From contig JBMNIH010000003.1 of the NCBI GenBank assembly GCA_050950825.1, forward strand, positions 64,001 to 128,000: a stretch of DNA of 64,000 nucleotides, in the 5' to 3' direction. The position numbers and the translations under genes were made by a program. The notes beneath the pieces were generated by a model. The model was not told where the DNA came from. It saw only the letters and a list, made by a program, of their open reading frames with translations, and did not search any database. Below, one piece after another: positions 1-64,000 of this stretch. The stretch comes from Clostridia bacterium. GTDB lineage: Bacteria; Bacillota; Clostridia; JAAYHZ01. Numbering within the stretch: position 1 is the stretch's first letter; every line of letters begins with the position of its first letter.

Positions 1-942
1 CAGGTTTTCTTTGTACTTGGTGTATGCGTAATAGGGAACATAGTCTCCGGTTACCGGGTCGCGGTAGAAGTGGTTGCCGTCCTGATCAAATCCGAACATG
101 CCGTAGGAGGTGTAAACATCATACCATGTATCCGTGTACATGGCACCGTGGGTATCGTCGATACCGTTTCCGTCCGGATCGTCTTCCGTAAAGGCTCTCA
201 TGAGTTCCCTGAGCTCGTCGATGGAAAATTTCGTGTCGGAGAAGTACAATACATTATCCATATCGTCGTATGCTACGCTGGTCATGGGAACAAGGTTATC
301 CATTTGGTAGCCTAAGTTTTCCAGCCAATCCAAACGGAACATGGGTACGTGGCCGGTATGGTGAGCCATACATGTGAAAGAAGTAAGCCCGTAGTATTCG
401 TCTTCCTTATCTTCCACTCGATTGTGAAGGAATCCGATGGGGTCGGCCACCAGTTGCTTGTAGTAGGAGGGATAATACTGTTGAATCATCGATAAGGGAA
501 CGGTTCTTCCTAAGCCGTTTTCCACCATATACCGTCCCGTGGTGTAATAGAAGCCGTAGTCGGGAGCATCCCCTGCGGCTAACATCATTTGAACTTGCTC
601 CATGTTACTGGAGTCGATCATAATGTTCCACAGCTTGATATCCACGTTGAACATTTCTTCGAGCTCAAGTTCGTCCCATCTTCCTTCTTCATACAAATGG
701 GAGGTGTAGATACCGGTCAACCAGGTAATCACCATTTTTTCCGCAAAGGGATTTTCGATTTCCGTTTTGGCCGGTGCCGTCGTAGTAGTCGTTTCCGCTT
801 GCTTTGCGGTTGTCACACCTTTAGTTGTGGTTGCTGCCGTTGTCGTCACACTCGTTCCGTCCGGTGCCGTTTCTTGCTTTTGACATGCCGCGAAACTTAC
901 CAACAAGGTAACTATGAGAATAGCTACAAAAACCTTTTTCAT
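1..942 (-). CDS. Extracellular solute-binding lipoprotein (family 1 / LplA-AlgQ-like), 3' end truncated by window edge
   Basis: Not in the ORF track because it runs off the edge. Manual translation from ATG at 942 (AGGAGG at 951-956) gives MKKVFVAILIVTLLVSFAAC (lipobox), a Thr-rich linker, ENPFAEK, EEGRWDELELEE, FRLDWLENLGY and RAFTEDDPDGNGIDDT. It is a paralog of 27540-29366 and 34987-36879. Confidence 0.85.
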   Translation of the reverse strand, partial: MKKVFVAILIVTLLVSFAACQKQETAPDGTSVTTTAATTTKGVTTAKQAETTTTTAPAKTEIENPFAEKMVITWLTGIYTSHLYEEGRWDELELEEMFNVDIKLWNIMIDSSNMEQVQMMLAAGDAPDYGFYYTTGRYMVENGLGRTVPLSMIQQYYPSYYKQLVADPIGFLHNRVEDKEDEYYGLTSFTCMAHHTGHVPMFRLDWLENLGYQMDNLVPMTSVAYDDMDNVLYFSDTKFSIDELRELMRAFTEDDPDGNGIDDTHGAMYTDTWYDVYTSYGMFGFDQDGNHFYRDPVTGDYVPYYAYTKYKENL

Positions 943-1181
943 TCTTTTGACCTCCTTATACAGTTCATGTTTATCTATATACCTAAGAGAGCTTCCTCTC
1001 TTTTCGGTCTCAAAAGGTGTCCCTTTAAAAGACGCTAAACTGACGGAGACGAAATATATTCGAAAAAAGAACTAAAGGACTAACCTCCCTTGTTGTGTCT
1101 ATCTCTCTAAACTTCAATTATATGGCTATATTCAATTATATTTTACTAATCGTACGTACACAACCACATAAATTGTCCTGT

Positions 1182-2108
1182 TCATTTCAATTTATGTCCG
1201 TTTTTTGATTGTTTTCTGTATACAGAGGGTGTAACCCTCGTCAATTCACGAAAAGCACGCTGGAACGTGTTTAAAGAATTGTATCCGACTTTTTCCGCGA
1301 TCCGAGAAACCGCTTCATCCGTGTTTTTCAGAAGATACATGGCCACTTGGATACGCGTTAAGCTCAGTTTCTTTTTATAGGACATGTTGAAATATTTCTT
1401 CATGATGCGGTCAAAATGCCTGGGACTGATATTGAATTTTTCCGCAACGTCTTCCATCCGAATGTCCTTTGCATAATTGTATTCGAAAAAGGCGCCGATG
1501 GAATAAATCAATTTGAGTTCGCTTTCTTCGATATGATTTTTTTCTTCCGGCTTTTCCTTCGGTTCAAATCCCGGAAGAAGAATGCGAAAGATTTCCGTCA
1601 ATAGCAGCACGAACAGACAACGGATGCTGTCCCGACTGTTGAATTCATTGTTTTTAAATTCCCATTGAATTTTTTCCACGTAAGAAAACAAAAGCTTGGC
1701 ATCGTGAATCACAACAGGCTTCAGATCCAAAGGACGGCCGATCTTCTTTTCCATCTCGGCTTCATCGAACAGAAAAAGAATATGGTAAGGTCTTACGTAG
1801 GAACGAGAATCGGTGGAAAGATAGTGAGAGCAAAAGCGCGGTGTGTAGGAAACGGAATATTCTTTGAGTAAAAAGGCCTCCTCATCGATATGCATCACGC
1901 CTTCTCCTTTTGCAAACAAGCAAATTTCATGAAAGGCATGGCTGTGGTTTACCGCAAACCTTTTAACGGGCTCGTCCGTGAAAAATATGTTTTCCAAATA
2001 GATTTCAAAAGGTACGTCGTAAATGGAAAGATAAAGAACCGTATCATGCTCGCTGCTATCGATATACCTTAACAGAAATCGACTATCCATTTCATTATTA
2101 TTTCCCAT
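1182..2108 (-). CDS. AraC-family transcriptional regulator with N-terminal cupin domain
   Basis: HSHAFHEI cupin motif; C-terminal double HTH (IAEKVGYNSLNTFQRAFRELTRVTPSVYRK). Confidence 0.92.
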   Translation of the reverse strand: MGNNNEMDSRFLLRYIDSSEHDTVLYLSIYDVPFEIYLENIFFTDEPVKRFAVNHSHAFHEICLFAKGEGVMHIDEEAFLLKEYSVSYTPRFCSHYLSTDSRSYVRPYHILFLFDEAEMEKKIGRPLDLKPVVIHDAKLLFSYVEKIQWEFKNNEFNSRDSIRCLFVLLLTEIFRILLPGFEPKEKPEEKNHIEESELKLIYSIGAFFEYNYAKDIRMEDVAEKFNISPRHFDRIMKKYFNMSYKKKLSLTRIQVAMYLLKNTDEAVSRIAEKVGYNSLNTFQRAFRELTRVTPSVYRKQSKNGHKLK

Positions 2109-2239
2109 ATCGCACCTGCCGGGAAACGAGATATACTTACATATCTTCGTTTCTTTGTTTAACCTATATCCATATTACCATATTTACAGGCTAAAATCAG
2201 CCGGCGGGATCGAATGGGAAACATATTCAACACGGAAAA

Positions 2240-3643
2240 CTAGAATTTTATATTCTTCCTTGCATAATTCCATAGGTGAAGCACAAGATTTCGGTTTAAG
2301 TAAAGGGTGAATAGGACAAGTATGCCGGCGGCAACAATTTGCCAATAGATGTTTAATGTATAGTAGACAAAAAGTGTAATCATTAAAAGCAGTAAGCTCG
2401 GTATCAGTTTCGGAAAATCGATTTTTAAGTTGATAATATTTCCCACGGATTTGATTCTTATAAAATACAGTACGGCGAAGGAGATCATATTGGATAGGGC
2501 AACACCCCATATGGAAAACAGAGGGATCAGAACAAAGGACAAGACCACATTGCACAATGCCGATATCATGGTGGTAATTAAAGCTATCTTCGTTTTCATG
2601 GATGCCGTATAAACGGCACCTAAAAAGGTCGCTAAAGAATTAAAGGAGCTTCCGATCATCAATAAAGGAACAAATATCCAAGCATCCTTGTATTCTCCCC
2701 CTATGGTCAGCAAGTTATAGATTTTAATGGCCGGCAGCAAGCATGCCGTCATGGAAACGGTAAAGACGGTGAAGGAGGTTAGGCCTCTATTGAAGAATTC
2801 GTCTCTGTCCTCCGCTTCGAATTCGGTAATGACATTTTCTATCCAAGCTTTAAGGAAGATGGAATTTATGAGGATAATTAAGTTCGGAAATTTATAGGTG
2901 ACCGCCAAGATTCCGTTATCCGACGCATCATGGAATGAGATTAATATGTATTTTCCCAATAGACCGATCACCCACCAAGCAATTTGAGTCGGTATTAACG
3001 GTAAACCGAACTTCAATTGCTTTTTGATTTCTTCTTTTGATATTTTTTTTAAATCGATGTATTGCCAAATTTTCGTTCTTAAAGCCATAAGAATAGAAAT
3101 GACCAAAGAACCGGCAATGGAAGAAATCAGCAAGGATTCTCCGCCTAATCCCGGTCCAATAAGCAAGAAAATATTTAGAATCGCATTCACTGCCGCAAAA
3201 ATGAAATCGGACAAGGCATATTCCACCGTTCTATGAAAGCCTCGAACGACCTGCTGCAAAAATATACCCAAATAAGTGGCTAGAAAATAGACAAAAAACA
3301 AGAAGACATATTGAAATTTCAGAAAAATCCCAATGGGAAAATACAATATGGCAAAAACCGAAAGGCCGAATACAAATACGGCTAATGCATTGGTAAAGGT
3401 TTTACTCCTGTCATCCCGAGTTTCATCCGTCATTAAAAAACGAAATACCGACTCCGTAACTTGCATGGTGAATATGGGGGCTATCAAAGGAAGTGCGCTC
3501 ATGAGTATATCGACGGTACCGTAATCGGCCGAGGATAAATAAGCAGTATAGATGGGAAGAAGAATAAACCCCAAGATTTTTGAAGCAAAATTCCCCATGA
3601 AGTATATAATGGTTGTTTTTATGACTCTATCGTTTCTATCCAT
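2240..3643 (-). CDS. Wzx-type oligosaccharide flippase (MOP superfamily)
   Basis: 467 aa with many hydrophobic segments; N-terminal KILGFILLPIYTAYLSSADYG motif; last gene of the glycan operon. Confidence 0.88.
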   Translation of the reverse strand: MDRNDRVIKTTIIYFMGNFASKILGFILLPIYTAYLSSADYGTVDILMSALPLIAPIFTMQVTESVFRFLMTDETRDDRSKTFTNALAVFVFGLSVFAILYFPIGIFLKFQYVFLFFVYFLATYLGIFLQQVVRGFHRTVEYALSDFIFAAVNAILNIFLLIGPGLGGESLLISSIAGSLVISILMALRTKIWQYIDLKKISKEEIKKQLKFGLPLIPTQIAWWVIGLLGKYILISFHDASDNGILAVTYKFPNLIILINSIFLKAWIENVITEFEAEDRDEFFNRGLTSFTVFTVSMTACLLPAIKIYNLLTIGGEYKDAWIFVPLLMIGSSFNSLATFLGAVYTASMKTKIALITTMISALCNVVLSFVLIPLFSIWGVALSNMISFAVLYFIRIKSVGNIINLKIDFPKLIPSLLLLMITLFVYYTLNIYWQIVAAGILVLFTLYLNRNLVLHLWNYARKNIKF

Positions 3644-3648
3644 AAACT

Positions 3649-5955
3649 TTACCTGTTCCTTATAACCGAACGAACCCTGTTGTATAGATTGTACAATTTT
3701 TCATAGAGTTCAAACCCGCTGCAATATAAAGAAGCCAAATCGTCTAACGACTTCGTATCCGATTTTAAATCCTCAATCAGTTCTTCATAAAACACCGGTT
3801 TAATCGGATTATACGGGTATTGTACCGTCCAATAATCGCTGCATTCTTTCTCTTCCGGCACTACCCTGTTCTCCGTCTTTAACTTATGGAGGATGGCATC
3901 TCCCGCCTCGGTTAACGCAATCACCATGGATACTCCTTCTTTATCCTTCCGATATCCGGGTCCCCAATAATCTCCGATTCGAATATCCGCCGATGAAGCG
4001 ATTCGAAACTTGCATTCGTAACAAGATTCCATGCAGCAATTACGTAAGTGAAAAAAGCGATAAAAAAGGTCGTTTTTTTCTTCCTTCCGGTACGTTTTGC
4101 CTTGGCCTTCAATTTTCATATACTTTTTACTCCAACCCTCCGACTTGTCCCGAAATCGAACATCGGGATTAAAGCCATATCCGTAGCGTTTGGAGCCTTC
4201 TTTCAAGTACTTCTCCCAAAGATACCGGCTCGGTACTCCGTAGCATATGAGGTCTATCAATACGTATTGTTCTCGCTTGTTTTTCGACTTTAGCAAAAGA
4301 TCAAGCCCCGCTATTTGGCAAGGAGTTCCGAAAACAACCGCCCTTTGCGTTTGATCCATGACCTGCGAAAATGCGACTTTTGTATTGCTCTGCAAATACT
4401 TCGAGCCTTTCAATTGCTCCAAAGAATCCGTGTCAAAAGCCTTTATAAGCCTGTGAACCGCTTCGTTTTTGCTTCTGTCATAAACGCACCCGGCAACATC
4501 ATAGCCTTTCTCCGAAAGGTATCGCGCGATTTCAAACCCGGCTCCGCCGGAGGAAGAAGTAGCTAAAACATTTTTGCATGTTGATTTTAGCATGTATAAC
4601 GAATGTTTGTCTCGATCAATTTTTTGAGTAATATCATTGCCGAAGGGACAGACCGTTCTGCATTTTTTGCATCGTACGCATTTTTCTGCATCGATGAAAA
4701 ATTTCAAAAAGCCAAGTTTGTCTCTTCTTATATCGATGGCATCCTTCGGGCAGACAAGGGAACATACTCCGCAACCGCAGCAAGTGTTTGTAATAACATA
4801 ATCGTATTTACTTTCTTTGCAGGTGTTTATTGCATTCTTTATGGCATTGCTTAAAAAAGCAACGGATTCCGTACGCTTTTCCTCTAATCTTTTGTTACAA
4901 TCGGAATAATCGCATTCGAAAGGATTGTTATACGGCACATTCGTATCTTTCACTAACCTATAATCCAAACCCAACAGTCGTAGAATATGATGGATTCTGG
5001 AATTCTGATTGTTTGCGTCTTTACTTTTGAACCTTTCATAGGTTAAAAAAGGTTTTTGATACAAAATGGAAATACAGGTTCCGTGGAAGGAATCCGTACA
5101 TACCAATGCGGCATTTTTAATAAGGGTTAAAAACTCGGCAGGTCCAATCCCCGGCAATACTTCTTGGCCCCATTGAACATCGCTTTGAAACACAGGGATG
5201 ACTTTTAACGGCAAGCCTATTTTTTTGCTCATTTCAAGGGCATGAGACCGGTTACTTTTATTAGTCCCCAAAAAGTAGCACAGGATATACGGCTTGTCCT
5301 CATCTATCATGCCAAGACTTGGAGATGCCAATTTGTCCCATTCTTCGGAGGTTAAAAGAAGCGTCGGATCCAAAACGACCTGCGCCTTTTTTCCGCTGAT
5401 CCGTTTTATGATTTCCGCTCCTTGTTCTTCCCGTACCGATAAAGAAACAAAGCCTTTTAAATGTTCGGCCATCCGCATTTTAACATAAGGATCGTCGATT
5501 TTCGTTAAGCCGATACTGGGAGCATAAGCAATTCTTTTATTCGGATTTTCGACAAAAGAAAGAAAATATTTCTCGTTAAAAAAGGTAGGCGCCCATATTT
5601 GATCGCTTCCGCACACAAAGGCATCGTATTCTTCATTCAGTAAGAACAAATCCGAGTCCGTTTTGCACTCTTTCGTATAACAAATATATTTTCCTAAAAA
5701 CTCCTCAAAGGCTTTCTCTTTTGCCGGATCTATAAAAGGGACTTCTTTTCCGGTTCTTCTTTTTTTTCTTAAAAGGTCGATATATCCGGATAAACGATTC
5801 AAATTCGACATCGTCACCAATTGTCCGTGGGGAACATAGTCGATCACATCCACGGAATACCCTAGCTTTTTTATGCCGGAAGACAATGCGGTTACTTGCA
5901 AAGCCGTACCGAAATTACGGTAATGCGACCATGTCATTATAGCGATCCTATTCAC
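3649..5955 (-). CDS. Fusion: polysaccharide pyruvyltransferase-like domain + 2x[4Fe-4S] ferredoxin + F420-hydrogenase/dehydrogenase beta-subunit (FrhB/FdhB)-like domain
   Basis: N-terminal half has NFGTALQ, VCGSDQIW, IAYAPSIG, SVREEQG, VLDPTLLL and TDSFHG. Then CCGCGVCSLVCP and CVRCKKCRTVCP, followed by SSSGG, GSKYLQS, GTPCQIAG, DLICYGVPS, SCYEC and DIRIGDYWG. Confidence 0.85.
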   Translation of the reverse strand: MNRIAIMTWSHYRNFGTALQVTALSSGIKKLGYSVDVIDYVPHGQLVTMSNLNRLSGYIDLLRKKRRTGKEVPFIDPAKEKAFEEFLGKYICYTKECKTDSDLFLLNEEYDAFVCGSDQIWAPTFFNEKYFLSFVENPNKRIAYAPSIGLTKIDDPYVKMRMAEHLKGFVSLSVREEQGAEIIKRISGKKAQVVLDPTLLLTSEEWDKLASPSLGMIDEDKPYILCYFLGTNKSNRSHALEMSKKIGLPLKVIPVFQSDVQWGQEVLPGIGPAEFLTLIKNAALVCTDSFHGTCISILYQKPFLTYERFKSKDANNQNSRIHHILRLLGLDYRLVKDTNVPYNNPFECDYSDCNKRLEEKRTESVAFLSNAIKNAINTCKESKYDYVITNTCCGCGVCSLVCPKDAIDIRRDKLGFLKFFIDAEKCVRCKKCRTVCPFGNDITQKIDRDKHSLYMLKSTCKNVLATSSSGGAGFEIARYLSEKGYDVAGCVYDRSKNEAVHRLIKAFDTDSLEQLKGSKYLQSNTKVAFSQVMDQTQRAVVFGTPCQIAGLDLLLKSKNKREQYVLIDLICYGVPSRYLWEKYLKEGSKRYGYGFNPDVRFRDKSEGWSKKYMKIEGQGKTYRKEEKNDLFYRFFHLRNCCMESCYECKFRIASSADIRIGDYWGPGYRKDKEGVSMVIALTEAGDAILHKLKTENRVVPEEKECSDYWTVQYPYNPIKPVFYEELIEDLKSDTKSLDDLASLYCSGFELYEKLYNLYNRVRSVIRNR

Positions 5956-6683
5956 ATCCGTGACCCCTTCATTTTATTCTTTACTTTTACCACAAACTCC
6001 GTTCCTTTGGTACCGATAATTCGTTTTATCTCGTCATTCAGCTTTTCTCTTTTTGACTTCCAAGATCCTGAAAAACGATGAATCGTATAGGTATTTTCAT
6101 TGGCACATATTTTACCGGTTCTCAAATCCTTTGCACAGAAAAAATCAAATGGATAGACATGCAAATCTTCTTTTAATACTTGGTAAGCGTCTTTCGGCTC
6201 CCAACCGTAAGCTTTCTTTGTAAACTCGGCAACCAAGTAGGTGTTAGGAATAGTATCGTAACTTCCGTCGGGAAGTATGAATCTTTTATTCTCGTATTCG
6301 GCCAATAAATCCTTTATCCACGGATGGCCGGATTCCGCCCCTATGGTTCCGGTGCCTAACAAAACATCGCTCTCACAGCCAATGAACGCTTTATGCACAA
6401 GGAACGGATCCAAGGGCTTTAATGCTTCCACATCGGTATCCATGTAGATACCGCCGTAGTTGTATAAAGCATAGAGTCTTACGTAGTCGGAAACAAAAGC
6501 GTATTTATTTACTTCATAAGCTTCTTTAACAAAAGTGTGCTTGGTAACGTCGAATCGCTCTTCATTCCACATAATAAATTCATAATCGGGCATATGTTTT
6601 TTCCACGATCGGATGCATTTGTTTGCAAGCTTCGGCATTTTGCCTTTGCCGAACCAGCAGTAATGAATGATTTTCGGTATCAA
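5952..6683 (-). CDS. DXD-motif glycosyltransferase (GT32 / Och1-like)
   Basis: IPKIIHYCWFG, AFVSDYVRLYALYNYGGIYMDTDVE. Probable TTG start at 6683 with AGGAG upstream, overlapping the upstream stop. Confidence 0.9.
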   Translation of the reverse strand: MIPKIIHYCWFGKGKMPKLANKCIRSWKKHMPDYEFIMWNEERFDVTKHTFVKEAYEVNKYAFVSDYVRLYALYNYGGIYMDTDVEALKPLDPFLVHKAFIGCESDVLLGTGTIGAESGHPWIKDLLAEYENKRFILPDGSYDTIPNTYLVAEFTKKAYGWEPKDAYQVLKEDLHVYPFDFFCAKDLRTGKICANENTYTIHRFSGSWKSKREKLNDEIKRIIGTKGTEFVVKVKNKMKGSRM

Positions 6684-8824
6684 AGCGCAGTCTCCTTTTT
6701 GCAAGTTTTAGACTTTTTCTTATTTATGAAATCCACGTTATACCCAAAAGCAAAAAGAATGATCAAATCCAAAAAACCCATAGCCTCGGAAAACAGAACC
6801 AAGGCTATCGAGAATATGCCTATGGAAATAACCTTTGCCGCATCGTTTTTTCTTTCCTTGAAAAGCTTGACCGGTACAAAAAACGCCGTCAAGCAAAAGA
6901 CAAACAAGGAGACCAAGCCTCCTTCGATGGTCAGCTGCAAAAACTGGTTGTGAGCGCTCAAAAGACCGTCTCTGGCCGTAGGAACAATGTTATAGTCTCC
7001 GGTCATTCCGCGACCTAATACGGGTTTTTCTTTGATCATCTCGATAGCGTTATCCCATAAGTTAATTCTTCCCGACAAGTTTTCAACTCTTTTTGCATCC
7101 TTTTTCAATAACCGTACAAATATATCCGTATACTTTTTTTGAACCTCAAAAACGAACACCGATACAAAAACGCCGATATACGCTAACGAATAGGTGATTA
7201 CGTTGAATACGATCTCCCTTTTCATGATGAAGGGGAAAAGGTAGTAAACAAGGATCGGTATCCACGAAGCGATATTGGATCCGGATTCCGCATAATAGAT
7301 CATATACGTACAAACACCCAGCATACCGGCAATAAGTATGCTTCGAAGCCAATGCTTTTTCTGTACGTTCCTCAACGATAGCATTACCATTGTGAGGATA
7401 TAGATCGGCGACAATTGGTTGGCATGTCTTAAGAAAAACCAATATTTTCTCGTAAGGTTAAGAGGGTTCGTAATCATCGTCACGAAATTAATCAACACCA
7501 AAATGCTCAAGACCGTTGCAAAGGCCGAAACCAATTGCCTCGGTTTTTTCTTAAGTCCCAGTTCAAAGAATGTATAGGCACCGATGATCGGGTAAGCCTC
7601 GGATATGACGGCTTTAACGGATCCGTCATTGATAATTGTAGATATCCCCTTACAGACATACAACAGCAAAAGACCTAAAAATACCGGGGAATAGGACCGC
7701 CTGCATTTATATACATAGATCAAAAAAGAAAGTACAAATACGATTCGTAGGCCGGTCAAGTAAACCGTGCTTACCGTATCCCATTCCAAATGAGTAACGT
7801 AATAGGGCTTGTAAAAGACGGCGGAAGCAAAGAAAAATAGGAGAAAATAAAATACATTTACCGAACGGGACAAGAAAGTCACGAACTTGTTTGTGTATTT
7901 GTATAGGTGCTTGTTGGTTTTAAACAAGAAGGCCTTGGCTTTGTTGCGAAAGCTTAAGGGTTTTCCCGTTAAAAACTCTTTGTCGTAAAGATCGTTGTAT
8001 TTTTTCCCGTACAAGTTTCCGGTATGAACCCCGTTTAAAAACAACATGGCCAGGTAATCGTTTAAAAGGCTTTTAAGCTCTTGGTCTTCCAAGGCTTCAT
8101 AAAGCTCCTCAAGCTCGTAGCAGGTTTTTACCAAATCGATTCCGTTTTTCCTTTGGTTCTTCTTCCTCATGATGGAGTCTTTTCGAACTACGTAATAATA
8201 GAAAGGGAATTTTACGTACTTGACTTTTCGAGCTTTTAAGAAAACCCTCGGCGTCCACTGTTGGTCTTCATGAAGGATTCCTTTTTTAAAGAACAATTCG
8301 TTTTCTATCAAAAAATCTCTTCGATGCAAATGAAGCCATGCGGTCATGTACATTTTATCGGCCTTCAGCTGTATTTTCATAAACTCTTTTCCGGTTAATA
8401 CGGAATCCGAAGGAATTTCAACATGGCTCATTTCAACCTCTTCGTCCCCTTGTATTTGAACCGCATCCCCTACAAGGATATCCATGCCTTCTTGCAGCTG
8501 CTCACAAAAAACCTCGCAGGTTTTTTCGTGAATATAGTCGTCGGAGTCCACGAACAGAACATAGTCTCCCGAGGCTTTCAAAAGCCCTGCGTTTCGTGCA
8601 TCGGAAAGGCCCCCGTTTTCTTTGTGTATCACGTGCACACGAGGATCTTCTTTTCCGTAGGCATCGCAAATTTGAGGACATTCATCCGGACTGCCGTCGT
8701 CCACAAGTATAACTTCAATGTCTTTCATGGTTTGGTTTAATATGCTGTCTACGCATCGATGTATCGTACTTTCCGTCATATACACCGGTACGACGATGGA
8801 AATCTTCGGTTTTAACATGAGCAT
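6680..8824 (-). CDS. Fusion: GT2 glycosyltransferase + O-antigen ligase/Wzy_C-like polytopic membrane domain
   Basis: N-terminal ~315 aa: ISIVVPVY, VDDGSPD, NGGLSDARNAG, FVDSDD, HED. C-terminal ~400 aa is polytopic, with LSGRINLW, KPVLGRG and SAHNQFLQLTIEGG. Confidence 0.82.
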   Translation of the reverse strand: MLMLKPKISIVVPVYMTESTIHRCVDSILNQTMKDIEVILVDDGSPDECPQICDAYGKEDPRVHVIHKENGGLSDARNAGLLKASGDYVLFVDSDDYIHEKTCEVFCEQLQEGMDILVGDAVQIQGDEEVEMSHVEIPSDSVLTGKEFMKIQLKADKMYMTAWLHLHRRDFLIENELFFKKGILHEDQQWTPRVFLKARKVKYVKFPFYYYVVRKDSIMRKKNQRKNGIDLVKTCYELEELYEALEDQELKSLLNDYLAMLFLNGVHTGNLYGKKYNDLYDKEFLTGKPLSFRNKAKAFLFKTNKHLYKYTNKFVTFLSRSVNVFYFLLFFFASAVFYKPYYVTHLEWDTVSTVYLTGLRIVFVLSFLIYVYKCRRSYSPVFLGLLLLYVCKGISTIINDGSVKAVISEAYPIIGAYTFFELGLKKKPRQLVSAFATVLSILVLINFVTMITNPLNLTRKYWFFLRHANQLSPIYILTMVMLSLRNVQKKHWLRSILIAGMLGVCTYMIYYAESGSNIASWIPILVYYLFPFIMKREIVFNVITYSLAYIGVFVSVFVFEVQKKYTDIFVRLLKKDAKRVENLSGRINLWDNAIEMIKEKPVLGRGMTGDYNIVPTARDGLLSAHNQFLQLTIEGGLVSLFVFCLTAFFVPVKLFKERKNDAAKVISIGIFSIALVLFSEAMGFLDLIILFAFGYNVDFINKKKSKTCKKETAL

Positions 8825-8829
8825 CCCCT

Positions 8830-9876
8830 TTAACGAACAAAATTTAAAACTTTCTCTTTAAAATCCTTGTTTTCTTTTATAACGACCTCCAAAAATCGTC
8901 TTCGTCCTTGATCAAAAAGTTCTACTTGAAAGCTTCTTATATAACCCAACACGGCATCTTCCGTATTATTGAAATCTTTGATTACAAGCCCCAGATCGTA
9001 TTCTTTCACAACCTCCGACAAATACGTCCCCTCAAAAGCGATAACGGGTTTTCCGTATATGGCGGCATTGTACAGCCGGTTTGTAAGGAAGGTTTTGCAA
9101 TTGATAAAATCGTTAGGCTCCAAAGCGTTGATCATATCGGAGCTCAAGTACAAAGAAGGCTCTTGTTCTCTTACATACCTTCCCGTAAGCTCTACGTTTC
9201 TTATGGGGCTTTGCTTTAAATAGGCATCGATGTCTTTGTTGACAAAGCCTTCCCCGTGAAACTTTAAGGATATACGCTTCGAATCCTTTAGAGCATTCAT
9301 AAAATCAACGGTTATTTGATATTCTCTTAAGGCCCCGATATAGTTTATAAAAATATGTTCTTTGGCGGGAAGGCTTGGATCCGCCTCATGGATGTTTTCT
9401 AAGGATTCGATTCGGGTATTATGGTTGACGGTATAGGTTTCTCCTTCGGGAAGCCATTGCTTGTATGCCGGCGACGATAAAACCGTAGAAGTCGCGTTTT
9501 GAATGGCCTTCTTCATATTAAAACAATGCATTAAAGGATGATAATCCCGTATATCGATGATGTACTTGTTCTTGTACTTCTTCAACAAATACCGATGCAA
9601 GAAAAACAAAAGCTGAATTCCGAAAACAACGATTTTATCGTATCGATATTTCTTCAGAAGCTTAAATACGAAGGAAGAGTACTTTACATAATCAAAAAAG
9701 CCTCTTTTGTAGCAAGCCTTTGAATCTCGGAAAACAAATTCGTTAATCTCTTCGATTTGAAATCGGTCCCATCGAATAACGTCGTATTTTATGCCCTCTT
9801 CGTCTAATATTTTTGTATAGTTTCCAACGTAAGGCATATACAACATATTGGCAGGACATACCAAAGCAATTTTCAT
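8830..9876 (-). CDS. Capsular-biosynthesis glycosyltransferase (GT-B fold, putative)
   Basis: DIRDY, YIGALR and LTNRLYNAAIYGKPVIA motifs resemble a GT-B C-terminal domain; operon context. Confidence 0.65.
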   Translation of the reverse strand: MKIALVCPANMLYMPYVGNYTKILDEEGIKYDVIRWDRFQIEEINEFVFRDSKACYKRGFFDYVKYSSFVFKLLKKYRYDKIVVFGIQLLFFLHRYLLKKYKNKYIIDIRDYHPLMHCFNMKKAIQNATSTVLSSPAYKQWLPEGETYTVNHNTRIESLENIHEADPSLPAKEHIFINYIGALREYQITVDFMNALKDSKRISLKFHGEGFVNKDIDAYLKQSPIRNVELTGRYVREQEPSLYLSSDMINALEPNDFINCKTFLTNRLYNAAIYGKPVIAFEGTYLSEVVKEYDLGLVIKDFNNTEDAVLGYIRSFQVELFDQGRRRFLEVVIKENKDFKEKVLNFVR

Positions 9877-9929
9877 GACTTTTCTCCCGTAAACCGGTGT
9901 TTACAAACATTTTCAATCGATCGATACCA

Positions 9930-11159
9930 TTATACACCAAACCTTCGCATAATTCTTTCGTATGCGATCCTCGTATGAAAGTGTTCCTCCAAATACCGTC
10001 GTCCGTTTTCTCCTAATTGCGAAAGCTTATCCTTTTCCTCTATAACCTTCTTTAAAGTCTTTTTAAAATTTAGGGTATCGCCGCTTTCGCACCACCGGCC
10101 GAAGTCACCTTCTAAAATGGCGTCTTTTACGTCCGTATTTTTATCCGTTGCCGCCAAAACGGGCAAGCCGTGGTTCATGTAATCCAATATCCTCGAAGGA
10201 AAATTCGGTACCGTAAACCTTCGGTCCAAAAAGATCAACCCCACGTCGCAGGCTTCCAATAGCTCGTAGTATTCTTTGATCCTTAAGCTGTCCAACACGG
10301 TGATATATTCGTCGGAGGCCGTATTTTTGTATTCCTTGAGTTTATAAAAATCGGTTCCGGAGCCTACCATGACAAAATGAATTTCCTTGTTGTCCTCGTT
10401 GTCTTTTAGCACCCGAACAATATAGTCCACGTCTTGGGGCTTTCCGAAGTTACCTCCGTAAACGAATATCAATTTATCCGAAGGAAGTGAGAATCGTGCT
10501 CTTAGCATCCTTTTTCTTTTTTCTCTTTCCTCCGGGCTAACTAAATCCGTACGAGGGTTGATGGTATTCGGGCATATTTCAACTCGTTTCGGGTCCAAAT
10601 ACGGATTGTGTTTTAAAAGAAAATCCACATTGGCTTGGGACATGCAGCCGATGTAGTCGCTGATTAAATACAATTGTTTTTCTTTTCTTCGAAAATAACG
10701 ATATATAACGGCCGTCCATCCGGTTTTCTTTAACAGCCCGATATCGCAGGCGTTTTGAGGGAAAATGTCTTTTAGCATCAAATAGGAGGCCGCACCGTCT
10801 CTTTTCTTTAAAAAAGCCACCGTTTTGGTTACGGTTATCGGCGGTGTGGAATAAAGGACCAAATCGAACTTGACGTCTCCGAAATATTCTTGTATGGCTT
10901 TTTTAAATTGCATACCGATGAAAAAGGTGGAAATACCCTTTTCGATCCGGCCGGTTTTTGTGATGTTGCCGGTTTTCACCCGTAAGACCTTCATTCCGTG
11001 TTCGATGTTCATTTCGGTAGGAAGACCGCTCCGCCTTTCCCTTTGGCACACCACATAAACCGAATGTCCTTGGTCTCGAAAGTGCCGAAGCAAATCGGGA
11101 TAAACGGTGTTTTCGCCTAAATCTTGCAGTCCTCCGATGGAAAGAAACACGATGTTCAT
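9930..11159 (-). CDS. GT4 glycosyltransferase (WbuB-like)
   Basis: YSTPPIT, KDIFPQN, YGGNFGKPQ, PNFPSRILDYM...PVLA. Confidence 0.88.
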   Translation of the reverse strand: MNIVFLSIGGLQDLGENTVYPDLLRHFRDQGHSVYVVCQRERRSGLPTEMNIEHGMKVLRVKTGNITKTGRIEKGISTFFIGMQFKKAIQEYFGDVKFDLVLYSTPPITVTKTVAFLKKRDGAASYLMLKDIFPQNACDIGLLKKTGWTAVIYRYFRRKEKQLYLISDYIGCMSQANVDFLLKHNPYLDPKRVEICPNTINPRTDLVSPEEREKRKRMLRARFSLPSDKLIFVYGGNFGKPQDVDYIVRVLKDNEDNKEIHFVMVGSGTDFYKLKEYKNTASDEYITVLDSLRIKEYYELLEACDVGLIFLDRRFTVPNFPSRILDYMNHGLPVLAATDKNTDVKDAILEGDFGRWCESGDTLNFKKTLKKVIEEKDKLSQLGENGRRYLEEHFHTRIAYERIMRRFGV

Positions 11160-11172
11160 ATCAATCTATCCT

Positions 11173-12213
11173 TCAGAATTCTCGGTATTGGGGGAAGAAT
11201 CCGTTGTTGCACTGAAACCCCCGTTCCCCGTTTCGAATGGCCATAATCTCGTCGTATTTTTCCCGATTAAATATTCTTTTGCCGATATAAAAGCGCCGGA
11301 TGTTATCGGGAGCAAAGCTTTTCTTAAATCGAAAGATGCCGTCGTCTTTACCGTATCCGCCGCCTAAGACGAAACGTTTCAATCCTTTTTCCTTCAACCA
11401 CTTAATGGCCTCCACCTTCAAAAAATCGTTCGGCCTTAAGTGAAAATATCGGCTGTCGGTTCCTCCTAAGAAGGAATAGCCGTTTTCCTTTCCGTACAGG
11501 ATCAGCTCCGTTGAAATGACCTTGTCCTCGTAAAGAACGTGAATATATACCGTATTTTCCTTTAATTCATTGATGGTATGAAAAAATTCTTCGGGAAAAT
11601 AATAGTAGGATTTGGCATCCTTTCGGTCCATGGTCCCGTAATACACGTCAAGAAAATCCTTCAGTCGTCTTCCCTCTTCGTCGATTTCCACTTGCAGCCC
11701 TGCCGTATGAGCCCTTTTCATATTCTTCCTCACTTTATGCTCAAAGCCTTTGATGATGTCCTCCATATCCGGATCCAAAGGACATACCACGTTGCCGGTA
11801 CAGGACTCGATTTTGCCTTCAAAAACATCCGTATACTTGGTGTACAAATGGAAACGAATAAACTCGGATATGTACCCTTTTTCTTTGCATAATTCCACGT
11901 ATTCTTTCTCTAAAGATTCACAGCCTTCCCCTTCAATCCAAAACCCGCCGTAGCCGTAGGGCGTGGAAAGGTCGAACCAACGGTTCTTTTCCAATTTCCC
12001 TAAAAAGGGCTTGCTTTCGGCAATGTCTCTTTTCATAACTACATTCATGGCTTTCGCCGTATCGCTTTCGTAATAGAACAACAACGGTTTTCCGTCTCCG
12101 ATTCTTTCATACGCTTTGGCATAGCAACTTAAATAATAGACGTCGTAACGGTCAAAGCTTTTTACAATGGAATCCCATTTTGCCGATTCTTCTATAGGTA
12201 CGATGGTTATCAT
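11173..12213 (-). CDS. FemAB/FemX-like GNAT-fold (amino)acyltransferase
   Basis: TPYGYGG, FIRFH, RKNMKRA, FLDVYYGTMDRKDAKSYYYF, LRPNDFL, LGGG..DGIFRFKKSF. Confidence 0.8.
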   Translation of the reverse strand: MITIVPIEESAKWDSIVKSFDRYDVYYLSCYAKAYERIGDGKPLLFYYESDTAKAMNVVMKRDIAESKPFLGKLEKNRWFDLSTPYGYGGFWIEGEGCESLEKEYVELCKEKGYISEFIRFHLYTKYTDVFEGKIESCTGNVVCPLDPDMEDIIKGFEHKVRKNMKRAHTAGLQVEIDEEGRRLKDFLDVYYGTMDRKDAKSYYYFPEEFFHTINELKENTVYIHVLYEDKVISTELILYGKENGYSFLGGTDSRYFHLRPNDFLKVEAIKWLKEKGLKRFVLGGGYGKDDGIFRFKKSFAPDNIRRFYIGKRIFNREKYDEIMAIRNGERGFQCNNGFFPQYREF

Positions 12214-12710
12214 GATAAACGATTTTCTCCTCTGTCCTTTACCTTTTTTTCAAACTGCAGCCTTGTAACATAAAATCCCTGTTTTTCATAAAAACGAATC
12301 ACGTTTTCATTTTCCTTTGTAGCCATAAGCTCCATTGTTTGTATTCCTTCATCAAACGCAATTCTTTCGATGCAATCCAAAAGTTTTGTTCCGACACCTT
12401 GCCCCCTGTATGCCGAATCGACGGCAATCTCGCTGATATGAAGCCTTGTCTCCCCTAAGAAGCTTCTTTTGTATGCCCATAAAAATCCGATGATCTTCCG
12501 GTCAACAAAGGCGCCGATGAGCATGGCGGATCCGTCCTTGCAAAATCGGATCATGTCTTTGTATCGAGATTCCGCAAACTCGTGTAAGCCGCCTTTGCCG
12601 GGAAAATTCAACCGGTAGTTTTCATAAAGCAGCCGAGTAATTTCGTCGGGATTTTTCTGCAAATCTTCCGTTTTAACAGGCCGAAATACGATATCTTTAG
12701 CCGCTTCCAT
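12210..12710 (-). CDS. GNAT-family N-acetyltransferase
   Basis: IAVDSAYRGQGVGTKLL acetyl-CoA motif A; N..VIRFYEKQGF motif B. Confidence 0.9.
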   Translation of the reverse strand: MEAAKDIVFRPVKTEDLQKNPDEITRLLYENYRLNFPGKGGLHEFAESRYKDMIRFCKDGSAMLIGAFVDRKIIGFLWAYKRSFLGETRLHISEIAVDSAYRGQGVGTKLLDCIERIAFDEGIQTMELMATKENENVIRFYEKQGFYVTRLQFEKKVKDRGENRLS

Positions 12711-13392
12711 TTCGCCTTTCTCCTCTTTCCGTATCCAGGTCCTTCAAAATGTGCTCCTCTCCTACAAGTATGTCCTTTCTTTGAAAGACCGCTAGGACCG
12801 TTTTTATTACAATTCTCATATCGTTTAAAAAGGTAATATTCTTAACATATTCGATATCTTTTAAAAACCGCTCGTCCCAAGACAGCGCGTTTCTTCCGCT
12901 GATTTGGGCAAGTCCTGTAATCCCCGGCCTTACGCTGCTTCGTGCTCTTTCATGCTCGTAATAATAGGGCAAGTACCGAACCAAAAGAGGCCTGGGCCCT
13001 ACAAAGCTCATATCACCTTTTAGAATATTAAACAGCTCCGGCAGCTCGTCCAAGGAGGTGGATCGTAACAGTTTTCCGAATCTCGTCAGCCTTTGGTGGT
13101 CCGGAAGAAGCCTTCCCTCCTTGTCCCTCTCATCGGTCATGGTCCGAAACTTGTACATGACGAATATCTTCTCATAAAGCCCGGGCCTTTCTTGCTTGAA
13201 AAGGACGGGCTTTCCTAAGTTTATTCTCACAAGTATCGCTAATATGAACATGACGGGACTTAATATGACGATCGCCAAAAAAGACAAAACAAAATCCATG
13301 GGTCTTTTTATATATCGGCAATATATGCCGTTTTTAACCGTCACCCGATTTTCCTTGTCCGTAATATGTCGATCTTTTCGAAACCCCCTCAT
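12697..13392 (-). CDS. Undecaprenyl-phosphate sugar-1-phosphate transferase (PglC/EpsL-like initiating enzyme)
   Basis: KRPMD, FKQERPG, YKFRTM, RSTSLDELPEL, GDMSFVGPRP, RPGITGLAQ. The true start may be a few codons downstream. Confidence 0.92.
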   Translation of the reverse strand: MRGFRKDRHITDKENRVTVKNGIYCRYIKRPMDFVLSFLAIVILSPVMFILAILVRINLGKPVLFKQERPGLYEKIFVMYKFRTMTDERDKEGRLLPDHQRLTRFGKLLRSTSLDELPELFNILKGDMSFVGPRPLLVRYLPYYYEHERARSSVRPGITGLAQISGRNALSWDERFLKDIEYVKNITFLNDMRIVIKTVLAVFQRKDILVGEEHILKDLDTERGERRNGSG

Positions 13393-13604
13393 CTTTTACC
13401 CTAACCCGTAATTGATCGTTTTTTAAAATCATTAACGGTCTTATGTTACCTCAAATCATAAAATATGGCAATAACCAAAACTTGCTATAAAAGCGCCGAA
13501 AATGGTTGTATCCGTTGAAATTTGTACCGGATCGTGGTATTGTTTATATATATTAACAATTGTTTGCGGAATCGATCCGAAAACGAAAACCGGGTGACGT
13601 TTAC

Positions 13605-14282
13605 ATGAGAAAATCGATTACAATACTCTTGTTCTTTACCATTCTTTTCTCTTTTCTTCTTGTTTCCTGCACCGATTCGGACGGAAATTTTGAGGATATT
13701 AAAAACGTAACCTTTGATTACGACACTACGCCCTACCTTGACGAAGCCGTTATACGGATGGAGAATTTTTCTTTTCAATTTCTCGATTGCCTTCTCGTTC
13801 CGGCGGACGATTACGGTGAAAACGATTGCCTTATGATACGGGATCTCTTAGAGGATATTATTATTATAAAACCTTCCTTTTTGAAGCCGGTTGTAGGCGC
13901 ATACAAATCCGTCGGCGGGGACGGGTACTTGCTCATGCTTTTGAATTTTGATCCCGAAGAGGATTTGGCGGAACGAGGTCCCTTCGAGCCCCGCATGAAA
14001 ATTCAAGCCATTGACAACTTCGGAGAAGAAGCCGTTTTAATGTACAATTCCTTGCACAAATCCACCGTGGATGCGGAATTTCCCTACGGAATCCTCATTT
14101 TCAAAGCCAATTACGATGCGGATACCATCTTTTTTATGTTTGACGATCAAAAGTTTAAGCTGGATTTCTATTATTCCGACAGCGATGAAGACGATGGCAG
14201 CGATAAAAACAACGAAGAAGGGCGAGAGGAAATGTATCTTCACAAAACCGAATGCATACATCTCTTACCCGCCCGTTTATAA
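13605..14282 (+). CDS. Hypothetical acidic lipoprotein
   Basis: MRKSITILLFFTILFSFLLVSC lipobox; Asp/Glu-rich; no family recognised. Confidence 0.65.
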   Translation: MRKSITILLFFTILFSFLLVSCTDSDGNFEDIKNVTFDYDTTPYLDEAVIRMENFSFQFLDCLLVPADDYGENDCLMIRDLLEDIIIIKPSFLKPVVGAYKSVGGDGYLLMLLNFDPEEDLAERGPFEPRMKIQAIDNFGEEAVLMYNSLHKSTVDAEFPYGILIFKANYDADTIFFMFDDQKFKLDFYYSDSDEDDGSDKNNEEGREEMYLHKTECIHLLPARL

Positions 14283-14292
14283 GAAATGCGCT

Positions 14293-17070
14293 TTATAACG
14301 AAGCCTCGTATTCGATTGTAACGGAAGTCACGTAAGGCGAATTGCCGCCGTTTTTGGCACCTAAGGCCAACATGTATTGTACATACCTTCCGGATAAAGC
14401 TTGGTCGTGAATTTCGCAAGGGCTTTCAAACCACGAATTCAGCCCGTTTTTTCCCATCCAAGGTGCGGATTCGATTTCTTCTTTGGTATCCGCACAGCGG
14501 ATCCGGCACTTGACCCATGTCAAAGGAGGAAGCTCCGCTTCCCAATTGACGGAACAAATTCTTGATTTTACATCAAGCTCTTTAACCTTGGAGATATAAA
14601 TCTCTTCTTCGCTTCGGTCCATGATATTTCCCGCATCCACCGCCATCAAGCCGTGGGGGCCGTATGTAGGAAGCCATACGATGTTTTCTTCTTTAAAGCC
14701 TTCCTCGGAGTTGTACCATATTTGGGAATACCCCTTATGGTCTCCGTAGGTTTTGTGATTGGCCACCGCCAAATCGATAAGGCCGTCGTTGTTAAAATCC
14801 AAGGCCAAGGAGCCGCAGGACGAATGGGTGAAAAACCTTTTTCGATGCTTTTCGGAATAGATGCCTCCCGGCTGTCCCCAATACAAATAGGCGTCAAGGT
14901 CTCGGTCTCTTCCGGAGTTGTAGGAGGTGATGAAAATGTCCAAGATACCGTCGTTGTTGAAATCCGCTACGGTGATGGAGTTGCTTGCATGACCGGGCAG
15001 CTGGGTGCATCTTCTTTTGTCAAAGCCGTCGGGTCCTCCCCAAAAAATGCTGACGCAAGAATCCTTCTTCCAATTCTTCGATTTGTACATGAATCCGCCT
15101 ACGATTAAATCCGGCCAGCCGTCCTTATTCAGGTCCGCCACTTGGGCGCAGACGCTGTTCACCACGGGAAGATAGGTGACGTTATCCTTTGAAAATCCGT
15201 CGGGTCCTCCCCACAGGATCATAAAGTGATCCCCCAATATTTGGGATACGCAAAGGTCCAAATACCCGTCGTTGTTCAAATCCGCCGCCAGCATAAAGCG
15301 AACCTCGCAATACTCGGTATCAAGCCTTGCCTTGTTGTCGGAAGGCGAGAATATATCCTTTGACGGAGGTACCGGTTCGTAGGAATCGTCCAATTTGGGA
15401 TCCAAAACGATCTTTTGCGGGTTTTCAAGATCAAACCCGTTTTCTCCCCCTTTGAATATTTTAATCACCGGGTTATGAAAACCTCCTACGGCGATATCCA
15501 GGTAGCCGGACTTTCGAAAGTCTCCGACGGCGCAGCCGTGGGCACGGTAGGTCGGAAAGACGGTTTTTCTGTCTTTTTTGAACCCGTCCGGCCCCCCGTG
15601 GTACAAGTAGCAGCCGGGGTCGATGCCTTGGGATACGGAATTCTCGGCGCAGTTGCACAAGAACAGGTCGTGTACTCCCCGATCAAAAAAATCACAGCAG
15701 ATCAAATCCACACCGGCCCAGGTGGACAAAACGTCTCTTCTTTCGGGGTCAAATCCGTCGGGTCCGTTGTAGTAGACGAAAAGGTCCACGTCTCCTCGAA
15801 CGCGGCCGCTTTCGTGGTTAACAAAGACGATTTGCTTTTTGTTTTTGCTGTCGGCGATATACACGTCCACGCAGTCGTGAACCGTATACTCCTTTATTTT
15901 CTCAACCCTTCGGTCCCTATGTAATTTATACACCGGGGTGTTGACGGTGTAGGTTATGCCGTTATTCCCCGAGCATAAGACAAGCTCCTTCAGGCCGTCG
16001 TTGTCGATGTCTCCTACGCATGCGCTGCGTAAGGATTGCGCAAAAAACGTTACGTATTCGCCGGGGTTGATGCCATCCTTCGTACCTTTGAAGATATAGC
16101 TTTGTTCCTCTTTTTCGATATCTTTGCAGACACATAAGACAAGATCGTTTTCATTCCTTTGAAAACAATCCGCCGACAGGGCGTATACCGAGCCCGGTAT
16201 ATCCAAGGAAAACGATAAAGTCAGTTCTTTGTTATGTCCGGTATAAAAGCACGCCTTATTGTCCTTTACGACGTACAAGTACACGGTATTTCCCAATTCC
16301 ACAAAGCAAGGGCGCCATGTATTGTTCCAAAGAAGGCGGGCTTCGGTAGAGCCTGCTCCTAAGCGCACGGGAGATGCCAAAAAATCGAAAACCGTCATTC
16401 GGTCTAAAGACAAGCCTTCTTCGGAACCCCAAAGGATCAGTACGGTGCCGTCGGCGCAGCGGACGCACAAATCGTCGTATCCGTCACGATCCAAGTCCCT
16501 AGCCTCTACAAATACGGCCTTGCCATGAAGTTCCATATCTTTAAAAGCCGTCTCGTAATATCCTTGTTCTTTGCAGAAGAAAATGCGTAAATTCCCTTCG
16601 GTAGCAAAGACCAAGTCTTTTTTACCCCGTCCCGAAAAATCCCCCGCCGCCACATCCGTTGCGTTCGATGCGGGAAGCTCGATTCGGTACCTTAAGGATA
16701 TGCCGTCATCGGACCCGTAATAGACAAAGGCGGGCACATCCGTATGGGTTCCGTTGTTTTGATGGGCTAAAACCAAAGAATCGTTTCCGTCTCCGAATAG
16801 GTCGGAAACCAAGCCTCCGTAGGCTCCTTGGGTAGGCAAGTACAAAAATTCGTCTTTTCGAATCGGCTCCGACACCACGGTTATATCCGGCCTTTCCCCC
16901 ATGTCTTGGCTGTTTGCAAAGGCCACGTCCGCATAACCGTCTTGGTTAAAATCATACCGGAATATCCTCTGAAGCCTTCCTTTTCGAGAAACGTAAAGGT
17001 TCTGTCCTCCGTTTCCGAAAGTACCTCCGATAAAATCCTCGAACCCCTTCTCAACCCATTTTTTTCTCAT
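14293..17070 (-). CDS. FG-GAP/VCBS-repeat beta-propeller protein (no signal peptide)
   Basis: Many DxNxDGxxD repeats (DFNQDGYAD, DLDRDGYDD, DIDNDGLKE, DLNNDGYLD, DLNKDGWPD, DFNNDGILD) with WGGPDGF turns. Start ATG at 17070 with AGGAG upstream. Confidence 0.85.
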   Translation of the reverse strand: MRKKWVEKGFEDFIGGTFGNGGQNLYVSRKGRLQRIFRYDFNQDGYADVAFANSQDMGERPDITVVSEPIRKDEFLYLPTQGAYGGLVSDLFGDGNDSLVLAHQNNGTHTDVPAFVYYGSDDGISLRYRIELPASNATDVAAGDFSGRGKKDLVFATEGNLRIFFCKEQGYYETAFKDMELHGKAVFVEARDLDRDGYDDLCVRCADGTVLILWGSEEGLSLDRMTVFDFLASPVRLGAGSTEARLLWNNTWRPCFVELGNTVYLYVVKDNKACFYTGHNKELTLSFSLDIPGSVYALSADCFQRNENDLVLCVCKDIEKEEQSYIFKGTKDGINPGEYVTFFAQSLRSACVGDIDNDGLKELVLCSGNNGITYTVNTPVYKLHRDRRVEKIKEYTVHDCVDVYIADSKNKKQIVFVNHESGRVRGDVDLFVYYNGPDGFDPERRDVLSTWAGVDLICCDFFDRGVHDLFLCNCAENSVSQGIDPGCYLYHGGPDGFKKDRKTVFPTYRAHGCAVGDFRKSGYLDIAVGGFHNPVIKIFKGGENGFDLENPQKIVLDPKLDDSYEPVPPSKDIFSPSDNKARLDTEYCEVRFMLAADLNNDGYLDLCVSQILGDHFMILWGGPDGFSKDNVTYLPVVNSVCAQVADLNKDGWPDLIVGGFMYKSKNWKKDSCVSIFWGGPDGFDKRRCTQLPGHASNSITVADFNNDGILDIFITSYNSGRDRDLDAYLYWGQPGGIYSEKHRKRFFTHSSCGSLALDFNNDGLIDLAVANHKTYGDHKGYSQIWYNSEEGFKEENIVWLPTYGPHGLMAVDAGNIMDRSEEEIYISKVKELDVKSRICSVNWEAELPPLTWVKCRIRCADTKEEIESAPWMGKNGLNSWFESPCEIHDQALSGRYVQYMLALGAKNGGNSPYVTSVTIEYEASL

Positions 17071-17247
17071 GGCACGTCTCCTAACCGTCTTTTGGATTAT
17101 GAAATTTTTAAGGTTTTCCATATCATGTATGCCTTGATTATATGCCGGGGGAAAAAGCCGGTCAATATTTCTCCTTCTCTTGTTTTTTTAGGATTCTTTT
17201 CCGGTAGAATGGGTTTTAAGAACCCCGGGTTATGTGAGGTATATCCC

Positions 17248-18318
17248 ATGATGAAGAAAAAGCTTATGACTCCTCGAGAAAGAGTGCTGCGTGCGCTGCA
17301 TCGTCAAGAGACGGATATGGTACCCTTTACGATCTACGATACCAAGTGGATTGAAGGGGGTGCGAAAACGGAGCTGATGAAAAGAGGCTTATGTCCCGTA
17401 ATCCGCATCACCTCCTACAAGGTACGTCGTCCCAATGTCACCGTCAAATCTTCTACATACACGGATGAAAACGGAGCCAAGGTAGTGCGAACCGTCTACA
17501 GCACCCCGGTCGGGGACCTTACCTCCTTGGTTCGACCGGCGGGCTTTACCAATTGGACCTTAGAGCATATGTTTAAAACAAAGGAAGACTACAAGGCGCT
17601 TCTTTTCTATGTCCGAGACGCCGTCGTGGAGCCGGATTACGACAATGCCGCCGCTATTTTGAAAAAAGCGGGAGAAGAATACGTGGTAAGAGACCAAATC
17701 CCCTTAGAGCCCTTACAGAACCTTGTATCGACTTACATGGGCACCGTCACCTTTTGCTTGGAGTGGATGGACAACCGCGATGAAATACTAAAGCTGTACG
17801 CCGCTTTTGTCGAACACGCCCGAAAAATCTATCCTCTTGTTGCGGAGGGTCCTTTGTCCTTTGCCAATTACGGCGGGAACGTGGTGCCTCAAATTTGGGG
17901 CGTTGAAAACTTCGAACGATATTTTGTTCCTCACTACAACGAAGCGGCCGAAATACTCCACAAAAAAGGAAAGCTTTTGGGAACCCACCTGGATGCGGAC
18001 AACACCATAATCATGGAGTCCGTCGCCGGCACCGGTTTGGACTATATCGAAGCCTACGATGCGGGAATCGGTCCGTCCGTAAAGGAAGCAAGAAAATACT
18101 GGCCGGATAAGGTGCTGTGGCTCAATTGGCCTTCCGCTTGGCACCTTGAGCCGATAAACAAAATCAAGGATTTGACAAAAGGGCTGATCGAAGAAGCATA
18201 TCCCGGTGACGGCTTGATTATCGGGATTACCGAAGACGTTCCTAAGGATCGAATCGTTCCTAACATGTTTGAAATCATGAAGGGAATCGAGGAAATGGGT
18301 CCCGTGAAAACCGAATAA
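17248..18318 (+). CDS. Uroporphyrinogen decarboxylase / MtaA-CmuA-like TIM-barrel protein
   Basis: MTPRERVLRAL..ETDMVP, TPVGDL, FERYFVPHY, GTHLDA, WLNWP. Start after GAGGT at 17248; the upstream extension in the ORF track overlaps the divergent gene. Confidence 0.78.
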   Translation: MMKKKLMTPRERVLRALHRQETDMVPFTIYDTKWIEGGAKTELMKRGLCPVIRITSYKVRRPNVTVKSSTYTDENGAKVVRTVYSTPVGDLTSLVRPAGFTNWTLEHMFKTKEDYKALLFYVRDAVVEPDYDNAAAILKKAGEEYVVRDQIPLEPLQNLVSTYMGTVTFCLEWMDNRDEILKLYAAFVEHARKIYPLVAEGPLSFANYGGNVVPQIWGVENFERYFVPHYNEAAEILHKKGKLLGTHLDADNTIIMESVAGTGLDYIEAYDAGIGPSVKEARKYWPDKVLWLNWPSAWHLEPINKIKDLTKGLIEEAYPGDGLIIGITEDVPKDRIVPNMFEIMKGIEEMGPVKTE

Positions 18319-18425
18319 GCATTTTTTTCTCAAACGGACATCCGGTGCAAGGATTTGGTCCGTTTTTGTGATTTACAGGTATACTCTTTTTAAGTTATTC
18401 TGATTGTAAAGGCGGTGATGATCAA

Positions 18426-20087
18426 GTGACGGATGAAAAGGACGTAAAAATGATGGGATTAATCGGCTTTAATGCCGATGCCGAAAGCGATGAGGAAAAA
18501 GAAGCGTATCTCGGGGACCGGCCGAATGACGTAATCCGTGTAAAATCAACGGATTTTATAGGGGTTCCTTTGACGCTGCCGGACGGAAGGGTGATGCTGT
18601 GGAATACGGTAAAAGAGGAAGACCGCTGGACGGCACAAGCCGTCGTATCTTCCGATAACGGCATATCATGGTCGAAGCCTTTCGAATTGTTTACATTCCC
18701 CGAAAGAAAAGACTGCCAATGGTACGGAGGAGCCGCCCTTGCGGATGACAAAGGCTATATTCATCTTTTCGGACTTGAGTACTATTCCTTCAGCTTTGAA
18801 AAAAGGCATACATCCAAATCCCTCTTGTACCATGTAATGTCCCAAGACGGGGGAAATACGTGGCTTCCGATAAAGAACCCGGACTTTGGCTACAGCTACA
18901 CCGGATCCTCCAATAACGCGTTTCAATCGAATACGGGAAGAATCTTTGCCCCCATAAGCGCGTTATCGGACAGAAAAATCGGCGTATGGGTCAGCCTGTG
19001 CCCCTATTCCGACGATAACGGCCTTACATGGAACAAGCCTGTCAATGAGGTTGCCATCAACACCGGAGCCGCCGATTGGTATGAAAGCGGTGCCGCCGAA
19101 CCCGTGGGAATACAGTTAAAAGACGGCAGGATATGGCTTTTGCCCCGCTCCCAAGACGGCTTTCATTGGGAAACCTATTCTTACGACGACGGCATTACTT
19201 GGACAAAGCCGAAGCATACGCGATTTATTAGCAACCAATCGGCCATGGCCATAACAAGACTTAAGGACCGGTCCCTCCTCCTTATATGGAACAACTGCGG
19301 AGCCGACGGTTTAGGTCCCATCCATTGGGGTGCCGCCGAAAGGGCGGTTGCCGCTGCCGCCATATCCTTCGACGAAGGGAAGACGTGGAAAGGGTATCGA
19401 GAAATCGGACGGGTCATATCCAATTCGGAAATCGGCTATCCTTATGTGACGGAAATGCCCAACGGAAGAGTATTGGTGAAAATCGGGAAAATGCTCGTGG
19501 ATGTGGATCCGAAGTTTCTTCTACGAACTCGGTTTGACGAAGATTTCCGATACGGGTTAAGGCGGTGGTCCACCTTAGCCGCACATGGACCGACAATCGA
19601 TTACGATCCTTTTGACAAGACGAGAAAAGTAATGAAGGTTGTAAAGCCGAAAAGCGATGTCCCTTCCGGAGCATGTATCAACTTCCCTTACGGGGAAAAA
19701 GGCTCGTTGGCCTTTGAAATTATGATCAACGAAGGCTTCCAAGGCGCTCACTTTACCCTTTCGGACCATTTTGACCTTCCCGGCTTGGAAAGAGAAGGCA
19801 GCTTTCCCGTTGTCATCGATAAAAAAGGCAGGGTTCATCTAAACGGAAGCGGAGGAAGCCTGCTTCCTACCCCCGGCGACCTTACCTTCAATCAATGGCA
19901 TACGTTGTCCGTTCGTTGGGATTGCAGGGAGCATGAAGCGGAATTGTATTTGGACGACGAAGAAATCGGAAGGCTTCATCAATATGTTTGTACGGAAGGC
20001 CTCTGCTATTTCCGAACCCGTTTATTATCAAAAGACACAGACCTGTCGGGCTTTTTCATAAGATCCTTGACGGCCGAAACAGAGTAG
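18426..20087 (+). CDS. BNR/Asp-box sialidase-like propeller with C-terminal ConA-like beta-sandwich
   Basis: Five Asp-boxes: SSDNGISW, SQDGGNTW, SDDNGLTW, SYDDGITW, SFDEGKTW. Also EP.G.QLKDGRI and GYP; C-terminal QWHTLSVRWD. Confidence 0.82.
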   Translation: MTDEKDVKMMGLIGFNADAESDEEKEAYLGDRPNDVIRVKSTDFIGVPLTLPDGRVMLWNTVKEEDRWTAQAVVSSDNGISWSKPFELFTFPERKDCQWYGGAALADDKGYIHLFGLEYYSFSFEKRHTSKSLLYHVMSQDGGNTWLPIKNPDFGYSYTGSSNNAFQSNTGRIFAPISALSDRKIGVWVSLCPYSDDNGLTWNKPVNEVAINTGAADWYESGAAEPVGIQLKDGRIWLLPRSQDGFHWETYSYDDGITWTKPKHTRFISNQSAMAITRLKDRSLLLIWNNCGADGLGPIHWGAAERAVAAAAISFDEGKTWKGYREIGRVISNSEIGYPYVTEMPNGRVLVKIGKMLVDVDPKFLLRTRFDEDFRYGLRRWSTLAAHGPTIDYDPFDKTRKVMKVVKPKSDVPSGACINFPYGEKGSLAFEIMINEGFQGAHFTLSDHFDLPGLEREGSFPVVIDKKGRVHLNGSGGSLLPTPGDLTFNQWHTLSVRWDCREHEAELYLDDEEIGRLHQYVCTEGLCYFRTRLLSKDTDLSGFFIRSLTAETE

Positions 20088-20108
20088 TTATAAAAAGAAA
20101 GCCGGTGC

Positions 20109-20140
20109 AAAGCCTTCGGAACCTATCCGAAGGCTTTTTT
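20109..20140 (+). terminator. Rho-independent terminator after sialidase-like gene
   Basis: AAAGCCTTCGGA-ACCTA-TCCGAAGGCTTT-TTT. Confidence 0.8.
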
Positions 20141-20276
20141 ATCTGCCGGTTGTCGAATAGTTATCTTCCTTTCATGTTCATGTTATGGTAATATTATGTA
20201 CAAAGGGAATCATCATACATGAACATCCGTATCCACTGAACACGTAAAAAATACAACATGCAAGGAGGAAATTCAT

Positions 20277-20354
20277 ATGCTGTATTTTATATTGTTTCTT
20301 CTGCTTCTACCGTTGTTTATACTCTTCGAGTCGGCAAAAAGAACGAAAAAGTAA
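20277..20354 (+). CDS. Small hydrophobic peptide, 25 aa (MLYFILFLLLLPLFILFESAKRTKK)
   Basis: AAGGAGG 8 nt upstream of the ATG; single TM-like segment with a basic tail; below the ORF-track cutoff. Confidence 0.6.
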   Translation: MLYFILFLLLLPLFILFESAKRTKK

Positions 20355-20495
20355 TCATAGATTTGCTTCTTGTGTTTTTTGTCGCTATTGACCTGCAAAG
20401 TATGATATGATATATCTATATATGTATATTTTTTCATTTTTAATCATATTTTGTGGGTTGTGTTTTATCGTTTACCCAACAAAGGAGCATATACG

Positions 20496-22253
20496 ATGTC
20501 GTACATACGTCTTTTTAATTGTAATGAAGGGAAAGAATATTCATATAATGAAGCATTAGGCATAGAATTCGTTTACACAAACATAAAGCAAAACGCACAA
20601 ATCTATTTTGGAATCACGCCTCTTATAGATCGGAGCATAACCGTTGATCTTTCCGATCCCGACTTTATAGCTAAAGACGATGAAGGTTCTCTTGTTATCG
20701 TACTGTTTCAGCAGCCTTTGGATATGAATGTTCTTTCGAAAGGGGTTTATTATCTCGACAAACTGAACTTGGATCCGTCTATCGATAAGAAGAAGACTAA
20801 GGTTCTCTGCATATCTCATATTTTTCAGCCTTTTGATGTGTATACGGCATCCTTATTAAATCGTAACATCCGATTGGTACGTTTTACTCTCTACTCCGAT
20901 AACCTGCTTTTATTCGAACAAGTTTATCCGAATCAACATTATCAAGCTCTGCATGAAATACTTGATCTTAAAGACACGGCAAATTGGACGGCTCAAACAA
21001 AGACTTCTGCGAATGCACCGAATACGGCCCTTCGAGTCGCAAGAAAAAAAACCAATCTATGCGGCATCGGGCATTGTACGATAAAAAATAACCGCCATTA
21101 TGTCGTATTTCCGAATCATCAAGCCGTCGAAATATTGGACTTGCCGGAATACTTCTATTTGGCGGAAGGCCAATTTGTGTTGGTTGACGAATACGGTTCT
21201 TTTAAGTATGCATACAACTACATATGGGAAGATAATGCCCTCAACCATATTATAGGCAGCTTTGCCGTAGTAAAAATCCAAGACAACAAAACATATATCG
21301 ATAAAGGCAACGGTGTCATGCATCCATTAATGAAGGATACTCCGATTGAAATAAAGGATAAATCCATCGTATCCGTAGATAAAAACAACCGCTTCATCCG
21401 ATATTACAAACCCCTCAAACGCATTGCGGACAGCTTCATGAAATCGGTAAAAACAAAAGGGCACCAAATGGTGTTTGTTACGGATATCAATAACGAAGGG
21501 GTTTATATAAGAGACGTGGAAACGGGAAAAGAATACATAAAAAACATCGACCGGCAAAACCAAAAATGCAAAAAGTATTCCGTTTTATGTTTAAACCAAG
21601 ACAAAATCGTAACGGCATTTGCATCGAAAAACTTCTATACCCACTCCTCGTATTATAACCGGATTCGATACGGTATCGTTGACAAGGAAGAAGAGGCCGT
21701 GTATGTTAAAACATTAGACGGTGAACGAATACGGATAGACAAACCTTCGGATTCTTTGGAAAACGGACAAATCGTATGTGTTGACGAGTTCAGTCAAATT
21801 ATACGGTGTATCGAGCATCCCGAAGAAGAGAGCGGATTTATCAATGCACAAAAAAATACCGGTGAAAAAAACGACGATAAGAAAGATACGGAAGACGATA
21901 AAAACCGGGAAGAGGATAAACCGCAGAAGATTGAGATCATAGGAACGGCTTTGGTTTTAGGAAACAATAGCTTTGCAAATTCCTATAAGCTAAGTTTATT
22001 AAAATGCGGCTACTTGGCTCGTGTTTTGGAAGGATACGAGCCTTGGGCCAAAATCAAAGCATTAATGAAAGGAGTTGACATCATTGTCGTTGTCACCTCC
22101 CACGTATCTCATGAAAACATGTACAGAATAAAGAAAGAAGTGACGGACATACCGGTCATCTATTCCGAATTTGACGGCGCAAACCGTATACAGCTGCTGA
22201 TCTCCGAACGGCTTTCCTCTTCACCCGTTGAAGAGGAGCAAGAAGCGTTATAA
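20496..22253 (+). CDS. Hypothetical protein with internal beta-rich repeats and C-terminal DUF2325-like domain
   Basis: AAAGGAG RBS before ATG 20496. C-terminal ALVLGN...GVDIIVVVTSHVSHENM...IPVIYS resembles DUF2325. Confidence 0.65.
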   Translation: MSYIRLFNCNEGKEYSYNEALGIEFVYTNIKQNAQIYFGITPLIDRSITVDLSDPDFIAKDDEGSLVIVLFQQPLDMNVLSKGVYYLDKLNLDPSIDKKKTKVLCISHIFQPFDVYTASLLNRNIRLVRFTLYSDNLLLFEQVYPNQHYQALHEILDLKDTANWTAQTKTSANAPNTALRVARKKTNLCGIGHCTIKNNRHYVVFPNHQAVEILDLPEYFYLAEGQFVLVDEYGSFKYAYNYIWEDNALNHIIGSFAVVKIQDNKTYIDKGNGVMHPLMKDTPIEIKDKSIVSVDKNNRFIRYYKPLKRIADSFMKSVKTKGHQMVFVTDINNEGVYIRDVETGKEYIKNIDRQNQKCKKYSVLCLNQDKIVTAFASKNFYTHSSYYNRIRYGIVDKEEEAVYVKTLDGERIRIDKPSDSLENGQIVCVDEFSQIIRCIEHPEEESGFINAQKNTGEKNDDKKDTEDDKNREEDKPQKIEIIGTALVLGNNSFANSYKLSLLKCGYLARVLEGYEPWAKIKALMKGVDIIVVVTSHVSHENMYRIKKEVTDIPVIYSEFDGANRIQLLISERLSSSPVEEEQEAL

Positions 22254-22429
22254 CGTTCATCAAGCCTTATCTCTTTTTTCGTAATTTGGCACGGTCTTTT
22301 CCCGATTATCGTATTCTTTTTCCGGGATTATAGTATAATCGTAGTGTGAGGGTTCCTCGGCAAGCTTTCGAATAAAAAAGCTTGTCGAAAGATTATCTTT
22401 TTTATCAGTTGCTTTTAAGGAGGTCCGTT

Positions 22430-23278
22430 ATGATACCTACTGTTGATTTTTACGGTCATAAAATCACCCGCCTGATGATAGGCAGTAATCCTTTTACCGG
22501 CCATTCCTATATCGAATCGAAGCATAGCGGTGAAGAAATGATGGATTACTATACCGCGGAAAATTGCGTTCGAACCTTGTTTGAAGCCGAAAGCTTAGGC
22601 ATTAATACCTTTATGACTTCGGCAGATCCGTTTATCTTCCGCGTTATTCGGCAATACAAGAACGAAGGCGGTAAAATGAACATCATGTTCCAGTCCTACC
22701 CGGCGATGGATTTAGCGGTGAATCTGCGAATGATGTTAAAGTGCGAGCCTGTAGCCATATACCACCAAGGAACAAACACGGATTATTTATTTGAACAAGG
22801 GCAGATTGACACCATACGCCAAAATATCAAAACCATTAAAAGCTCCGGCGTTATTACGGGATTAGGTACCCACGTACCGGAAACGCTATTGCAAGCGGAA
22901 GAAGAGGATTGGGGCGCCGACTTTTACAGCGCCTGCTTGTACAACGCCAGAAGACAAAACCGCGGCGAGCAAAGCGGCTTTATAACCGGCAAGACCAAAG
23001 CCCACCTTGTTTTTTATCCGGAGGACCGTTTCATTATGTTTGATGCCATCAAAAAGGTTTCCAAACCGGTTATCGCTTTTAAAACCTTTGCCGGAGGTCA
23101 AATCTTTTTAGGAAAAGCACCGGAAGAAATCCCGGCCATAGCGGAGCAGTACCTAAAAGAAACGTATGAGAATATAAAGCCTATCGATATGGTCATGATC
23201 GGTGTATTCCAGAAATATAAAAACGAATTGAAAGAAAACGTAGAAATCGCAAAGAAAATTTTCAGCGAAATAAAATGA
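22430..23278 (+). CDS. Aldo/keto-reductase-fold hypothetical protein
   Basis: ITRLMIGSNPF.GHS, GINTF, YHQG, GLGTH.PE, KPVIAFKTFAGG; AAGGAGGT RBS. Confidence 0.65.
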   Translation: MIPTVDFYGHKITRLMIGSNPFTGHSYIESKHSGEEMMDYYTAENCVRTLFEAESLGINTFMTSADPFIFRVIRQYKNEGGKMNIMFQSYPAMDLAVNLRMMLKCEPVAIYHQGTNTDYLFEQGQIDTIRQNIKTIKSSGVITGLGTHVPETLLQAEEEDWGADFYSACLYNARRQNRGEQSGFITGKTKAHLVFYPEDRFIMFDAIKKVSKPVIAFKTFAGGQIFLGKAPEEIPAIAEQYLKETYENIKPIDMVMIGVFQKYKNELKENVEIAKKIFSEIK

Positions 23279-23294
23279 CAACGAGGTAGATAGA

Positions 23295-25937
23295 ATGGAC
23301 TCCCAATTCAAAACGGCGATTTACAACAATAGGAATTACCCCATCGAAGAACGTGTACAAGATCTGCTTTCGAAAATGACCTTGGAAGAAAAGGTCCGCC
23401 AAATGGACATGTACCAAGGCTCCATGTTCGTTAACAAAATGTCTTCCATCAGCCGAACCGCAGCCGGTCCCGACACGAAATTCGTAAAAGAAAAAGCCGC
23501 CGCCGTAAGCAATGGAATCGGCGTAGGATGCATTCACGACCTTTACCCCATAGACTCGGACCTGTCCAACACCATACAGGAATTTGTAATCAATGACTCT
23601 CGTTTAGGGATACCTGTTCTCTTTTCCGAGGAAGCCTTGCACGGATTAAGCAGCCCCGGGAACACCATATTCCCGCAAGCCATCTGTATGGCTTCTACCT
23701 GGAATGAAGATTTGGTTTTCCAAACTGCAAGAGCCATCGCTTCCGAAACCCGCTCCAAAGGAATTCATCTGGTTTTTAATCCGGTATTGGAAATCGCCAG
23801 AGATCCCCGCTGGGGACGTACGGAAGAAACCTACGGAGAAGATACATGCCTTGCATCGAGATTGGCTTACTCCATGGTAAGGGGGCTTCAAGGAGATTCC
23901 TTATCCTCCCATGATTCCGTTGTATCCGAAGTGAAGCATTTTGCCGTTCACTCCATACCCAACGGCGGATTGAACTGCATGAGCTGTTCCGTAGGAGAGC
24001 GGATGATCCGTTCCGACTTTTTACCTGTTTTCAAATCCGCCATCGTAGACGGCAAAGCCATGTCGGTGATGTGCGCATACCATTCCATCGACGGAATCCC
24101 TTGCGCCGCCTCCAAATGGCTCTTAACGGATGTATTAAGAGGCGAATGGGGCTTTCAAGGCTTCGTCTGCTCGGATTTAGGCGCCATCAAGCGGCTTCAT
24201 ACCATTCACCATGTTGCCGATTCCTTCGAGGACGCCATCCGGCAAGCGGTGGAAGCCGGCGTGGATATGCAGTTTTTCGACTTTGACAATGACTTTTTCC
24301 AAAACGCTTTAATTTCTTTGGTAAAAAGCGGCGCTTTGTCCGAAGCGGCTATTAACCGTGCCGTTTCCTCCATCTTAAGAGTGAAGTTCATGTTAGGGCT
24401 GTTCGATAATCCGTATGTCGATACGAGCCTTTCGAAAAAAGTAACCAGATCGAAAAAGCATTTGGATACTAGCTTGGAGGTGGCAAGGCAAGGAATCTGC
24501 CTTTTGAAAAACGAAAACGGTCTTCTTCCCCTTTCGAAAGAATTAACGAAAATTGCCGTTATCGGGCCGAATGCGGACCGTTTGCCCTTAGGAGACTACA
24601 CGCCTCCCGTTTACGGCTTTAAAGAAGTCACCTTGTTAGAAGGTATCAAGAGCATCGTTAAGGACCCCGAGTCGGTAATCTATGAAAAAGGATGCTCCAT
24701 TCGAGAAATCGACATGGATCCTGTAAACGGAAAATACTTCATGACACCGGACGGATCCATGCAAGGCTTGAAAGGCGAATACTTCAACGATATATCCATG
24801 GAAAAGAATCCGGACGTAACAAGAATCGATCCGGCCGTCGACTTTAACTTTATCATGCAGATACCCGGAGACGGCATCAACAGCGACGAGTTTGCCGTAA
24901 GATGGTCGGGATACCTTGTTCCCGAGATATCCGGAACCGCTTCTGTAGGCTTCATATCCCAAGACAGCTATCGGGTATTTATCGAGGGAAAATGTGTTTT
25001 GGATTCTTGGAAGCCGGGCTCGGAAAAAACCCTTGCCGAATACGAGTTTGAGAAGAATAAAAAATATCCGATTGTTATCGAGTATAAAAAGCATAAGGGC
25101 GGCGGAAGAGCGGCCAAGCTGTGCTGGAGCTTTGATGAGGACGATATAAATAAAGCGGTAGAAGCCGCAAAAAATGCCGATGTGGCCATTGTGGCGTTAG
25201 GGGAATCAAGAGATTTATGCGGTGAATCAAGAGATCGCTCGGATCTCAGTCTCACCGGAAGACAAGAAGAATTGCTCATGAAGATATATGAAACGGGAAC
25301 TCCCGTGGTAGCCGTTCTGTTCAACGGAAGGCCGTTGACCGTAAGCCGGGTACAAAAGCATATACCGGCAATTATTGAAGCGTGGTTCCCGGGAGATCGA
25401 GGCGGTATTGCCATTGCCGAGATCCTTTTCGGATTATGCAACCCGTCCGGCAAGCTACCCATCTCCTTCCCCAAAAATGTAGGCCAGCTCCCTATTTACT
25501 ACAACCGACCGGAGGCCGGCAAAAGACGCTATGTGGATTCCGATTCTTTACCCTTGTATGCCTTCGGAGACGGATTGAGCTATTCCACATTTGTTTACAA
25601 TAACTTAAAGCTTTCAAAAGAAACCATGTCACCGGACGAAGAAGTGACCGTATCGGTAGATATAACAAACGCAAGCGAAAGAGACGGATACGAAACCGTC
25701 ATGCTGTTTATTACCGATGTATTCTCCAGCGTCGTGACTCCGGACATCGCCCTCAAGGATTTCAAAAAGGTGTTTATAAAAGGAGAAGAAACGATAACGG
25801 TAAGCTTCCAAGTAGGCTTTGACCATCTTAAGCTTCTGAATCGGAGCATGACCGAAACCATAGAAAAAGGAACCTTTGAAATCCATGTAGGAGGAAACCT
25901 GAAGAATACATTGAAAAAAGAATTGAATGTCATATAG
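23295..25937 (+). CDS. GH3 beta-glucosidase/xylosidase with PA14 insertion and Fn3-like C-terminus
   Basis: MTLEEK, SRLGIP..EEALHG, RDPRWGR.EETYGED, KHF, LRGEWGFQGFVCSD, GLKGEYF (PA14), PSGKLPISFP, FGDGLSY. Confidence 0.95.
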   Translation: MDSQFKTAIYNNRNYPIEERVQDLLSKMTLEEKVRQMDMYQGSMFVNKMSSISRTAAGPDTKFVKEKAAAVSNGIGVGCIHDLYPIDSDLSNTIQEFVINDSRLGIPVLFSEEALHGLSSPGNTIFPQAICMASTWNEDLVFQTARAIASETRSKGIHLVFNPVLEIARDPRWGRTEETYGEDTCLASRLAYSMVRGLQGDSLSSHDSVVSEVKHFAVHSIPNGGLNCMSCSVGERMIRSDFLPVFKSAIVDGKAMSVMCAYHSIDGIPCAASKWLLTDVLRGEWGFQGFVCSDLGAIKRLHTIHHVADSFEDAIRQAVEAGVDMQFFDFDNDFFQNALISLVKSGALSEAAINRAVSSILRVKFMLGLFDNPYVDTSLSKKVTRSKKHLDTSLEVARQGICLLKNENGLLPLSKELTKIAVIGPNADRLPLGDYTPPVYGFKEVTLLEGIKSIVKDPESVIYEKGCSIREIDMDPVNGKYFMTPDGSMQGLKGEYFNDISMEKNPDVTRIDPAVDFNFIMQIPGDGINSDEFAVRWSGYLVPEISGTASVGFISQDSYRVFIEGKCVLDSWKPGSEKTLAEYEFEKNKKYPIVIEYKKHKGGGRAAKLCWSFDEDDINKAVEAAKNADVAIVALGESRDLCGESRDRSDLSLTGRQEELLMKIYETGTPVVAVLFNGRPLTVSRVQKHIPAIIEAWFPGDRGGIAIAEILFGLCNPSGKLPISFPKNVGQLPIYYNRPEAGKRRYVDSDSLPLYAFGDGLSYSTFVYNNLKLSKETMSPDEEVTVSVDITNASERDGYETVMLFITDVFSSVVTPDIALKDFKKVFIKGEETITVSFQVGFDHLKLLNRSMTETIEKGTFEIHVGGNLKNTLKKELNVI

Positions 25938-25965
25938 TCTTTAGGATCAATAACTTGAAAACCTT

Positions 25966-25996
25966 GAAACCCTACATCTTGTAGGGTTTCTTTTTT
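25966..25996 (+). terminator. Rho-independent terminator after GH3 gene
   Basis: GAAACCCTACA-TCT-TGTAGGGTTTC-TTTTTT. Confidence 0.8.
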
Positions 25997-26259
25997 CTAT
26001 AGAATGCAGAGGATTCCTGAGAATTCTTGCGTTTTACTGTAATATTTTTACCTAACCGGTAACCTCTTATTTGCCGTGGTCAGCCGGATTCGATATAATG
26101 AATTTATCCATGAGGTTAAGAGAGTTCACCGATAAGATTGAAATTGTTGTTTTTTAGGTCGTTTTCTTGTCGTTACTGTTATTCATCCTTGTCAGAACCA
26201 CGATGGGTATTTTTTCTACTATATATTATGTGATAAAAAACACCGGAGGAGGTTTTTTA

Positions 26260-26637
26260 ATGTACGCGGAGAATTTTAAGCAGGTCGGTGAAAATATTCG
26301 GCAGGCATTGAAAAATCGAGGAATGACGCGGCAGCAGCTTGCCGATCGTTTGGGTATTTCCGAACAAGCCGTGAACAGAATCATCAACGGAAAGAAAGCA
26401 ATTAACATCATGGAGCTTTCGCAGGTTGCTTCAATCCTAGACATTTCACCGGACGAACTCCTATCCGTTAAAAATCCGATTCAAATGGAAAATAAAAAAC
26501 AATTGTTTACGGATGAATTAAAAAATGAAGAAGTCCATCGTAATATTGACTTTCTTCGAAACGTAATAGATCAAATCCGAATATTGGAGGATCTGATTCA
26601 TGAGCAAGATCAAGAATCGGATAATCCCATGGATTAA
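26260..26637 (+). CDS. XRE-family HTH transcriptional regulator
   Basis: VGENIRQ...GMTRQQLADRLGISEQAVNRIING...ELSQVASILDIS; GGAGGAGG RBS before ATG 26260. Confidence 0.88.
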   Translation: MYAENFKQVGENIRQALKNRGMTRQQLADRLGISEQAVNRIINGKKAINIMELSQVASILDISPDELLSVKNPIQMENKKQLFTDELKNEEVHRNIDFLRNVIDQIRILEDLIHEQDQESDNPMD

Positions 26638-26682
26638 GCTTTGAAATTTTGTCTTGTACCAAAAAGGGTCCGCTTTGATTTT

Positions 26683-26762
26683 TCCTTTTATCATGCAATA
26701 TATTGCGTATGAAGTTCCCTATCTTGAATTTATTACCGCCGTGGCTGTTTAAGCAGTAAGAT
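26683..26762 (-). pseudogene. ~80 bp relic of a creatininase-family gene
   Basis: Aligns to 30288-30366 with about 9 mismatches and 1 indel by manual count. It reads ILLLNSHGGNKFKIGNFIRNILHDK once one extra base is removed. Confidence 0.85.
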
Positions 26763-27539
26763 CTACTAGCTCAAGGAATATTCATCCGGTTGCATTTAAC
26801 GAAGTCTTAGCAATTGAGAACACTCGTAAACGCCGGAAGAACTAATCTGTGAGAACGAACTCATCATAGCAAATAAAACGGCTGTTTTTATCAGCTGACT
26901 TCGAAGATCAAATCTTAACGCATTTATTCCTAAGTTGCCGGAGTACTGCAAGAGAAAATCGGTCCATAAAGATGCGTCCTTATCGATTCTATTTAACTTT
27001 TCAATTAAAATTATTATATATTGTTATATTATTTTGATATTTACTATATTTTATGTTATGCTTTACTAGTGTTTAAAATATGATGCTAATAATCCAAGAA
27101 GTACTAGCCAACAAAGTGCTTTACGGTATTGATTCTCCTATCCCGGTGAGCTTTAACTGTAATCATTAGATGAACAACTTTAGTTAATATTCCAACAAAA
27201 AAAATTAATATAAAAATATGGAAAGGATTAACGTTCAATAGATAATCTCACAACAGCATAACCTTAAATAACTCTGCAAGTATATAAATCATTTAAATAT
27301 TGGCGGAGGTGAAGATTGATATAAACACAATACTCAGTATTTAATCATCAAAGGTATTGGCTTGTCTTATTAGTCAAGGAGTCCAAAATGTTAGCAACAA
27401 CATATTCCCACACAGTCAGGCAATCAAAAACATATTTTCACCAATGTCTGTATCTGTCCGGATAATGCAGGCATATCTTAATCCTCAAGGTAAAAAAAAC
27501 ATTAAGCTTCATACTTTATTAATGAAATGGAGGGTAATA

Positions 27540-29366
27540 ATGAAAAGGCTTCTAATTTTTACACTTGTTTTTGCATTACTGATATCTTTTGTTGCTTGTG
27601 CCGGCAGAACGGAAGATGATAGCTCTGACTCAACGACGACACAAAATACAACAACGACAACAAAAGTCGAAACAACAACGACTATAGAGAATCCTTTCAC
27701 CGAACATTTACAACTTACCTATTTAGTTGCATTTGCACTTGGCTACGAAGAAGGTCGCTGGGATGAACTGGAGCTTGAAGAAAAGTTCAATATCGATTTG
27801 AAGGTGTGGACTATTGATGCGGAAAGTTCCGAACAATGTACGTTGATGGCCGCTGCAGGTGATTGGCCTGATACAGGACACGTAGCTGCATATAGTCCTA
27901 ATCGTGCTTATGACGAAGGATTAATAAGGAGTATTTCGCTTGAGCAAATTCGAACCATGCTGCCGGAATATTACGGTATTCTTGAAAGCAACCCCATTGG
28001 ATTTAAAATAAACCAAATACAAGACAAACCCGGACATTATTACGGATTGTCTTTCTGCTATTCCCAAAACAACTATTGGTACCATGTAAATTGTTTCCGT
28101 TTGGATTGGCTCGAAAATATAGGTTATTCTATTAACGATTTAACCGAGGTAATATTTACCGATGATTTAATGAAAGAAGCCGATGATGTCGTCTACCTTT
28201 CAAATCGAGTGTTTACGTATGAGGAATTTAAAGATATAATGAGGGCTTTCACGGAAGAAGACCCTGATGGAAATGGAAACGACGATACATACGGTGCGAT
28301 GTTTCCGCTCTATGGGCCTTCTTTCGGGAGCACTTGGACAGATCTTTATACAGGTATGTTCGGTATTACAAAATCATATTCAACATGGTTATATTATGAA
28401 AAAGATACAGGCGACTATGTTCCCCCATATGCATACCACGGATGGAGGGATTTTTTAGTTTTCATTAACGAGATGTTAACGAAAGGCTATATGACCTATA
28501 TGCCCGATATCGCAAATGGAGATTATCTCAGTAACTTCTACGGTAATATATTAACTTGCCAATACGGTCATTTCCCTTTGGATACTAAATTTAATATGAA
28601 TCCCGGGGCTTCCGATCCTCCTATTGAAAGCGGAATACCTTTGGGCATGATGAAAAAAGATCCGGATGTTCGTCTGGTTATAGTACCCGCCATACTCGGA
28701 CCGGACGGAGTCGGCGGTAATGCGAGATATGTCGATTTGCCGTTCCGCGATGGAAGCTGGGGCACTTGGACATTTGGAATTGGATGCACGGATGAAAAAC
28801 TCGAAAGAGCATTAGCTTTAATGAGGTATACGCATTTTACGGATGAAGGTTTCTACCGCTATTATTACGGCATTGAAGGTATTCATTTTCGTTGGACCGG
28901 AGAACCTTACAACTCCGCAGCTGCACGAATTGACAGATCAAAAATTCCTCGAGAATATGCCGTTACGGCAGTGCAAGATATTTTTGCAACGGACAAATTT
29001 TTAGCGGATTTTCGTAAGTGGTCCATGATAGGTGAGTTTTTTTATCAATTAGGTAATTATCAGATAGATAACGGGTGGTACTTAAATTATACTCTAGAAC
29101 CGGATAAATTAATACACCGCCTCTATATGGGTGATGAATTGTATGAGGAATATATAGACTTATACAATGAAATTGGCAATGATATAATTACAGTGGCTTC
29201 TGACTTTAGAAATAAGGCTTTTAGAGGAGAACTGGCGAATATTAACGCCGAATGGCAAAATTATATCGAAACATTATATAATGCAGGTTTAAAACAATTA
29301 GTAGAAATATTTAATAGAGAAGATTTTGGTTTATACGATATCGATAAAACTGCTTTGTATCAATAA
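27540..29366 (+). CDS. Extracellular solute-binding lipoprotein (paralog 2)
   Basis: MKRLLIFTLVFALLISFVAC lipobox, Thr-rich linker, ENPF, EEGRWDELELEE, FRLDWLENIGY, RAFTEEDPDGNGNDDTYG, YGIEGIHF; GGAGG RBS. Confidence 0.85.
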   Translation: MKRLLIFTLVFALLISFVACAGRTEDDSSDSTTTQNTTTTTKVETTTTIENPFTEHLQLTYLVAFALGYEEGRWDELELEEKFNIDLKVWTIDAESSEQCTLMAAAGDWPDTGHVAAYSPNRAYDEGLIRSISLEQIRTMLPEYYGILESNPIGFKINQIQDKPGHYYGLSFCYSQNNYWYHVNCFRLDWLENIGYSINDLTEVIFTDDLMKEADDVVYLSNRVFTYEEFKDIMRAFTEEDPDGNGNDDTYGAMFPLYGPSFGSTWTDLYTGMFGITKSYSTWLYYEKDTGDYVPPYAYHGWRDFLVFINEMLTKGYMTYMPDIANGDYLSNFYGNILTCQYGHFPLDTKFNMNPGASDPPIESGIPLGMMKKDPDVRLVIVPAILGPDGVGGNARYVDLPFRDGSWGTWTFGIGCTDEKLERALALMRYTHFTDEGFYRYYYGIEGIHFRWTGEPYNSAAARIDRSKIPREYAVTAVQDIFATDKFLADFRKWSMIGEFFYQLGNYQIDNGWYLNYTLEPDKLIHRLYMGDELYEEYIDLYNEIGNDIITVASDFRNKAFRGELANINAEWQNYIETLYNAGLKQLVEIFNREDFGLYDIDKTALYQ

Positions 29367-29385
29367 GAATTATTTTAATGAATCG

Positions 29386-29417
29386 TATCCGGCTAAACAT
29401 ATCTAGCCGGATATTTT
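29386..29417 (+). terminator. Rho-independent terminator after SBP paralog 2
   Basis: TATCCGGCTA-N8-TAGCCGGATA-TTTT. Confidence 0.75.
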
Positions 29418-29811
29418 ATTTATCGTATAACAAACCGGGAAATAAATTTATTTTTATTATTGCTATGAGGGTCATTTTCCTTTCATGTAATTCTATTCAC
29501 AGTAAAAGTCGCATTTAAGCATCCCTTTTTATTATAATGTCGGTTACAATCAAAAATGCTCTTCTGCGACTTTTTATGTATTTTTACCATTCGACTGCTT
29601 ATTTAATTGCAAAAACAAATCTTCTTCTGCAAGAATGCTCCTGTTTTGCCGTTGACCTTTGAATAAGTCATTTGGAATGATTCCAACAATAGGATCATAT
29701 TTAATAATTACCTTTCAAAAAATCGTTGTATTTATTTACTATACCCGTAATTTCCGAACTTTCCACTTTACGCATCAATCCGGAATTAACCGTTCTGTAT
29801 ATTTGATGCGT

Positions 29812-30679
29812 TTACCAAAAACGATTCCTTTCCTCATTCCACTTCATGATGTTTTCATCGTATTTTAATGTCCTAATAACCTTGAGCACCGCTCGAGTGA
29901 GCAGCCGCATGGCACATTTACCGAACCTTTCATTGCAGCCGTAGGGCGTATCGCCTGCATAATTGTTCGGATAGTTGACGCTCCAAAATTGCGTCGATTC
30001 TCCGAGGCCAAGCTCATATAAGTAATCCGCTCTATGGGTAGAAAGACCGGATAAGGCGTCGGCTTTGTCCATTCTTACAAGTTCGGGGCGGCAGCCGAAA
30101 ATAAGGGCGGTTTCGCCAAATCCTGCGTGCCCGTATGTCCGCTTGTTTTCAACAAATTCCTTTATAACCTCGATATCTTCATCGGTAAGTTCATATAGCG
30201 CCTCACGTCCCTTCTTTTTCAAGCACTTCCATCATGTAATACGGACTGCCGTATTTCGCGCCGAGAGAACATGAGGTAACCACATAATCCTTTTTATCAT
30301 GTAATGTGCTGCGTATGAAGTTCCCGATCATGAATTTATTGCCGCCGTGGCTGTTAAGCAGCAATATTTTTTTAAAACCGTTCCTTGCAATTTCGGAGCA
30401 CAGCTGCTTTAATAGCTCCTGCTGAAGCTCGACGGTGAGTCTTATGGCACCCTTCCAACGTATATGGCCTTGTACATCGCCAAACATAAAGGGCGGAAAC
30501 TCCATCACAGGCTCAATTTTGGCCGCTTCATGAAGAGCGTATGTAATTTTCATTGTGTCGGTAGCTACCGGCAAGTGTTGTCCGTGCATCTCAAGACACC
30601 CTACGGGCATCACGCAAAGCCCCTTCGTTTCTTCAATGGCTTCGTAAAACTCTTCTTCTCTCAAATCGGTCCACAGCAT
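29812..30679 (-). pseudogene. Creatininase/amidohydrolase-family gene, frameshifted
   Basis: GCLEMHGQHLPVATD and NSHGGN lie in ORF 30203-30679; HAGFGET lies in ORF 29812-30222. The frames join if one A is removed from the A5 run (T5 at 30215-30219). Confidence 0.85.
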
Positions 30680-30712
30680 ATCTTTACGCTCCTTCCGATG
30701 GATTTTTAGTCG

Positions 30713-31571
30713 TTATATAATGATTTTATTCATCACTTCATCGTTTTTTAACAACTTTAATACTTTCACCGTTCGTTCTACGGCGATCTCAACGGCTGCT
30801 TCTCCAATGGCATGGCTGCAGCCTATAGGTGCATGCCCGCTGTAAGCATTCGGGAAATTTCTATACCATGCCTTGCCCCAAAATAGGCCTTGTTCCGTTA
30901 TCGGGTCGGCTATATGCGTACTCATACCGGATTCCGCTTCCGCGCGGTCGAGTCTTACGAGCTCCGGATACGTTCCCATCACCATTGCGGTTTCTCCGAA
31001 CCCGGCATGGCCGTCAAATTTGCCTTTTGCAACGTAGTCCTCAAGCACGGCCACATCTTCATCCGTAAGGTTCGGGAAATAGTCCCGTCCCCGTTCATGA
31101 ATGACTCCTAGAATATCCTTAGGCATAATAAGCTTGTTGTAGAATATAAACACTTCATAGCTTTTTTTCGTTGAGGTAACGGCACGTGCGAAATTCTGCA
31201 AAAAGGCGTTATTGCCTCCGTGGCTTGAAAACAGCAATATCTTGGTAAAGCCGTTACGCCCGATCTCGTCGCAGATCTCACGTAAAAGACTTAACAGAAG
31301 CTCCGAGCTGAGTGCAACATAACCGTAATGAGCGCCTTCCCCCGCTCTATTTGCCTGAACTCCTTGTAAATCTCCGAAAAATAAAGGAGGAAAAACACAT
31401 ACTTCTTCTCTCTCCGAAGCCAATTCAAGTATTTTTCCTCCTTTTAGCGTATCCGTTCCTAACGGAAGATGTTGACCGTGTTTTTCTATGGAACCTATCG
31501 CCATTGCACACACCGTGAACACGTTCAAACATCGGCTTAAATTCTTCTTCTCGCAAGTTTATCCACAACAT
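30713..31571 (-). pseudogene. Creatininase/amidohydrolase-family gene, frameshifted near 5' end
   Basis: The true start MLWINLREEEF at 31571 (GAGGTG RBS) matches paralog MLWTDLREEEF but is out of frame with GSIEKHGQHLPLGTD/SSHGGN/HAGFGET. Adding one TG unit to the (TG)n run at ~31507-31513 restores the frame. Confidence 0.82.
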
Positions 31572-31671
31572 AATGACACCTCTTAAACAATAATAATATT
31601 CATTAACTTAATCCATAAAGATACCGGTTTTTCGGATAAGCCGGTGACATGGCTTCATCCGTCTTTTTGTT

Positions 31672-33762
31672 TCATGCACGCCATTCTTCGTCCGTTTTTT
31701 TATCTAAGTGCAGGCTGTTTTCATAATCTTCTCTAGGTCCTGCATCGCTGTTGTCGATAGGCTGAAAGCCTAAGTCAAAAGCGGGGGAATTAGAGTGAAG
31801 CGCAAAATCACGGTTTTGGATATCTTTAAATAGAGGATCGCAAATTAAGGAATGACGGTCATAATCAAGATCGTTCCACTGCCTCATCATGATTTTATCC
31901 TCATCGGAAAACTCTTTAAAGGAGTATCCTTTTTGTATCCAACAGAAAGGTTCCTTTTGAGACATGTCATAAAACAGATTGAGGTCACTGAAAAAATTCC
32001 CCTTCTCCAAAACTTTCTCCTGTGCCCCTATGAAAACCGGCTTTCCGTTTGTTATGAGAATATTGCGGTAGAAAGAAAACTGTTTATGCCCTTCGTTGCG
32101 TAAAAGTCTTACAACCCCTTCTTCACCGAAGGCGAATATATTATTCCTTACGATATTCTCCCTTCCGTAGTGTTGGTCAAACACCTGGCTGTTGGTATCG
32201 TAGCAGATATTGTTTTCTATCAATACATGGGAGCATCCCTCGTCCGTATATATGGCCCAACCGCCGTAATTGCATTTTTCTATATCGTGGATCAGGTTCC
32301 CTCGTACTACGGTACCCGGCTGAATGCCTAAAAGGTATATGCCGCCCATATCGCTTAAAAGGCCTTTGCCCAAATGGTGGATGTGATTTTTTTCGATGAT
32401 ATTTTCTCTTGAAATATTATCGTGATATCCCCAAATCCAGCCGCAGGAAATGCCGGAATAGTAAAGGTCTTGAATATCGTTGTGAGCGATTATATTCTTA
32501 AAAGAATGCATCGAGCAAATGCCTACGCCGCTGTGAAAGATGTGGCCGCCGTTGAATATCCGGTTGTCCGTGATTTTATTTTTTCCCGTCCTTTTGCATG
32601 CCGGGCCGTTCGCATCCGCTCCGTTGATTTTGATTCCCCCTGCTCCCATGTCGCTGATCTCATTGCCTGCAATGAGGTTATCCGTACAGCCGTAGGAAAG
32701 CTCGATTCCGTATCCTCCCGTTCGGTTGACTTTACATTCCCTAAAGGAGCATTCTTTTGCTCCCATAACATGTATGGCCGCCGAAACGTCAAAGGCCGCT
32801 TGCAGCCATCTTTCTTTATCTTCTCTTGTATAGAGCACTTCGGTTCGGTCGTTTTCGGTAAAGGAGAATTGAATGCCGGTAAACCCGACGTTATGTATAT
32901 ACCTTCCTTCTTCAGGGCTTCCTTGAAGTATCAGTATATGTTCAAGATAAGGCACGATGACCTCCGTATTCTCCGGGTCTTCGCCTTCTTTCGGGATGTA
33001 GTATAGCATTCCGGTTTTTTTGTTTAAATACCATTCGCCGGGCTCCTTCAGCTCCTCAAAAACATTTTCAACATAATATCTTGCATATTTTTCTCGAACG
33101 TCGTCCTTTAATACGAATACGCTCTTTTGGCTTAATTCCACCGTATTCGTCCGTTCATCGAAGCTTTTTATGTTTATTCTTTCTTCCGTCCAATAGTGGA
33201 GAATGACAACCGTCACATCTTCCATGTTTGTCCACGGCTTGATGTCTCCTTCCTTACATACAAATCGGTCGGTTCCGTTTAGTAAAGAGGAACGAAAATC
33301 GACTCCGGGAACGGATTCGATATAATGCCATCCTTCTTTGGGGTACCGGGCGGGGTATCTTCTTTCGCCGTTGACGAAAAGCTGTTTAAAATGCCATTTC
33401 CCTGAAGCCGCTTCCGGAATATACGTATACCACATTTTTATACCGCTTATTTCTCCGACTTTCCAACCTGAAATCTTCCTTCCGCCGCTTAACACGGGGC
33501 GCTTTCCCGGGTATGCGCAAACATCGATTTGCGAGTCCGAATCCGTGAATATAACGGGCTTATCCAATTCATAATAACCGTCGTCCATCCAAATGCAAAA
33601 GGGCGCATCCGTTTTTTCTTTTGCTCTCTGCTCGCGAACGGTTTTAAGGGCTCCCTGCAACGTCGCCAAGGGGCCGTCCGTACCTTCTTCGTTCGCTTTC
33701 ATCAATTTTCCTGACCAAGTGTCATTTCCCGTTAAGGATACATAAAGATCCGTGGTTTTCAT
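31672..33762 (-). CDS. Right-handed parallel beta-helix carbohydrate-active enzyme (GH141-like)
   Basis: YVSLTGND.WSG, GPLATL, LSGG, QLFVNG, YYVEN.FEEL..PGEWY, PbH1 repeats, LSDMGGIY, IYTDEG; no signal peptide. Confidence 0.8.
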   Translation of the reverse strand: MKTTDLYVSLTGNDTWSGKLMKANEEGTDGPLATLQGALKTVREQRAKEKTDAPFCIWMDDGYYELDKPVIFTDSDSQIDVCAYPGKRPVLSGGRKISGWKVGEISGIKMWYTYIPEAASGKWHFKQLFVNGERRYPARYPKEGWHYIESVPGVDFRSSLLNGTDRFVCKEGDIKPWTNMEDVTVVILHYWTEERINIKSFDERTNTVELSQKSVFVLKDDVREKYARYYVENVFEELKEPGEWYLNKKTGMLYYIPKEGEDPENTEVIVPYLEHILILQGSPEEGRYIHNVGFTGIQFSFTENDRTEVLYTREDKERWLQAAFDVSAAIHVMGAKECSFRECKVNRTGGYGIELSYGCTDNLIAGNEISDMGAGGIKINGADANGPACKRTGKNKITDNRIFNGGHIFHSGVGICSMHSFKNIIAHNDIQDLYYSGISCGWIWGYHDNISRENIIEKNHIHHLGKGLLSDMGGIYLLGIQPGTVVRGNLIHDIEKCNYGGWAIYTDEGCSHVLIENNICYDTNSQVFDQHYGRENIVRNNIFAFGEEGVVRLLRNEGHKQFSFYRNILITNGKPVFIGAQEKVLEKGNFFSDLNLFYDMSQKEPFCWIQKGYSFKEFSDEDKIMMRQWNDLDYDRHSLICDPLFKDIQNRDFALHSNSPAFDLGFQPIDNSDAGPREDYENSLHLDKKTDEEWRA

Positions 33763-33802
33763 AGCACCTATTCTCCTTTGGGGGTTGTCATATTCAATCG
33801 CA

Positions 33803-34690
33803 TTACAGAACCTTGTTCTCATTTACCCACTTTTTGTAATCCGTCGGAGCCATTCCCACAAAATTTCGGAAAGCGCGACTAAATGCATGAATGGATTTAT
33901 AGCCTAACACCTCGGAAACCTCCGTAATGCTAGTGTCCGTTGAAATCATTTCTTTAGCTTTTTCGAAACGCTTTTTATCGTAATAGGATTTTAAGCTTTC
34001 ACCCATAACGTCTTTAAATTTATGAGAAATATGAGAATAACTATATCCTAATATTTCGCAAAGATTTGTTAAACCGTTAATGTTATGAATCTCCGTGTCG
34101 ATATAGTGGACGATGTCATAAACGAGCTTGTTATTCACATCCTTTTCTTCCGATGCGTATACGTGATATTTCTGCTGGCTGAAGCTTCGATAGGTATTAA
34201 TGAGAATTTGATCGATATAGTCCTCTATCATTTTGCCGGAAAAACTGTCCCCCATCTTAATTTCGATTAAAAGCTTCGTAAACAATTCGGTCATTCCGCT
34301 TACGTGGCAAACATAACGGTTTTGAATATTGTCAAAAAAGTTTTTGAGCCGGAGAATTTGAAAGTTTTTGATATCGTTTGCAAAGTCAAAGCCTAAATAA
34401 AAAAACCTTAGAGGATCTAAGGAAGACGACTGGATTTCGTGCTTTTCACCGATTTTATTTATAAACAGCATGCCGGATGACACTTCATATCGGTCATTGT
34501 TTACAAGGAAGACTCCTTTTCCGGAAACGATGAAGCTGATTTCATACACCTTTTGGGTATGATTCCATACTTGATATCCCGGTTCACAGCACAAATCTCC
34601 CGTTTGATAAAGGATATACGAACCGAAACGGTTGCTTACGTCTTTAAACCAATAATCAAAATGAAACTTAAACCTTCGGTTTGGCAACAT
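33803..34690 (-). CDS. AraC-family transcriptional regulator
   Basis: Cupin N-terminus (HTQ..YEISFIVSGKG); SITEVSEVLGYKSIHAFSRAFRNFVGMAPTDYK. Confidence 0.92.
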   Translation of the reverse strand: MLPNRRFKFHFDYWFKDVSNRFGSYILYQTGDLCCEPGYQVWNHTQKVYEISFIVSGKGVFLVNNDRYEVSSGMLFINKIGEKHEIQSSSLDPLRFFYLGFDFANDIKNFQILRLKNFFDNIQNRYVCHVSGMTELFTKLLIEIKMGDSFSGKMIEDYIDQILINTYRSFSQQKYHVYASEEKDVNNKLVYDIVHYIDTEIHNINGLTNLCEILGYSYSHISHKFKDVMGESLKSYYDKKRFEKAKEMISTDTSITEVSEVLGYKSIHAFSRAFRNFVGMAPTDYKKWVNENKVL

Positions 34691-34986
34691 AGATTACCCT
34701 ACCTCTAAATTCTACTTTACCATAATTATACATGAATTTCGCACTCGTTTGTTTGATATTTTTACAAAATTACTTATCATTTGTTGCAAGTTTGATAAAA
34801 CATGAACCGCAAAGGCTTATCTTTTTTCTTATGAACAATAGAAGATATGAAAGAAAAAAGCTTTTTAAAGATAAGTCAAAATGGCAAATATAGTTAAGGA
34901 AGTTGCTAAAGATATCAAATAAAAGAAAATTATTAAATGCTAGTATAGGCGTAAAGGATTTTTATCTTTACAGGAGGGAGATTCAG

Positions 34987-36879
34987 ATGAAACGGTCAAA
35001 GGTTCTTGCTATCGCTAGTATTATTTTCTTTATCTTTTCCTTTGCTGCTTGTTCGCAATCCCAAGAGCAACCGGAAGTAACGACAACTACTAGTGCACAA
35101 GTGACAACGCAAGCGGTTACAACCACAAAACAGCAAACATCCGCAACTGTTACCACTGCCGCAACAACGACACAGAAGGTCGAAGAAAACCCCTTCGCCG
35201 AATTCTACGAAATCAGTTGGCTGTACGGAATGTGTGCCGACTATGTGGAAGGTGCTTGGGATGAGTTGCTTCTTGAGGAAAGATACAATATCGACTTAAA
35301 GATTTGGAATATCAACCACACGGATACGGAAGGCTTATCCATGATGATTGCCGCCGGCGAAATTCCGGACGTAGGCCTTCTATCCAACTCGCCCTTAACC
35401 CCGGCCCAGCTGTATGACGAAGGCTTTACTCGTTCGGTGCCTTTGTCCATGATCCAACATTATTTTCCCCATTATTACGAGAAAATGCTGCAAAACCAGC
35501 CCACAAGCTTCCAATACAACAGAATAAAGGACACGGACGAATATTACGGACTGTCCGCCATTAACGTAACTTATCTGCGTTCATACAACGTTCCCCTGAT
35601 GCGCTTGGATTGGCTGGAAAACGTAGGCTACGAAATACCGGAAGAAGAGCTGACGAAAATAACGATGACCGATGAAAGGTACGGAAAATTCGACGGACAA
35701 TTATATATAACCAATTATTTGTTCGAGCACGAAGAAATGAACGATATTTTCAGGGCATTTACCGAAGATGACCCGGACGGAAACGGTGAAGACGATACAT
35801 ACGCCGCCGTCGCTTTCGCCCACTCTTCAAGAAACCATTGGTGGGACTTGTACTGGGGACAATTCGGAATCATCGGCTCCGATTTGAACTGGTTGTACTT
35901 AGACGATGCCTCCGGCAACGTGGTTCCCTTTTACGCATACACCGGCTGGAGAGACTATATGATTTGGGCTAGCAATATGTATGAAAAGGGCTACATGAGA
36001 ACTCTGGGCGAAGGGAACTGGCGTGATGTGATGGCTACCACATGGATGACGGGTAAGGTAGGCTACTTTAATGCCGACAGGCAGGTTATCGCAAGGCCGG
36101 ATTTGCCCGAAACATCGGATAAGCAGCCGCCGCAAAGCATATGGCTGAACACGGACCCGACGGCTACCTTTGTTATTTTCCCGTGCTTAAAAGGCCCCGG
36201 TGAAAATTACGGTACGAGAAGATACGAGATGACGGCAATGAGCGAAGCGAAGAACAGAGTATACACATTTGCCGCCACGGTTTCGGACGGAAAATTGGCT
36301 CGGGTATTCACCATGTGGAACGATATCAGCAGCGATCCTTACGGTGAATTCAGCGAAAAGATCCTCAACGGAATCGAAAAGATTCACTACACATGGTCCG
36401 GCGAGCCCTATAACAGCTCCAGAATGGTAACGGAAGCTACAAAGATACCTCCTCAGTACAGAAAAGGCGGCTTCTGGGGCGGCAACTTTATCGGAGAGGA
36501 AAACTTCTTCGTATATGAAGCCCACCGGCAAATATTGATATTCCAATATGAAAACATGTGGGTGGACAAGTACATGGTGGAACCGTACAAATATATTGCT
36601 CCTCTCGATATGGGACAAGAATTGTACGATGCGTACATGAAGGATTATAACGAGCTGAACAATGAAATCATGACGGTGGTCAACAACTTTGCAAACCGTG
36701 TATGGAGAGGACAAGTAGGCGATATCTACACCGAGTGGGAGCAGTACTTAACCCAGCTGTACAGTGCGGGACTGCAGACCATGGTGGATAAGTATTACAA
36801 CAACGACGCTTTCCAAAAGTATGAAGTACCCGACTTCGAAACAATCGTAAGCAATTTCCAATACTTTAAGAACAAATAA
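34987..36879 (+). CDS. Extracellular solute-binding lipoprotein (paralog 3)
   Basis: MKRSKVLAIASIIFFIFSFAAC lipobox, long Thr-rich linker, ENPFAE, EGAWDELLLEE, MRLDWLENVGY, RAFTEDDPDGNGEDDTY, NGIEKIHY; AGGAGG RBS. Confidence 0.85.
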   Translation: MKRSKVLAIASIIFFIFSFAACSQSQEQPEVTTTTSAQVTTQAVTTTKQQTSATVTTAATTTQKVEENPFAEFYEISWLYGMCADYVEGAWDELLLEERYNIDLKIWNINHTDTEGLSMMIAAGEIPDVGLLSNSPLTPAQLYDEGFTRSVPLSMIQHYFPHYYEKMLQNQPTSFQYNRIKDTDEYYGLSAINVTYLRSYNVPLMRLDWLENVGYEIPEEELTKITMTDERYGKFDGQLYITNYLFEHEEMNDIFRAFTEDDPDGNGEDDTYAAVAFAHSSRNHWWDLYWGQFGIIGSDLNWLYLDDASGNVVPFYAYTGWRDYMIWASNMYEKGYMRTLGEGNWRDVMATTWMTGKVGYFNADRQVIARPDLPETSDKQPPQSIWLNTDPTATFVIFPCLKGPGENYGTRRYEMTAMSEAKNRVYTFAATVSDGKLARVFTMWNDISSDPYGEFSEKILNGIEKIHYTWSGEPYNSSRMVTEATKIPPQYRKGGFWGGNFIGEENFFVYEAHRQILIFQYENMWVDKYMVEPYKYIAPLDMGQELYDAYMKDYNELNNEIMTVVNNFANRVWRGQVGDIYTEWEQYLTQLYSAGLQTMVDKYYNNDAFQKYEVPDFETIVSNFQYFKNK

Positions 36880-36900
36880 CGTATAACAAATATGACACAA

Positions 36901-36939
36901 GTTATGAAGAAAACAGGTTGTACCTGTTTTCTTCATAAC
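36901..36939. terminator. Perfect 18-bp stem-loop after SBP paralog 3
   Basis: GTTATGAAGAAAACAGGT-TGT-ACCTGTTTTCTTCATAAC. Confidence 0.75.
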
Positions 36940-37059
36940 ACACTTAAATTTTGCATCGTTTCGGAAATTCTTTACACCATTGTAATAAAAAATGAAAGAC
37001 TTTCGTTTTTTCTACACCTTTCTTCTTGTCATATTGATTCGGTAGCAAAGGAGATCAAT

Positions 37060-39240
37060 ATGAAAATAAAAAATTTTAGATTATTAAGAGGTTTATTAAG
37101 TATATCCATGATTTTGTTTTTATCATCGGCCTGCCAAAGTACCGGTACAGGGAATGAACCGGAAGCTCCCCCGTCTACAACAGAGGTCACGACATCGGAA
37201 GTAATGACGAAAAAAGACGAAGCCGTATCCTTCGAGACCGCAGAGGAAACCGACAGCGAAACGGTTGAAGAAACGGGATATTTAGACAACATCGAAGTCG
37301 TGAATATCGAAAAGATCGGCTCGCCTATCAGCAACATGCAGATATCGGCATGCTGCATCGGTACGAATGAAGACGAAGATCATATCTTTTACGGAATTTC
37401 GGAAGGAACTCTTTTTGCATACAACCCGGATACGAACCGGCTTTTGGATGTCGTAAATGTAGCAAGCTCAAACGCCTTGGATATGGGACCGGACGGAGTG
37501 ATCAATATCGCTAGCGGGAAAGGTTTTTATCGATATGATCCCGCAAAAAAAGAGCTGAAAAGCTACGGCTCCCTGTCACCGGAAACGGCGGTTATGCATA
37601 AGGGGTGCTTTGATTCGGAGGGAAATTACTACTTCGGCACCTATCCCAATGCCGCATTGTTTAAATACGATATAAAATCGGACATGTTGGTCAAAATCGG
37701 AACGAATATGGTGTCCGGCAATTACATAAAATCCATGGCCTCCTGCGGCGATTCTATCTTTATGGGATCTTTAGGCTCAACGGACAAACCTGCAGAAATT
37801 AAGGTCTATCATGCAAAGACCGGTATCGTAAGCGATGTGCCCAATCCCGTTTGGAAGGAAAGAGGCATCGTGGAAGACGAGGTCAAGCAATACTATTCCA
37901 TGACCGGCGTAGGAAGGTATCTTTTTGCCAGGTTCTCTTGCTACACGGTCGATATTTCCTATGTTTTAGGTGTTTACGATACGGAGACCGGCCGGTGGAC
38001 GGATTTTATTCTCGGAACACAGCATCTCCACTCGACGGATCTCGATGACGAGGGCTTATCCTATTTTCGAGCGGAAGGAAAATACGGCGAAAGGACCTTT
38101 ATATCATACAACCCCGAAACAAAGGAAAGAAATGACTTCGACGGCTTAGGCTCGTACAACGGAGCATTTATCAGCCCGGTTACGGTTACTTTAAAGGATC
38201 AAAAGACCTATCCGGGCAAAACGGTGATTTTCGGTGCAGGAGATCAAGGAATCGCTTTATTCAATCTTCAAAATCAAAGCATGCAGTTTATAAAAGACCC
38301 GCTTCCCCATGATTCTTTCCCTATAAGAACCATTAAAGGGGGCTACAATGACGATATTATCGTAAGCTCCATGGCAAGCACCAAGGTCGTGATATATGAC
38401 GTAAAGAACAAGGCTCCGAGGCTGGAGCTTCCCTTAAGTCAAATGGAGGGAATCAATGTTTTTGACGGCAAATACTACTTGGGCGCTTACGGCAGCGAGG
38501 CGGCTTTGCTGGAGGTCGACCCGAAGACAGGGGAAATAACCCGGCTTGCCGATATGGCGGGTCACAACCAGAATCGAGCTTTTGTCGTAGAAGACGGCGG
38601 GGACTATATTCTCTGGGGCTCGATACCGAATTACGGATATCGAGGAGGAGGAATCGGTCTTTACCATAAAAGGCTCGGCTTAAAAATCGTACACTCAAAC
38701 GTGATTGCCGATCAATCCGTTGTAGGCTTAGCGTATAAAGACGGCATCATATACGGATCTACCACCATGTTCTGCGGCTTGGGAATAGAACCTGTGGTAG
38801 ATATCGCAAAGGTCTTTACCATGGATCGTAAAGGTAACGTTTTAAATCAAAAGGATATTCGACTGAAGTCCGATCCGAACGACCAGTACTTTGCAGGCGG
38901 CATGACTTTTAATAAAGAAGGCAGACTTTTTGTCGCCTGTCCGCAAACGCTTATTGAATTGGATCCTTTGACTTTGGAGATTAAAAATGAAATGAGAATA
39001 GGAGAAACGGTGATTCCCGCTTCTATTTTCCGATGGCAGCCCTTTGCCTTGGAATGGGATGACAACGGCCTTTTATACACCAACATAGGAGGTGTCATCA
39101 GTGTTGTGGACGTGGATGCATGGAAGCATAAGCAATTGGCACCGATTAATACGGCTATGGTGACTTTAGGATCCGACGGAAATCTATACTTTATGTCCGA
39201 TTCGAATATGATGATAAGCCGTATTCGTTTATCAAGATAG
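37060..39240 (+). CDS. Beta-propeller (WD40/PQQ-like) lipoprotein, function unknown
   Basis: MKIKNFRLLRGLLSISMILFLSSAC lipobox, Thr/Glu-rich linker, repeated YDP/YNP blades, YFGTYP, GSIPNYGYRGG; AAGGAG RBS. Confidence 0.7.
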   Translation: MKIKNFRLLRGLLSISMILFLSSACQSTGTGNEPEAPPSTTEVTTSEVMTKKDEAVSFETAEETDSETVEETGYLDNIEVVNIEKIGSPISNMQISACCIGTNEDEDHIFYGISEGTLFAYNPDTNRLLDVVNVASSNALDMGPDGVINIASGKGFYRYDPAKKELKSYGSLSPETAVMHKGCFDSEGNYYFGTYPNAALFKYDIKSDMLVKIGTNMVSGNYIKSMASCGDSIFMGSLGSTDKPAEIKVYHAKTGIVSDVPNPVWKERGIVEDEVKQYYSMTGVGRYLFARFSCYTVDISYVLGVYDTETGRWTDFILGTQHLHSTDLDDEGLSYFRAEGKYGERTFISYNPETKERNDFDGLGSYNGAFISPVTVTLKDQKTYPGKTVIFGAGDQGIALFNLQNQSMQFIKDPLPHDSFPIRTIKGGYNDDIIVSSMASTKVVIYDVKNKAPRLELPLSQMEGINVFDGKYYLGAYGSEAALLEVDPKTGEITRLADMAGHNQNRAFVVEDGGDYILWGSIPNYGYRGGGIGLYHKRLGLKIVHSNVIADQSVVGLAYKDGIIYGSTTMFCGLGIEPVVDIAKVFTMDRKGNVLNQKDIRLKSDPNDQYFAGGMTFNKEGRLFVACPQTLIELDPLTLEIKNEMRIGETVIPASIFRWQPFALEWDDNGLLYTNIGGVISVVDVDAWKHKQLAPINTAMVTLGSDGNLYFMSDSNMMISRIRLSR

Positions 39241-39283
39241 GAAGAACCATACTAGCATAATATTGCAAGAAAGTGAGGGCACC

Positions 39284-41296
39284 ATGAAGAATCGAATACT
39301 CATTGTAAGTAAGGCGAATGATTCGAACGATTTATTGGAAGTCATGAAGGCAAACGGTATCGGCTTTGATATTTTACATCCCGACAGCGTACACGAGCAT
39401 AATTTGGATAAGTATGAGGGGATTATGCTTCTTGGCGGAAGCAGTGAAGAGCCTTTGGAAATTTTCCCGAAAGACCGACTCGTCATTCATGAACAAATTA
39501 AAAAGGGGAAAAAGGTCTTTGCGGAATACTGCAGGGGAATCCATAATGTTTGTTTTACGGATAGCGTGTCCACACGCTACGAAAGACCGGTAGCCTTCAT
39601 GGACTATCCCGAGGCGGGCTTGGAAAAAGGAGATATATTGGACGAGCAGTGCAATAACCGTTTAAAGGTATTCCTGCTAGCAAGCAAAGGCACGCCTATT
39701 CTTCAGTATATAAACAACCCCCGTGGATTTTATAAAACCGACATGGACTTAGAAAAAGCCCGTTCAAAAGCCTACTATGCCTTGTGGTTCGAACACGACT
39801 CGTTATTGGTCTGCTCTTTTCGCTTGGTAAACTTCATCAAAGCGAAATTTGCACCTCGCAATAAGTGGAAGAAGCTGATTCAATTCATTTTGAAGTGGGT
39901 GACCGGTCAAGAAATCGATATGAATGTAGCGGATCCGCTGTATGAAAAAGTTTATCGATTCGATGAGAATACGGAGCCTTTTAATGAAAAGTGTTTGGAT
40001 GCGGTAAACAGAGTTTTTGAGTGGTTTGAAATCAACGAAATGTACGATAAAAGATACGACCGCTACAACAGCGTAAAAGAAGGCTTAGGTCCTGCCGTCT
40101 ATGCCGACGGTACCCATAAAAGAGAAGAAACCGTTCGATCGGATAATACCGGCGAATTGTCTTTTGCGTGGTTTATGCGGTATATGATGACAAAAAACAA
40201 AGAGTGCTTAAAGGTATCCGATTCTTTGTCGGATTTCTTATTGGATCTGCAGGTCAGAGAAGAAGGTCCCTACTACGGCATGATAAGAAACGGAACCTTC
40301 GCTTGGTGGAATGTCTGCTACCAAGACGACAGCGCCCGAAGCTTTTTGCTGCCGAAATTGTTTGAAATGCTGTACACGGGAGAAATGAAATACGAAAGAC
40401 CGGTAAGAGATTGTCTTGACTTTCTAATTCGCACCACAGGAAAAGACGGGCTGAGGGTACCTTGTACTTATTTAATCTCCCCGGATTCTACCGAAACCTT
40501 TGGTAAACCTTATCGGATGCATCCCCCCCGGGAAGACGGAGTCATTCGCTATACCTTAGACGGAGAAGTGATAAGAGACATAGCCATATTCCCGAAAGTA
40601 GACGGCTCCACTCCTTCCGGCCATTATAACGGATGGTATTTGGCGTCTTTGTTTTTAGCATATAAGGTCTTAGGCGATGAAAAATATTTGGAGACGGCTA
40701 AAAAAGGAATGAGCCGCATCATGGCCGTTTATCCTTTCACGTCCAGAGAGCATTCCGAAACGCAGGAGCTTTGTCGATTAATTCTCCCGAGCGCCATGCA
40801 GTATTTTGCAACCGGAAGCGAAGAAGACAAGGCATTTTTGTATCGAGTAACAAAAGATTTGCAACGATTCAAGCATGAAAGCGGCGCTTACCTCGAGTGG
40901 GATACCGGGTATACCGCCAGAAGGTCGGGAACCGTAGGAGACGAATGCAGTCTTCTTAGCAAAAACGGAGATCCCGTAATAGATCATTTGTATTCTTTGA
41001 ATTGGCTTCCGGTCAGCTTTATCCAAAGCTATTTCGTAACCAAAGACCCGTACTTTTACACGCTTTGGGAGGATATCACCCGGTATTTTCTAAAAGTCCA
41101 GCTTCGAAGCGAGGATAAGGTTATAGACGGTGTTTGGACAAGGGCTTTTGATATCAATCACAAGGAAGTTTACGGAGTGCCGAATGACATCGGCTGGGCT
41201 CCGTGGTCGGTGGAAACCGGCTGGACCTTAGGAGAAATTATCATCGGCATCCAACAAGGGCTGATGGCAGAAGAGTTGATTGAAAAATATAAATAA
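39284..41296 (+). CDS. Hypothetical protein with probable (alpha/alpha)6-barrel glycosidase/lyase-like C-terminal domain
   Basis: Helical repeats such as LFLAYKVLGDEKYLETAKK and SYFVTKDPYFYTLW; aromatic/acidic motifs CYQDD, REHSETQE, WTRAFD, GWAPWSVETGW. Confidence 0.55.
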   Translation: MKNRILIVSKANDSNDLLEVMKANGIGFDILHPDSVHEHNLDKYEGIMLLGGSSEEPLEIFPKDRLVIHEQIKKGKKVFAEYCRGIHNVCFTDSVSTRYERPVAFMDYPEAGLEKGDILDEQCNNRLKVFLLASKGTPILQYINNPRGFYKTDMDLEKARSKAYYALWFEHDSLLVCSFRLVNFIKAKFAPRNKWKKLIQFILKWVTGQEIDMNVADPLYEKVYRFDENTEPFNEKCLDAVNRVFEWFEINEMYDKRYDRYNSVKEGLGPAVYADGTHKREETVRSDNTGELSFAWFMRYMMTKNKECLKVSDSLSDFLLDLQVREEGPYYGMIRNGTFAWWNVCYQDDSARSFLLPKLFEMLYTGEMKYERPVRDCLDFLIRTTGKDGLRVPCTYLISPDSTETFGKPYRMHPPREDGVIRYTLDGEVIRDIAIFPKVDGSTPSGHYNGWYLASLFLAYKVLGDEKYLETAKKGMSRIMAVYPFTSREHSETQELCRLILPSAMQYFATGSEEDKAFLYRVTKDLQRFKHESGAYLEWDTGYTARRSGTVGDECSLLSKNGDPVIDHLYSLNWLPVSFIQSYFVTKDPYFYTLWEDITRYFLKVQLRSEDKVIDGVWTRAFDINHKEVYGVPNDIGWAPWSVETGWTLGEIIIGIQQGLMAEELIEKYK

Positions 41297-41320
41297 TGAA
41301 GACCTATAATTATTCCTAAA

Positions 41321-41357
41321 ACATAAGGCAGTGCACGATTTCAGCACTGCCTTATGT
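41321..41357. terminator. Stem-loop between convergent genes
   Basis: ACATAAGGCAGTGC-N9-GCACTGCCTTATGT. Confidence 0.8.
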
Positions 41358-41382
41358 CGGTTGGATAAAGTCCGGTTGTCAT

Positions 41383-41805
41383 TTACGTATTTTTATCGAT
41401 GAACACACCCTCGGCGGAGCCGTATTGCTTCATGTATCCTTTGTTCCCTTTTTTGATTTCATTCAACCTTTTAATGTCTTTTTTATGTCGCTCCATATGC
41501 GTTTGCAAAAGGTCCATGTTTTCTTTTTCAAGCTTATCCGTTTCCATAAAGATGTTCTTTATACGGCTTATACTTTTCTGAGACTCCGCAAGCTTCGAAA
41601 CATCCGTTGTTTTCAATTTTTCATCCAGTTCGTCGATTTCACTTATCAGCGTCTCTCTTTCTTCCAACAAAGATTCAATTTTATCCATTTCAAACTCATC
41701 GCCCGATAGTATATCGTTAATCTCGTCGGAAATCTCGAATATCTTTCTTGCCAATAGACATTTTTCTTCCAGAATTTGAACAGGAGGCAGGAGGGATTCA
41801 TTCAT
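41383..41805 (-). CDS. FliT/FlgN-like flagellar chaperone
   Basis: Helical LLEERETLISEIDELD segment, C-terminal GVFIDK; start overlaps the fliS stop (TAATG). Confidence 0.65.
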   Translation of the reverse strand: MNESLLPPVQILEEKCLLARKIFEISDEINDILSGDEFEMDKIESLLEERETLISEIDELDEKLKTTDVSKLAESQKSISRIKNIFMETDKLEKENMDLLQTHMERHKKDIKRLNEIKKGNKGYMKQYGSAEGVFIDKNT

Positions 41806-42185
41806 TAATTCGAATCCCTCCTGTGGATTATTATGGCTTCCGCCCAAGCTTCTCGCAATTCGGTGATTAAGTCTAAGGCATCGTCCAATTCTTTGGTCGT
41901 GTTATGGATGTTTGCATGCACCAACAGGCGGCATACGAATTCATAAAGACGCATCAGGTTAAAGGATATCTCATAGCTCATGTCCAATGTAGACATCAGT
42001 TCGGTAATAATGTCTTGGGCTTTTTGCAGTGCCGAGTTTTTCTTCTCGATATCTTTTTCTTCGATATACTTTTTAGCGATTCGTATTTGCTTTAAGCATT
42101 CGTCATACAGCATCAATGTTAGGTTTTCGGAGGATGCCGTTAAAATGGACGTTTGCTTGTATTGCATATAGGGGTTATTTACCAT
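41805..42185 (-). CDS. fliS: Flagellin export chaperone FliS
   Basis: NPYMQYKQ.SILTAS..LTLMLYD, KAQDIITELMSTLDM, ELREAW. Confidence 0.95.
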   Translation of the reverse strand: MVNNPYMQYKQTSILTASSENLTLMLYDECLKQIRIAKKYIEEKDIEKKNSALQKAQDIITELMSTLDMSYEISFNLMRLYEFVCRLLVHANIHNTTKELDDALDLITELREAWAEAIIIHRRDSN

Positions 42186-42203
42186 TTGTTAGCTCCCTTC
42201 CAA

Positions 42204-43718
42204 TCAATACATCCCCAGTTGTTGGGCAAGCCACATGCTTTGGCTGTTCATTTTCGCCAGTGCGGATTCCATGGCTGCGAATTTTTTATAGTATTTTTCG
42301 CCCTTCAGATACATTTTATATTCCAGCTCTTTAATGTGATCTTTGTATTCATTGATCTTTTGACTCAAAGCATCGAAATCCACTTTTCCGTTGTAATCGG
42401 TAAAGGATGATAATAGTCGAGGTATGAAGCCGGATTCTTTATACTTAACCGATTTGTCTTCGGAGCTCGAGTTTTGTGTAAACAGCTTCATCACGTTGTC
42501 CCCGTTTTCTTTCAAGGCATTTCTCAGCTTTTGCTCGTCAATAACCAACTTCCCCCTATCATTATATGCCCCCGTCGTTATACCGATATCGGCTAAGCTT
42601 AAGTTCAAGCCCTCAATTTTTTGATAGACGCTTGCTCTTAATTCGTTTAAAAGAGTCGATATACCGATATCGTTTCGAAGCAGTCCTTTTTTCGCTTGCT
42701 CCTCCCATTTTGCTATATCCTCTTCCTTCATTTCTTTCTTTTGCGCTTCCGTCAGAGGAGTATAGTTGTAGTTCTTTTCTTCATAGATCCGATTGTTTAA
42801 ATTTTCGACCAATTCGTTGTAGGCGTTAATAAAATCCTTGATTTTATTAACCGTCGTATCGATATTTTGCGATACGCTGAACGAAATCGGTTTATCCGTT
42901 GTCCCCCTCAGGTTGTACTCAATACCGTCTATGACAAAGGTATTGCTGCTTCGAATCACTTTATAATTGTTAATCGTAATTTCGGCATCTTCTCCGACGA
43001 AGATTCCTTCGTCAATTCCTAAAGCGGAATCATCTCCTACGGCATTCCCCAAGATGTTTTCAACTTGAAGTGTTGCCGAAGATCCGGTAGCCTTTGTCGA
43101 TAAGGTCAATTTATCGGAAAGACTGCTGTAATAAACGGTAACGTTGGCTTCGCTGCCGTTGATATCGTTTATCAGCTTTTGAAGAGTATCGTTTTCATCA
43201 AACTCGAAAACGACGTCATTGATGGAAAATGAAATTTTCCCGTTTACAAATTCCAAGGATCTTGCCAAAGGCAAATCTTTTAAAGCGACGGATGTATTCA
43301 GTCCTTGCCCGCCGGATATTTTATCCGCTCCCGTTGCCGTTGCGCCTTTCGCTAATCGCGTAATTTCGTTTATGACATAGTTTCCCGTAATGGCACCGGA
43401 ATTCGCGGTTATCTTCACGTTCGCATTGGATTCCATCTCCACGTCATATGATTTATAAGCCGAAGAAGTATACATATTGGTTTCCGGACTCAAAACACTC
43501 ATATACTTGTTTCGGAATACCCGGATCATATTGTTGACTTCTCTTAAGCTATCGTTTTTCCATTCAACCAAAGTCTTGCTTTTGTACACCTTATCGATCT
43601 TCAGTTGTTCAATCTGCAACAAGCTGTTAACAAGGCTGTCGGTATCCATACCGGAAACCATTCCGGAGATTCTTGTTGAGCTTGATATTCCTGTTAAGTA
43701 ATTGCCATATGACGCCAT
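42204..43718 (-). CDS. fliD: Flagellar filament cap protein FliD
   Basis: RISGMVSGMDTDSLV, SNTFVIDGI, IKDFINAYN, PLTEAQK..M....IAKWEEQAKKGLL, FAAMESALAKMNSQ. Confidence 0.95.
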   Translation of the reverse strand: MASYGNYLTGISSSTRISGMVSGMDTDSLVNSLLQIEQLKIDKVYKSKTLVEWKNDSLREVNNMIRVFRNKYMSVLSPETNMYTSSAYKSYDVEMESNANVKITANSGAITGNYVINEITRLAKGATATGADKISGGQGLNTSVALKDLPLARSLEFVNGKISFSINDVVFEFDENDTLQKLINDINGSEANVTVYYSSLSDKLTLSTKATGSSATLQVENILGNAVGDDSALGIDEGIFVGEDAEITINNYKVIRSSNTFVIDGIEYNLRGTTDKPISFSVSQNIDTTVNKIKDFINAYNELVENLNNRIYEEKNYNYTPLTEAQKKEMKEEDIAKWEEQAKKGLLRNDIGISTLLNELRASVYQKIEGLNLSLADIGITTGAYNDRGKLVIDEQKLRNALKENGDNVMKLFTQNSSSEDKSVKYKESGFIPRLLSSFTDYNGKVDFDALSQKINEYKDHIKELEYKMYLKGEKYYKKFAAMESALAKMNSQSMWLAQQLGMY

Positions 43719-43786
43719 CGGTTTCCTCCTGCTTAAAACATCCTAAGTTTCAAAGTATTCTTTTTAACAACGCTTTTTATAAGTTT

Positions 43787-45743
43787 GATTCTACTGCAAA
43801 AAGCTCATTCTTACACTCGTAAAATTACACTAATGACATAATAAAATCCAATTTATGGTATTCAATTGCGATAAACGTCCCGAATTTGGGTATCAGCTAC
43901 CTCGATTCGATATCAAATCGAGGTAGTTTTCATGTGTTTTTTACCTTTTGCCTAATAAAAGGCACAATAATCCCTTTTGTTTGTCAAGTTGTTACTTTTG
44001 CATATCCGCCTTGCAAAAATTTGATAACTCGTTTTATGTTCTGCGCCATTGATAAGAATCCGCATACAACGGTTGATTTAATCAAACCGCGTACCTTCAT
44101 ATTATTCAGTCCTGTGCGTTTCAACGCCGAAACGGTTCCTTCGATTCCCGCTCTCTTACTAACGTTTTCCTTCCTGCAAGTGGCTATTTCTTCTCGTTTC
44201 CTTGCGGTTTCCATTGCTTTTTCACTGATTCTCACCACACAGTTTTTGTTCTGTTGCTTGCTGTAGCATCTGTTAAAATGCTCGCATTGCAGACAAACAT
44301 CTGTTTCGAAGTATGCCACCAATTGTCCTTTCGCTCTAACCGATCGGAAAGGCATATGACCCGCAGGGCATTTTTCAATCAATCCCGTTTCTTCTTTTAT
44401 TTCAAACTCACTCACCGAGATCTTGTCCGACGGCTTCCGTCCGCACATGTCCGTCAAATGAATTTGGACATCATTGGCTTCCGCGGCTTTGTAAACATCT
44501 TCCGAGTGAAAACCTCCGTCTATGTACATGTCGGTACATCCGGTGTTTTCTTTGACCTTTCGGATTCGCCCGCTTAATATTTCTTTGTCGCTTACAATGT
44601 TGGGCTTAACGGCGTAATCGGTAATCAATTGAACTTTGTTGTCTTTCGAGCAGGTTTCCGATACCTCAAGTACATAGCCGCTTTGCCCTTTATTGCCTTT
44701 CTTTCGATAGGTGGCGTCCTCGTCATAGGCGGATTGAAGCGAATCGGACGAGATTTCTTTGCTCTTCTTCGGTACAAGGTTACCGTTTTTATCGGTCTCC
44801 GACTGTTCTTTGATGAACCGTTCCAGTATGCGAACTTCGTCCGATTCTTTCTTGTCGGGCAGTTCCTTCAATATCTTGAGAGCTTCCGCGCTCATAGACA
44901 AAAGCGTCGTAAGCCTGCTTTCCGTATCGACGGTTCTTACCTTATGCAGCATTTCGGTTTTGAAATCCTTTTCAAGAACCTTCCCCATTGATTCGGGTCT
45001 TTGTTCTTTCGGAATGGCTTTTACCCCTTTCTCCAATACGTCGTAAGCCAATGCCAATCGACCCGCTTTCTTGATATTGCTTACGAACATGGTCGTATCG
45101 GTTCTTTGTTCGTCGAGCGAGGTTCCCGTCAGTTTCGCAAAATTCCTCAGTAACTCTATGAATTGACCGAATAAGAGGTTTTCGTCCTCGGGATGCTCCG
45201 TCAAATATTCATATACTCTTTCCCGAAAGTAATACAGCGTTCTTTCCGATATGTAAATCTCGCCAAGCGTTTTCCCTCCGACGGCATAAGTCGTTTGATA
45301 ATCAAGATATAGGGAATCCAAAAGATCTTGATCATTCAGATCTTTCATATACTTGATATATTCCAAAGACAGCAATATATTCACAGGTGTATTCGGTCTG
45401 CCTGTCTTGCTGTACAATTTCGCAAAAGGTTCTTCGTTGATATGGCAAAATACATGTTCATAGAATACAGGTGCCCAAGATTTTTTAAATCTTTCGCGTG
45501 CTTTTTCATGCATCCAATCGAGACTTGAGAAAATCGGTTGTTGTTTATGTGAATCGTTTGCTCTGAACATAAAATATATCTCCGGAAAATTCAAAATATG
45601 GATTAATGAAACATATCTATTTTACCATAAAACCTGTCTCAAGTCTAGTGTTTTCAAGTGTTTCGAGGCTTTTTAAGAGCCCTTTATGAAATTTTCTAGG
45701 TACATTAATTGTATAGATTTACTTGAGTTTTTGCAGTAGAATC
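43787..45743 (-). mobile_element. Complete insertion sequence (~1957 bp; IS1182/IS5-like DDE element)
   Basis: Perfect 16-bp terminal inverted repeats GATTCTACTGCAAAAA (43787-43802) and TTTTTGCAGTAGAATC (45728-45743). Flanking 6-bp direct repeat AAGTTT at 43781-43786 and 45744-45749. Confidence 0.92.
43984..45570 (-). CDS. DDE transposase
   Basis: GRPNTPVNIL, QRTDTT, SLQSAYDEDATYRKK, YIDGGF, CPAG..C..C..C, RAGIEGTVSALKR; start MFRAN after GGAGA. Confidence 0.92.
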   Translation of the reverse strand: MFRANDSHKQQPIFSSLDWMHEKARERFKKSWAPVFYEHVFCHINEEPFAKLYSKTGRPNTPVNILLSLEYIKYMKDLNDQDLLDSLYLDYQTTYAVGGKTLGEIYISERTLYYFRERVYEYLTEHPEDENLLFGQFIELLRNFAKLTGTSLDEQRTDTTMFVSNIKKAGRLALAYDVLEKGVKAIPKEQRPESMGKVLEKDFKTEMLHKVRTVDTESRLTTLLSMSAEALKILKELPDKKESDEVRILERFIKEQSETDKNGNLVPKKSKEISSDSLQSAYDEDATYRKKGNKGQSGYVLEVSETCSKDNKVQLITDYAVKPNIVSDKEILSGRIRKVKENTGCTDMYIDGGFHSEDVYKAAEANDVQIHLTDMCGRKPSDKISVSEFEIKEETGLIEKCPAGHMPFRSVRAKGQLVAYFETDVCLQCEHFNRCYSKQQNKNCVVRISEKAMETARKREEIATCRKENVSKRAGIEGTVSALKRTGLNNMKVRGLIKSTVVCGFLSMAQNIKRVIKFLQGGYAKVTT

Positions 45744-45774
45744 AAGTTTACATTCATATTCGCTTTTTAGCGGT

Positions 45775-45799
45775 AAAAGGCCCGGTTCGACGGGCCTTT
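45775..45799 (-). terminator. Terminator downstream of flagellin 3
   Basis: AAAGGCCCG-N6-CGGGCCTTT, with a short T run on the minus strand. Confidence 0.65.
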
Positions 45800-45877
45800 C
45801 GCCTATGCAACCTTTTTCATCGGTCAATGGGTTTTAAGTGTTATATATCAAAGGTTCGCTTTTATTTATGTATCAAA

Positions 45878-46993
45878 CTATCTTAACAGCTGCAGAACCG
45901 TCTGCGGTGTTTGGTTTGCTTGTGCCAACATAGCCGTTGCCGCTTGCGTCAGGATGTTGTTCTTGGTGAATATCATCATTTCTTTTGCCATGTCGACGTC
46001 GCGGATACGGCTTTCGGCGGCTTGCAGGTTTTCCGCAGAAATGTTCAAGCTGTTGATCTTGTGCTCCAATCTGTTCTGGTAAGCGCCTAACTTCGCACGT
46101 TCGGTAGAAACCAGATTGATGGCGTTGTTAACGGATGTAATTGCTGCCGTTGCTCCTTCTCTTGTGGATATATCGGCATCGGCGATTGCCAGACCCTTTG
46201 TGCTCATATCGCCGATCGTCAGAGCCAATTCGTCTCCCGCCAAAGATCCGGTTTGGAAGGTAGGTGTTGCATTAACCGTGATAGTCGCGGTGCCGGCTGT
46301 CAACTCTTTAATGGTCTTGGTGCCCAAATCAATGGATACGTTTAAACCGTCACCGCTAAAATCGATAACCGTAATGTCGCCATCGGCAGGGGTGGTATCC
46401 CAGTCATAGTCTACACTGGCGAGTTCGGTACCTGAAGAGTCGCTTATGCTTATCGTTGCGGTATCCGTACCCAATGTTACTGCAACGGTATAATCGCCTA
46501 CCGCTAAAACTCCCTGGTCATTATTCACCGTGACAATACCGATGTTGTCGTTCTTCACGGAAATGCCGCCAAAGGTCCCGTCCAAAAGAGCTCTGCCGTT
46601 GAAGGTGGTTTTGCTTGCGATGTCGTTGATTTCCTTCTTCAGTTCTGCAAATTCTTGCTGCAGCGCTTCACGGTCCACGTTGTCTTGGTTGGTATCGCTT
46701 GCCGATTGAACGGCCAGCTCGTTCATTCTCTGCAGAATGGCATGAGTTTCGGTTAAAGCACCTTCTGCGGTTTGGATCAATGATATGGCGTCTTGGGAAT
46801 TCTTCGCGGCCATTTCCAATCCGCGGATCTGAGCCTTCATCTTTTCAGAGATTGCCATTCCTGCTGCATCGTCTCCGGCTCTGTTGATTCTGTAACCGGA
46901 TGAAAGCTTTTCAATCGACTTGGATGTGTTGGCATTGTTGATGCTTAAGTATCTTTGTGTGTTTAATGCCATTAGGTTGTTGTTAATACGCAT
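45878..46993 (-). CDS. fliC: Flagellin (copy 3, 371 aa)
   Basis: MRINNN..., EKLSSGYRINRAGDDAAG, RAKLGAYQNRLEH, SRIRDVDMAKEM, QTVLQLLR; true start at 46993 with AAGGAGGT. Confidence 0.97.
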   Translation of the reverse strand: MRINNNLMALNTQRYLSINNANTSKSIEKLSSGYRINRAGDDAAGMAISEKMKAQIRGLEMAAKNSQDAISLIQTAEGALTETHAILQRMNELAVQSASDTNQDNVDREALQQEFAELKKEINDIASKTTFNGRALLDGTFGGISVKNDNIGIVTVNNDQGVLAVGDYTVAVTLGTDTATISISDSSGTELASVDYDWDTTPADGDITVIDFSGDGLNVSIDLGTKTIKELTAGTATITVNATPTFQTGSLAGDELALTIGDMSTKGLAIADADISTREGATAAITSVNNAINLVSTERAKLGAYQNRLEHKINSLNISAENLQAAESRIRDVDMAKEMMIFTKNNILTQAATAMLAQANQTPQTVLQLLR

Positions 46994-47084
46994 AAAATTT
47001 ACCTCCTTGAAAATCTTTTCGCTTCCTTGCTTAGTCCTTTTTTCTCCGTATAGGCGCCTTTTCGGATAAACTTGTTCCGTAACT

Positions 47085-47111
47085 TTATCGTATTTAGAGG
47101 ATAAAACTTTA
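47085..47111 (-). promoter_or_regulatory. Sigma-28 (SigD/FliA) promoter of flagellin 3
   Basis: TAAA-N15-TACGATAA on the minus strand (consensus TAAA-N15-GCCGATAA). Confidence 0.82.
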
Positions 47112-47177
47112 GACCAATACTTTAAGAATAGTTTTAAAGATTTACATAATTTGCCGCCTCTTTTCGATCGGCAAGGG

Positions 47178-47200
47178 AAAAGCCGGCTTTTGCCGGCTTT
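47178..47200 (-). terminator. Terminator after flagellin 2
   Basis: AAAGCCGGC-N4-GCCGGCTTT. Confidence 0.75.
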
Positions 47201-47257
47201 CACCTTATTCATCGCTATACTAATCTCGTATTAAGGGCAAGCATTCTGAAATAATAA

Positions 47258-48382
47258 TTATCTCAACAATTGGAGAACCGTCTGCGGTGTCTGGTTTGCT
47301 TGTGCTAACATAGCCGTTGCCGCTTGCGTCAAGATGTTGTTCTTGGTGAATATCATCATTTCTTTTGCCATGTCTACGTCGCGGATACGGCTTTCGGCAG
47401 CCTGCAGGTTTTCCGCAGAAATGTTCAAGCTGTTGATCTTGTGCTCTAATCGGTTCTGGTAAGCACCTAACTTCGCACGTTCGGTAGAAACCAAATTGAT
47501 TGCATTGTTGACAGATGTAATCGCTGCCGTCGCACCTTCTCTTGTGGATATATCGGCAGAATCAATCTGCAAACCTGTTGTGCTCATATTGCTAATTTTC
47601 AGAGCCAATTCGTCTCCCGCCAAAGATCCGGTTTGGAAGGTAGGTGTTGCACCGGTTACCGTTAATTTTGCGGCATCGTTAACGGCCAAATCCGATAGTT
47701 CTTGGTTTAATTCAATGGTTAAATCCAGTTCTTCGATTTTTAATACGGTTTTATCTCCGTTATCTCCATCGATTTTAATGGTTGCCGTTACGGTATTAAA
47801 GTCTGTGACGGTGGTGCTGCTTACTTCAACCTGTATTTCCGATGCGGTCTTACTTGTTACCTTCACATCATATTCACCGGCAGTGAGGGGGCCTCCTCCG
47901 ATAACGTTAACAAGACCTAAAGGATTCGTTGAATCGTCGGCGCCGGCTACCGTATTTCCAAAGGTTCCATCCAAGAGAGCTCTGCCGTTGAAGGTCGTTT
48001 TGCTCGCAATGTCGTTGATTTCCTTCTTCAGTTCTACAAATTCTTGTTGCAACGCTTCACGGTCAACATTGTCTTGGTTGGTGTCGCTTGCCGATTGAAC
48101 AGCCAGTTCATTCATTCTCTGCAGAATGGCATGGGTTTCGGTTAAAGCGCCTTCTGCGGTTTGGATTAAAGAAATGGCGTCTTGGGAATTTTTCGCGGCC
48201 ATTTCCAATCCGCGGATTTGAGCCTTCATCTTTTCGGAAATAGCCATTCCCGCCGCATCGTCTCCGGCTCTGTTGATTCTGTAACCGGACGATAATTTTT
48301 CAATGGATTTGGACGTGTTGGCATTGTTAATGCTCAAGTATCTTTGTGTATTCAGTGCCATTAAATTGTTATTAATACGCAT
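47258..48382 (-). CDS. fliC: Flagellin (copy 2, 374 aa)
   Basis: Same conserved D0/D1 termini, distinct central region. Confidence 0.97.
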   Translation of the reverse strand: MRINNNLMALNTQRYLSINNANTSKSIEKLSSGYRINRAGDDAAGMAISEKMKAQIRGLEMAAKNSQDAISLIQTAEGALTETHAILQRMNELAVQSASDTNQDNVDREALQQEFVELKKEINDIASKTTFNGRALLDGTFGNTVAGADDSTNPLGLVNVIGGGPLTAGEYDVKVTSKTASEIQVEVSSTTVTDFNTVTATIKIDGDNGDKTVLKIEELDLTIELNQELSDLAVNDAAKLTVTGATPTFQTGSLAGDELALKISNMSTTGLQIDSADISTREGATAAITSVNNAINLVSTERAKLGAYQNRLEHKINSLNISAENLQAAESRIRDVDMAKEMMIFTKNNILTQAATAMLAQANQTPQTVLQLLR

Positions 48383-48479
48383 GGTATGTACCTCCTTGAA
48401 ATCTTTTTGCTTCCTTGCTTTTTGCTTTTTAAATTTTCCGAATTCAGCACCTTAATCGGATAAACTCTTTTCAAAATAT

Positions 48480-48506
48480 ATATCGTTCATTATTTAAAAA
48501 ACTTTA
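48480..48506 (-). promoter_or_regulatory. Sigma-28 promoter of flagellin 2
   Basis: TAAA-N15-AACGATAT on the minus strand. Confidence 0.82.
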
Positions 48507-48559
48507 TTGAACTTCTAATTTCAAAAAAATATTTTTTATGATTCGGTGCCTTTCATATA

Positions 48560-48586
48560 GACAAAGCCGGCCATGCCGGCTTTGTC
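48560..48586 (-). terminator. Terminator after flagellin 1
   Basis: GACAAAGCCGGC-N3-GCCGGCTTTGTC immediately after the stop. Confidence 0.78.
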
Positions 48587-48588
48587 CG

Positions 48589-49737
48589 TTATCTTAACAG
48601 TTGTAGAACCGTTTGCGGTGTTTGGTTTGCTTGTGCCAACATAGCCGTTGCCGCTTGCGTCAAGATGTTGTTCTTGGTGAATACCATCATTTCTTTTGCC
48701 ATGTCGACGTCGCGGATACGGCTTTCGGCGGCCTGCAGGTTTTCCGCAGAAATGTTCAAGCTGTTAATCTTGTGCTCCAATCGGTTCTGGTAAGCGCCTA
48801 ACTTCGCACGTTCGGTAGAAACCAGATTGATAGCGTTGTTAACGGATGTAATCGCCGCCGTTGCTCCTTCTCTTGTGGATATATCGGCGGTGTCAATGCT
48901 TAACCCTTGTGTGCTCATGTCATTGATCGTGAGTGACAATTCGTCTCCGGCTAACGCTCCGGTTTGGAACGTAGGTGTTGCAAAGGTCACACGAATTGTC
49001 GCCGTTTCGCCGTCGGTCATACCCGATAACTTTTTGGTTCCGAAATCAAGAGTTACATTGGATGTCGTGAATGTATAGGTTGTATCGTCTTCGTTCGTTC
49101 CCGATGCCTTTATATCCAAAGTCGCTGATGTTTCTATTGTATTACCGTTTGCATCCTTTAAAGTAAATACTAACGTTAAAGGTTTATCCTCACTATCTGT
49201 AGTAACATCAGCTTCTACGGTGAATTCACCGGTACCTAAAGCTTCCGCTCCCGAGACACCGGTTAAGCCCAAAGACGGAGAACCGTTTGTAAAGGTGACC
49301 GTACCCGTTTGAGAGAAGCTTCCGTCTAAGAGAGTTCTGCCGTTGAAGGTGGTTTTGCTTGCAATGTCGTTGATTTCCTTCTTCAGTTCTGCGAATTCTT
49401 GTTGCAATGCGTCACGGTCAACATTGTTTTGGTTGGTGTCGCTTGCCGATTGAACAGCCAGCTCGTTCATTCTCTGCAGAATCGCATGAGTTTCGGTTAA
49501 AGCACCTTCTGCGGTTTGGATCAAAGAAATGGCGTCTTGCGAGTTTTTCGCGGCCATTTCCAATCCGCGGATCTGAGCCTTCATCTTTTCGGAAATAGCC
49601 ATTCCCGCCGCATCGTCTCCGGCTCTGTTGATTCTGTAACCGGACGATAATTTTTCAATGGATTTGGATGTGTTGGCATTGTTGATACTTAAGTATCTTT
49701 GTGTGTTTAATGCCATTAAGTTGTTGTTAATACGCAT
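48589..49737 (-). CDS. fliC: Flagellin (copy 1, 382 aa)
   Basis: Same conserved termini; true start at 49737 with AAGGAGGT. Confidence 0.97.
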   Translation of the reverse strand: MRINNNLMALNTQRYLSINNANTSKSIEKLSSGYRINRAGDDAAGMAISEKMKAQIRGLEMAAKNSQDAISLIQTAEGALTETHAILQRMNELAVQSASDTNQNNVDRDALQQEFAELKKEINDIASKTTFNGRTLLDGSFSQTGTVTFTNGSPSLGLTGVSGAEALGTGEFTVEADVTTDSEDKPLTLVFTLKDANGNTIETSATLDIKASGTNEDDTTYTFTTSNVTLDFGTKKLSGMTDGETATIRVTFATPTFQTGALAGDELSLTINDMSTQGLSIDTADISTREGATAAITSVNNAINLVSTERAKLGAYQNRLEHKINSLNISAENLQAAESRIRDVDMAKEMMVFTKNNILTQAATAMLAQANQTPQTVLQLLR

Positions 49738-49763
49738 AGTATAATACCTCCTTGATAGCCTTC

Positions 49764-49777
49764 CGGCTTCCTTGCCG
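49764..49777 (-). promoter_or_regulatory. CsrA-type binding hairpin in flagellin leader (also at 47021-47030 and 48409-48418)
   Basis: CGGC-AAGGAA-GCCG. The GCAAGGAAGC core is conserved about 12 nt upstream of the RBS in all three flagellin leaders. Confidence 0.7.
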
Positions 49778-49839
49778 TTATTAAACCGAACAGTTTTTCC
49801 GAATCGGGCGCCTTGATTCAATTTTCTGTTTCGTAAAGA

Positions 49840-49866
49840 ATATCGTTCTTTATGGAGAGAACTTTA
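49840..49866 (-). promoter_or_regulatory. Sigma-28 promoter of flagellin 1
   Basis: TAAA-N15-AACGATAT on the minus strand. Confidence 0.82.
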
Positions 49867-49975
49867 GGAGGTTTATTAAAAAAGTTATTCGAACAAAAGA
49901 GCTATAAAAAGAGTCCAAACCTCCGTTTCTTAAGCGGCATCTGTTTGAACCCTAAAAGACGAATGATAATTTTGT

Positions 49976-50560
49976 TTAAACCTTCTTGTCGATTTTCGTT
50001 CCTTTTTTATCCGTTTGGCTTCGGTATATAGGATGATGCTTCATCGTCGGCAGTTCCTTGTGATGCCGCTTCTTCACGTGAACCTCCACCCTATGAGGAT
50101 GAACGATAATTTTCGGTCTTGATTCCACCTTCCACTCGATCTCCAGCTCCGGTTTTGACCATTCGATCTCCAAATCTCCCGGATCCCAAACAATTGTATG
50201 GTTCGGTATAAACCTGGAGCTGATGTCTACTATATCTTTCGGATATCGTATCAAAGGCTCCGGCGTGAATCTTTCTTTGCCTTCCATACCGATAGCCCCT
50301 GCTTTGTTCGATGCGGCTAAACTTACGGCACCTAAACTAAAATGCCGAGACTTTAATGATCTTTCCCAAACGAAGCCCAAATGATTTAAAGATCCGGATC
50401 CTGAGGAACGAAACTCCCGATTTATCGTAAATCTCGGCGGTCGTCTGTGCACTTGAAGCCGGGCATTCTTTTGCCTGATATTAAGCTTCGGCTTAGGGCT
50501 TTGAATTTCTATCCATGCTCGTTGGGTTCTGATCTCAATATCCGTTGCCGTTCTCCACAT
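49976..50560 (-). CDS. YviE/DUF6470-like flagellar-locus protein
   Basis: Beta-rich IEIRTQ..IEIQSPKPKLNIRQ, PGDLEIEW, IDKKV C-terminus; located directly after flgL. Confidence 0.65.
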   Translation of the reverse strand: MWRTATDIEIRTQRAWIEIQSPKPKLNIRQKNARLQVHRRPPRFTINREFRSSGSGSLNHLGFVWERSLKSRHFSLGAVSLAASNKAGAIGMEGKERFTPEPLIRYPKDIVDISSRFIPNHTIVWDPGDLEIEWSKPELEIEWKVESRPKIIVHPHRVEVHVKKRHHKELPTMKHHPIYRSQTDKKGTKIDKKV

Positions 50561-50593
50561 ACCAAATACATTCCAAAGCTTAAATTTAAATTA

Positions 50594-51517
50594 TCATTTT
50601 AGAAAATCCAACAAGGAGGGCTGTATCGCTCCGGCGCCTACGGCTAATGCCGTTCTGTACACCGCTTCTTGAAGCTTCAATTGGGTGATTACTTCCGCTT
50701 CGTCGATACCCTCAATGGACGCTTGAATTTCTTTGTAATTGTACCAATCGTCCTCGTAGCGGGATATCAAATCCTCCAGCCTGTTGTACTTCCCGCCGAT
50801 TTCGGACACAAGGGAGGTAATGTGTTCTTTGGCGTTATTCAGCTTCCCCACGAATTCTCTTACGGGCAAATCGTTTTTAAGAGCGTTTTCAATGTCGGAA
50901 AGCATGCTTAAAATATTGTCGGGACCGTACCCGATCGCTTTCAAGCCGTTGACGCTTACATCCATATCAAGGTCTTTTCCTAATCGATATACGACCGTCT
51001 CGTTCTTAAAGGCCGCAAGGACGGAAGGATCTCCTGACAATATATTGACGCCGTTATATAGAATTTCTCCGCCGGTATAGGTAAACGGAGCCTTGGAAAT
51101 ATTCTTTCCGCCAAACAGGTATTGGCCCTTGCAGGTGGAATTTAACGTGTCAATGCAGTGCTCCATAATTTGCTTTATTTCCAATGCGATATCGTCTTTG
51201 TCCGTTACGTTATTCGTATCGTTGGAAGCGAATACGGTCAATTCGTATGCACGGGACAAATAGTCGCTTATATCCATCAACGCCGTTTCGGTAAAAGCCA
51301 AAAGGGTTCTTGCATCTTCCGCGTTTTTCTTGTATTGCTCCGTTCTTTGCAGGCTGCTTCTTGTTTGAAGGCTTATGGCCGCTCCGACGGGATCATCCGA
51401 AAGCTTTGTGATTTTCGTATTCATCAAAAGCTGCGTTTGGTACTTGTTCATTTTTTGCAAATTCGCATTAAGGTTTTTAATTAGACTGTGAGATACCATG
51501 GAGTTGGTAATACGCAT
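50594..51517 (-). CDS. flgL: Hook-associated protein 3 FlgL
   Basis: MRITNSM, SDDPVGA, GQYLFGG, IQPSLLDFLK. Confidence 0.95.
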   Translation of the reverse strand: MRITNSMVSHSLIKNLNANLQKMNKYQTQLLMNTKITKLSDDPVGAAISLQTRSSLQRTEQYKKNAEDARTLLAFTETALMDISDYLSRAYELTVFASNDTNNVTDKDDIALEIKQIMEHCIDTLNSTCKGQYLFGGKNISKAPFTYTGGEILYNGVNILSGDPSVLAAFKNETVVYRLGKDLDMDVSVNGLKAIGYGPDNILSMLSDIENALKNDLPVREFVGKLNNAKEHITSLVSEIGGKYNRLEDLISRYEDDWYNYKEIQASIEGIDEAEVITQLKLQEAVYRTALAVGAGAIQPSLLDFLK

Positions 51518-51535
51518 TTTACAGATCCCCCTCTA

Positions 51536-53080
51536 TTATCTTCCTACCAAGCCTGTCTTGTTAATCAAAATCTCCAACATCTCGTCCAATGCCGTCATCA
51601 ATCTTGCGGATGCTTGGTACGCTTTTTCATAGCGAATCATGTTGGTCATTTCTTCGTCCATGTCCACTCCGGATACGGACTGCCTTTTGTAGTCGATGCC
51701 GGCCAACACGGTTCCCTCGTTTTCCTCCATATTGTTTGCATAAGCGGCTTGTGTTCCTAAATCCACGGATACGGATCTTAAGTATTCTTCGAAGTCAAAA
51801 GAGCCTAAAACGTTTTTACCGTCTCGCAATTCCAAAAGAGACAGAATGTTTTCGTTGTTCCCGCTGTTAATCAATTGGTTGACTTCTTCGGAGGATCCTG
51901 CGATGCTATATACGTTTTTCACGATGGCATCGTTCACCCTCATTGTAGATGCCGTCAAGCCGTTAGGATCGAAGAAGTCGATACCGGTTTGCGAAAGAAC
52001 GCCCTCCGAAAGATTCGGATAGCTCCATCCGCTTCGGTGCACTTCGTTGAACTTTTCCACGAAGTTTTCGACAAAGGTGTCCAATTGCCGGATATAGTAC
52101 GGGATCCCTTTGTTGTCCTCCGAATCGCCGTCTCTCATATCCATATAGCCCTTCAGCTTACCGGAAGAGAAGGAGCCTATTTCCGTCGCATTCACACCGT
52201 CAATTACCGTGCCGGAAGAAGGATCTTGAATATACAGGGAGTGAAAAAAATCCTTGCTTCCGTCCGGTAAAGTTTTATGATAAGTACCGAATGTAAAGTA
52301 CTTGTCGTGATCGATTAATGCGATCTCTCTTTCCGTTCCCGTCTCGTCCTTGATTGTCATATTCACCTTCAGGACGTCTTTTCCGTCGACGGTCTCTTCA
52401 CGGTATTGAATGCCTACGTATTCCGACAATTGATCCAAAAGCAAATCCCTTTTATCTCGAAGATCGTTGGCTCTTAGGCCGTTCGATTCGAATCTTGCGA
52501 TTTGCTCGTTCAAAGCCGCAATGTTTTTAATATATTCGTTTACTTGGGCAACGGACTTTTCCAACCGAAAATCCATTTCCTTTTGAATATCTTCCAAGGC
52601 GGAGGCTTTAAAACGTATGGTTTCGGTCAGCCTTACGGCCTGTTCCATAAAGCTTGTCCGAATATCCTTGCTTCCAACGTTCTTCGATAGCTCCTCCAAA
52701 TTGTTAAAGAATTGATTCAATATGGCGTTGATTCCCGTATCGGAAGGCTCTCTTAATATGTCTTCCGCAAAAGACAAGGTTTCGGCCTTCACCTGCCATT
52801 CTGCGTATATGGAGTTTTCTTTTCGAAACTGCCTGTCCAAAAATGTATCGCGGACTCCTACTATGTCAATTAAGTTTACTCCCGCCCCTACTTTATTCCC
52901 CGTAAGGTTGGCAAGCTGCGACATGTTTATGGAAGGGGCTACGGATGTGCCAACCGTTCTTTGTCTTACATATCCTTTGGTTTCGGCATTTGCAACATTG
53001 TGAGCCGTTACATCCAATGCCTTTTGATTATACGACAATCCGCTTTTCGATATCTCGAATCCGTAAAATGTTGATCTCAT
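51536..53080 (-). CDS. flgK: Hook-associated protein 1 FlgK
   Basis: MRSTFYGFEISKSGL, HNVANAETKGYVRQR, NDLRDKRDLL, SVSGVDMDEEM. Confidence 0.96.
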   Translation of the reverse strand: MRSTFYGFEISKSGLSYNQKALDVTAHNVANAETKGYVRQRTVGTSVAPSINMSQLANLTGNKVGAGVNLIDIVGVRDTFLDRQFRKENSIYAEWQVKAETLSFAEDILREPSDTGINAILNQFFNNLEELSKNVGSKDIRTSFMEQAVRLTETIRFKASALEDIQKEMDFRLEKSVAQVNEYIKNIAALNEQIARFESNGLRANDLRDKRDLLLDQLSEYVGIQYREETVDGKDVLKVNMTIKDETGTEREIALIDHDKYFTFGTYHKTLPDGSKDFFHSLYIQDPSSGTVIDGVNATEIGSFSSGKLKGYMDMRDGDSEDNKGIPYYIRQLDTFVENFVEKFNEVHRSGWSYPNLSEGVLSQTGIDFFDPNGLTASTMRVNDAIVKNVYSIAGSSEEVNQLINSGNNENILSLLELRDGKNVLGSFDFEEYLRSVSVDLGTQAAYANNMEENEGTVLAGIDYKRQSVSGVDMDEEMTNMIRYEKAYQASARLMTALDEMLEILINKTGLVGR

Positions 53081-53095
53081 AATTCCCTCGTTCCG

Positions 53096-53599
53096 TCAGA
53101 CTTTGGTGTCGATAATATTCCGCTTTTGCACTGCGGGGCGGTTCCCCCATTCGGTGTAGATGCCGTCTTTTTCCTCTCCCATTAAGGCATAATTCAATAT
53201 TTCCTGTATATATTGAAGATTGTTGTTCAATAGCTTCATGTTAAGATCGTTGGCTTCCTTCTGCTTTCTCAAAATCATCCGAAGCTCTTGTACAAGGGGG
53301 ATAAACTTGGACCGGTAAGAAGAAGGCATCCGATCGATGATCTCTTGTATGTGAATCTCGTGAAGGCCCGGCCCCAATCGCTGTGCAAGGGTTTTCGTAA
53401 GAGCCTCCCTTGTTTTTTCTTTCTCGTCTAAGGATGCAAATATGCTTTGTTCTTCGCTTACGATTTGTTCCAGTTCTTTTACACGATTGTGCATGATCAC
53501 ATCCGTCTTTTTCTCGGAAAGCTTCAGCATCCGGCTAAAAAACGCTTTTTCCTCAAGCAAGACGTTTAACAATTTTTCATACAGCTTTTCCTGTTCCAT
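53096..53599 (-). CDS. flgN: Flagellar chaperone FlgN
   Basis: Helical protein with N.LN..LL motif and IDTKV end; between flgM and flgK. Confidence 0.85.
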   Translation of the reverse strand: MEQEKLYEKLLNVLLEEKAFFSRMLKLSEKKTDVIMHNRVKELEQIVSEEQSIFASLDEKEKTREALTKTLAQRLGPGLHEIHIQEIIDRMPSSYRSKFIPLVQELRMILRKQKEANDLNMKLLNNNLQYIQEILNYALMGEEKDGIYTEWGNRPAVQKRNIIDTKV

Positions 53600-53646
53600 A
53601 AAAAGAATCTCCTTCGCACCATCGTTTCAACCGCTCTTTTAAAACC

Positions 53647-53934
53647 TTAAGGCCGAATTTTATTGCTGTCTTGAATCATTTTTTCCGCTACGGCGGTGCT
53701 GTCAACCTTGTACGTGCCGTTTTCGATCGCCTTTTTAATCCCTGCGACCTTTTCCGCCCGAATGGAGCTGCCTTGCGCTTTCGCCGCTTTAATGGCGGTC
53801 AAATATGTTTTCGCCTCATCCGAAAGCTCCAATATATCGTTTTCCCGTATCACATCCGACTGCTTTTTTGCATTGACCGAATTCGTTTTGTATAGAGATA
53901 CCGCATCCGGCGGTTTAATCGGGTTAATCTTCAT
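53647..53934 (-). CDS. flgM: Anti-sigma-28 factor FlgM
   Basis: D.LELSDEAK, IRAEKVAGIKKAIENGTYKVDSTAVAEKM. Confidence 0.93.
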   Translation of the reverse strand: MKINPIKPPDAVSLYKTNSVNAKKQSDVIRENDILELSDEAKTYLTAIKAAKAQGSSIRAEKVAGIKKAIENGTYKVDSTAVAEKMIQDSNKIRP

Positions 53935-53947
53935 ATTCTCACACTCT

Positions 53948-54655
53948 CTACCTCATGATATTATTCGTTATTTCTTCCATTTGGTCTGCCGTCGTGATGG
54001 CGCGAGCGGCTACCTGATACGCTCTTTGGGAGCGTATTATTCTTGTCAGCTGCTCCGCGGTGTCGACGTTGGAGGCTTCCAAAAAGCCTTTTCGCACCTC
54101 GTCGTTTCCCGATAAGGCGGCTTGACCGGACACCTCGGTTTCCGAGTAATAATTTGCGCCCTCCGAGGATAACCCTTGGGGATTCGTAAATTCGAAAACA
54201 CCGGGAGAAGGATAATCCTCGTTCGTATTATCCGGTATGAAAATTCTGTTCCTATTGCTATCCAAAACATAATGCCCATCTTTTGTGAGAAGGAAGCCGG
54301 TTTCTCCTCTGTGAAAGCTTCCGTCTCGGGTAAAGCGTATTCCTTCGTTCGTTTCTATCGCAAAGAATCCGGTTCCGAAGATTGCAAAATCATAAGGGTT
54401 TCCCGTTTCTTCGATAGGACCTTGCGTGAAGGCGGTTTTGATATCGCTTAAAAGAACTCCGTGGCCTTGCTGCAAATTGTTTTCCGCCGACTCTTCAGCG
54501 GGAGTATGCATGGTGCGATATATGGCATCTTTAAAGCCTGCCGTTTTGCTTTTGTAGCCGGTCGTATTGATGTTGGCGATGTTATTGGCCGTAACGTCCA
54601 TGCTTTTTTGCTGTGCCGTCATTCCCGAGGCCGCGGTATACAATGCTTGGATCAC
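53948..54655 (-). CDS. flgG: Flagellar basal-body rod protein FlgG (FlhP-like)
   Basis: ALYTAASGM, ANNIANINTTGYK, FTRDGSF, LEASNVD, QRAYQ. Confidence 0.85.
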   Translation of the reverse strand: MIQALYTAASGMTAQQKSMDVTANNIANINTTGYKSKTAGFKDAIYRTMHTPAEESAENNLQQGHGVLLSDIKTAFTQGPIEETGNPYDFAIFGTGFFAIETNEGIRFTRDGSFHRGETGFLLTKDGHYVLDSNRNRIFIPDNTNEDYPSPGVFEFTNPQGLSSEGANYYSETEVSGQAALSGNDEVRKGFLEASNVDTAEQLTRIIRSQRAYQVAARAITTADQMEEITNNIMR

Positions 54656-54666
54656 CGTTTCTCACC

Positions 54667-55413
54667 TTAAACCTTTCCGATTTCGTTGACTGCTTTTCCT
54701 AATGTATCGTTAATAATGGAAGCCATTCGTTGATGGGTCTCGTATGATCTTGAAATTTCAATCATATCCGTCATTTGCTTTACCAAATCCACGTTCGACC
54801 CTTCCAAGAATCCTTGATGTACCCTTGCATTCGCCGCTACGGCTCCTGCATCATCTAACGCTTCGTACAAATTGTCTCCGATTTTTCTTAAGCCTTCGAC
54901 GTTTGTAAAATTCGTCAATTGTATGGTGTTAATGTATACGCCTTCGTTATAGACGTTGCCTTCCTTGTCGATTTGTACATCCTCCGATGCCAAGACGAAG
55001 GGCTCTCCGTTCGTTCCTAAGAGGGGATATCCGTCCGCCGTTACGATCCTTAAATTTTCATCGACTCGAAAAGCTCCGGCTCTCGTATAGCGAATGCCGT
55101 CTTCGGTATTCACGGCAAAAAAGCCTTCTCCTTCGATGGCCAAATCCAGCATTCTGTCGGTTTGATCTAGAGGTCCTTGAATAAAATCCGTCGCTACCGC
55201 ATCCGTGTGGAGACCGTAATTATACGGGCCTACTTCGTTTTTGCCGGCAGAATCGCCGATTCGACGGATCAATACGTCTTGAAAGGATCTTGTCAAAAGC
55301 TTATCCTGCTTAAATCCCGCCGTATCCACATTGGCCAAGTTGTTCGCCAATACATCCAGTTTTTTTCTTTGCGTTAACATACCCGTACCGACGGTATACA
55401 GTCCTCGAATCAT
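54667..55413 (-). CDS. flgF: Flagellar basal-body rod protein FlgF (FlhO-like)
   Basis: MIRGLYT..GM, ANNLANVDTAGFK, YTRAGAF, LEGSNVD, AVNEIGKV. Confidence 0.85.
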   Translation of the reverse strand: MIRGLYTVGTGMLTQRKKLDVLANNLANVDTAGFKQDKLLTRSFQDVLIRRIGDSAGKNEVGPYNYGLHTDAVATDFIQGPLDQTDRMLDLAIEGEGFFAVNTEDGIRYTRAGAFRVDENLRIVTADGYPLLGTNGEPFVLASEDVQIDKEGNVYNEGVYINTIQLTNFTNVEGLRKIGDNLYEALDDAGAVAANARVHQGFLEGSNVDLVKQMTDMIEISRSYETHQRMASIINDTLGKAVNEIGKV

Positions 55414-55455
55414 TCGCACACTCCTTATTTATATTCCATAAACACCTTTACATGT

Positions 55456-55482
55456 TTATCGAATTCACGATAAAAATCTTTA
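55456..55482 (-). promoter_or_regulatory. Sigma-28 promoter of flgF-flgG-flgM-flgN-flgK-flgL operon
   Basis: TAAA-N15-TTCGATAA on the minus strand. Confidence 0.75.
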
Positions 55483-55507
55483 GCACTTTTTAAAAGTTAT
55501 AGGTAAT

Positions 55508-55548
55508 AAAAAGCCGGCGGAACGCGTTTTTTTGGCAATTCCGTCGGC
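55508..55548 (-). terminator. Terminator after fliA
   Basis: GCCGACGGAA...TTCCGCCGGC-TTTTT on the minus strand. Confidence 0.65.
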
Positions 55549-55558
55549 GGTACGGGGA

Positions 55559-56308
55559 TTATTTTAATTTGTTTCTCAGCTTAAACAAGGCGGCGGAGTG
55601 AATTTGGGAGACTCGAGATTCGCTGACATCAAGAACGGCACCGATTTCCTTCAGCGTCAGTTCTTCGTAATAGTAAAGGGTAATAACCAGCCTTTCTCTT
55701 TCCGTCAGTTGGTCAATGGCCTCCGCTAAATTTTGCTTCAATTCTTTGCTTTCATAGCTTTCCTCGGGGATATATTCCTCGTCATCCTCCTCGGGCTCTA
55801 GGCCCGCCATCTCCAATATGCTGTCGATATTTAGAATATTGTATGTATAGGCTCCTTCCAAAACCTCTCTGAATTCTTTTTCATCCATTTGGAGGTATTT
55901 TCGGACCTCCTCTTCCGTAGCCGGCTTTCCGGTTTCCGATTCAATTAGGGCATAAGCCGCTTCCACCTTCTTGATCTTTGCTCGGGTGTTTGCCGGAATA
56001 AAGTCTTGCTTTCGCAGAAAATCAATGATTTCGCCCTTAATTCGATATCCCGCATAGGTTTTGAAGTTGATGCCTTTATGAATGTCAAACTTGGTCACGG
56101 CGTCAATTAAGCCGATAACACCGCAGCTCATCATATCGTCGATGTCCACAAATTTGCCGTAGCTGGGCACCAATTTGAAAACAATACTCTTAACCAAATC
56201 CATATAGTAGGTTACCAAAACGTTTCTTTCGGCTTGCCCGCGTTTTTCCGCATACCTTCTCCATACTTCATCGATATCCATATCCGTCTTATACCCTAAC
56301 ATCATCAT
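55559..56308 (-). CDS. fliA: RNA polymerase sigma-28 factor FliA/SigD
   Basis: GVIGLIDAV.KFD, FKTYA..RIKGEIIDFLRKQD, LYYYEELTLKEIG.VL.VSESRVSQIH. Confidence 0.96.
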   Translation of the reverse strand: MMMLGYKTDMDIDEVWRRYAEKRGQAERNVLVTYYMDLVKSIVFKLVPSYGKFVDIDDMMSCGVIGLIDAVTKFDIHKGINFKTYAGYRIKGEIIDFLRKQDFIPANTRAKIKKVEAAYALIESETGKPATEEEVRKYLQMDEKEFREVLEGAYTYNILNIDSILEMAGLEPEEDDEEYIPEESYESKELKQNLAEAIDQLTERERLVITLYYYEELTLKEIGAVLDVSESRVSQIHSAALFKLRNKLK

Positions 56309-56346
56309 GATCCTCCGATAATACGTAATCCGGTTCTTCCGCCCGT

Positions 56347-58386
56347 TTAAGCGGTAATGACTTTTTTATTGATCAACCGGACATCCGGCTCGATTTCATT
56401 AAACGACAAGACCACAAGGTCCGGAGCCATCGGTTCCGTCAGTCGTTTCAAATGGAATCGTACAATAGGGGAAGTAACCATTATGGGGGGAAATCCCATC
56501 TCCACAAAGGATTCCATCGCCTTTTTGACATTGTTCAATATGCTTTGAAGCTTGTTAGGCTCCAAATTGACATAAGAGCCCTGCTTCGTCTGCTGAATGC
56601 TGCTTAATATCAGCTGCTCCAAGTCCGGATCCGACATCATGACGGGAGCGCTTCCTTCCGGTATGAACTTGGAGGTGATGATCCTTCTCATGTTCTGCCG
56701 CACATACTCCGTCAGCATGTCCGTGTCCTTCGTCACCGGCCCGTAATCGCTTAAAGTTTCCAATATGGTGGTCATATCCTTGATGGGAATGGCCTCTCTT
56801 AACAGGTTGCATAAAACACGCTGAAGCTCCCCTAAGGATACGGCCTTTGGTACGGTTTCTTCCACCAACGCAGGCTGGGTCGCTTTTACCATATCCAAAA
56901 GCTCTTTTACCTGCTGCCTGTCCAAAAGCTCGTGACCGTGGCGCTTTAACACCTCCGTCAAATGGGTAGCGATGACGGAAGAAGGCTCGATTAAGGTATA
57001 GCCTAAGGTTTCGGCCTTTCCCTTCATCCTTTTATCCACCCATTTCGCCGGCAATCCGAATGCGGGCTCTAAGGTATCGATACCTTCTAAGGTATCCTCC
57101 GTGTCGTCGTTCTTTATGGCCATGTAGCGATCGGCAAATACGACGCCTTCCGCCACCTTCGCCCCTTTGATTTTGATCATGTATTGGTCCGGCTTAAGCT
57201 GCATATTGTCCCTCAGCCTTATGACCGGGATTACCATGCCTAAATCGATGGCGCACTGCCTTCGGATGGCTACAATTCTGTCTAAAAGGTCTCCCCCCTG
57301 GTTGGCATCCACCAAAGGAATCAAGTTATAGCCGAATTCCAATTCGATTTTATCCACCTGCAATAAAGAAGAGATGTCTTCCGTTTTTTCGGTTTTCTTG
57401 GCCTCTCGGACCTGCTCTTCCGCCTTCTCCTTCGCTTCTTTTTCTTTTATGGCTTTACCGTAGCGGCTTCCGAGCCCTATAAACAAAGCGGCAAGGAGGA
57501 TCATGGGAAGCTTCGGCATTCCCGGGAGCAATCCCACAACGGCGATGATAATGCCGGATACCTTCATAACCGTAGGCTGTCGGAACAATTGCCTTCGGAC
57601 GTCGGCACCGATGTTTTCATCGGAGGCCGTTCTCGTCACCGTTATACCGGAGGCGGTAGACACCAAAAGCGCAGGCACCTGGCTTAAAATACCGTTCCCG
57701 ATGGTAGACAGCGCGAAGGTATTCAGCACTTCGTCAAAGGTCATTCCTTCCATCACCATACCGATGATGATTCCGCCGACAAAATTGATGATGGTTATAA
57801 TGATGCCGATGATGGCGTCCCCCTTGATGAACTTGCTGGCACCGTCCATGGACCCGTAAAAGTCCGCTTCACGCTGAATGTCTCTTCGTCTCGCTTTGGC
57901 GGTAGCTTCGTCAATGATTCCGGAGTTTAAGTCCGCATCAATGGCCATTTGTTTTCCCGGCATGGCGTCCAAGGTAAAGCGAGCGGCGACTTCGGATACT
58001 CTTTCCGTACCTTTCGTAATGACAATAAACTGTCCGGCTACCATAATGAGGAATATGATGATCCCTACGACAAAGTTGTCACCGATCACAAAGCTTCCGA
58101 AGGTGTTGACCACCTTCCCGGCATAGCCGGAGTTGGAGAGAATCAGCCTTGTGGCCGCAACATTCAATCCCAAACGGAACAGGGTTACGATCAGAAGCAA
58201 AGCCGGAAAAACCGAAAATTGCAGCGGTTGGGTTATATACAAGGCCGTAAGCAGGATGACAATGGAGATTAAAATATTGAATATGAACAAAAAGTCCAGT
58301 GCGCCCGGCCTTAAGGGTATCATAACCAATAAAACGATGCCTATGATGGCAACGGCGATTAACGAGTCTCCGATCTTGATTTTCAT
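56347..58386 (-). CDS. flhA: Flagellar export gate protein FlhA
   Basis: RVSEVAARFTLDAMPGKQMAIDADL, FYGSMDGASKFIKGDA, EPAFGLPA.W. Confidence 0.97.
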   Translation of the reverse strand: MKIKIGDSLIAVAIIGIVLLVMIPLRPGALDFLFIFNILISIVILLTALYITQPLQFSVFPALLLIVTLFRLGLNVAATRLILSNSGYAGKVVNTFGSFVIGDNFVVGIIIFLIMVAGQFIVITKGTERVSEVAARFTLDAMPGKQMAIDADLNSGIIDEATAKARRRDIQREADFYGSMDGASKFIKGDAIIGIIITIINFVGGIIIGMVMEGMTFDEVLNTFALSTIGNGILSQVPALLVSTASGITVTRTASDENIGADVRRQLFRQPTVMKVSGIIIAVVGLLPGMPKLPMILLAALFIGLGSRYGKAIKEKEAKEKAEEQVREAKKTEKTEDISSLLQVDKIELEFGYNLIPLVDANQGGDLLDRIVAIRRQCAIDLGMVIPVIRLRDNMQLKPDQYMIKIKGAKVAEGVVFADRYMAIKNDDTEDTLEGIDTLEPAFGLPAKWVDKRMKGKAETLGYTLIEPSSVIATHLTEVLKRHGHELLDRQQVKELLDMVKATQPALVEETVPKAVSLGELQRVLCNLLREAIPIKDMTTILETLSDYGPVTKDTDMLTEYVRQNMRRIITSKFIPEGSAPVMMSDPDLEQLILSSIQQTKQGSYVNLEPNKLQSILNNVKKAMESFVEMGFPPIMVTSPIVRFHLKRLTEPMAPDLVVLSFNEIEPDVRLINKKVITA

Positions 58387-58396
58387 TTGTCCGACT

Positions 58397-59482
58397 TCAA
58401 ACCTCCCTGTATTTTCCCTTTATTCCGTATACCCACGCCAAAATTTCCGCTACGGCTTTATAGAACTCCTCCGGGATTTGCCTTCCTACGTCTACCGATT
58501 TATACAAAGCCTGCGCCAAAGGCTTGTTTTCAACGATTTCCACGCCGTGCTCCTTCGCTTTCTCCTTGATTCTTTTTGCGACATAGCCCTTTCCCTTTGC
58601 CGTGACGACGGGAGCGGCGTGCTTTTTGTCGTCATATTTTAAAGCCACGGCATAGGTGGTAGGGTTGGTAACCACCACGTCCGCTTCGGGAACCGCCTGC
58701 ATCATGCGGCCCATACTGATTTCCCTCTGCTTTCTTTTGATCTGCCCCTTGATTTCCGGGTTTCCTTCCAGCATCTTGTACTCTTCCTTTACCTCTTGCT
58801 TGGTCATACGTAGGTTCTTCTCGTATTCCCACCAGGTGTACAGAAAGTCTCCCACGGCATAGATCATCAGATACAGTCCCGTCTTCAAAGCCAAATCCAT
58901 TGTAAGCTCCGTCATAAACAGGAAGGATACGGGAATATCCACGGTCATGTAGTACGGGATTTTGGCCGCATTGTCTTTCACGATATCGATGACGATTCCG
59001 GCAATAATGACGAACTTGATGACGGACTTCAAAAGCTCCACCAAGGATTTACTCGATATCATTCGTTTTAATCCCTTAATGGGGTTTAATCTTGAAAACT
59101 GGGGCTTTAATGCTTTCGTCGAAAACAAAAAACCGAACTGCAAATAGTTTACGCATAATGCCAAAACGAAGGATACGGCCAATACGGGGCCGACAATCAA
59201 AAATATCGATACGATGACCTTTAAAAAGTATTGGCGTATATAACCCAAATCGAGGGAGCCTTCCTTGGGATTGACGCTTTGGTAAAGCTCCGTAAACACC
59301 GAAACCGTCTTGTTCCCTATATACGACTTTAAAGCGTTAAGGCTTGCAAACAAAGCCAACAGCGTTATGGCGGCATTTAACTCGGTGCTTTTTCGGACCT
59401 CCCCCTTTTCCCGAGTTTCTCTTCTTTTCTTTGGGGTCGGTTTTTCCGTGCGGTCGTCGGCCGCCATCATTACCAACATCAT
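58397..59482 (-). CDS. flhB: Flagellar export switch protein FlhB
   Basis: TEKPTPKKR..REKGEV.KS.EL, LRMTKQEVKEEYK..EGNP, ADVVVTNPTTYAVAL. Confidence 0.96.
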   Translation of the reverse strand: MMLVMMAADDRTEKPTPKKRRETREKGEVRKSTELNAAITLLALFASLNALKSYIGNKTVSVFTELYQSVNPKEGSLDLGYIRQYFLKVIVSIFLIVGPVLAVSFVLALCVNYLQFGFLFSTKALKPQFSRLNPIKGLKRMISSKSLVELLKSVIKFVIIAGIVIDIVKDNAAKIPYYMTVDIPVSFLFMTELTMDLALKTGLYLMIYAVGDFLYTWWEYEKNLRMTKQEVKEEYKMLEGNPEIKGQIKRKQREISMGRMMQAVPEADVVVTNPTTYAVALKYDDKKHAAPVVTAKGKGYVAKRIKEKAKEHGVEIVENKPLAQALYKSVDVGRQIPEEFYKAVAEILAWVYGIKGKYREV

Positions 59483-60264
59483 GAAACCGTCGCCCTCCCG
59501 GCCAGCTCTCGTATACCGCTTAACATCGAATCGAATAGCACCTCGGAAACGTTGAAAAACAAGGGTACGGTTAAAAACAGCATCGCAAGGCCGATGAATA
59601 TTTTTACCGGTATCCCGATGACAAACATGTTCATTTGGGGCACGGAGCGGATCATAATTCCCATTGCCACCTCGGTTAAGAAAATAGCCGCCATCACCGG
59701 CATGGCGATTCGCAAAACAAGCACCATGGTCGATAAGAAAAACTCGACGATCACGACTCCGATGTCCAAGCTTAAAACGAATTTTCCGGGAGGCAGCACA
59801 ACAAAGGTCTCGGCCAAAACCTTAATCAGCATGTGATGGGTATTGCTTACGAAAAACATCACGAGCAAAAATACATTTAATATGCTGCCCGCTAACGGTA
59901 CTTGCATTCCGATTCTTTGATCGAACAGCTGGGCCATCCCGAACCCGATTTGCGTATCGGTAATATGGCCTGCGGATAAAATAACGGAGAAAAACAAAAT
60001 CGTTACAAAACCGATGCTTAAGCCGATGAGCAATTCTTTCAAGCAGCCGCTTGCAAATTCCGAAAGAGTCGTTTTTTGTCCCGCCGCTTCAGGAGGAAAC
60101 ATATTGACGAAAACGTAAGACAAAATTAAGCAAAGCATCACCTTCACTTCATTCGGAGCATTCTTTTTTCCTAAAACCGGCGACAAAACGAATATGGATG
60201 TCACGCGCAAGAAAATGTATGCAAATTGTACGACCCGGCTTAAAAGAACGTCTTCGTTTATCAT
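59479..60264 (-). CDS. fliR: Flagellar export protein FliR
   Basis: AGHITDTQIGF, RSVPQMNMFVIGIP.K. Confidence 0.95.
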   Translation of the reverse strand: MINEDVLLSRVVQFAYIFLRVTSIFVLSPVLGKKNAPNEVKVMLCLILSYVFVNMFPPEAAGQKTTLSEFASGCLKELLIGLSIGFVTILFFSVILSAGHITDTQIGFGMAQLFDQRIGMQVPLAGSILNVFLLVMFFVSNTHHMLIKVLAETFVVLPPGKFVLSLDIGVVIVEFFLSTMVLVLRIAMPVMAAIFLTEVAMGIMIRSVPQMNMFVIGIPVKIFIGLAMLFLTVPLFFNVSEVLFDSMLSGIRELAGRATVS

Positions 60265-60268
60265 CTTT

Positions 60269-60538
60269 TCACCTTACCGTTGCGGCCATATACTCGTAAA
60301 GCTTCATCGTAAAATCCGTAAGCTTGTTGATCATCCAAGGCCCGAAAAAAATCAGCGCTAAAAATATGGCAATGATTTTGGTAATAAAGCCCAAGGATTG
60401 CTCGTTTACCTGCGTAGCCGCTTGGATAATGGAAACAATGATTCCGATTACCAATCCTGCCGCCAATACCGGCGCGGCCACTTCGATCACCGTTAAAAGA
60501 GCTTGTTGGATTACGGTTACAGCATCCGCTTGTCCCAT
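60269..60538 (-). CDS. fliQ: Flagellar export protein FliQ
   Basis: VSIIQAATQVNEQSLGF.TK, GPWM. Confidence 0.96.
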   Translation of the reverse strand: MGQADAVTVIQQALLTVIEVAAPVLAAGLVIGIIVSIIQAATQVNEQSLGFITKIIAIFLALIFFGPWMINKLTDFTMKLYEYMAATVR

Positions 60539-60560
60539 TGAAAAACCATCCTAATAATTA

Positions 60561-61322
60561 TTAATTAAAACTTTTTACGAGGGTTTCTACGGTTATCGAC
60601 CAACCGTCCACCAGTATGAACAACAAAAGCTTGAAGGGCATGGATATCAAGGTCGGAGGAAGCATCATCATACCCATGGACATTAACGTGCTTGCTACGA
60701 TCATGTCGATGACGATGAAAGGTATGTACAAGTAAAATCCCATTTTAAAAGCGGTCTTCAGCTCGCTGGTAATAAACGCGGGAATCACCGTCGTCAAAGG
60801 CAGGTCGTCAAGGGTTTCCGGAGCTTCTCCGTCGGACAGCTCGATGAACAGGTTCACGTCTTGGCTGTAGGTATTCTTGAGCATAAACTCTTTAATAATC
60901 GACGCGCCCGTGTTCAAGGCTTCCTCTTGGGAGACGGTTCCTTCCATAAAAGGCTTGTATGCTCGATCGTTCAGATCCATAAATACCGGCCGCATGATGA
61001 ACAAAGTGAGAAACAAAGCCAATCCGATGATCACTTGGTTCGGAGGCGCCTGCTGGGTATTCATGGCGTTTCTTGTGAAGGAAAGCACGATGACGATCCG
61101 GGTAAACCCGGTCATCATAATCAATATGGAGGGCAAAAGAGTTAAAACCGTCAAAACCAATAACAGCTTCATGACCGTCGACGCGGATTCCGGGCTTTCG
61201 TCAAACAGCGAACCGTCTATCGATACCAAAGGCTCCGCAGCGGCAGCCGTAACACCTGCAAACAGGAAGAAAACAATGAAAACCGCGATAATGATTTGTA
61301 TTTTAAGCTTTCTCTTTCCCAT
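60561..61322 (-). CDS. fliP: Flagellar export protein FliP
   Basis: MMTGFTRIVIVL, QQAPPNQV, PAFITSELKTAF, MGMMMLPP, KLLLFILVDGW. Confidence 0.97.
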   Translation of the reverse strand: MGKRKLKIQIIIAVFIVFFLFAGVTAAAAEPLVSIDGSLFDESPESASTVMKLLLVLTVLTLLPSILIMMTGFTRIVIVLSFTRNAMNTQQAPPNQVIIGLALFLTLFIMRPVFMDLNDRAYKPFMEGTVSQEEALNTGASIIKEFMLKNTYSQDVNLFIELSDGEAPETLDDLPLTTVIPAFITSELKTAFKMGFYLYIPFIVIDMIVASTLMSMGMMMLPPTLISMPFKLLLFILVDGWSITVETLVKSFN

Positions 61323-61656
61323 CCTTGTTCTCTTTCACTCCGACTTTCAATAGCTTTCGAAAGACCGCATCAAAGGGCTCTTTCGAAAGGCTTCGTTCTT
61401 CCGTTTGTACCGCCCTTTGGTCCAACGTATCGATCACCGTAACGTTTTGCTCGGTAAACCCCAAAAAGTAGACTTTGTCTCCCGTCTTCACAAGCACAAG
61501 ACACTTTCCCCGATCGATGGCCGTGCGCTCAAGCACCGTCATGTTCTTTCCGGAGCTTGCGCCGAACCCGCCGGATCCGGACAGCCATTTGACGCAAAAT
61601 CGAGCCAGCACGATGACGGCTACAAAAACAATGAAAAACCCGATTACTTCAACCAT
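61303..61656 (-). CDS. fliO: Flagellar protein FliO/FliZ
   Basis: N-terminal TM, then MTVLER...LVLVK.GDK.YFLG.T; immediately upstream of fliP. Confidence 0.85.
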   Translation of the reverse strand: MVEVIGFFIVFVAVIVLARFCVKWLSGSGGFGASSGKNMTVLERTAIDRGKCLVLVKTGDKVYFLGFTEQNVTVIDTLDQRAVQTEERSLSKEPFDAVFRKLLKVGVKENKDGKEKA

Positions 61657-61666
61657 CGAAAGCTCC

Positions 61667-62767
61667 TTATCCTAAATCTCCCTTCGAATACTCCGCAAGC
61701 TCGGTAATTCTTACTCCGTAATTGTCATCGATGATTACCACTTCGCCCTTTGCGATGAGCTTGCCGTTTACCACTACGTCCACCAAGTCGCCGGCAAGCT
61801 TGTCCAACACCACAATGGAACCTTCATGCAATTCCAGAATCTCTTTGATCACTTTTTTGCTTCTGCCCAATTCCACCGATACGGGCAAAGGCACGTCCAG
61901 CAAAAGATCCATGTTTTTGCTTTCTCCGAGCCTTCCGCTTTTTTCTTCTTCATCAAAAGAGGGAATATCCAAGGGTTTGATATTGACTTGTTTTCGTACA
62001 GGCTCCGTATGTTTATCCTGCATAATCCTTTCCTCGCTTTTATGCTTTTCCGCTTTCCCCGGATTGTTTTTCTGCTTCCGGCTTTGCGTACCTTTCACCG
62101 ACGGTCCCGAGACCTCCTCCGCCGGAGCTTCGCTGCTCGTATGGTTTAACAGGCCGCTTACGAGTTTTTTCGCAAAATCGATAGGCATCAGCTGCATCAG
62201 CTCGCTGTTCACAAGGTCTTCGATTACCATCTTGAAGCTGATCTTTACGTAAGCCTGTTCTCGGTCGCCGTCTTGGGGATTGTAAGCATCTCCTTCGATT
62301 ACATTCGGAGGTTCGATGTTCACCGTTTTGTTCAATATGTCGGAAAGAGAGGTTGCGGAGGAGCCGATCATTTGGTTCATAATCTCGCCCATGGCGCTTA
62401 GCCTTAATTCGTCCAATTCTCCTTCCGAGGAAGTGCCGTCACCTCCCATGACCATATCGGTGAGGATCATCACATCCTGCTTTTTCATGACCAAAATGCT
62501 GTAGCCTTCCAAGCCTTCGATGAATTTCACTTCCACAATAACGAAAGGGATCTCGTAGCTTTCCAAAAAATCCTGAAGGTTCACCAAGGACACTTTGGGG
62601 GCGGTGATTTCCACTCTTTTTCCTACCATCTCGTATAAAGCCGTAGCCGCCGTCCCCATACTGATGTTTCCGATCTCCCCTAAGGTATCTTTTTCAATAT
62701 CCGATATCACATCATTGCTTATATACACATTCTTGTTGATTTCCACAACGCTGTCGGTCAGGCTCAT
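61667..62767 (-). CDS. fliY: Motor switch phosphatase FliY (CheC-like domains + FliN domain)
   Basis: GEIGNISMG and GEIMNQMIG phosphatase motifs; C-terminal LLDVPL.VSVELGR...AKGEVV.IDDNYGVRITE. Confidence 0.93.
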   Translation of the reverse strand: MSLTDSVVEINKNVYISNDVISDIEKDTLGEIGNISMGTAATALYEMVGKRVEITAPKVSLVNLQDFLESYEIPFVIVEVKFIEGLEGYSILVMKKQDVMILTDMVMGGDGTSSEGELDELRLSAMGEIMNQMIGSSATSLSDILNKTVNIEPPNVIEGDAYNPQDGDREQAYVKISFKMVIEDLVNSELMQLMPIDFAKKLVSGLLNHTSSEAPAEEVSGPSVKGTQSRKQKNNPGKAEKHKSEERIMQDKHTEPVRKQVNIKPLDIPSFDEEEKSGRLGESKNMDLLLDVPLPVSVELGRSKKVIKEILELHEGSIVVLDKLAGDLVDVVVNGKLIAKGEVVIIDDNYGVRITELAEYSKGDLG

Positions 62768-62769
62768 TC

Positions 62770-63762
62770 TCAAACCTCCTTTTTGCAATCCGTCTGGGTT
62801 ATGTAAATGGCATACTTGTTGTCTTTCGCCCCTAATTTCCCTTTAAACTTCGGAATATGCTCCAGATACAGGTTCAAAGGAGCGAAAACCTTATGATCCA
62901 ATAAAAGCACGTCGCCCGGCTGAAGATTCAAGCAATCTTGGAAGGACGTATAGGTGGTGTTGAATTTGGCAACCAAGTCCAAGCGGGAGTCTTTCAGCAT
63001 TTGGCTTATCTTAAGATTCTTTTGCTCCGATTCTTTTTTCTCGATTTTTCCGCTGTAGATGGTCCGCAAAGTCAGCTGCTTCTCAATGGGCTTAATGGAT
63101 ATGTGAGGAAGGCAAAAATGCATCAATCCTTCCGTTTCACCGATTTTTACGTTGATGGTGACAATCGCCGCCGTCTCACCGGAAGAAACGATTTGTACAA
63201 ACTGGGGATTGACCTCCAATCGCTCCAGTACGACGCGAACCGGAACCACCTTGCTCCATGCTTCCTCCAGCAAGGACGAGATTTGCTTAATGATCTTTCC
63301 CATGATGACCAGCTCGATCTCGGTAAAATTGGTTCTTTCTTCACCCTTTGTTTCGACGGACCCGCCCAGCACCCTGTTCATCATTGCGAAAGCGATTTGA
63401 GGAGATAAATCCAGCAAAGACGTTCCCGCAAGAGGCTCCATCCCTAAAATGGCGAACAATGCATTGGAAAGCAGCGAGTTGGAGAACTCGGCAAATTTGT
63501 GTTCTTCAATCGAAATCATTTCGGCTTCGCAATTCATTCTTAACGTAGCGGTTAAATAATTGTTGAAAAGGTATGTAAAACTGTCATAGATGCTCTCCAA
63601 GGACCGCATCTGCTCTTTCGTCAGCTTGTTGGCGAGCCTGAAATCGTATTTTTTGTATTTTACCTCCTCCGTCGATCGGCTCCTTTCCGAGGAGCTCGAT
63701 TTTTGCGACTGCAGCGCCGATAAGAGTTCATCGATTTCCTGCTGGGTTAATACTTGAGACAA
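62770..63762 (-). CDS. fliM: Motor switch protein FliM
   Basis: VLTQQEIDELL, YDFR..KL, FTEIE, EVNPQF.QIV. Confidence 0.96.
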   Translation of the reverse strand: MSQVLTQQEIDELLSALQSQKSSSSERSRSTEEVKYKKYDFRLANKLTKEQMRSLESIYDSFTYLFNNYLTATLRMNCEAEMISIEEHKFAEFSNSLLSNALFAILGMEPLAGTSLLDLSPQIAFAMMNRVLGGSVETKGEERTNFTEIELVIMGKIIKQISSLLEEAWSKVVPVRVVLERLEVNPQFVQIVSSGETAAIVTINVKIGETEGLMHFCLPHISIKPIEKQLTLRTIYSGKIEKKESEQKNLKISQMLKDSRLDLVAKFNTTYTSFQDCLNLQPGDVLLLDHKVFAPLNLYLEHIPKFKGKLGAKDNKYAIYITQTDCKKEV

Positions 63763-63788
63763 ATATACTCTCCCCCTTTTCTAAGGTG

Positions 63789-64000
63789 CTACTGTACGAT
63801 AATTTCCTGAAAATATACGCCTACGATATCTTCGCTGCCTAAGTCTTCTCCGACTTTCCGAATAATATCTTTTTTCAAGGTTTCCGCGATATCCGACTTG
63901 GCCGCATCTTCTCTTGTGATTTCTCGGAGGACGGATATGATGGAATCCCGTAATCTGTAATTGACTTTTGTAAGGTTTTCTGCAGCCTTTTTATTCTTCA
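63789..64000 (-). CDS. fliL: FliL, C-terminal part (5' end outside window)
   Basis: Manual translation ...RLRDSIISVLR...LKKDII...DIVGVYFQEIIVQ* directly upstream of fliM. Confidence 0.88.
   Translation of the reverse strand, partial: KNKKAAENLTKVNYRLRDSIISVLREITREDAAKSDIAETLKKDIIRKVGEDLGSEDIVGVYFQEIIVQ

Follow-up and report, generated by a model that had tools for sequence, protein, structure and literature searches.

The window analysed here, a 64,000-nucleotide stretch from the genome of a Clostridia bacterium, carries on its minus strand a 768-aa ORF (3649..5955) in which a polysaccharide pyruvyl transferase-like domain, two ferredoxin-type [4Fe-4S] motifs and a FrhB/FdhB-type module are joined in one polypeptide, as the original prediction had it. 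The frame is intact on this strand, and translation of the same coordinates on the plus strand is riddled with stops. The ORF opens with a GTG codon, while the public database entry is a 762-aa form starting at Met7 (base 5937); the consensus N-terminus of the homologues (MKKVAxMTW) is closer to the product of the GTG start (VNRIAIMTW) than to that of the Met7 start. In an HMM domain check, PS_pyruv_trans, two Fer4 and FrhB_FdhB_C each scored over their own Pfam cut-off. The PS_pyruv_trans domain (PF04230; 5041..5916, minus strand, residues 14–305) reaches 107.8 bits against a cut-off of 25.3. The two ferredoxin-type motifs (4639..4785, minus strand, residues 391–439; Fer4 and Fer4_7, the latter with 34.1 bits against a cut-off of 27) both read CxxCxxCxxxCP (C392-x2-C395-x2-C398-x3-C402-P and C426-x2-C429-x2-C432-x3-C436-P), and their eight Cys are invariant in an alignment of 72 full-length fusions. 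The FrhB-like flavin/[4Fe-4S] core (3862..4593, minus strand) is composed of FrhB_FdhB_C (PF04432; residues 538–698, 71.9 bits against a cut-off of 23.3) and of an N-terminal part (residues ~455–537) that is homologous to FrhB_FdhB_N as seen in the paralogue. No MurA-type or MurB-type domain is found among the nine Pfam matches, and the neighbours of the Atlas model of the fusion (pTM 0.60, pLDDT 0.82) are all from the same family.

The surrounding genes, all on the minus strand and assigned by Pfam unless stated otherwise, make up a Wzx/Wzy glycan locus. Its first gene encodes a Bac_transf initiating phosphoglycosyl transferase (12697..13392, 208.7 bits) and is followed by genes for a GNAT acetyltransferase (12210..12710), a FemAB/GNAT_6-like transferase identified by profile matches (11173..12213), a GT4/GT1-type glycosyltransferase (9930..11159), a 348-aa protein with neither Pfam nor NCBIfam match (8830..9876), a 714-aa protein combining a GT2 domain with a Wzy_C polymerase domain (6680..8824) and a GT32-type glycosyltransferase (Gly_transf_sug; 5952..6704) that overlaps the start of the fusion. 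The fusion had been placed directly before the flippase, and the next gene in the direction of transcription is indeed that of a Wzx-type flippase (Polysacc_synt; 2240..3643), 5 bases downstream.

A profile built on the reductase part of the fusion matches the solved structures of F420-dehydrogenase beta subunits, Fsr and FrhB (8rja_E, E = 2.9e-22; 7np8_A, 4e-20; 9r51_B, 4e-12), with which it has the SGG, GSKY..S and GTPCQ motifs in common; the part of the core with CHGVPS and DIRxGDYWG gave no alignment to the best solved relative. FrhB, FpoF and the N-terminal half of Fsr belong to the same fold family and likewise combine an insert of two [4Fe-4S] ferredoxin motifs with a FrhB core, but these modules are F420-dependent, whereas the host genome (97% complete) lacks F420 synthesis genes, with no match for cofG and 19.9 bits for cofE against a cut-off of 180.65. 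Dependence on F420 was rejected on these grounds. With the FpoF model, whose cut-off is 475, the window protein scores 46 bits. Among phototrophs, HCAR and BciB are members of the FrhB family that use ferredoxin rather than F420, and BciB reduces a vinyl C=C, which makes them a precedent for ferredoxin-driven C=C reduction by such an enzyme; unlike the fusion, they act on tetrapyrroles and have no transferase partner.

Within the core, Cys571, which from the alignments is probably a cluster ligand, lies in the sequence I570-C-Y572-G (4237..4248, minus strand), where the consensus is ICHG. The earlier reading of ICYG for the usual ICHG is thus correct, His being the residue of 67 of the 72 fusions, and likewise of 32 among the 35 sequences of a reductase alignment (the reductase part of the window protein plus 34 homologues of 365–443 aa). 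Tyr at a site where His is so widely kept might be taken to mean that the gene is inactive or decaying, all the more since the genome holds a second copy of the fusion that has a frameshift and lies in a locus broken up by insertion sequences. This seems highly improbable: the 768 codons are open, the remaining invariant residues are all present, Y, F, R, N, K or A occupy the His position in otherwise intact homologues and Gly does so in the E. coli O124 reductase discussed below. Inactivation through His572Tyr was therefore rejected.

Two residues of the transferase domain bear on the use of PEP. Arg175 (motif SVRE; 5431..5433, minus strand) does not vary among the 72 fusions or among 31 reductase-linked transferases and is probably the PEP-binding Arg, a putative counterpart of CsaB R148 and Pvg1p R217. 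His291, in the motif T287-D-S-F-H291-G (5080..5097, minus strand), lines up with the His of the TDRLHA sequence of Pvg1p (PDB 5ax7), that is Pvg1p His339, a PEP binder, and CsaB H308; its position is invariant in 31/31 reductase-linked transferases. That both are retained, and that every biochemically studied PS_pyruv_trans enzyme (CsaB, Pvg1p) makes ketals, are arguments for an ordinary ketal pyruvyl transferase to which a redox module with an unrelated job has been fused. This is an unlikely reading, in which the module might, for example, reduce a keto-sugar or another substituent, sense redox state or serve as a structural partner. Ketal formation needs no redox step, and a partner of this sort is absent from the ketal enzymes of the same genome and its relatives (CsaB equivalog, 259 bits where the cut-off is 213) and from WcaK. 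Moreover, although CsaB, WcaK and Pvg1p are in the same Pfam family as the window transferase and share the conserved His, bona fide ketal enzymes carry R-L-H, not the S/T-F-H-G of the window subfamily. Ser289 sits two residues before the His, at the site of an Arg (CsaB R306, Pvg1p R337) that is a PEP contact in docking. When relatives were classed as linked or unlinked from 1.5-kb flanks only, this site was Ser/Thr in 32/35 reductase-linked transferases (Arg in two, unaligned in one), versus Arg in 22/24 unlinked ones (CsaB orthologues, WcaK and others; Phe in one, Ser in one), and R-x-H is carried both by WcaK and by the genome's own CsaB. The exceptions are the linked transferases of loci L025 and L079, which retain Arg, and two unlinked ones, that of E. 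coli Ec-U7, in a Klebsiella-like capsule locus without reductase, which has Ser, and that of L118, which has Phe.

Profile comparisons point in the same direction, since the window domain scores 223.6 bits on a profile of reductase-linked transferases, versus 28.4 for CsaB and 17.0 for WcaK. Neither the CsaB (TIGR03609) nor the WcaK (TIGR04006) equivalog model was matched when residues 1–370 were compared with NCBIfam (E 1e-5), and orthology to either protein was rejected. A sequence search of the PDB with the transferase domain alone as query returned no match.

How common is this arrangement? More than 1,500 homologues were found, and a search of species genomes gave at least 596 stretches coding for relatives. 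In 73 of the best 80 of these at least 596 loci, a pyruvyl transferase is either part of the FrhB-like protein or encoded beside it: the two are fused in 20 loci, the transferase is a separate protein in 43 (42 adjacent or one gene off, one at 5.3 kb) and in a further 10 it was detected by Pfam; five have no transferase within ~2.8 kb and two are cut by contig ends. This sample is biased, because only the 80 closest loci were kept and, of the two patterns used for searching, one demanded the CHG motif. Within the best 80 of at least 596 loci, the two families are near-obligately paired, in keeping with the prediction that these gene types recur together, and loci with two reductases (L035, L055 and L063) tend toward two transferases. 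Since five of the 80 loci are without a transferase and one relative is a GNAT-reductase fusion (P0228), the reductase family is not bound to the transferase as its partner, a point in favour of a redox module with a job unrelated to the transferase. Locus L079, from Campylobacteraceae, is of the Wzx/Wzy type rather than a pgl operon and is uninformative on the 234-Da N-glycan sugar.

Genes of this kind are common and already catalogued, and the kind is genetically known. The view that the pair has no established function is outdated, given the genetic evidence obtained in E. coli and Shigella between 2006 and 2008, of which the work of Senchenkova et al. 2006 is reportedly a part. The glucolactilic-acid gene pair is that of E. 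coli O124/O164, and also of Shigella dysenteriae type 3 and S. boydii 17. Our own literature search found no paper assigning a function to the FrhB-like/pyruvyl transferase pair. The O124/O164 cluster, located by way of K-12 glf, reads galF - wzx - FrhB-like (460 aa) - pyruvyl transferase (378 aa) - GT2 - GT32 - wzy - GT2 - glf - GT2 - gnd, and the pair is its only content besides glycosyltransferase genes, wzx, wzy and glf. According to a review (PMC7685785), the O124 unit has five sugars, one of which is GlcLA (glucolactilic acid), and no ketal; in the O164 unit Glc replaces GlcLA, which the review attributes to a frameshift in wfeP. The pair is present in 6 of 5,426 E. coli genomes, and in three of the six the transferase gene, shorter by one base, is annotated as two CDS, the reductase being identical. 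These three genomes would be serogroup O164, and wfeP would be the pyruvyl transferase gene of the pair.

The window resembles O124/O164 in several respects: the same two families adjoin wzx in a Wzx/Wzy locus, with a GT32 nearby that is 39% identical to that of the cluster (the GT2 domain, at 27–31% identity to the O124 GT2s, shows family-level likeness only). The window transferase domain is 29% identical to the O124/O164 enzyme (E = 5e-30), which itself scores 190 bits on a profile of the N-terminal part of the fusions, and the two have TDSFHG in common; judged by sequence, they are of one subfamily. The differences are that O124/O164 has two genes, reductase then transferase, where the window has a single fused one, and that the reductases are more distant (21% identity, E = 3e-7). 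The E. coli reductase has only CxxCxxC and one CP left of the ferredoxin motifs and reads CGG, not CYG or CHG; because it lost most ferredoxin Cys, the electron path may differ between E. coli and the window. The O124/O164 evidence is one of genetics and structural chemistry, not of enzymology, and no assays of any enzyme of this kind were found in the searchable literature. Nevertheless, since the closest understood relatives are a pair tied to a lactic-acid ether of glucose, the same decoration is likely here. The O124 structure, with GlcLA and no ketal, lends support to the original proposal of a lactyl ether, and it weighs against ketal pyruvylation by the fusion.

Taken together, we think it quite likely that the fusion is a bifunctional cytoplasmic tailoring enzyme that adds a lactyl (1-carboxyethyl) ether to one sugar of the repeat unit of a Wzx/Wzy polysaccharide. 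In the proposed scheme, the PS_pyruv_trans domain would use the C3 unit of PEP to form an enolpyruvyl ether on one hydroxyl, leaving the ketal unclosed. Electrons would then pass through the two ferredoxin-type clusters and the core cluster to a flavin in the C-terminal module, and this flavin would reduce the enolpyruvyl C=C, giving the lactyl ether, after which the Wzx encoded by the neighbouring gene would flip the finished unit. The enolpyruvyl intermediate, the flavin, ferredoxin as electron donor and the acceptor sugar are all parts of this scheme that we infer, and the modification would take place either on the lipid-linked unit or on the nucleotide sugar.

The same two-step logic might yield another product if the C3 unit went to a different nucleophile, for instance the amino group of an amino sugar or of an attached amino acid, to give an N-(1-carboxyethyl) group, or if it were processed beyond lactyl. 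The FemAB-like and GNAT transferases are in line with this, since with these genes in the locus the glycan may bear amino-acid or acyl decorations. However, no family member has been tied to such a product, and the sole member of known product makes an O-ether; we regard such an outcome as improbable.

An O-lactyl ether formed in two steps has a familiar parallel. In the MurA/MurB pathway, an enolpyruvyl group is transferred from PEP to a sugar hydroxyl and is then reduced by a flavin-dependent enzyme to a lactyl ether. The likeness lies in the proposed chemistry: there is no homology, the fusion has no catalytic Cys of the MurA kind and its reductase has Fe-S clusters rather than the NADPH/FAD fold of MurB. 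[quoted passage not shown] It is somewhat more probable than the contrary that, after MurB and FbiB, the FrhB-like module represents a third and unrelated way of converting enolpyruvyl to lactyl, one driven by low-potential ferredoxin-type electrons, and that S/T-F-H-G halts the transferase at the enol ether, before a ketal can close. In Klebsiella K22 and K37, a pyruvyl transferase gene is present and no pyruvylation has been reported; both carry 4-O-(1-carboxyethyl)-GlcA, a point in favour of a lactyl product. For Klebsiella loci, Pan 2015 gives 'nitroreductase' (n=2) and 'coenzyme F420 hydrogenase' (n=1). A literature search on lactyl-ether sugars in Butyrivibrio gave nothing useful. Lactyl ethers are rarely reported, yet the pair is very common, which counts against a lactyl product.

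Annotations everywhere call the two genes 'coenzyme F420 hydrogenase beta subunit' and 'polysaccharide pyruvyl transferase', often in organisms unable to make F420, and the pair is then taken as a sign of ketal pyruvylation. The difference between S/T-F-H-G and R-L-H offers a rule that is simple to apply to sequences and can be tested directly by mutation, and the fused form would be convenient for the first enzymology of the reaction because one polypeptide holds both activities. If the lactyl reading is true, the anionic epitope specified by many capsule and O-antigen loci of gut anaerobes is not the one assumed; it is stable in acid where a ketal is labile, which bears on antigen prediction, on recognition by phages and antibodies and on glycan engineering. 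Should the FrhB-like module and S/T-F-H-G also act as suggested above, lactyl-ether sugars would be a common, overlooked capsule decoration among anaerobes of the gut and the rumen (Clostridia, Bacteroidota, Verrucomicrobiota and others), and one that could be predicted from sequence by the motif and the partner gene.

The candidate lactyl-ether synthase is encoded by a single unbroken ORF of 768 codons, as described in the original prediction. It lies on the minus strand (3649..5955) and has a GTG start, the plus strand across the same interval containing many stops. Its three-part architecture was borne out by Pfam, which assigned residues 14-305 to PS_pyruv_trans (107.8 bits, cut-off 25.3), residues 391-439 to ferredoxin-type 4Fe-4S motifs and residues 538-698 to FrhB_FdhB_C (71.9 bits, cut-off 23.3). 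In an alignment, all eight ferredoxin cysteines are invariant among full-length fusions, as are Cys490, Cys546, Cys645 and Cys648, and Cys571 is nearly so. Cys546, Cys571, Cys645 and Cys648, which are common to this protein and its E. coli O124/O164 relative, are putative ligands of a third cluster. The reading of ICYG instead of the usual ICHG is genuine, with Tyr572 standing where 67 of 72 full-length fusions have His.

The fusion is the eighth, in transcription order, of nine minus-strand genes forming a Wzx/Wzy locus. These encode a Bac_transf initiating transferase (12697-13392), a GNAT acetyltransferase and a FemAB-like transferase (together within 11173-12710), a GT4 glycosyltransferase, a 348-aa protein without an assigned family, a GT2-Wzy_C fusion (6680-8824), a GT32-type transferase (5952-6704), the pyruvyl transferase fusion and, directly after it as had been noted, a Polysacc_synt flippase (2240-3643). 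An AraC-type regulator gene follows past the end of the locus. The 714-aa product of the sixth gene combines a GT2 domain with an O-antigen polymerase/ligase-type membrane domain in one protein. The FemAB-like and GNAT genes, which share a 4-base overlap, hint at amino-acid or acyl decoration of the glycan.

The reductase part was found to match solved structures (8rja_E, 2.9e-22; Fsr 7np8_A, 4e-20; FrhB 9r51_B, 4e-12) and has SGG, GSKY..S and GTPCQ motifs in common with solved FrhB-family members, which by sequence places it in this family. In the genome from which the window derives (97% complete), cofG had no match and the best cofE match scored 19.9 bits against a cut-off of 180.65. Since F420 synthesis genes were not found, 'coenzyme F420 hydrogenase beta subunit' is a family label and not a function, and F420 dependence of the fusion was ruled out on these grounds.

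A word-seeded search in which 8,000 candidates were scored yielded at least 1,513 homologous proteins (E <= 0.001), including full-length fusions (43-62% identity), with carriers such as Clostridium cochlearium, C. botulinum, C. perfringens, Ruminiclostridium, Parasporobacterium and Acetivibrio, and reductases of about 365-410 aa standing alone, which are abundant too. Another homologue, the 527-aa P0228, joins GNAT acetyltransferase domains to an FrhB-like reductase, so pyruvyl transferases are not the only partners of the reductase family. Relatives of the reductase part are encoded on at least 596 stretches (one genome per species), the best 80 of which were examined with local profiles and Pfam. 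Twenty of these loci have fusions; in 43 the pyruvyl transferase is a separate gene of the locus (adjacent or one gene off in 42, 5.3 kb off in one), and in 10 more the transferase was detected by Pfam alone. The recurrence of both gene types together, which had been noted, thus holds in 73 of the best 80 loci, a sample biased because it is the closest of at least 596 and because one of two search patterns contained CHG. Five loci (L050, L053, L060, L067 and L077) have no transferase within about 2.8 kb, and two (L004, L081) are cut by contig ends. The fusion is a widespread, already catalogued kind of gene, of which the window contributes an ordinary member. At two loci (L049, L068), the pair lies next to a GH26 hydrolase or GntR regulator gene, plus an asparaginase gene, with no obvious glycan assembly locus.

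An idea of the product of such pairs came from E. coli. A review of its O antigens places lactyl groups on rhamnose (O58), glucose (O124, O146) and GlcNAc (O69, O150); the O124 side chain is GlcLA-(beta1-6)-Glc, and O164 differs from O124 solely by Glc, owing to a wfeP frameshift (PMC7685785). A K-12 glf query led to 125 E. coli records with divergent glf, and among seven examined of the twelve listed, strain WEC has wzx and wzy annotated 'O124/O164 family'. There, the gene order is galF - wzx - FrhB-like (460 aa) - pyruvyl transferase (378 aa) - GT2 - GT32 - wzy - GT2 - glf - GT2 - gnd, both families of the pair being confirmed by Pfam. Since four transferases serve a five-sugar unit started elsewhere, this pair alone remains for the lactyl group. 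It is found on the chromosome in 6 of 5,426 E. coli genomes, and in three of the six the stretch is one base shorter, with the transferase annotated as two CDS (136 + 233 aa) and the reductase identical. This fits the O164 frameshift; by inference, these three genomes belong to O164 and the transferase gene is wfeP. A pyruvyl transferase gene with about 70-75% identity, in parts, to the O124 gene is also present on three small plasmids of E. coli (24-34 kb), one of which has an FrhB-like gene annotated next to it.

Over 356 residues, the N-terminal domain of the window fusion shares 29% identity with the O124 transferase (E 5e-30). When 31 transferases linked to an FrhB-like reductase were built into a profile, the O124 enzyme scored 223.6 bits on it, as against 28.4 for the CsaB of the window's own genome, 17.0 for E. 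coli WcaK and 13.6 for an unlinked capsule transferase. Judged from these comparisons, the window domain and the O124 enzyme belong to the same subfamily. In contrast, the reductase parts are distant (21% identity, E 3e-7; 75.7 bits for the E. coli protein on the reductase profile). Of the two ferredoxin motifs, the E. coli reductase (4167-5549 of its cluster stretch, L131) retains only CxxCxxC and one CP, and it has Gly at the family's His position, where the window has Tyr; these features suggest that electrons enter differently in this facultative aerobe. The GT32 proteins (window 5952-6704, minus strand; L131 7730-8518) are 39% identical (E 1e-54), far above the GT2s, which are alike at family level only, and both loci may assemble a comparable branch beneath the lactylated sugar.

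For CsaB, mutagenesis and docking gave R148, R306, H308 and K328 as PEP contacts, corresponding to R217, R337, H339 and K361 of Pvg1p (PMC10435577). The linked-transferase profile matches Pvg1p (5ax7, E 0.0019) with TDsFHg aligned to TDRLHA, an alignment by which His291 is the PEP-binding His and Ser289 occupies the Arg position of ketal enzymes. Among the 31 aligned linked transferases, this position holds Ser in 14, Thr in 14 and Arg in two (L025, L079), one being unaligned; Ser is also present in the O124 enzyme and three further linked transferases (relatives, own genome). The own genome together with 25 relatives gave 31 matches to PF04230, of which 26 were examined, five partial ones being left out; 22 of the 26 were unlinked (in relatives, as judged inside 1.5-kb flanks), with Arg in 21 and Phe in one (L118). 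E. coli WcaK likewise has Arg; an E. coli capsule transferase in a locus without any reductase has Ser. Altogether, Ser or Thr is found in 32 of 35 linked and Arg in 22 of 24 unlinked transferases.

The unlinked 750-aa proteins are GT4-CsaB fusions (CsaB equivalog score 259, cut-off 213 bits). The own genome has one of 762 aa (G000:C3:400511-402796; L095 289-2574), above the equivalog cut-off and without a reductase partner, which is its ordinary ketal-type pyruvyl transferase. Many relatives have comparable open frames (740-790 aa). About 52 kb upstream of the window start lies a second pyruvyl transferase-ferredoxin-FrhB fusion (G000:C3:11315-13625; L088 9312-11610), which a frameshift divides into ORFs of 553 and 219 aa, in a second Wzy-type locus with insertion sequences, PGA_cap and TupA-like ATP-grasp genes, a truncated GT2 and two rve-type transposase genes. 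Elsewhere in the window, a creatininase-family gene (30203-31528, minus strand) is represented by consecutive ORFs of 158 and 271 aa matching overlapping profile parts (3-133 and 16-238 of 238); the gene is either broken or present in two partial copies. The right half is otherwise a flagellar gene block, with three consecutive flagellin genes (444, 374 and 410 aa; 42204-49821, minus strand) and a DDE transposase gene between these and fliD.

In the proposed mechanism, the fusion would move enolpyruvyl from PEP onto one hydroxyl, and the enol ether would then be reduced by flavin, with electrons fed via three Fe-S clusters, both steps taking place at the cytoplasmic side ahead of Wzx export. 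The donor would be ferredoxin or flavodoxin, and the flavin and acceptor sugar are likewise presumptive. Flavin-dependent reduction of an enolpyruvyl to a lactyl group is established for MurB. [quoted passage not shown] The substrate could be a lipid-linked acceptor, as for the studied family members covered in the CsaB work (PMC10435577), or a nucleotide sugar, UDP-GlcLA being named in the O-antigen review (PMC7685785). Our literature searches found no paper on the enzymology of the pair and none linking 'FrhB' with 'pyruvyl'.

Klebsiella K66 probably carries lactyl-rhamnose. For K22 and K37, 4-O-(1-carboxyethyl)-glucuronic acid has been described, which lends further support to the lactyl-ether reading. 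A survey of Klebsiella cps loci lists K8, K22, K37 and K66 as having a pyruvyl transferase gene with pyruvylation not reported, and puts the number of 'nitroreductase' genes across all loci at two and that of 'coenzyme F420 hydrogenase' genes at one (Pan 2015). The product of this gene family is known genetically in enterobacteria, and what the present analysis adds is the contrast in active-site motif and an independent check of the O124 cluster.
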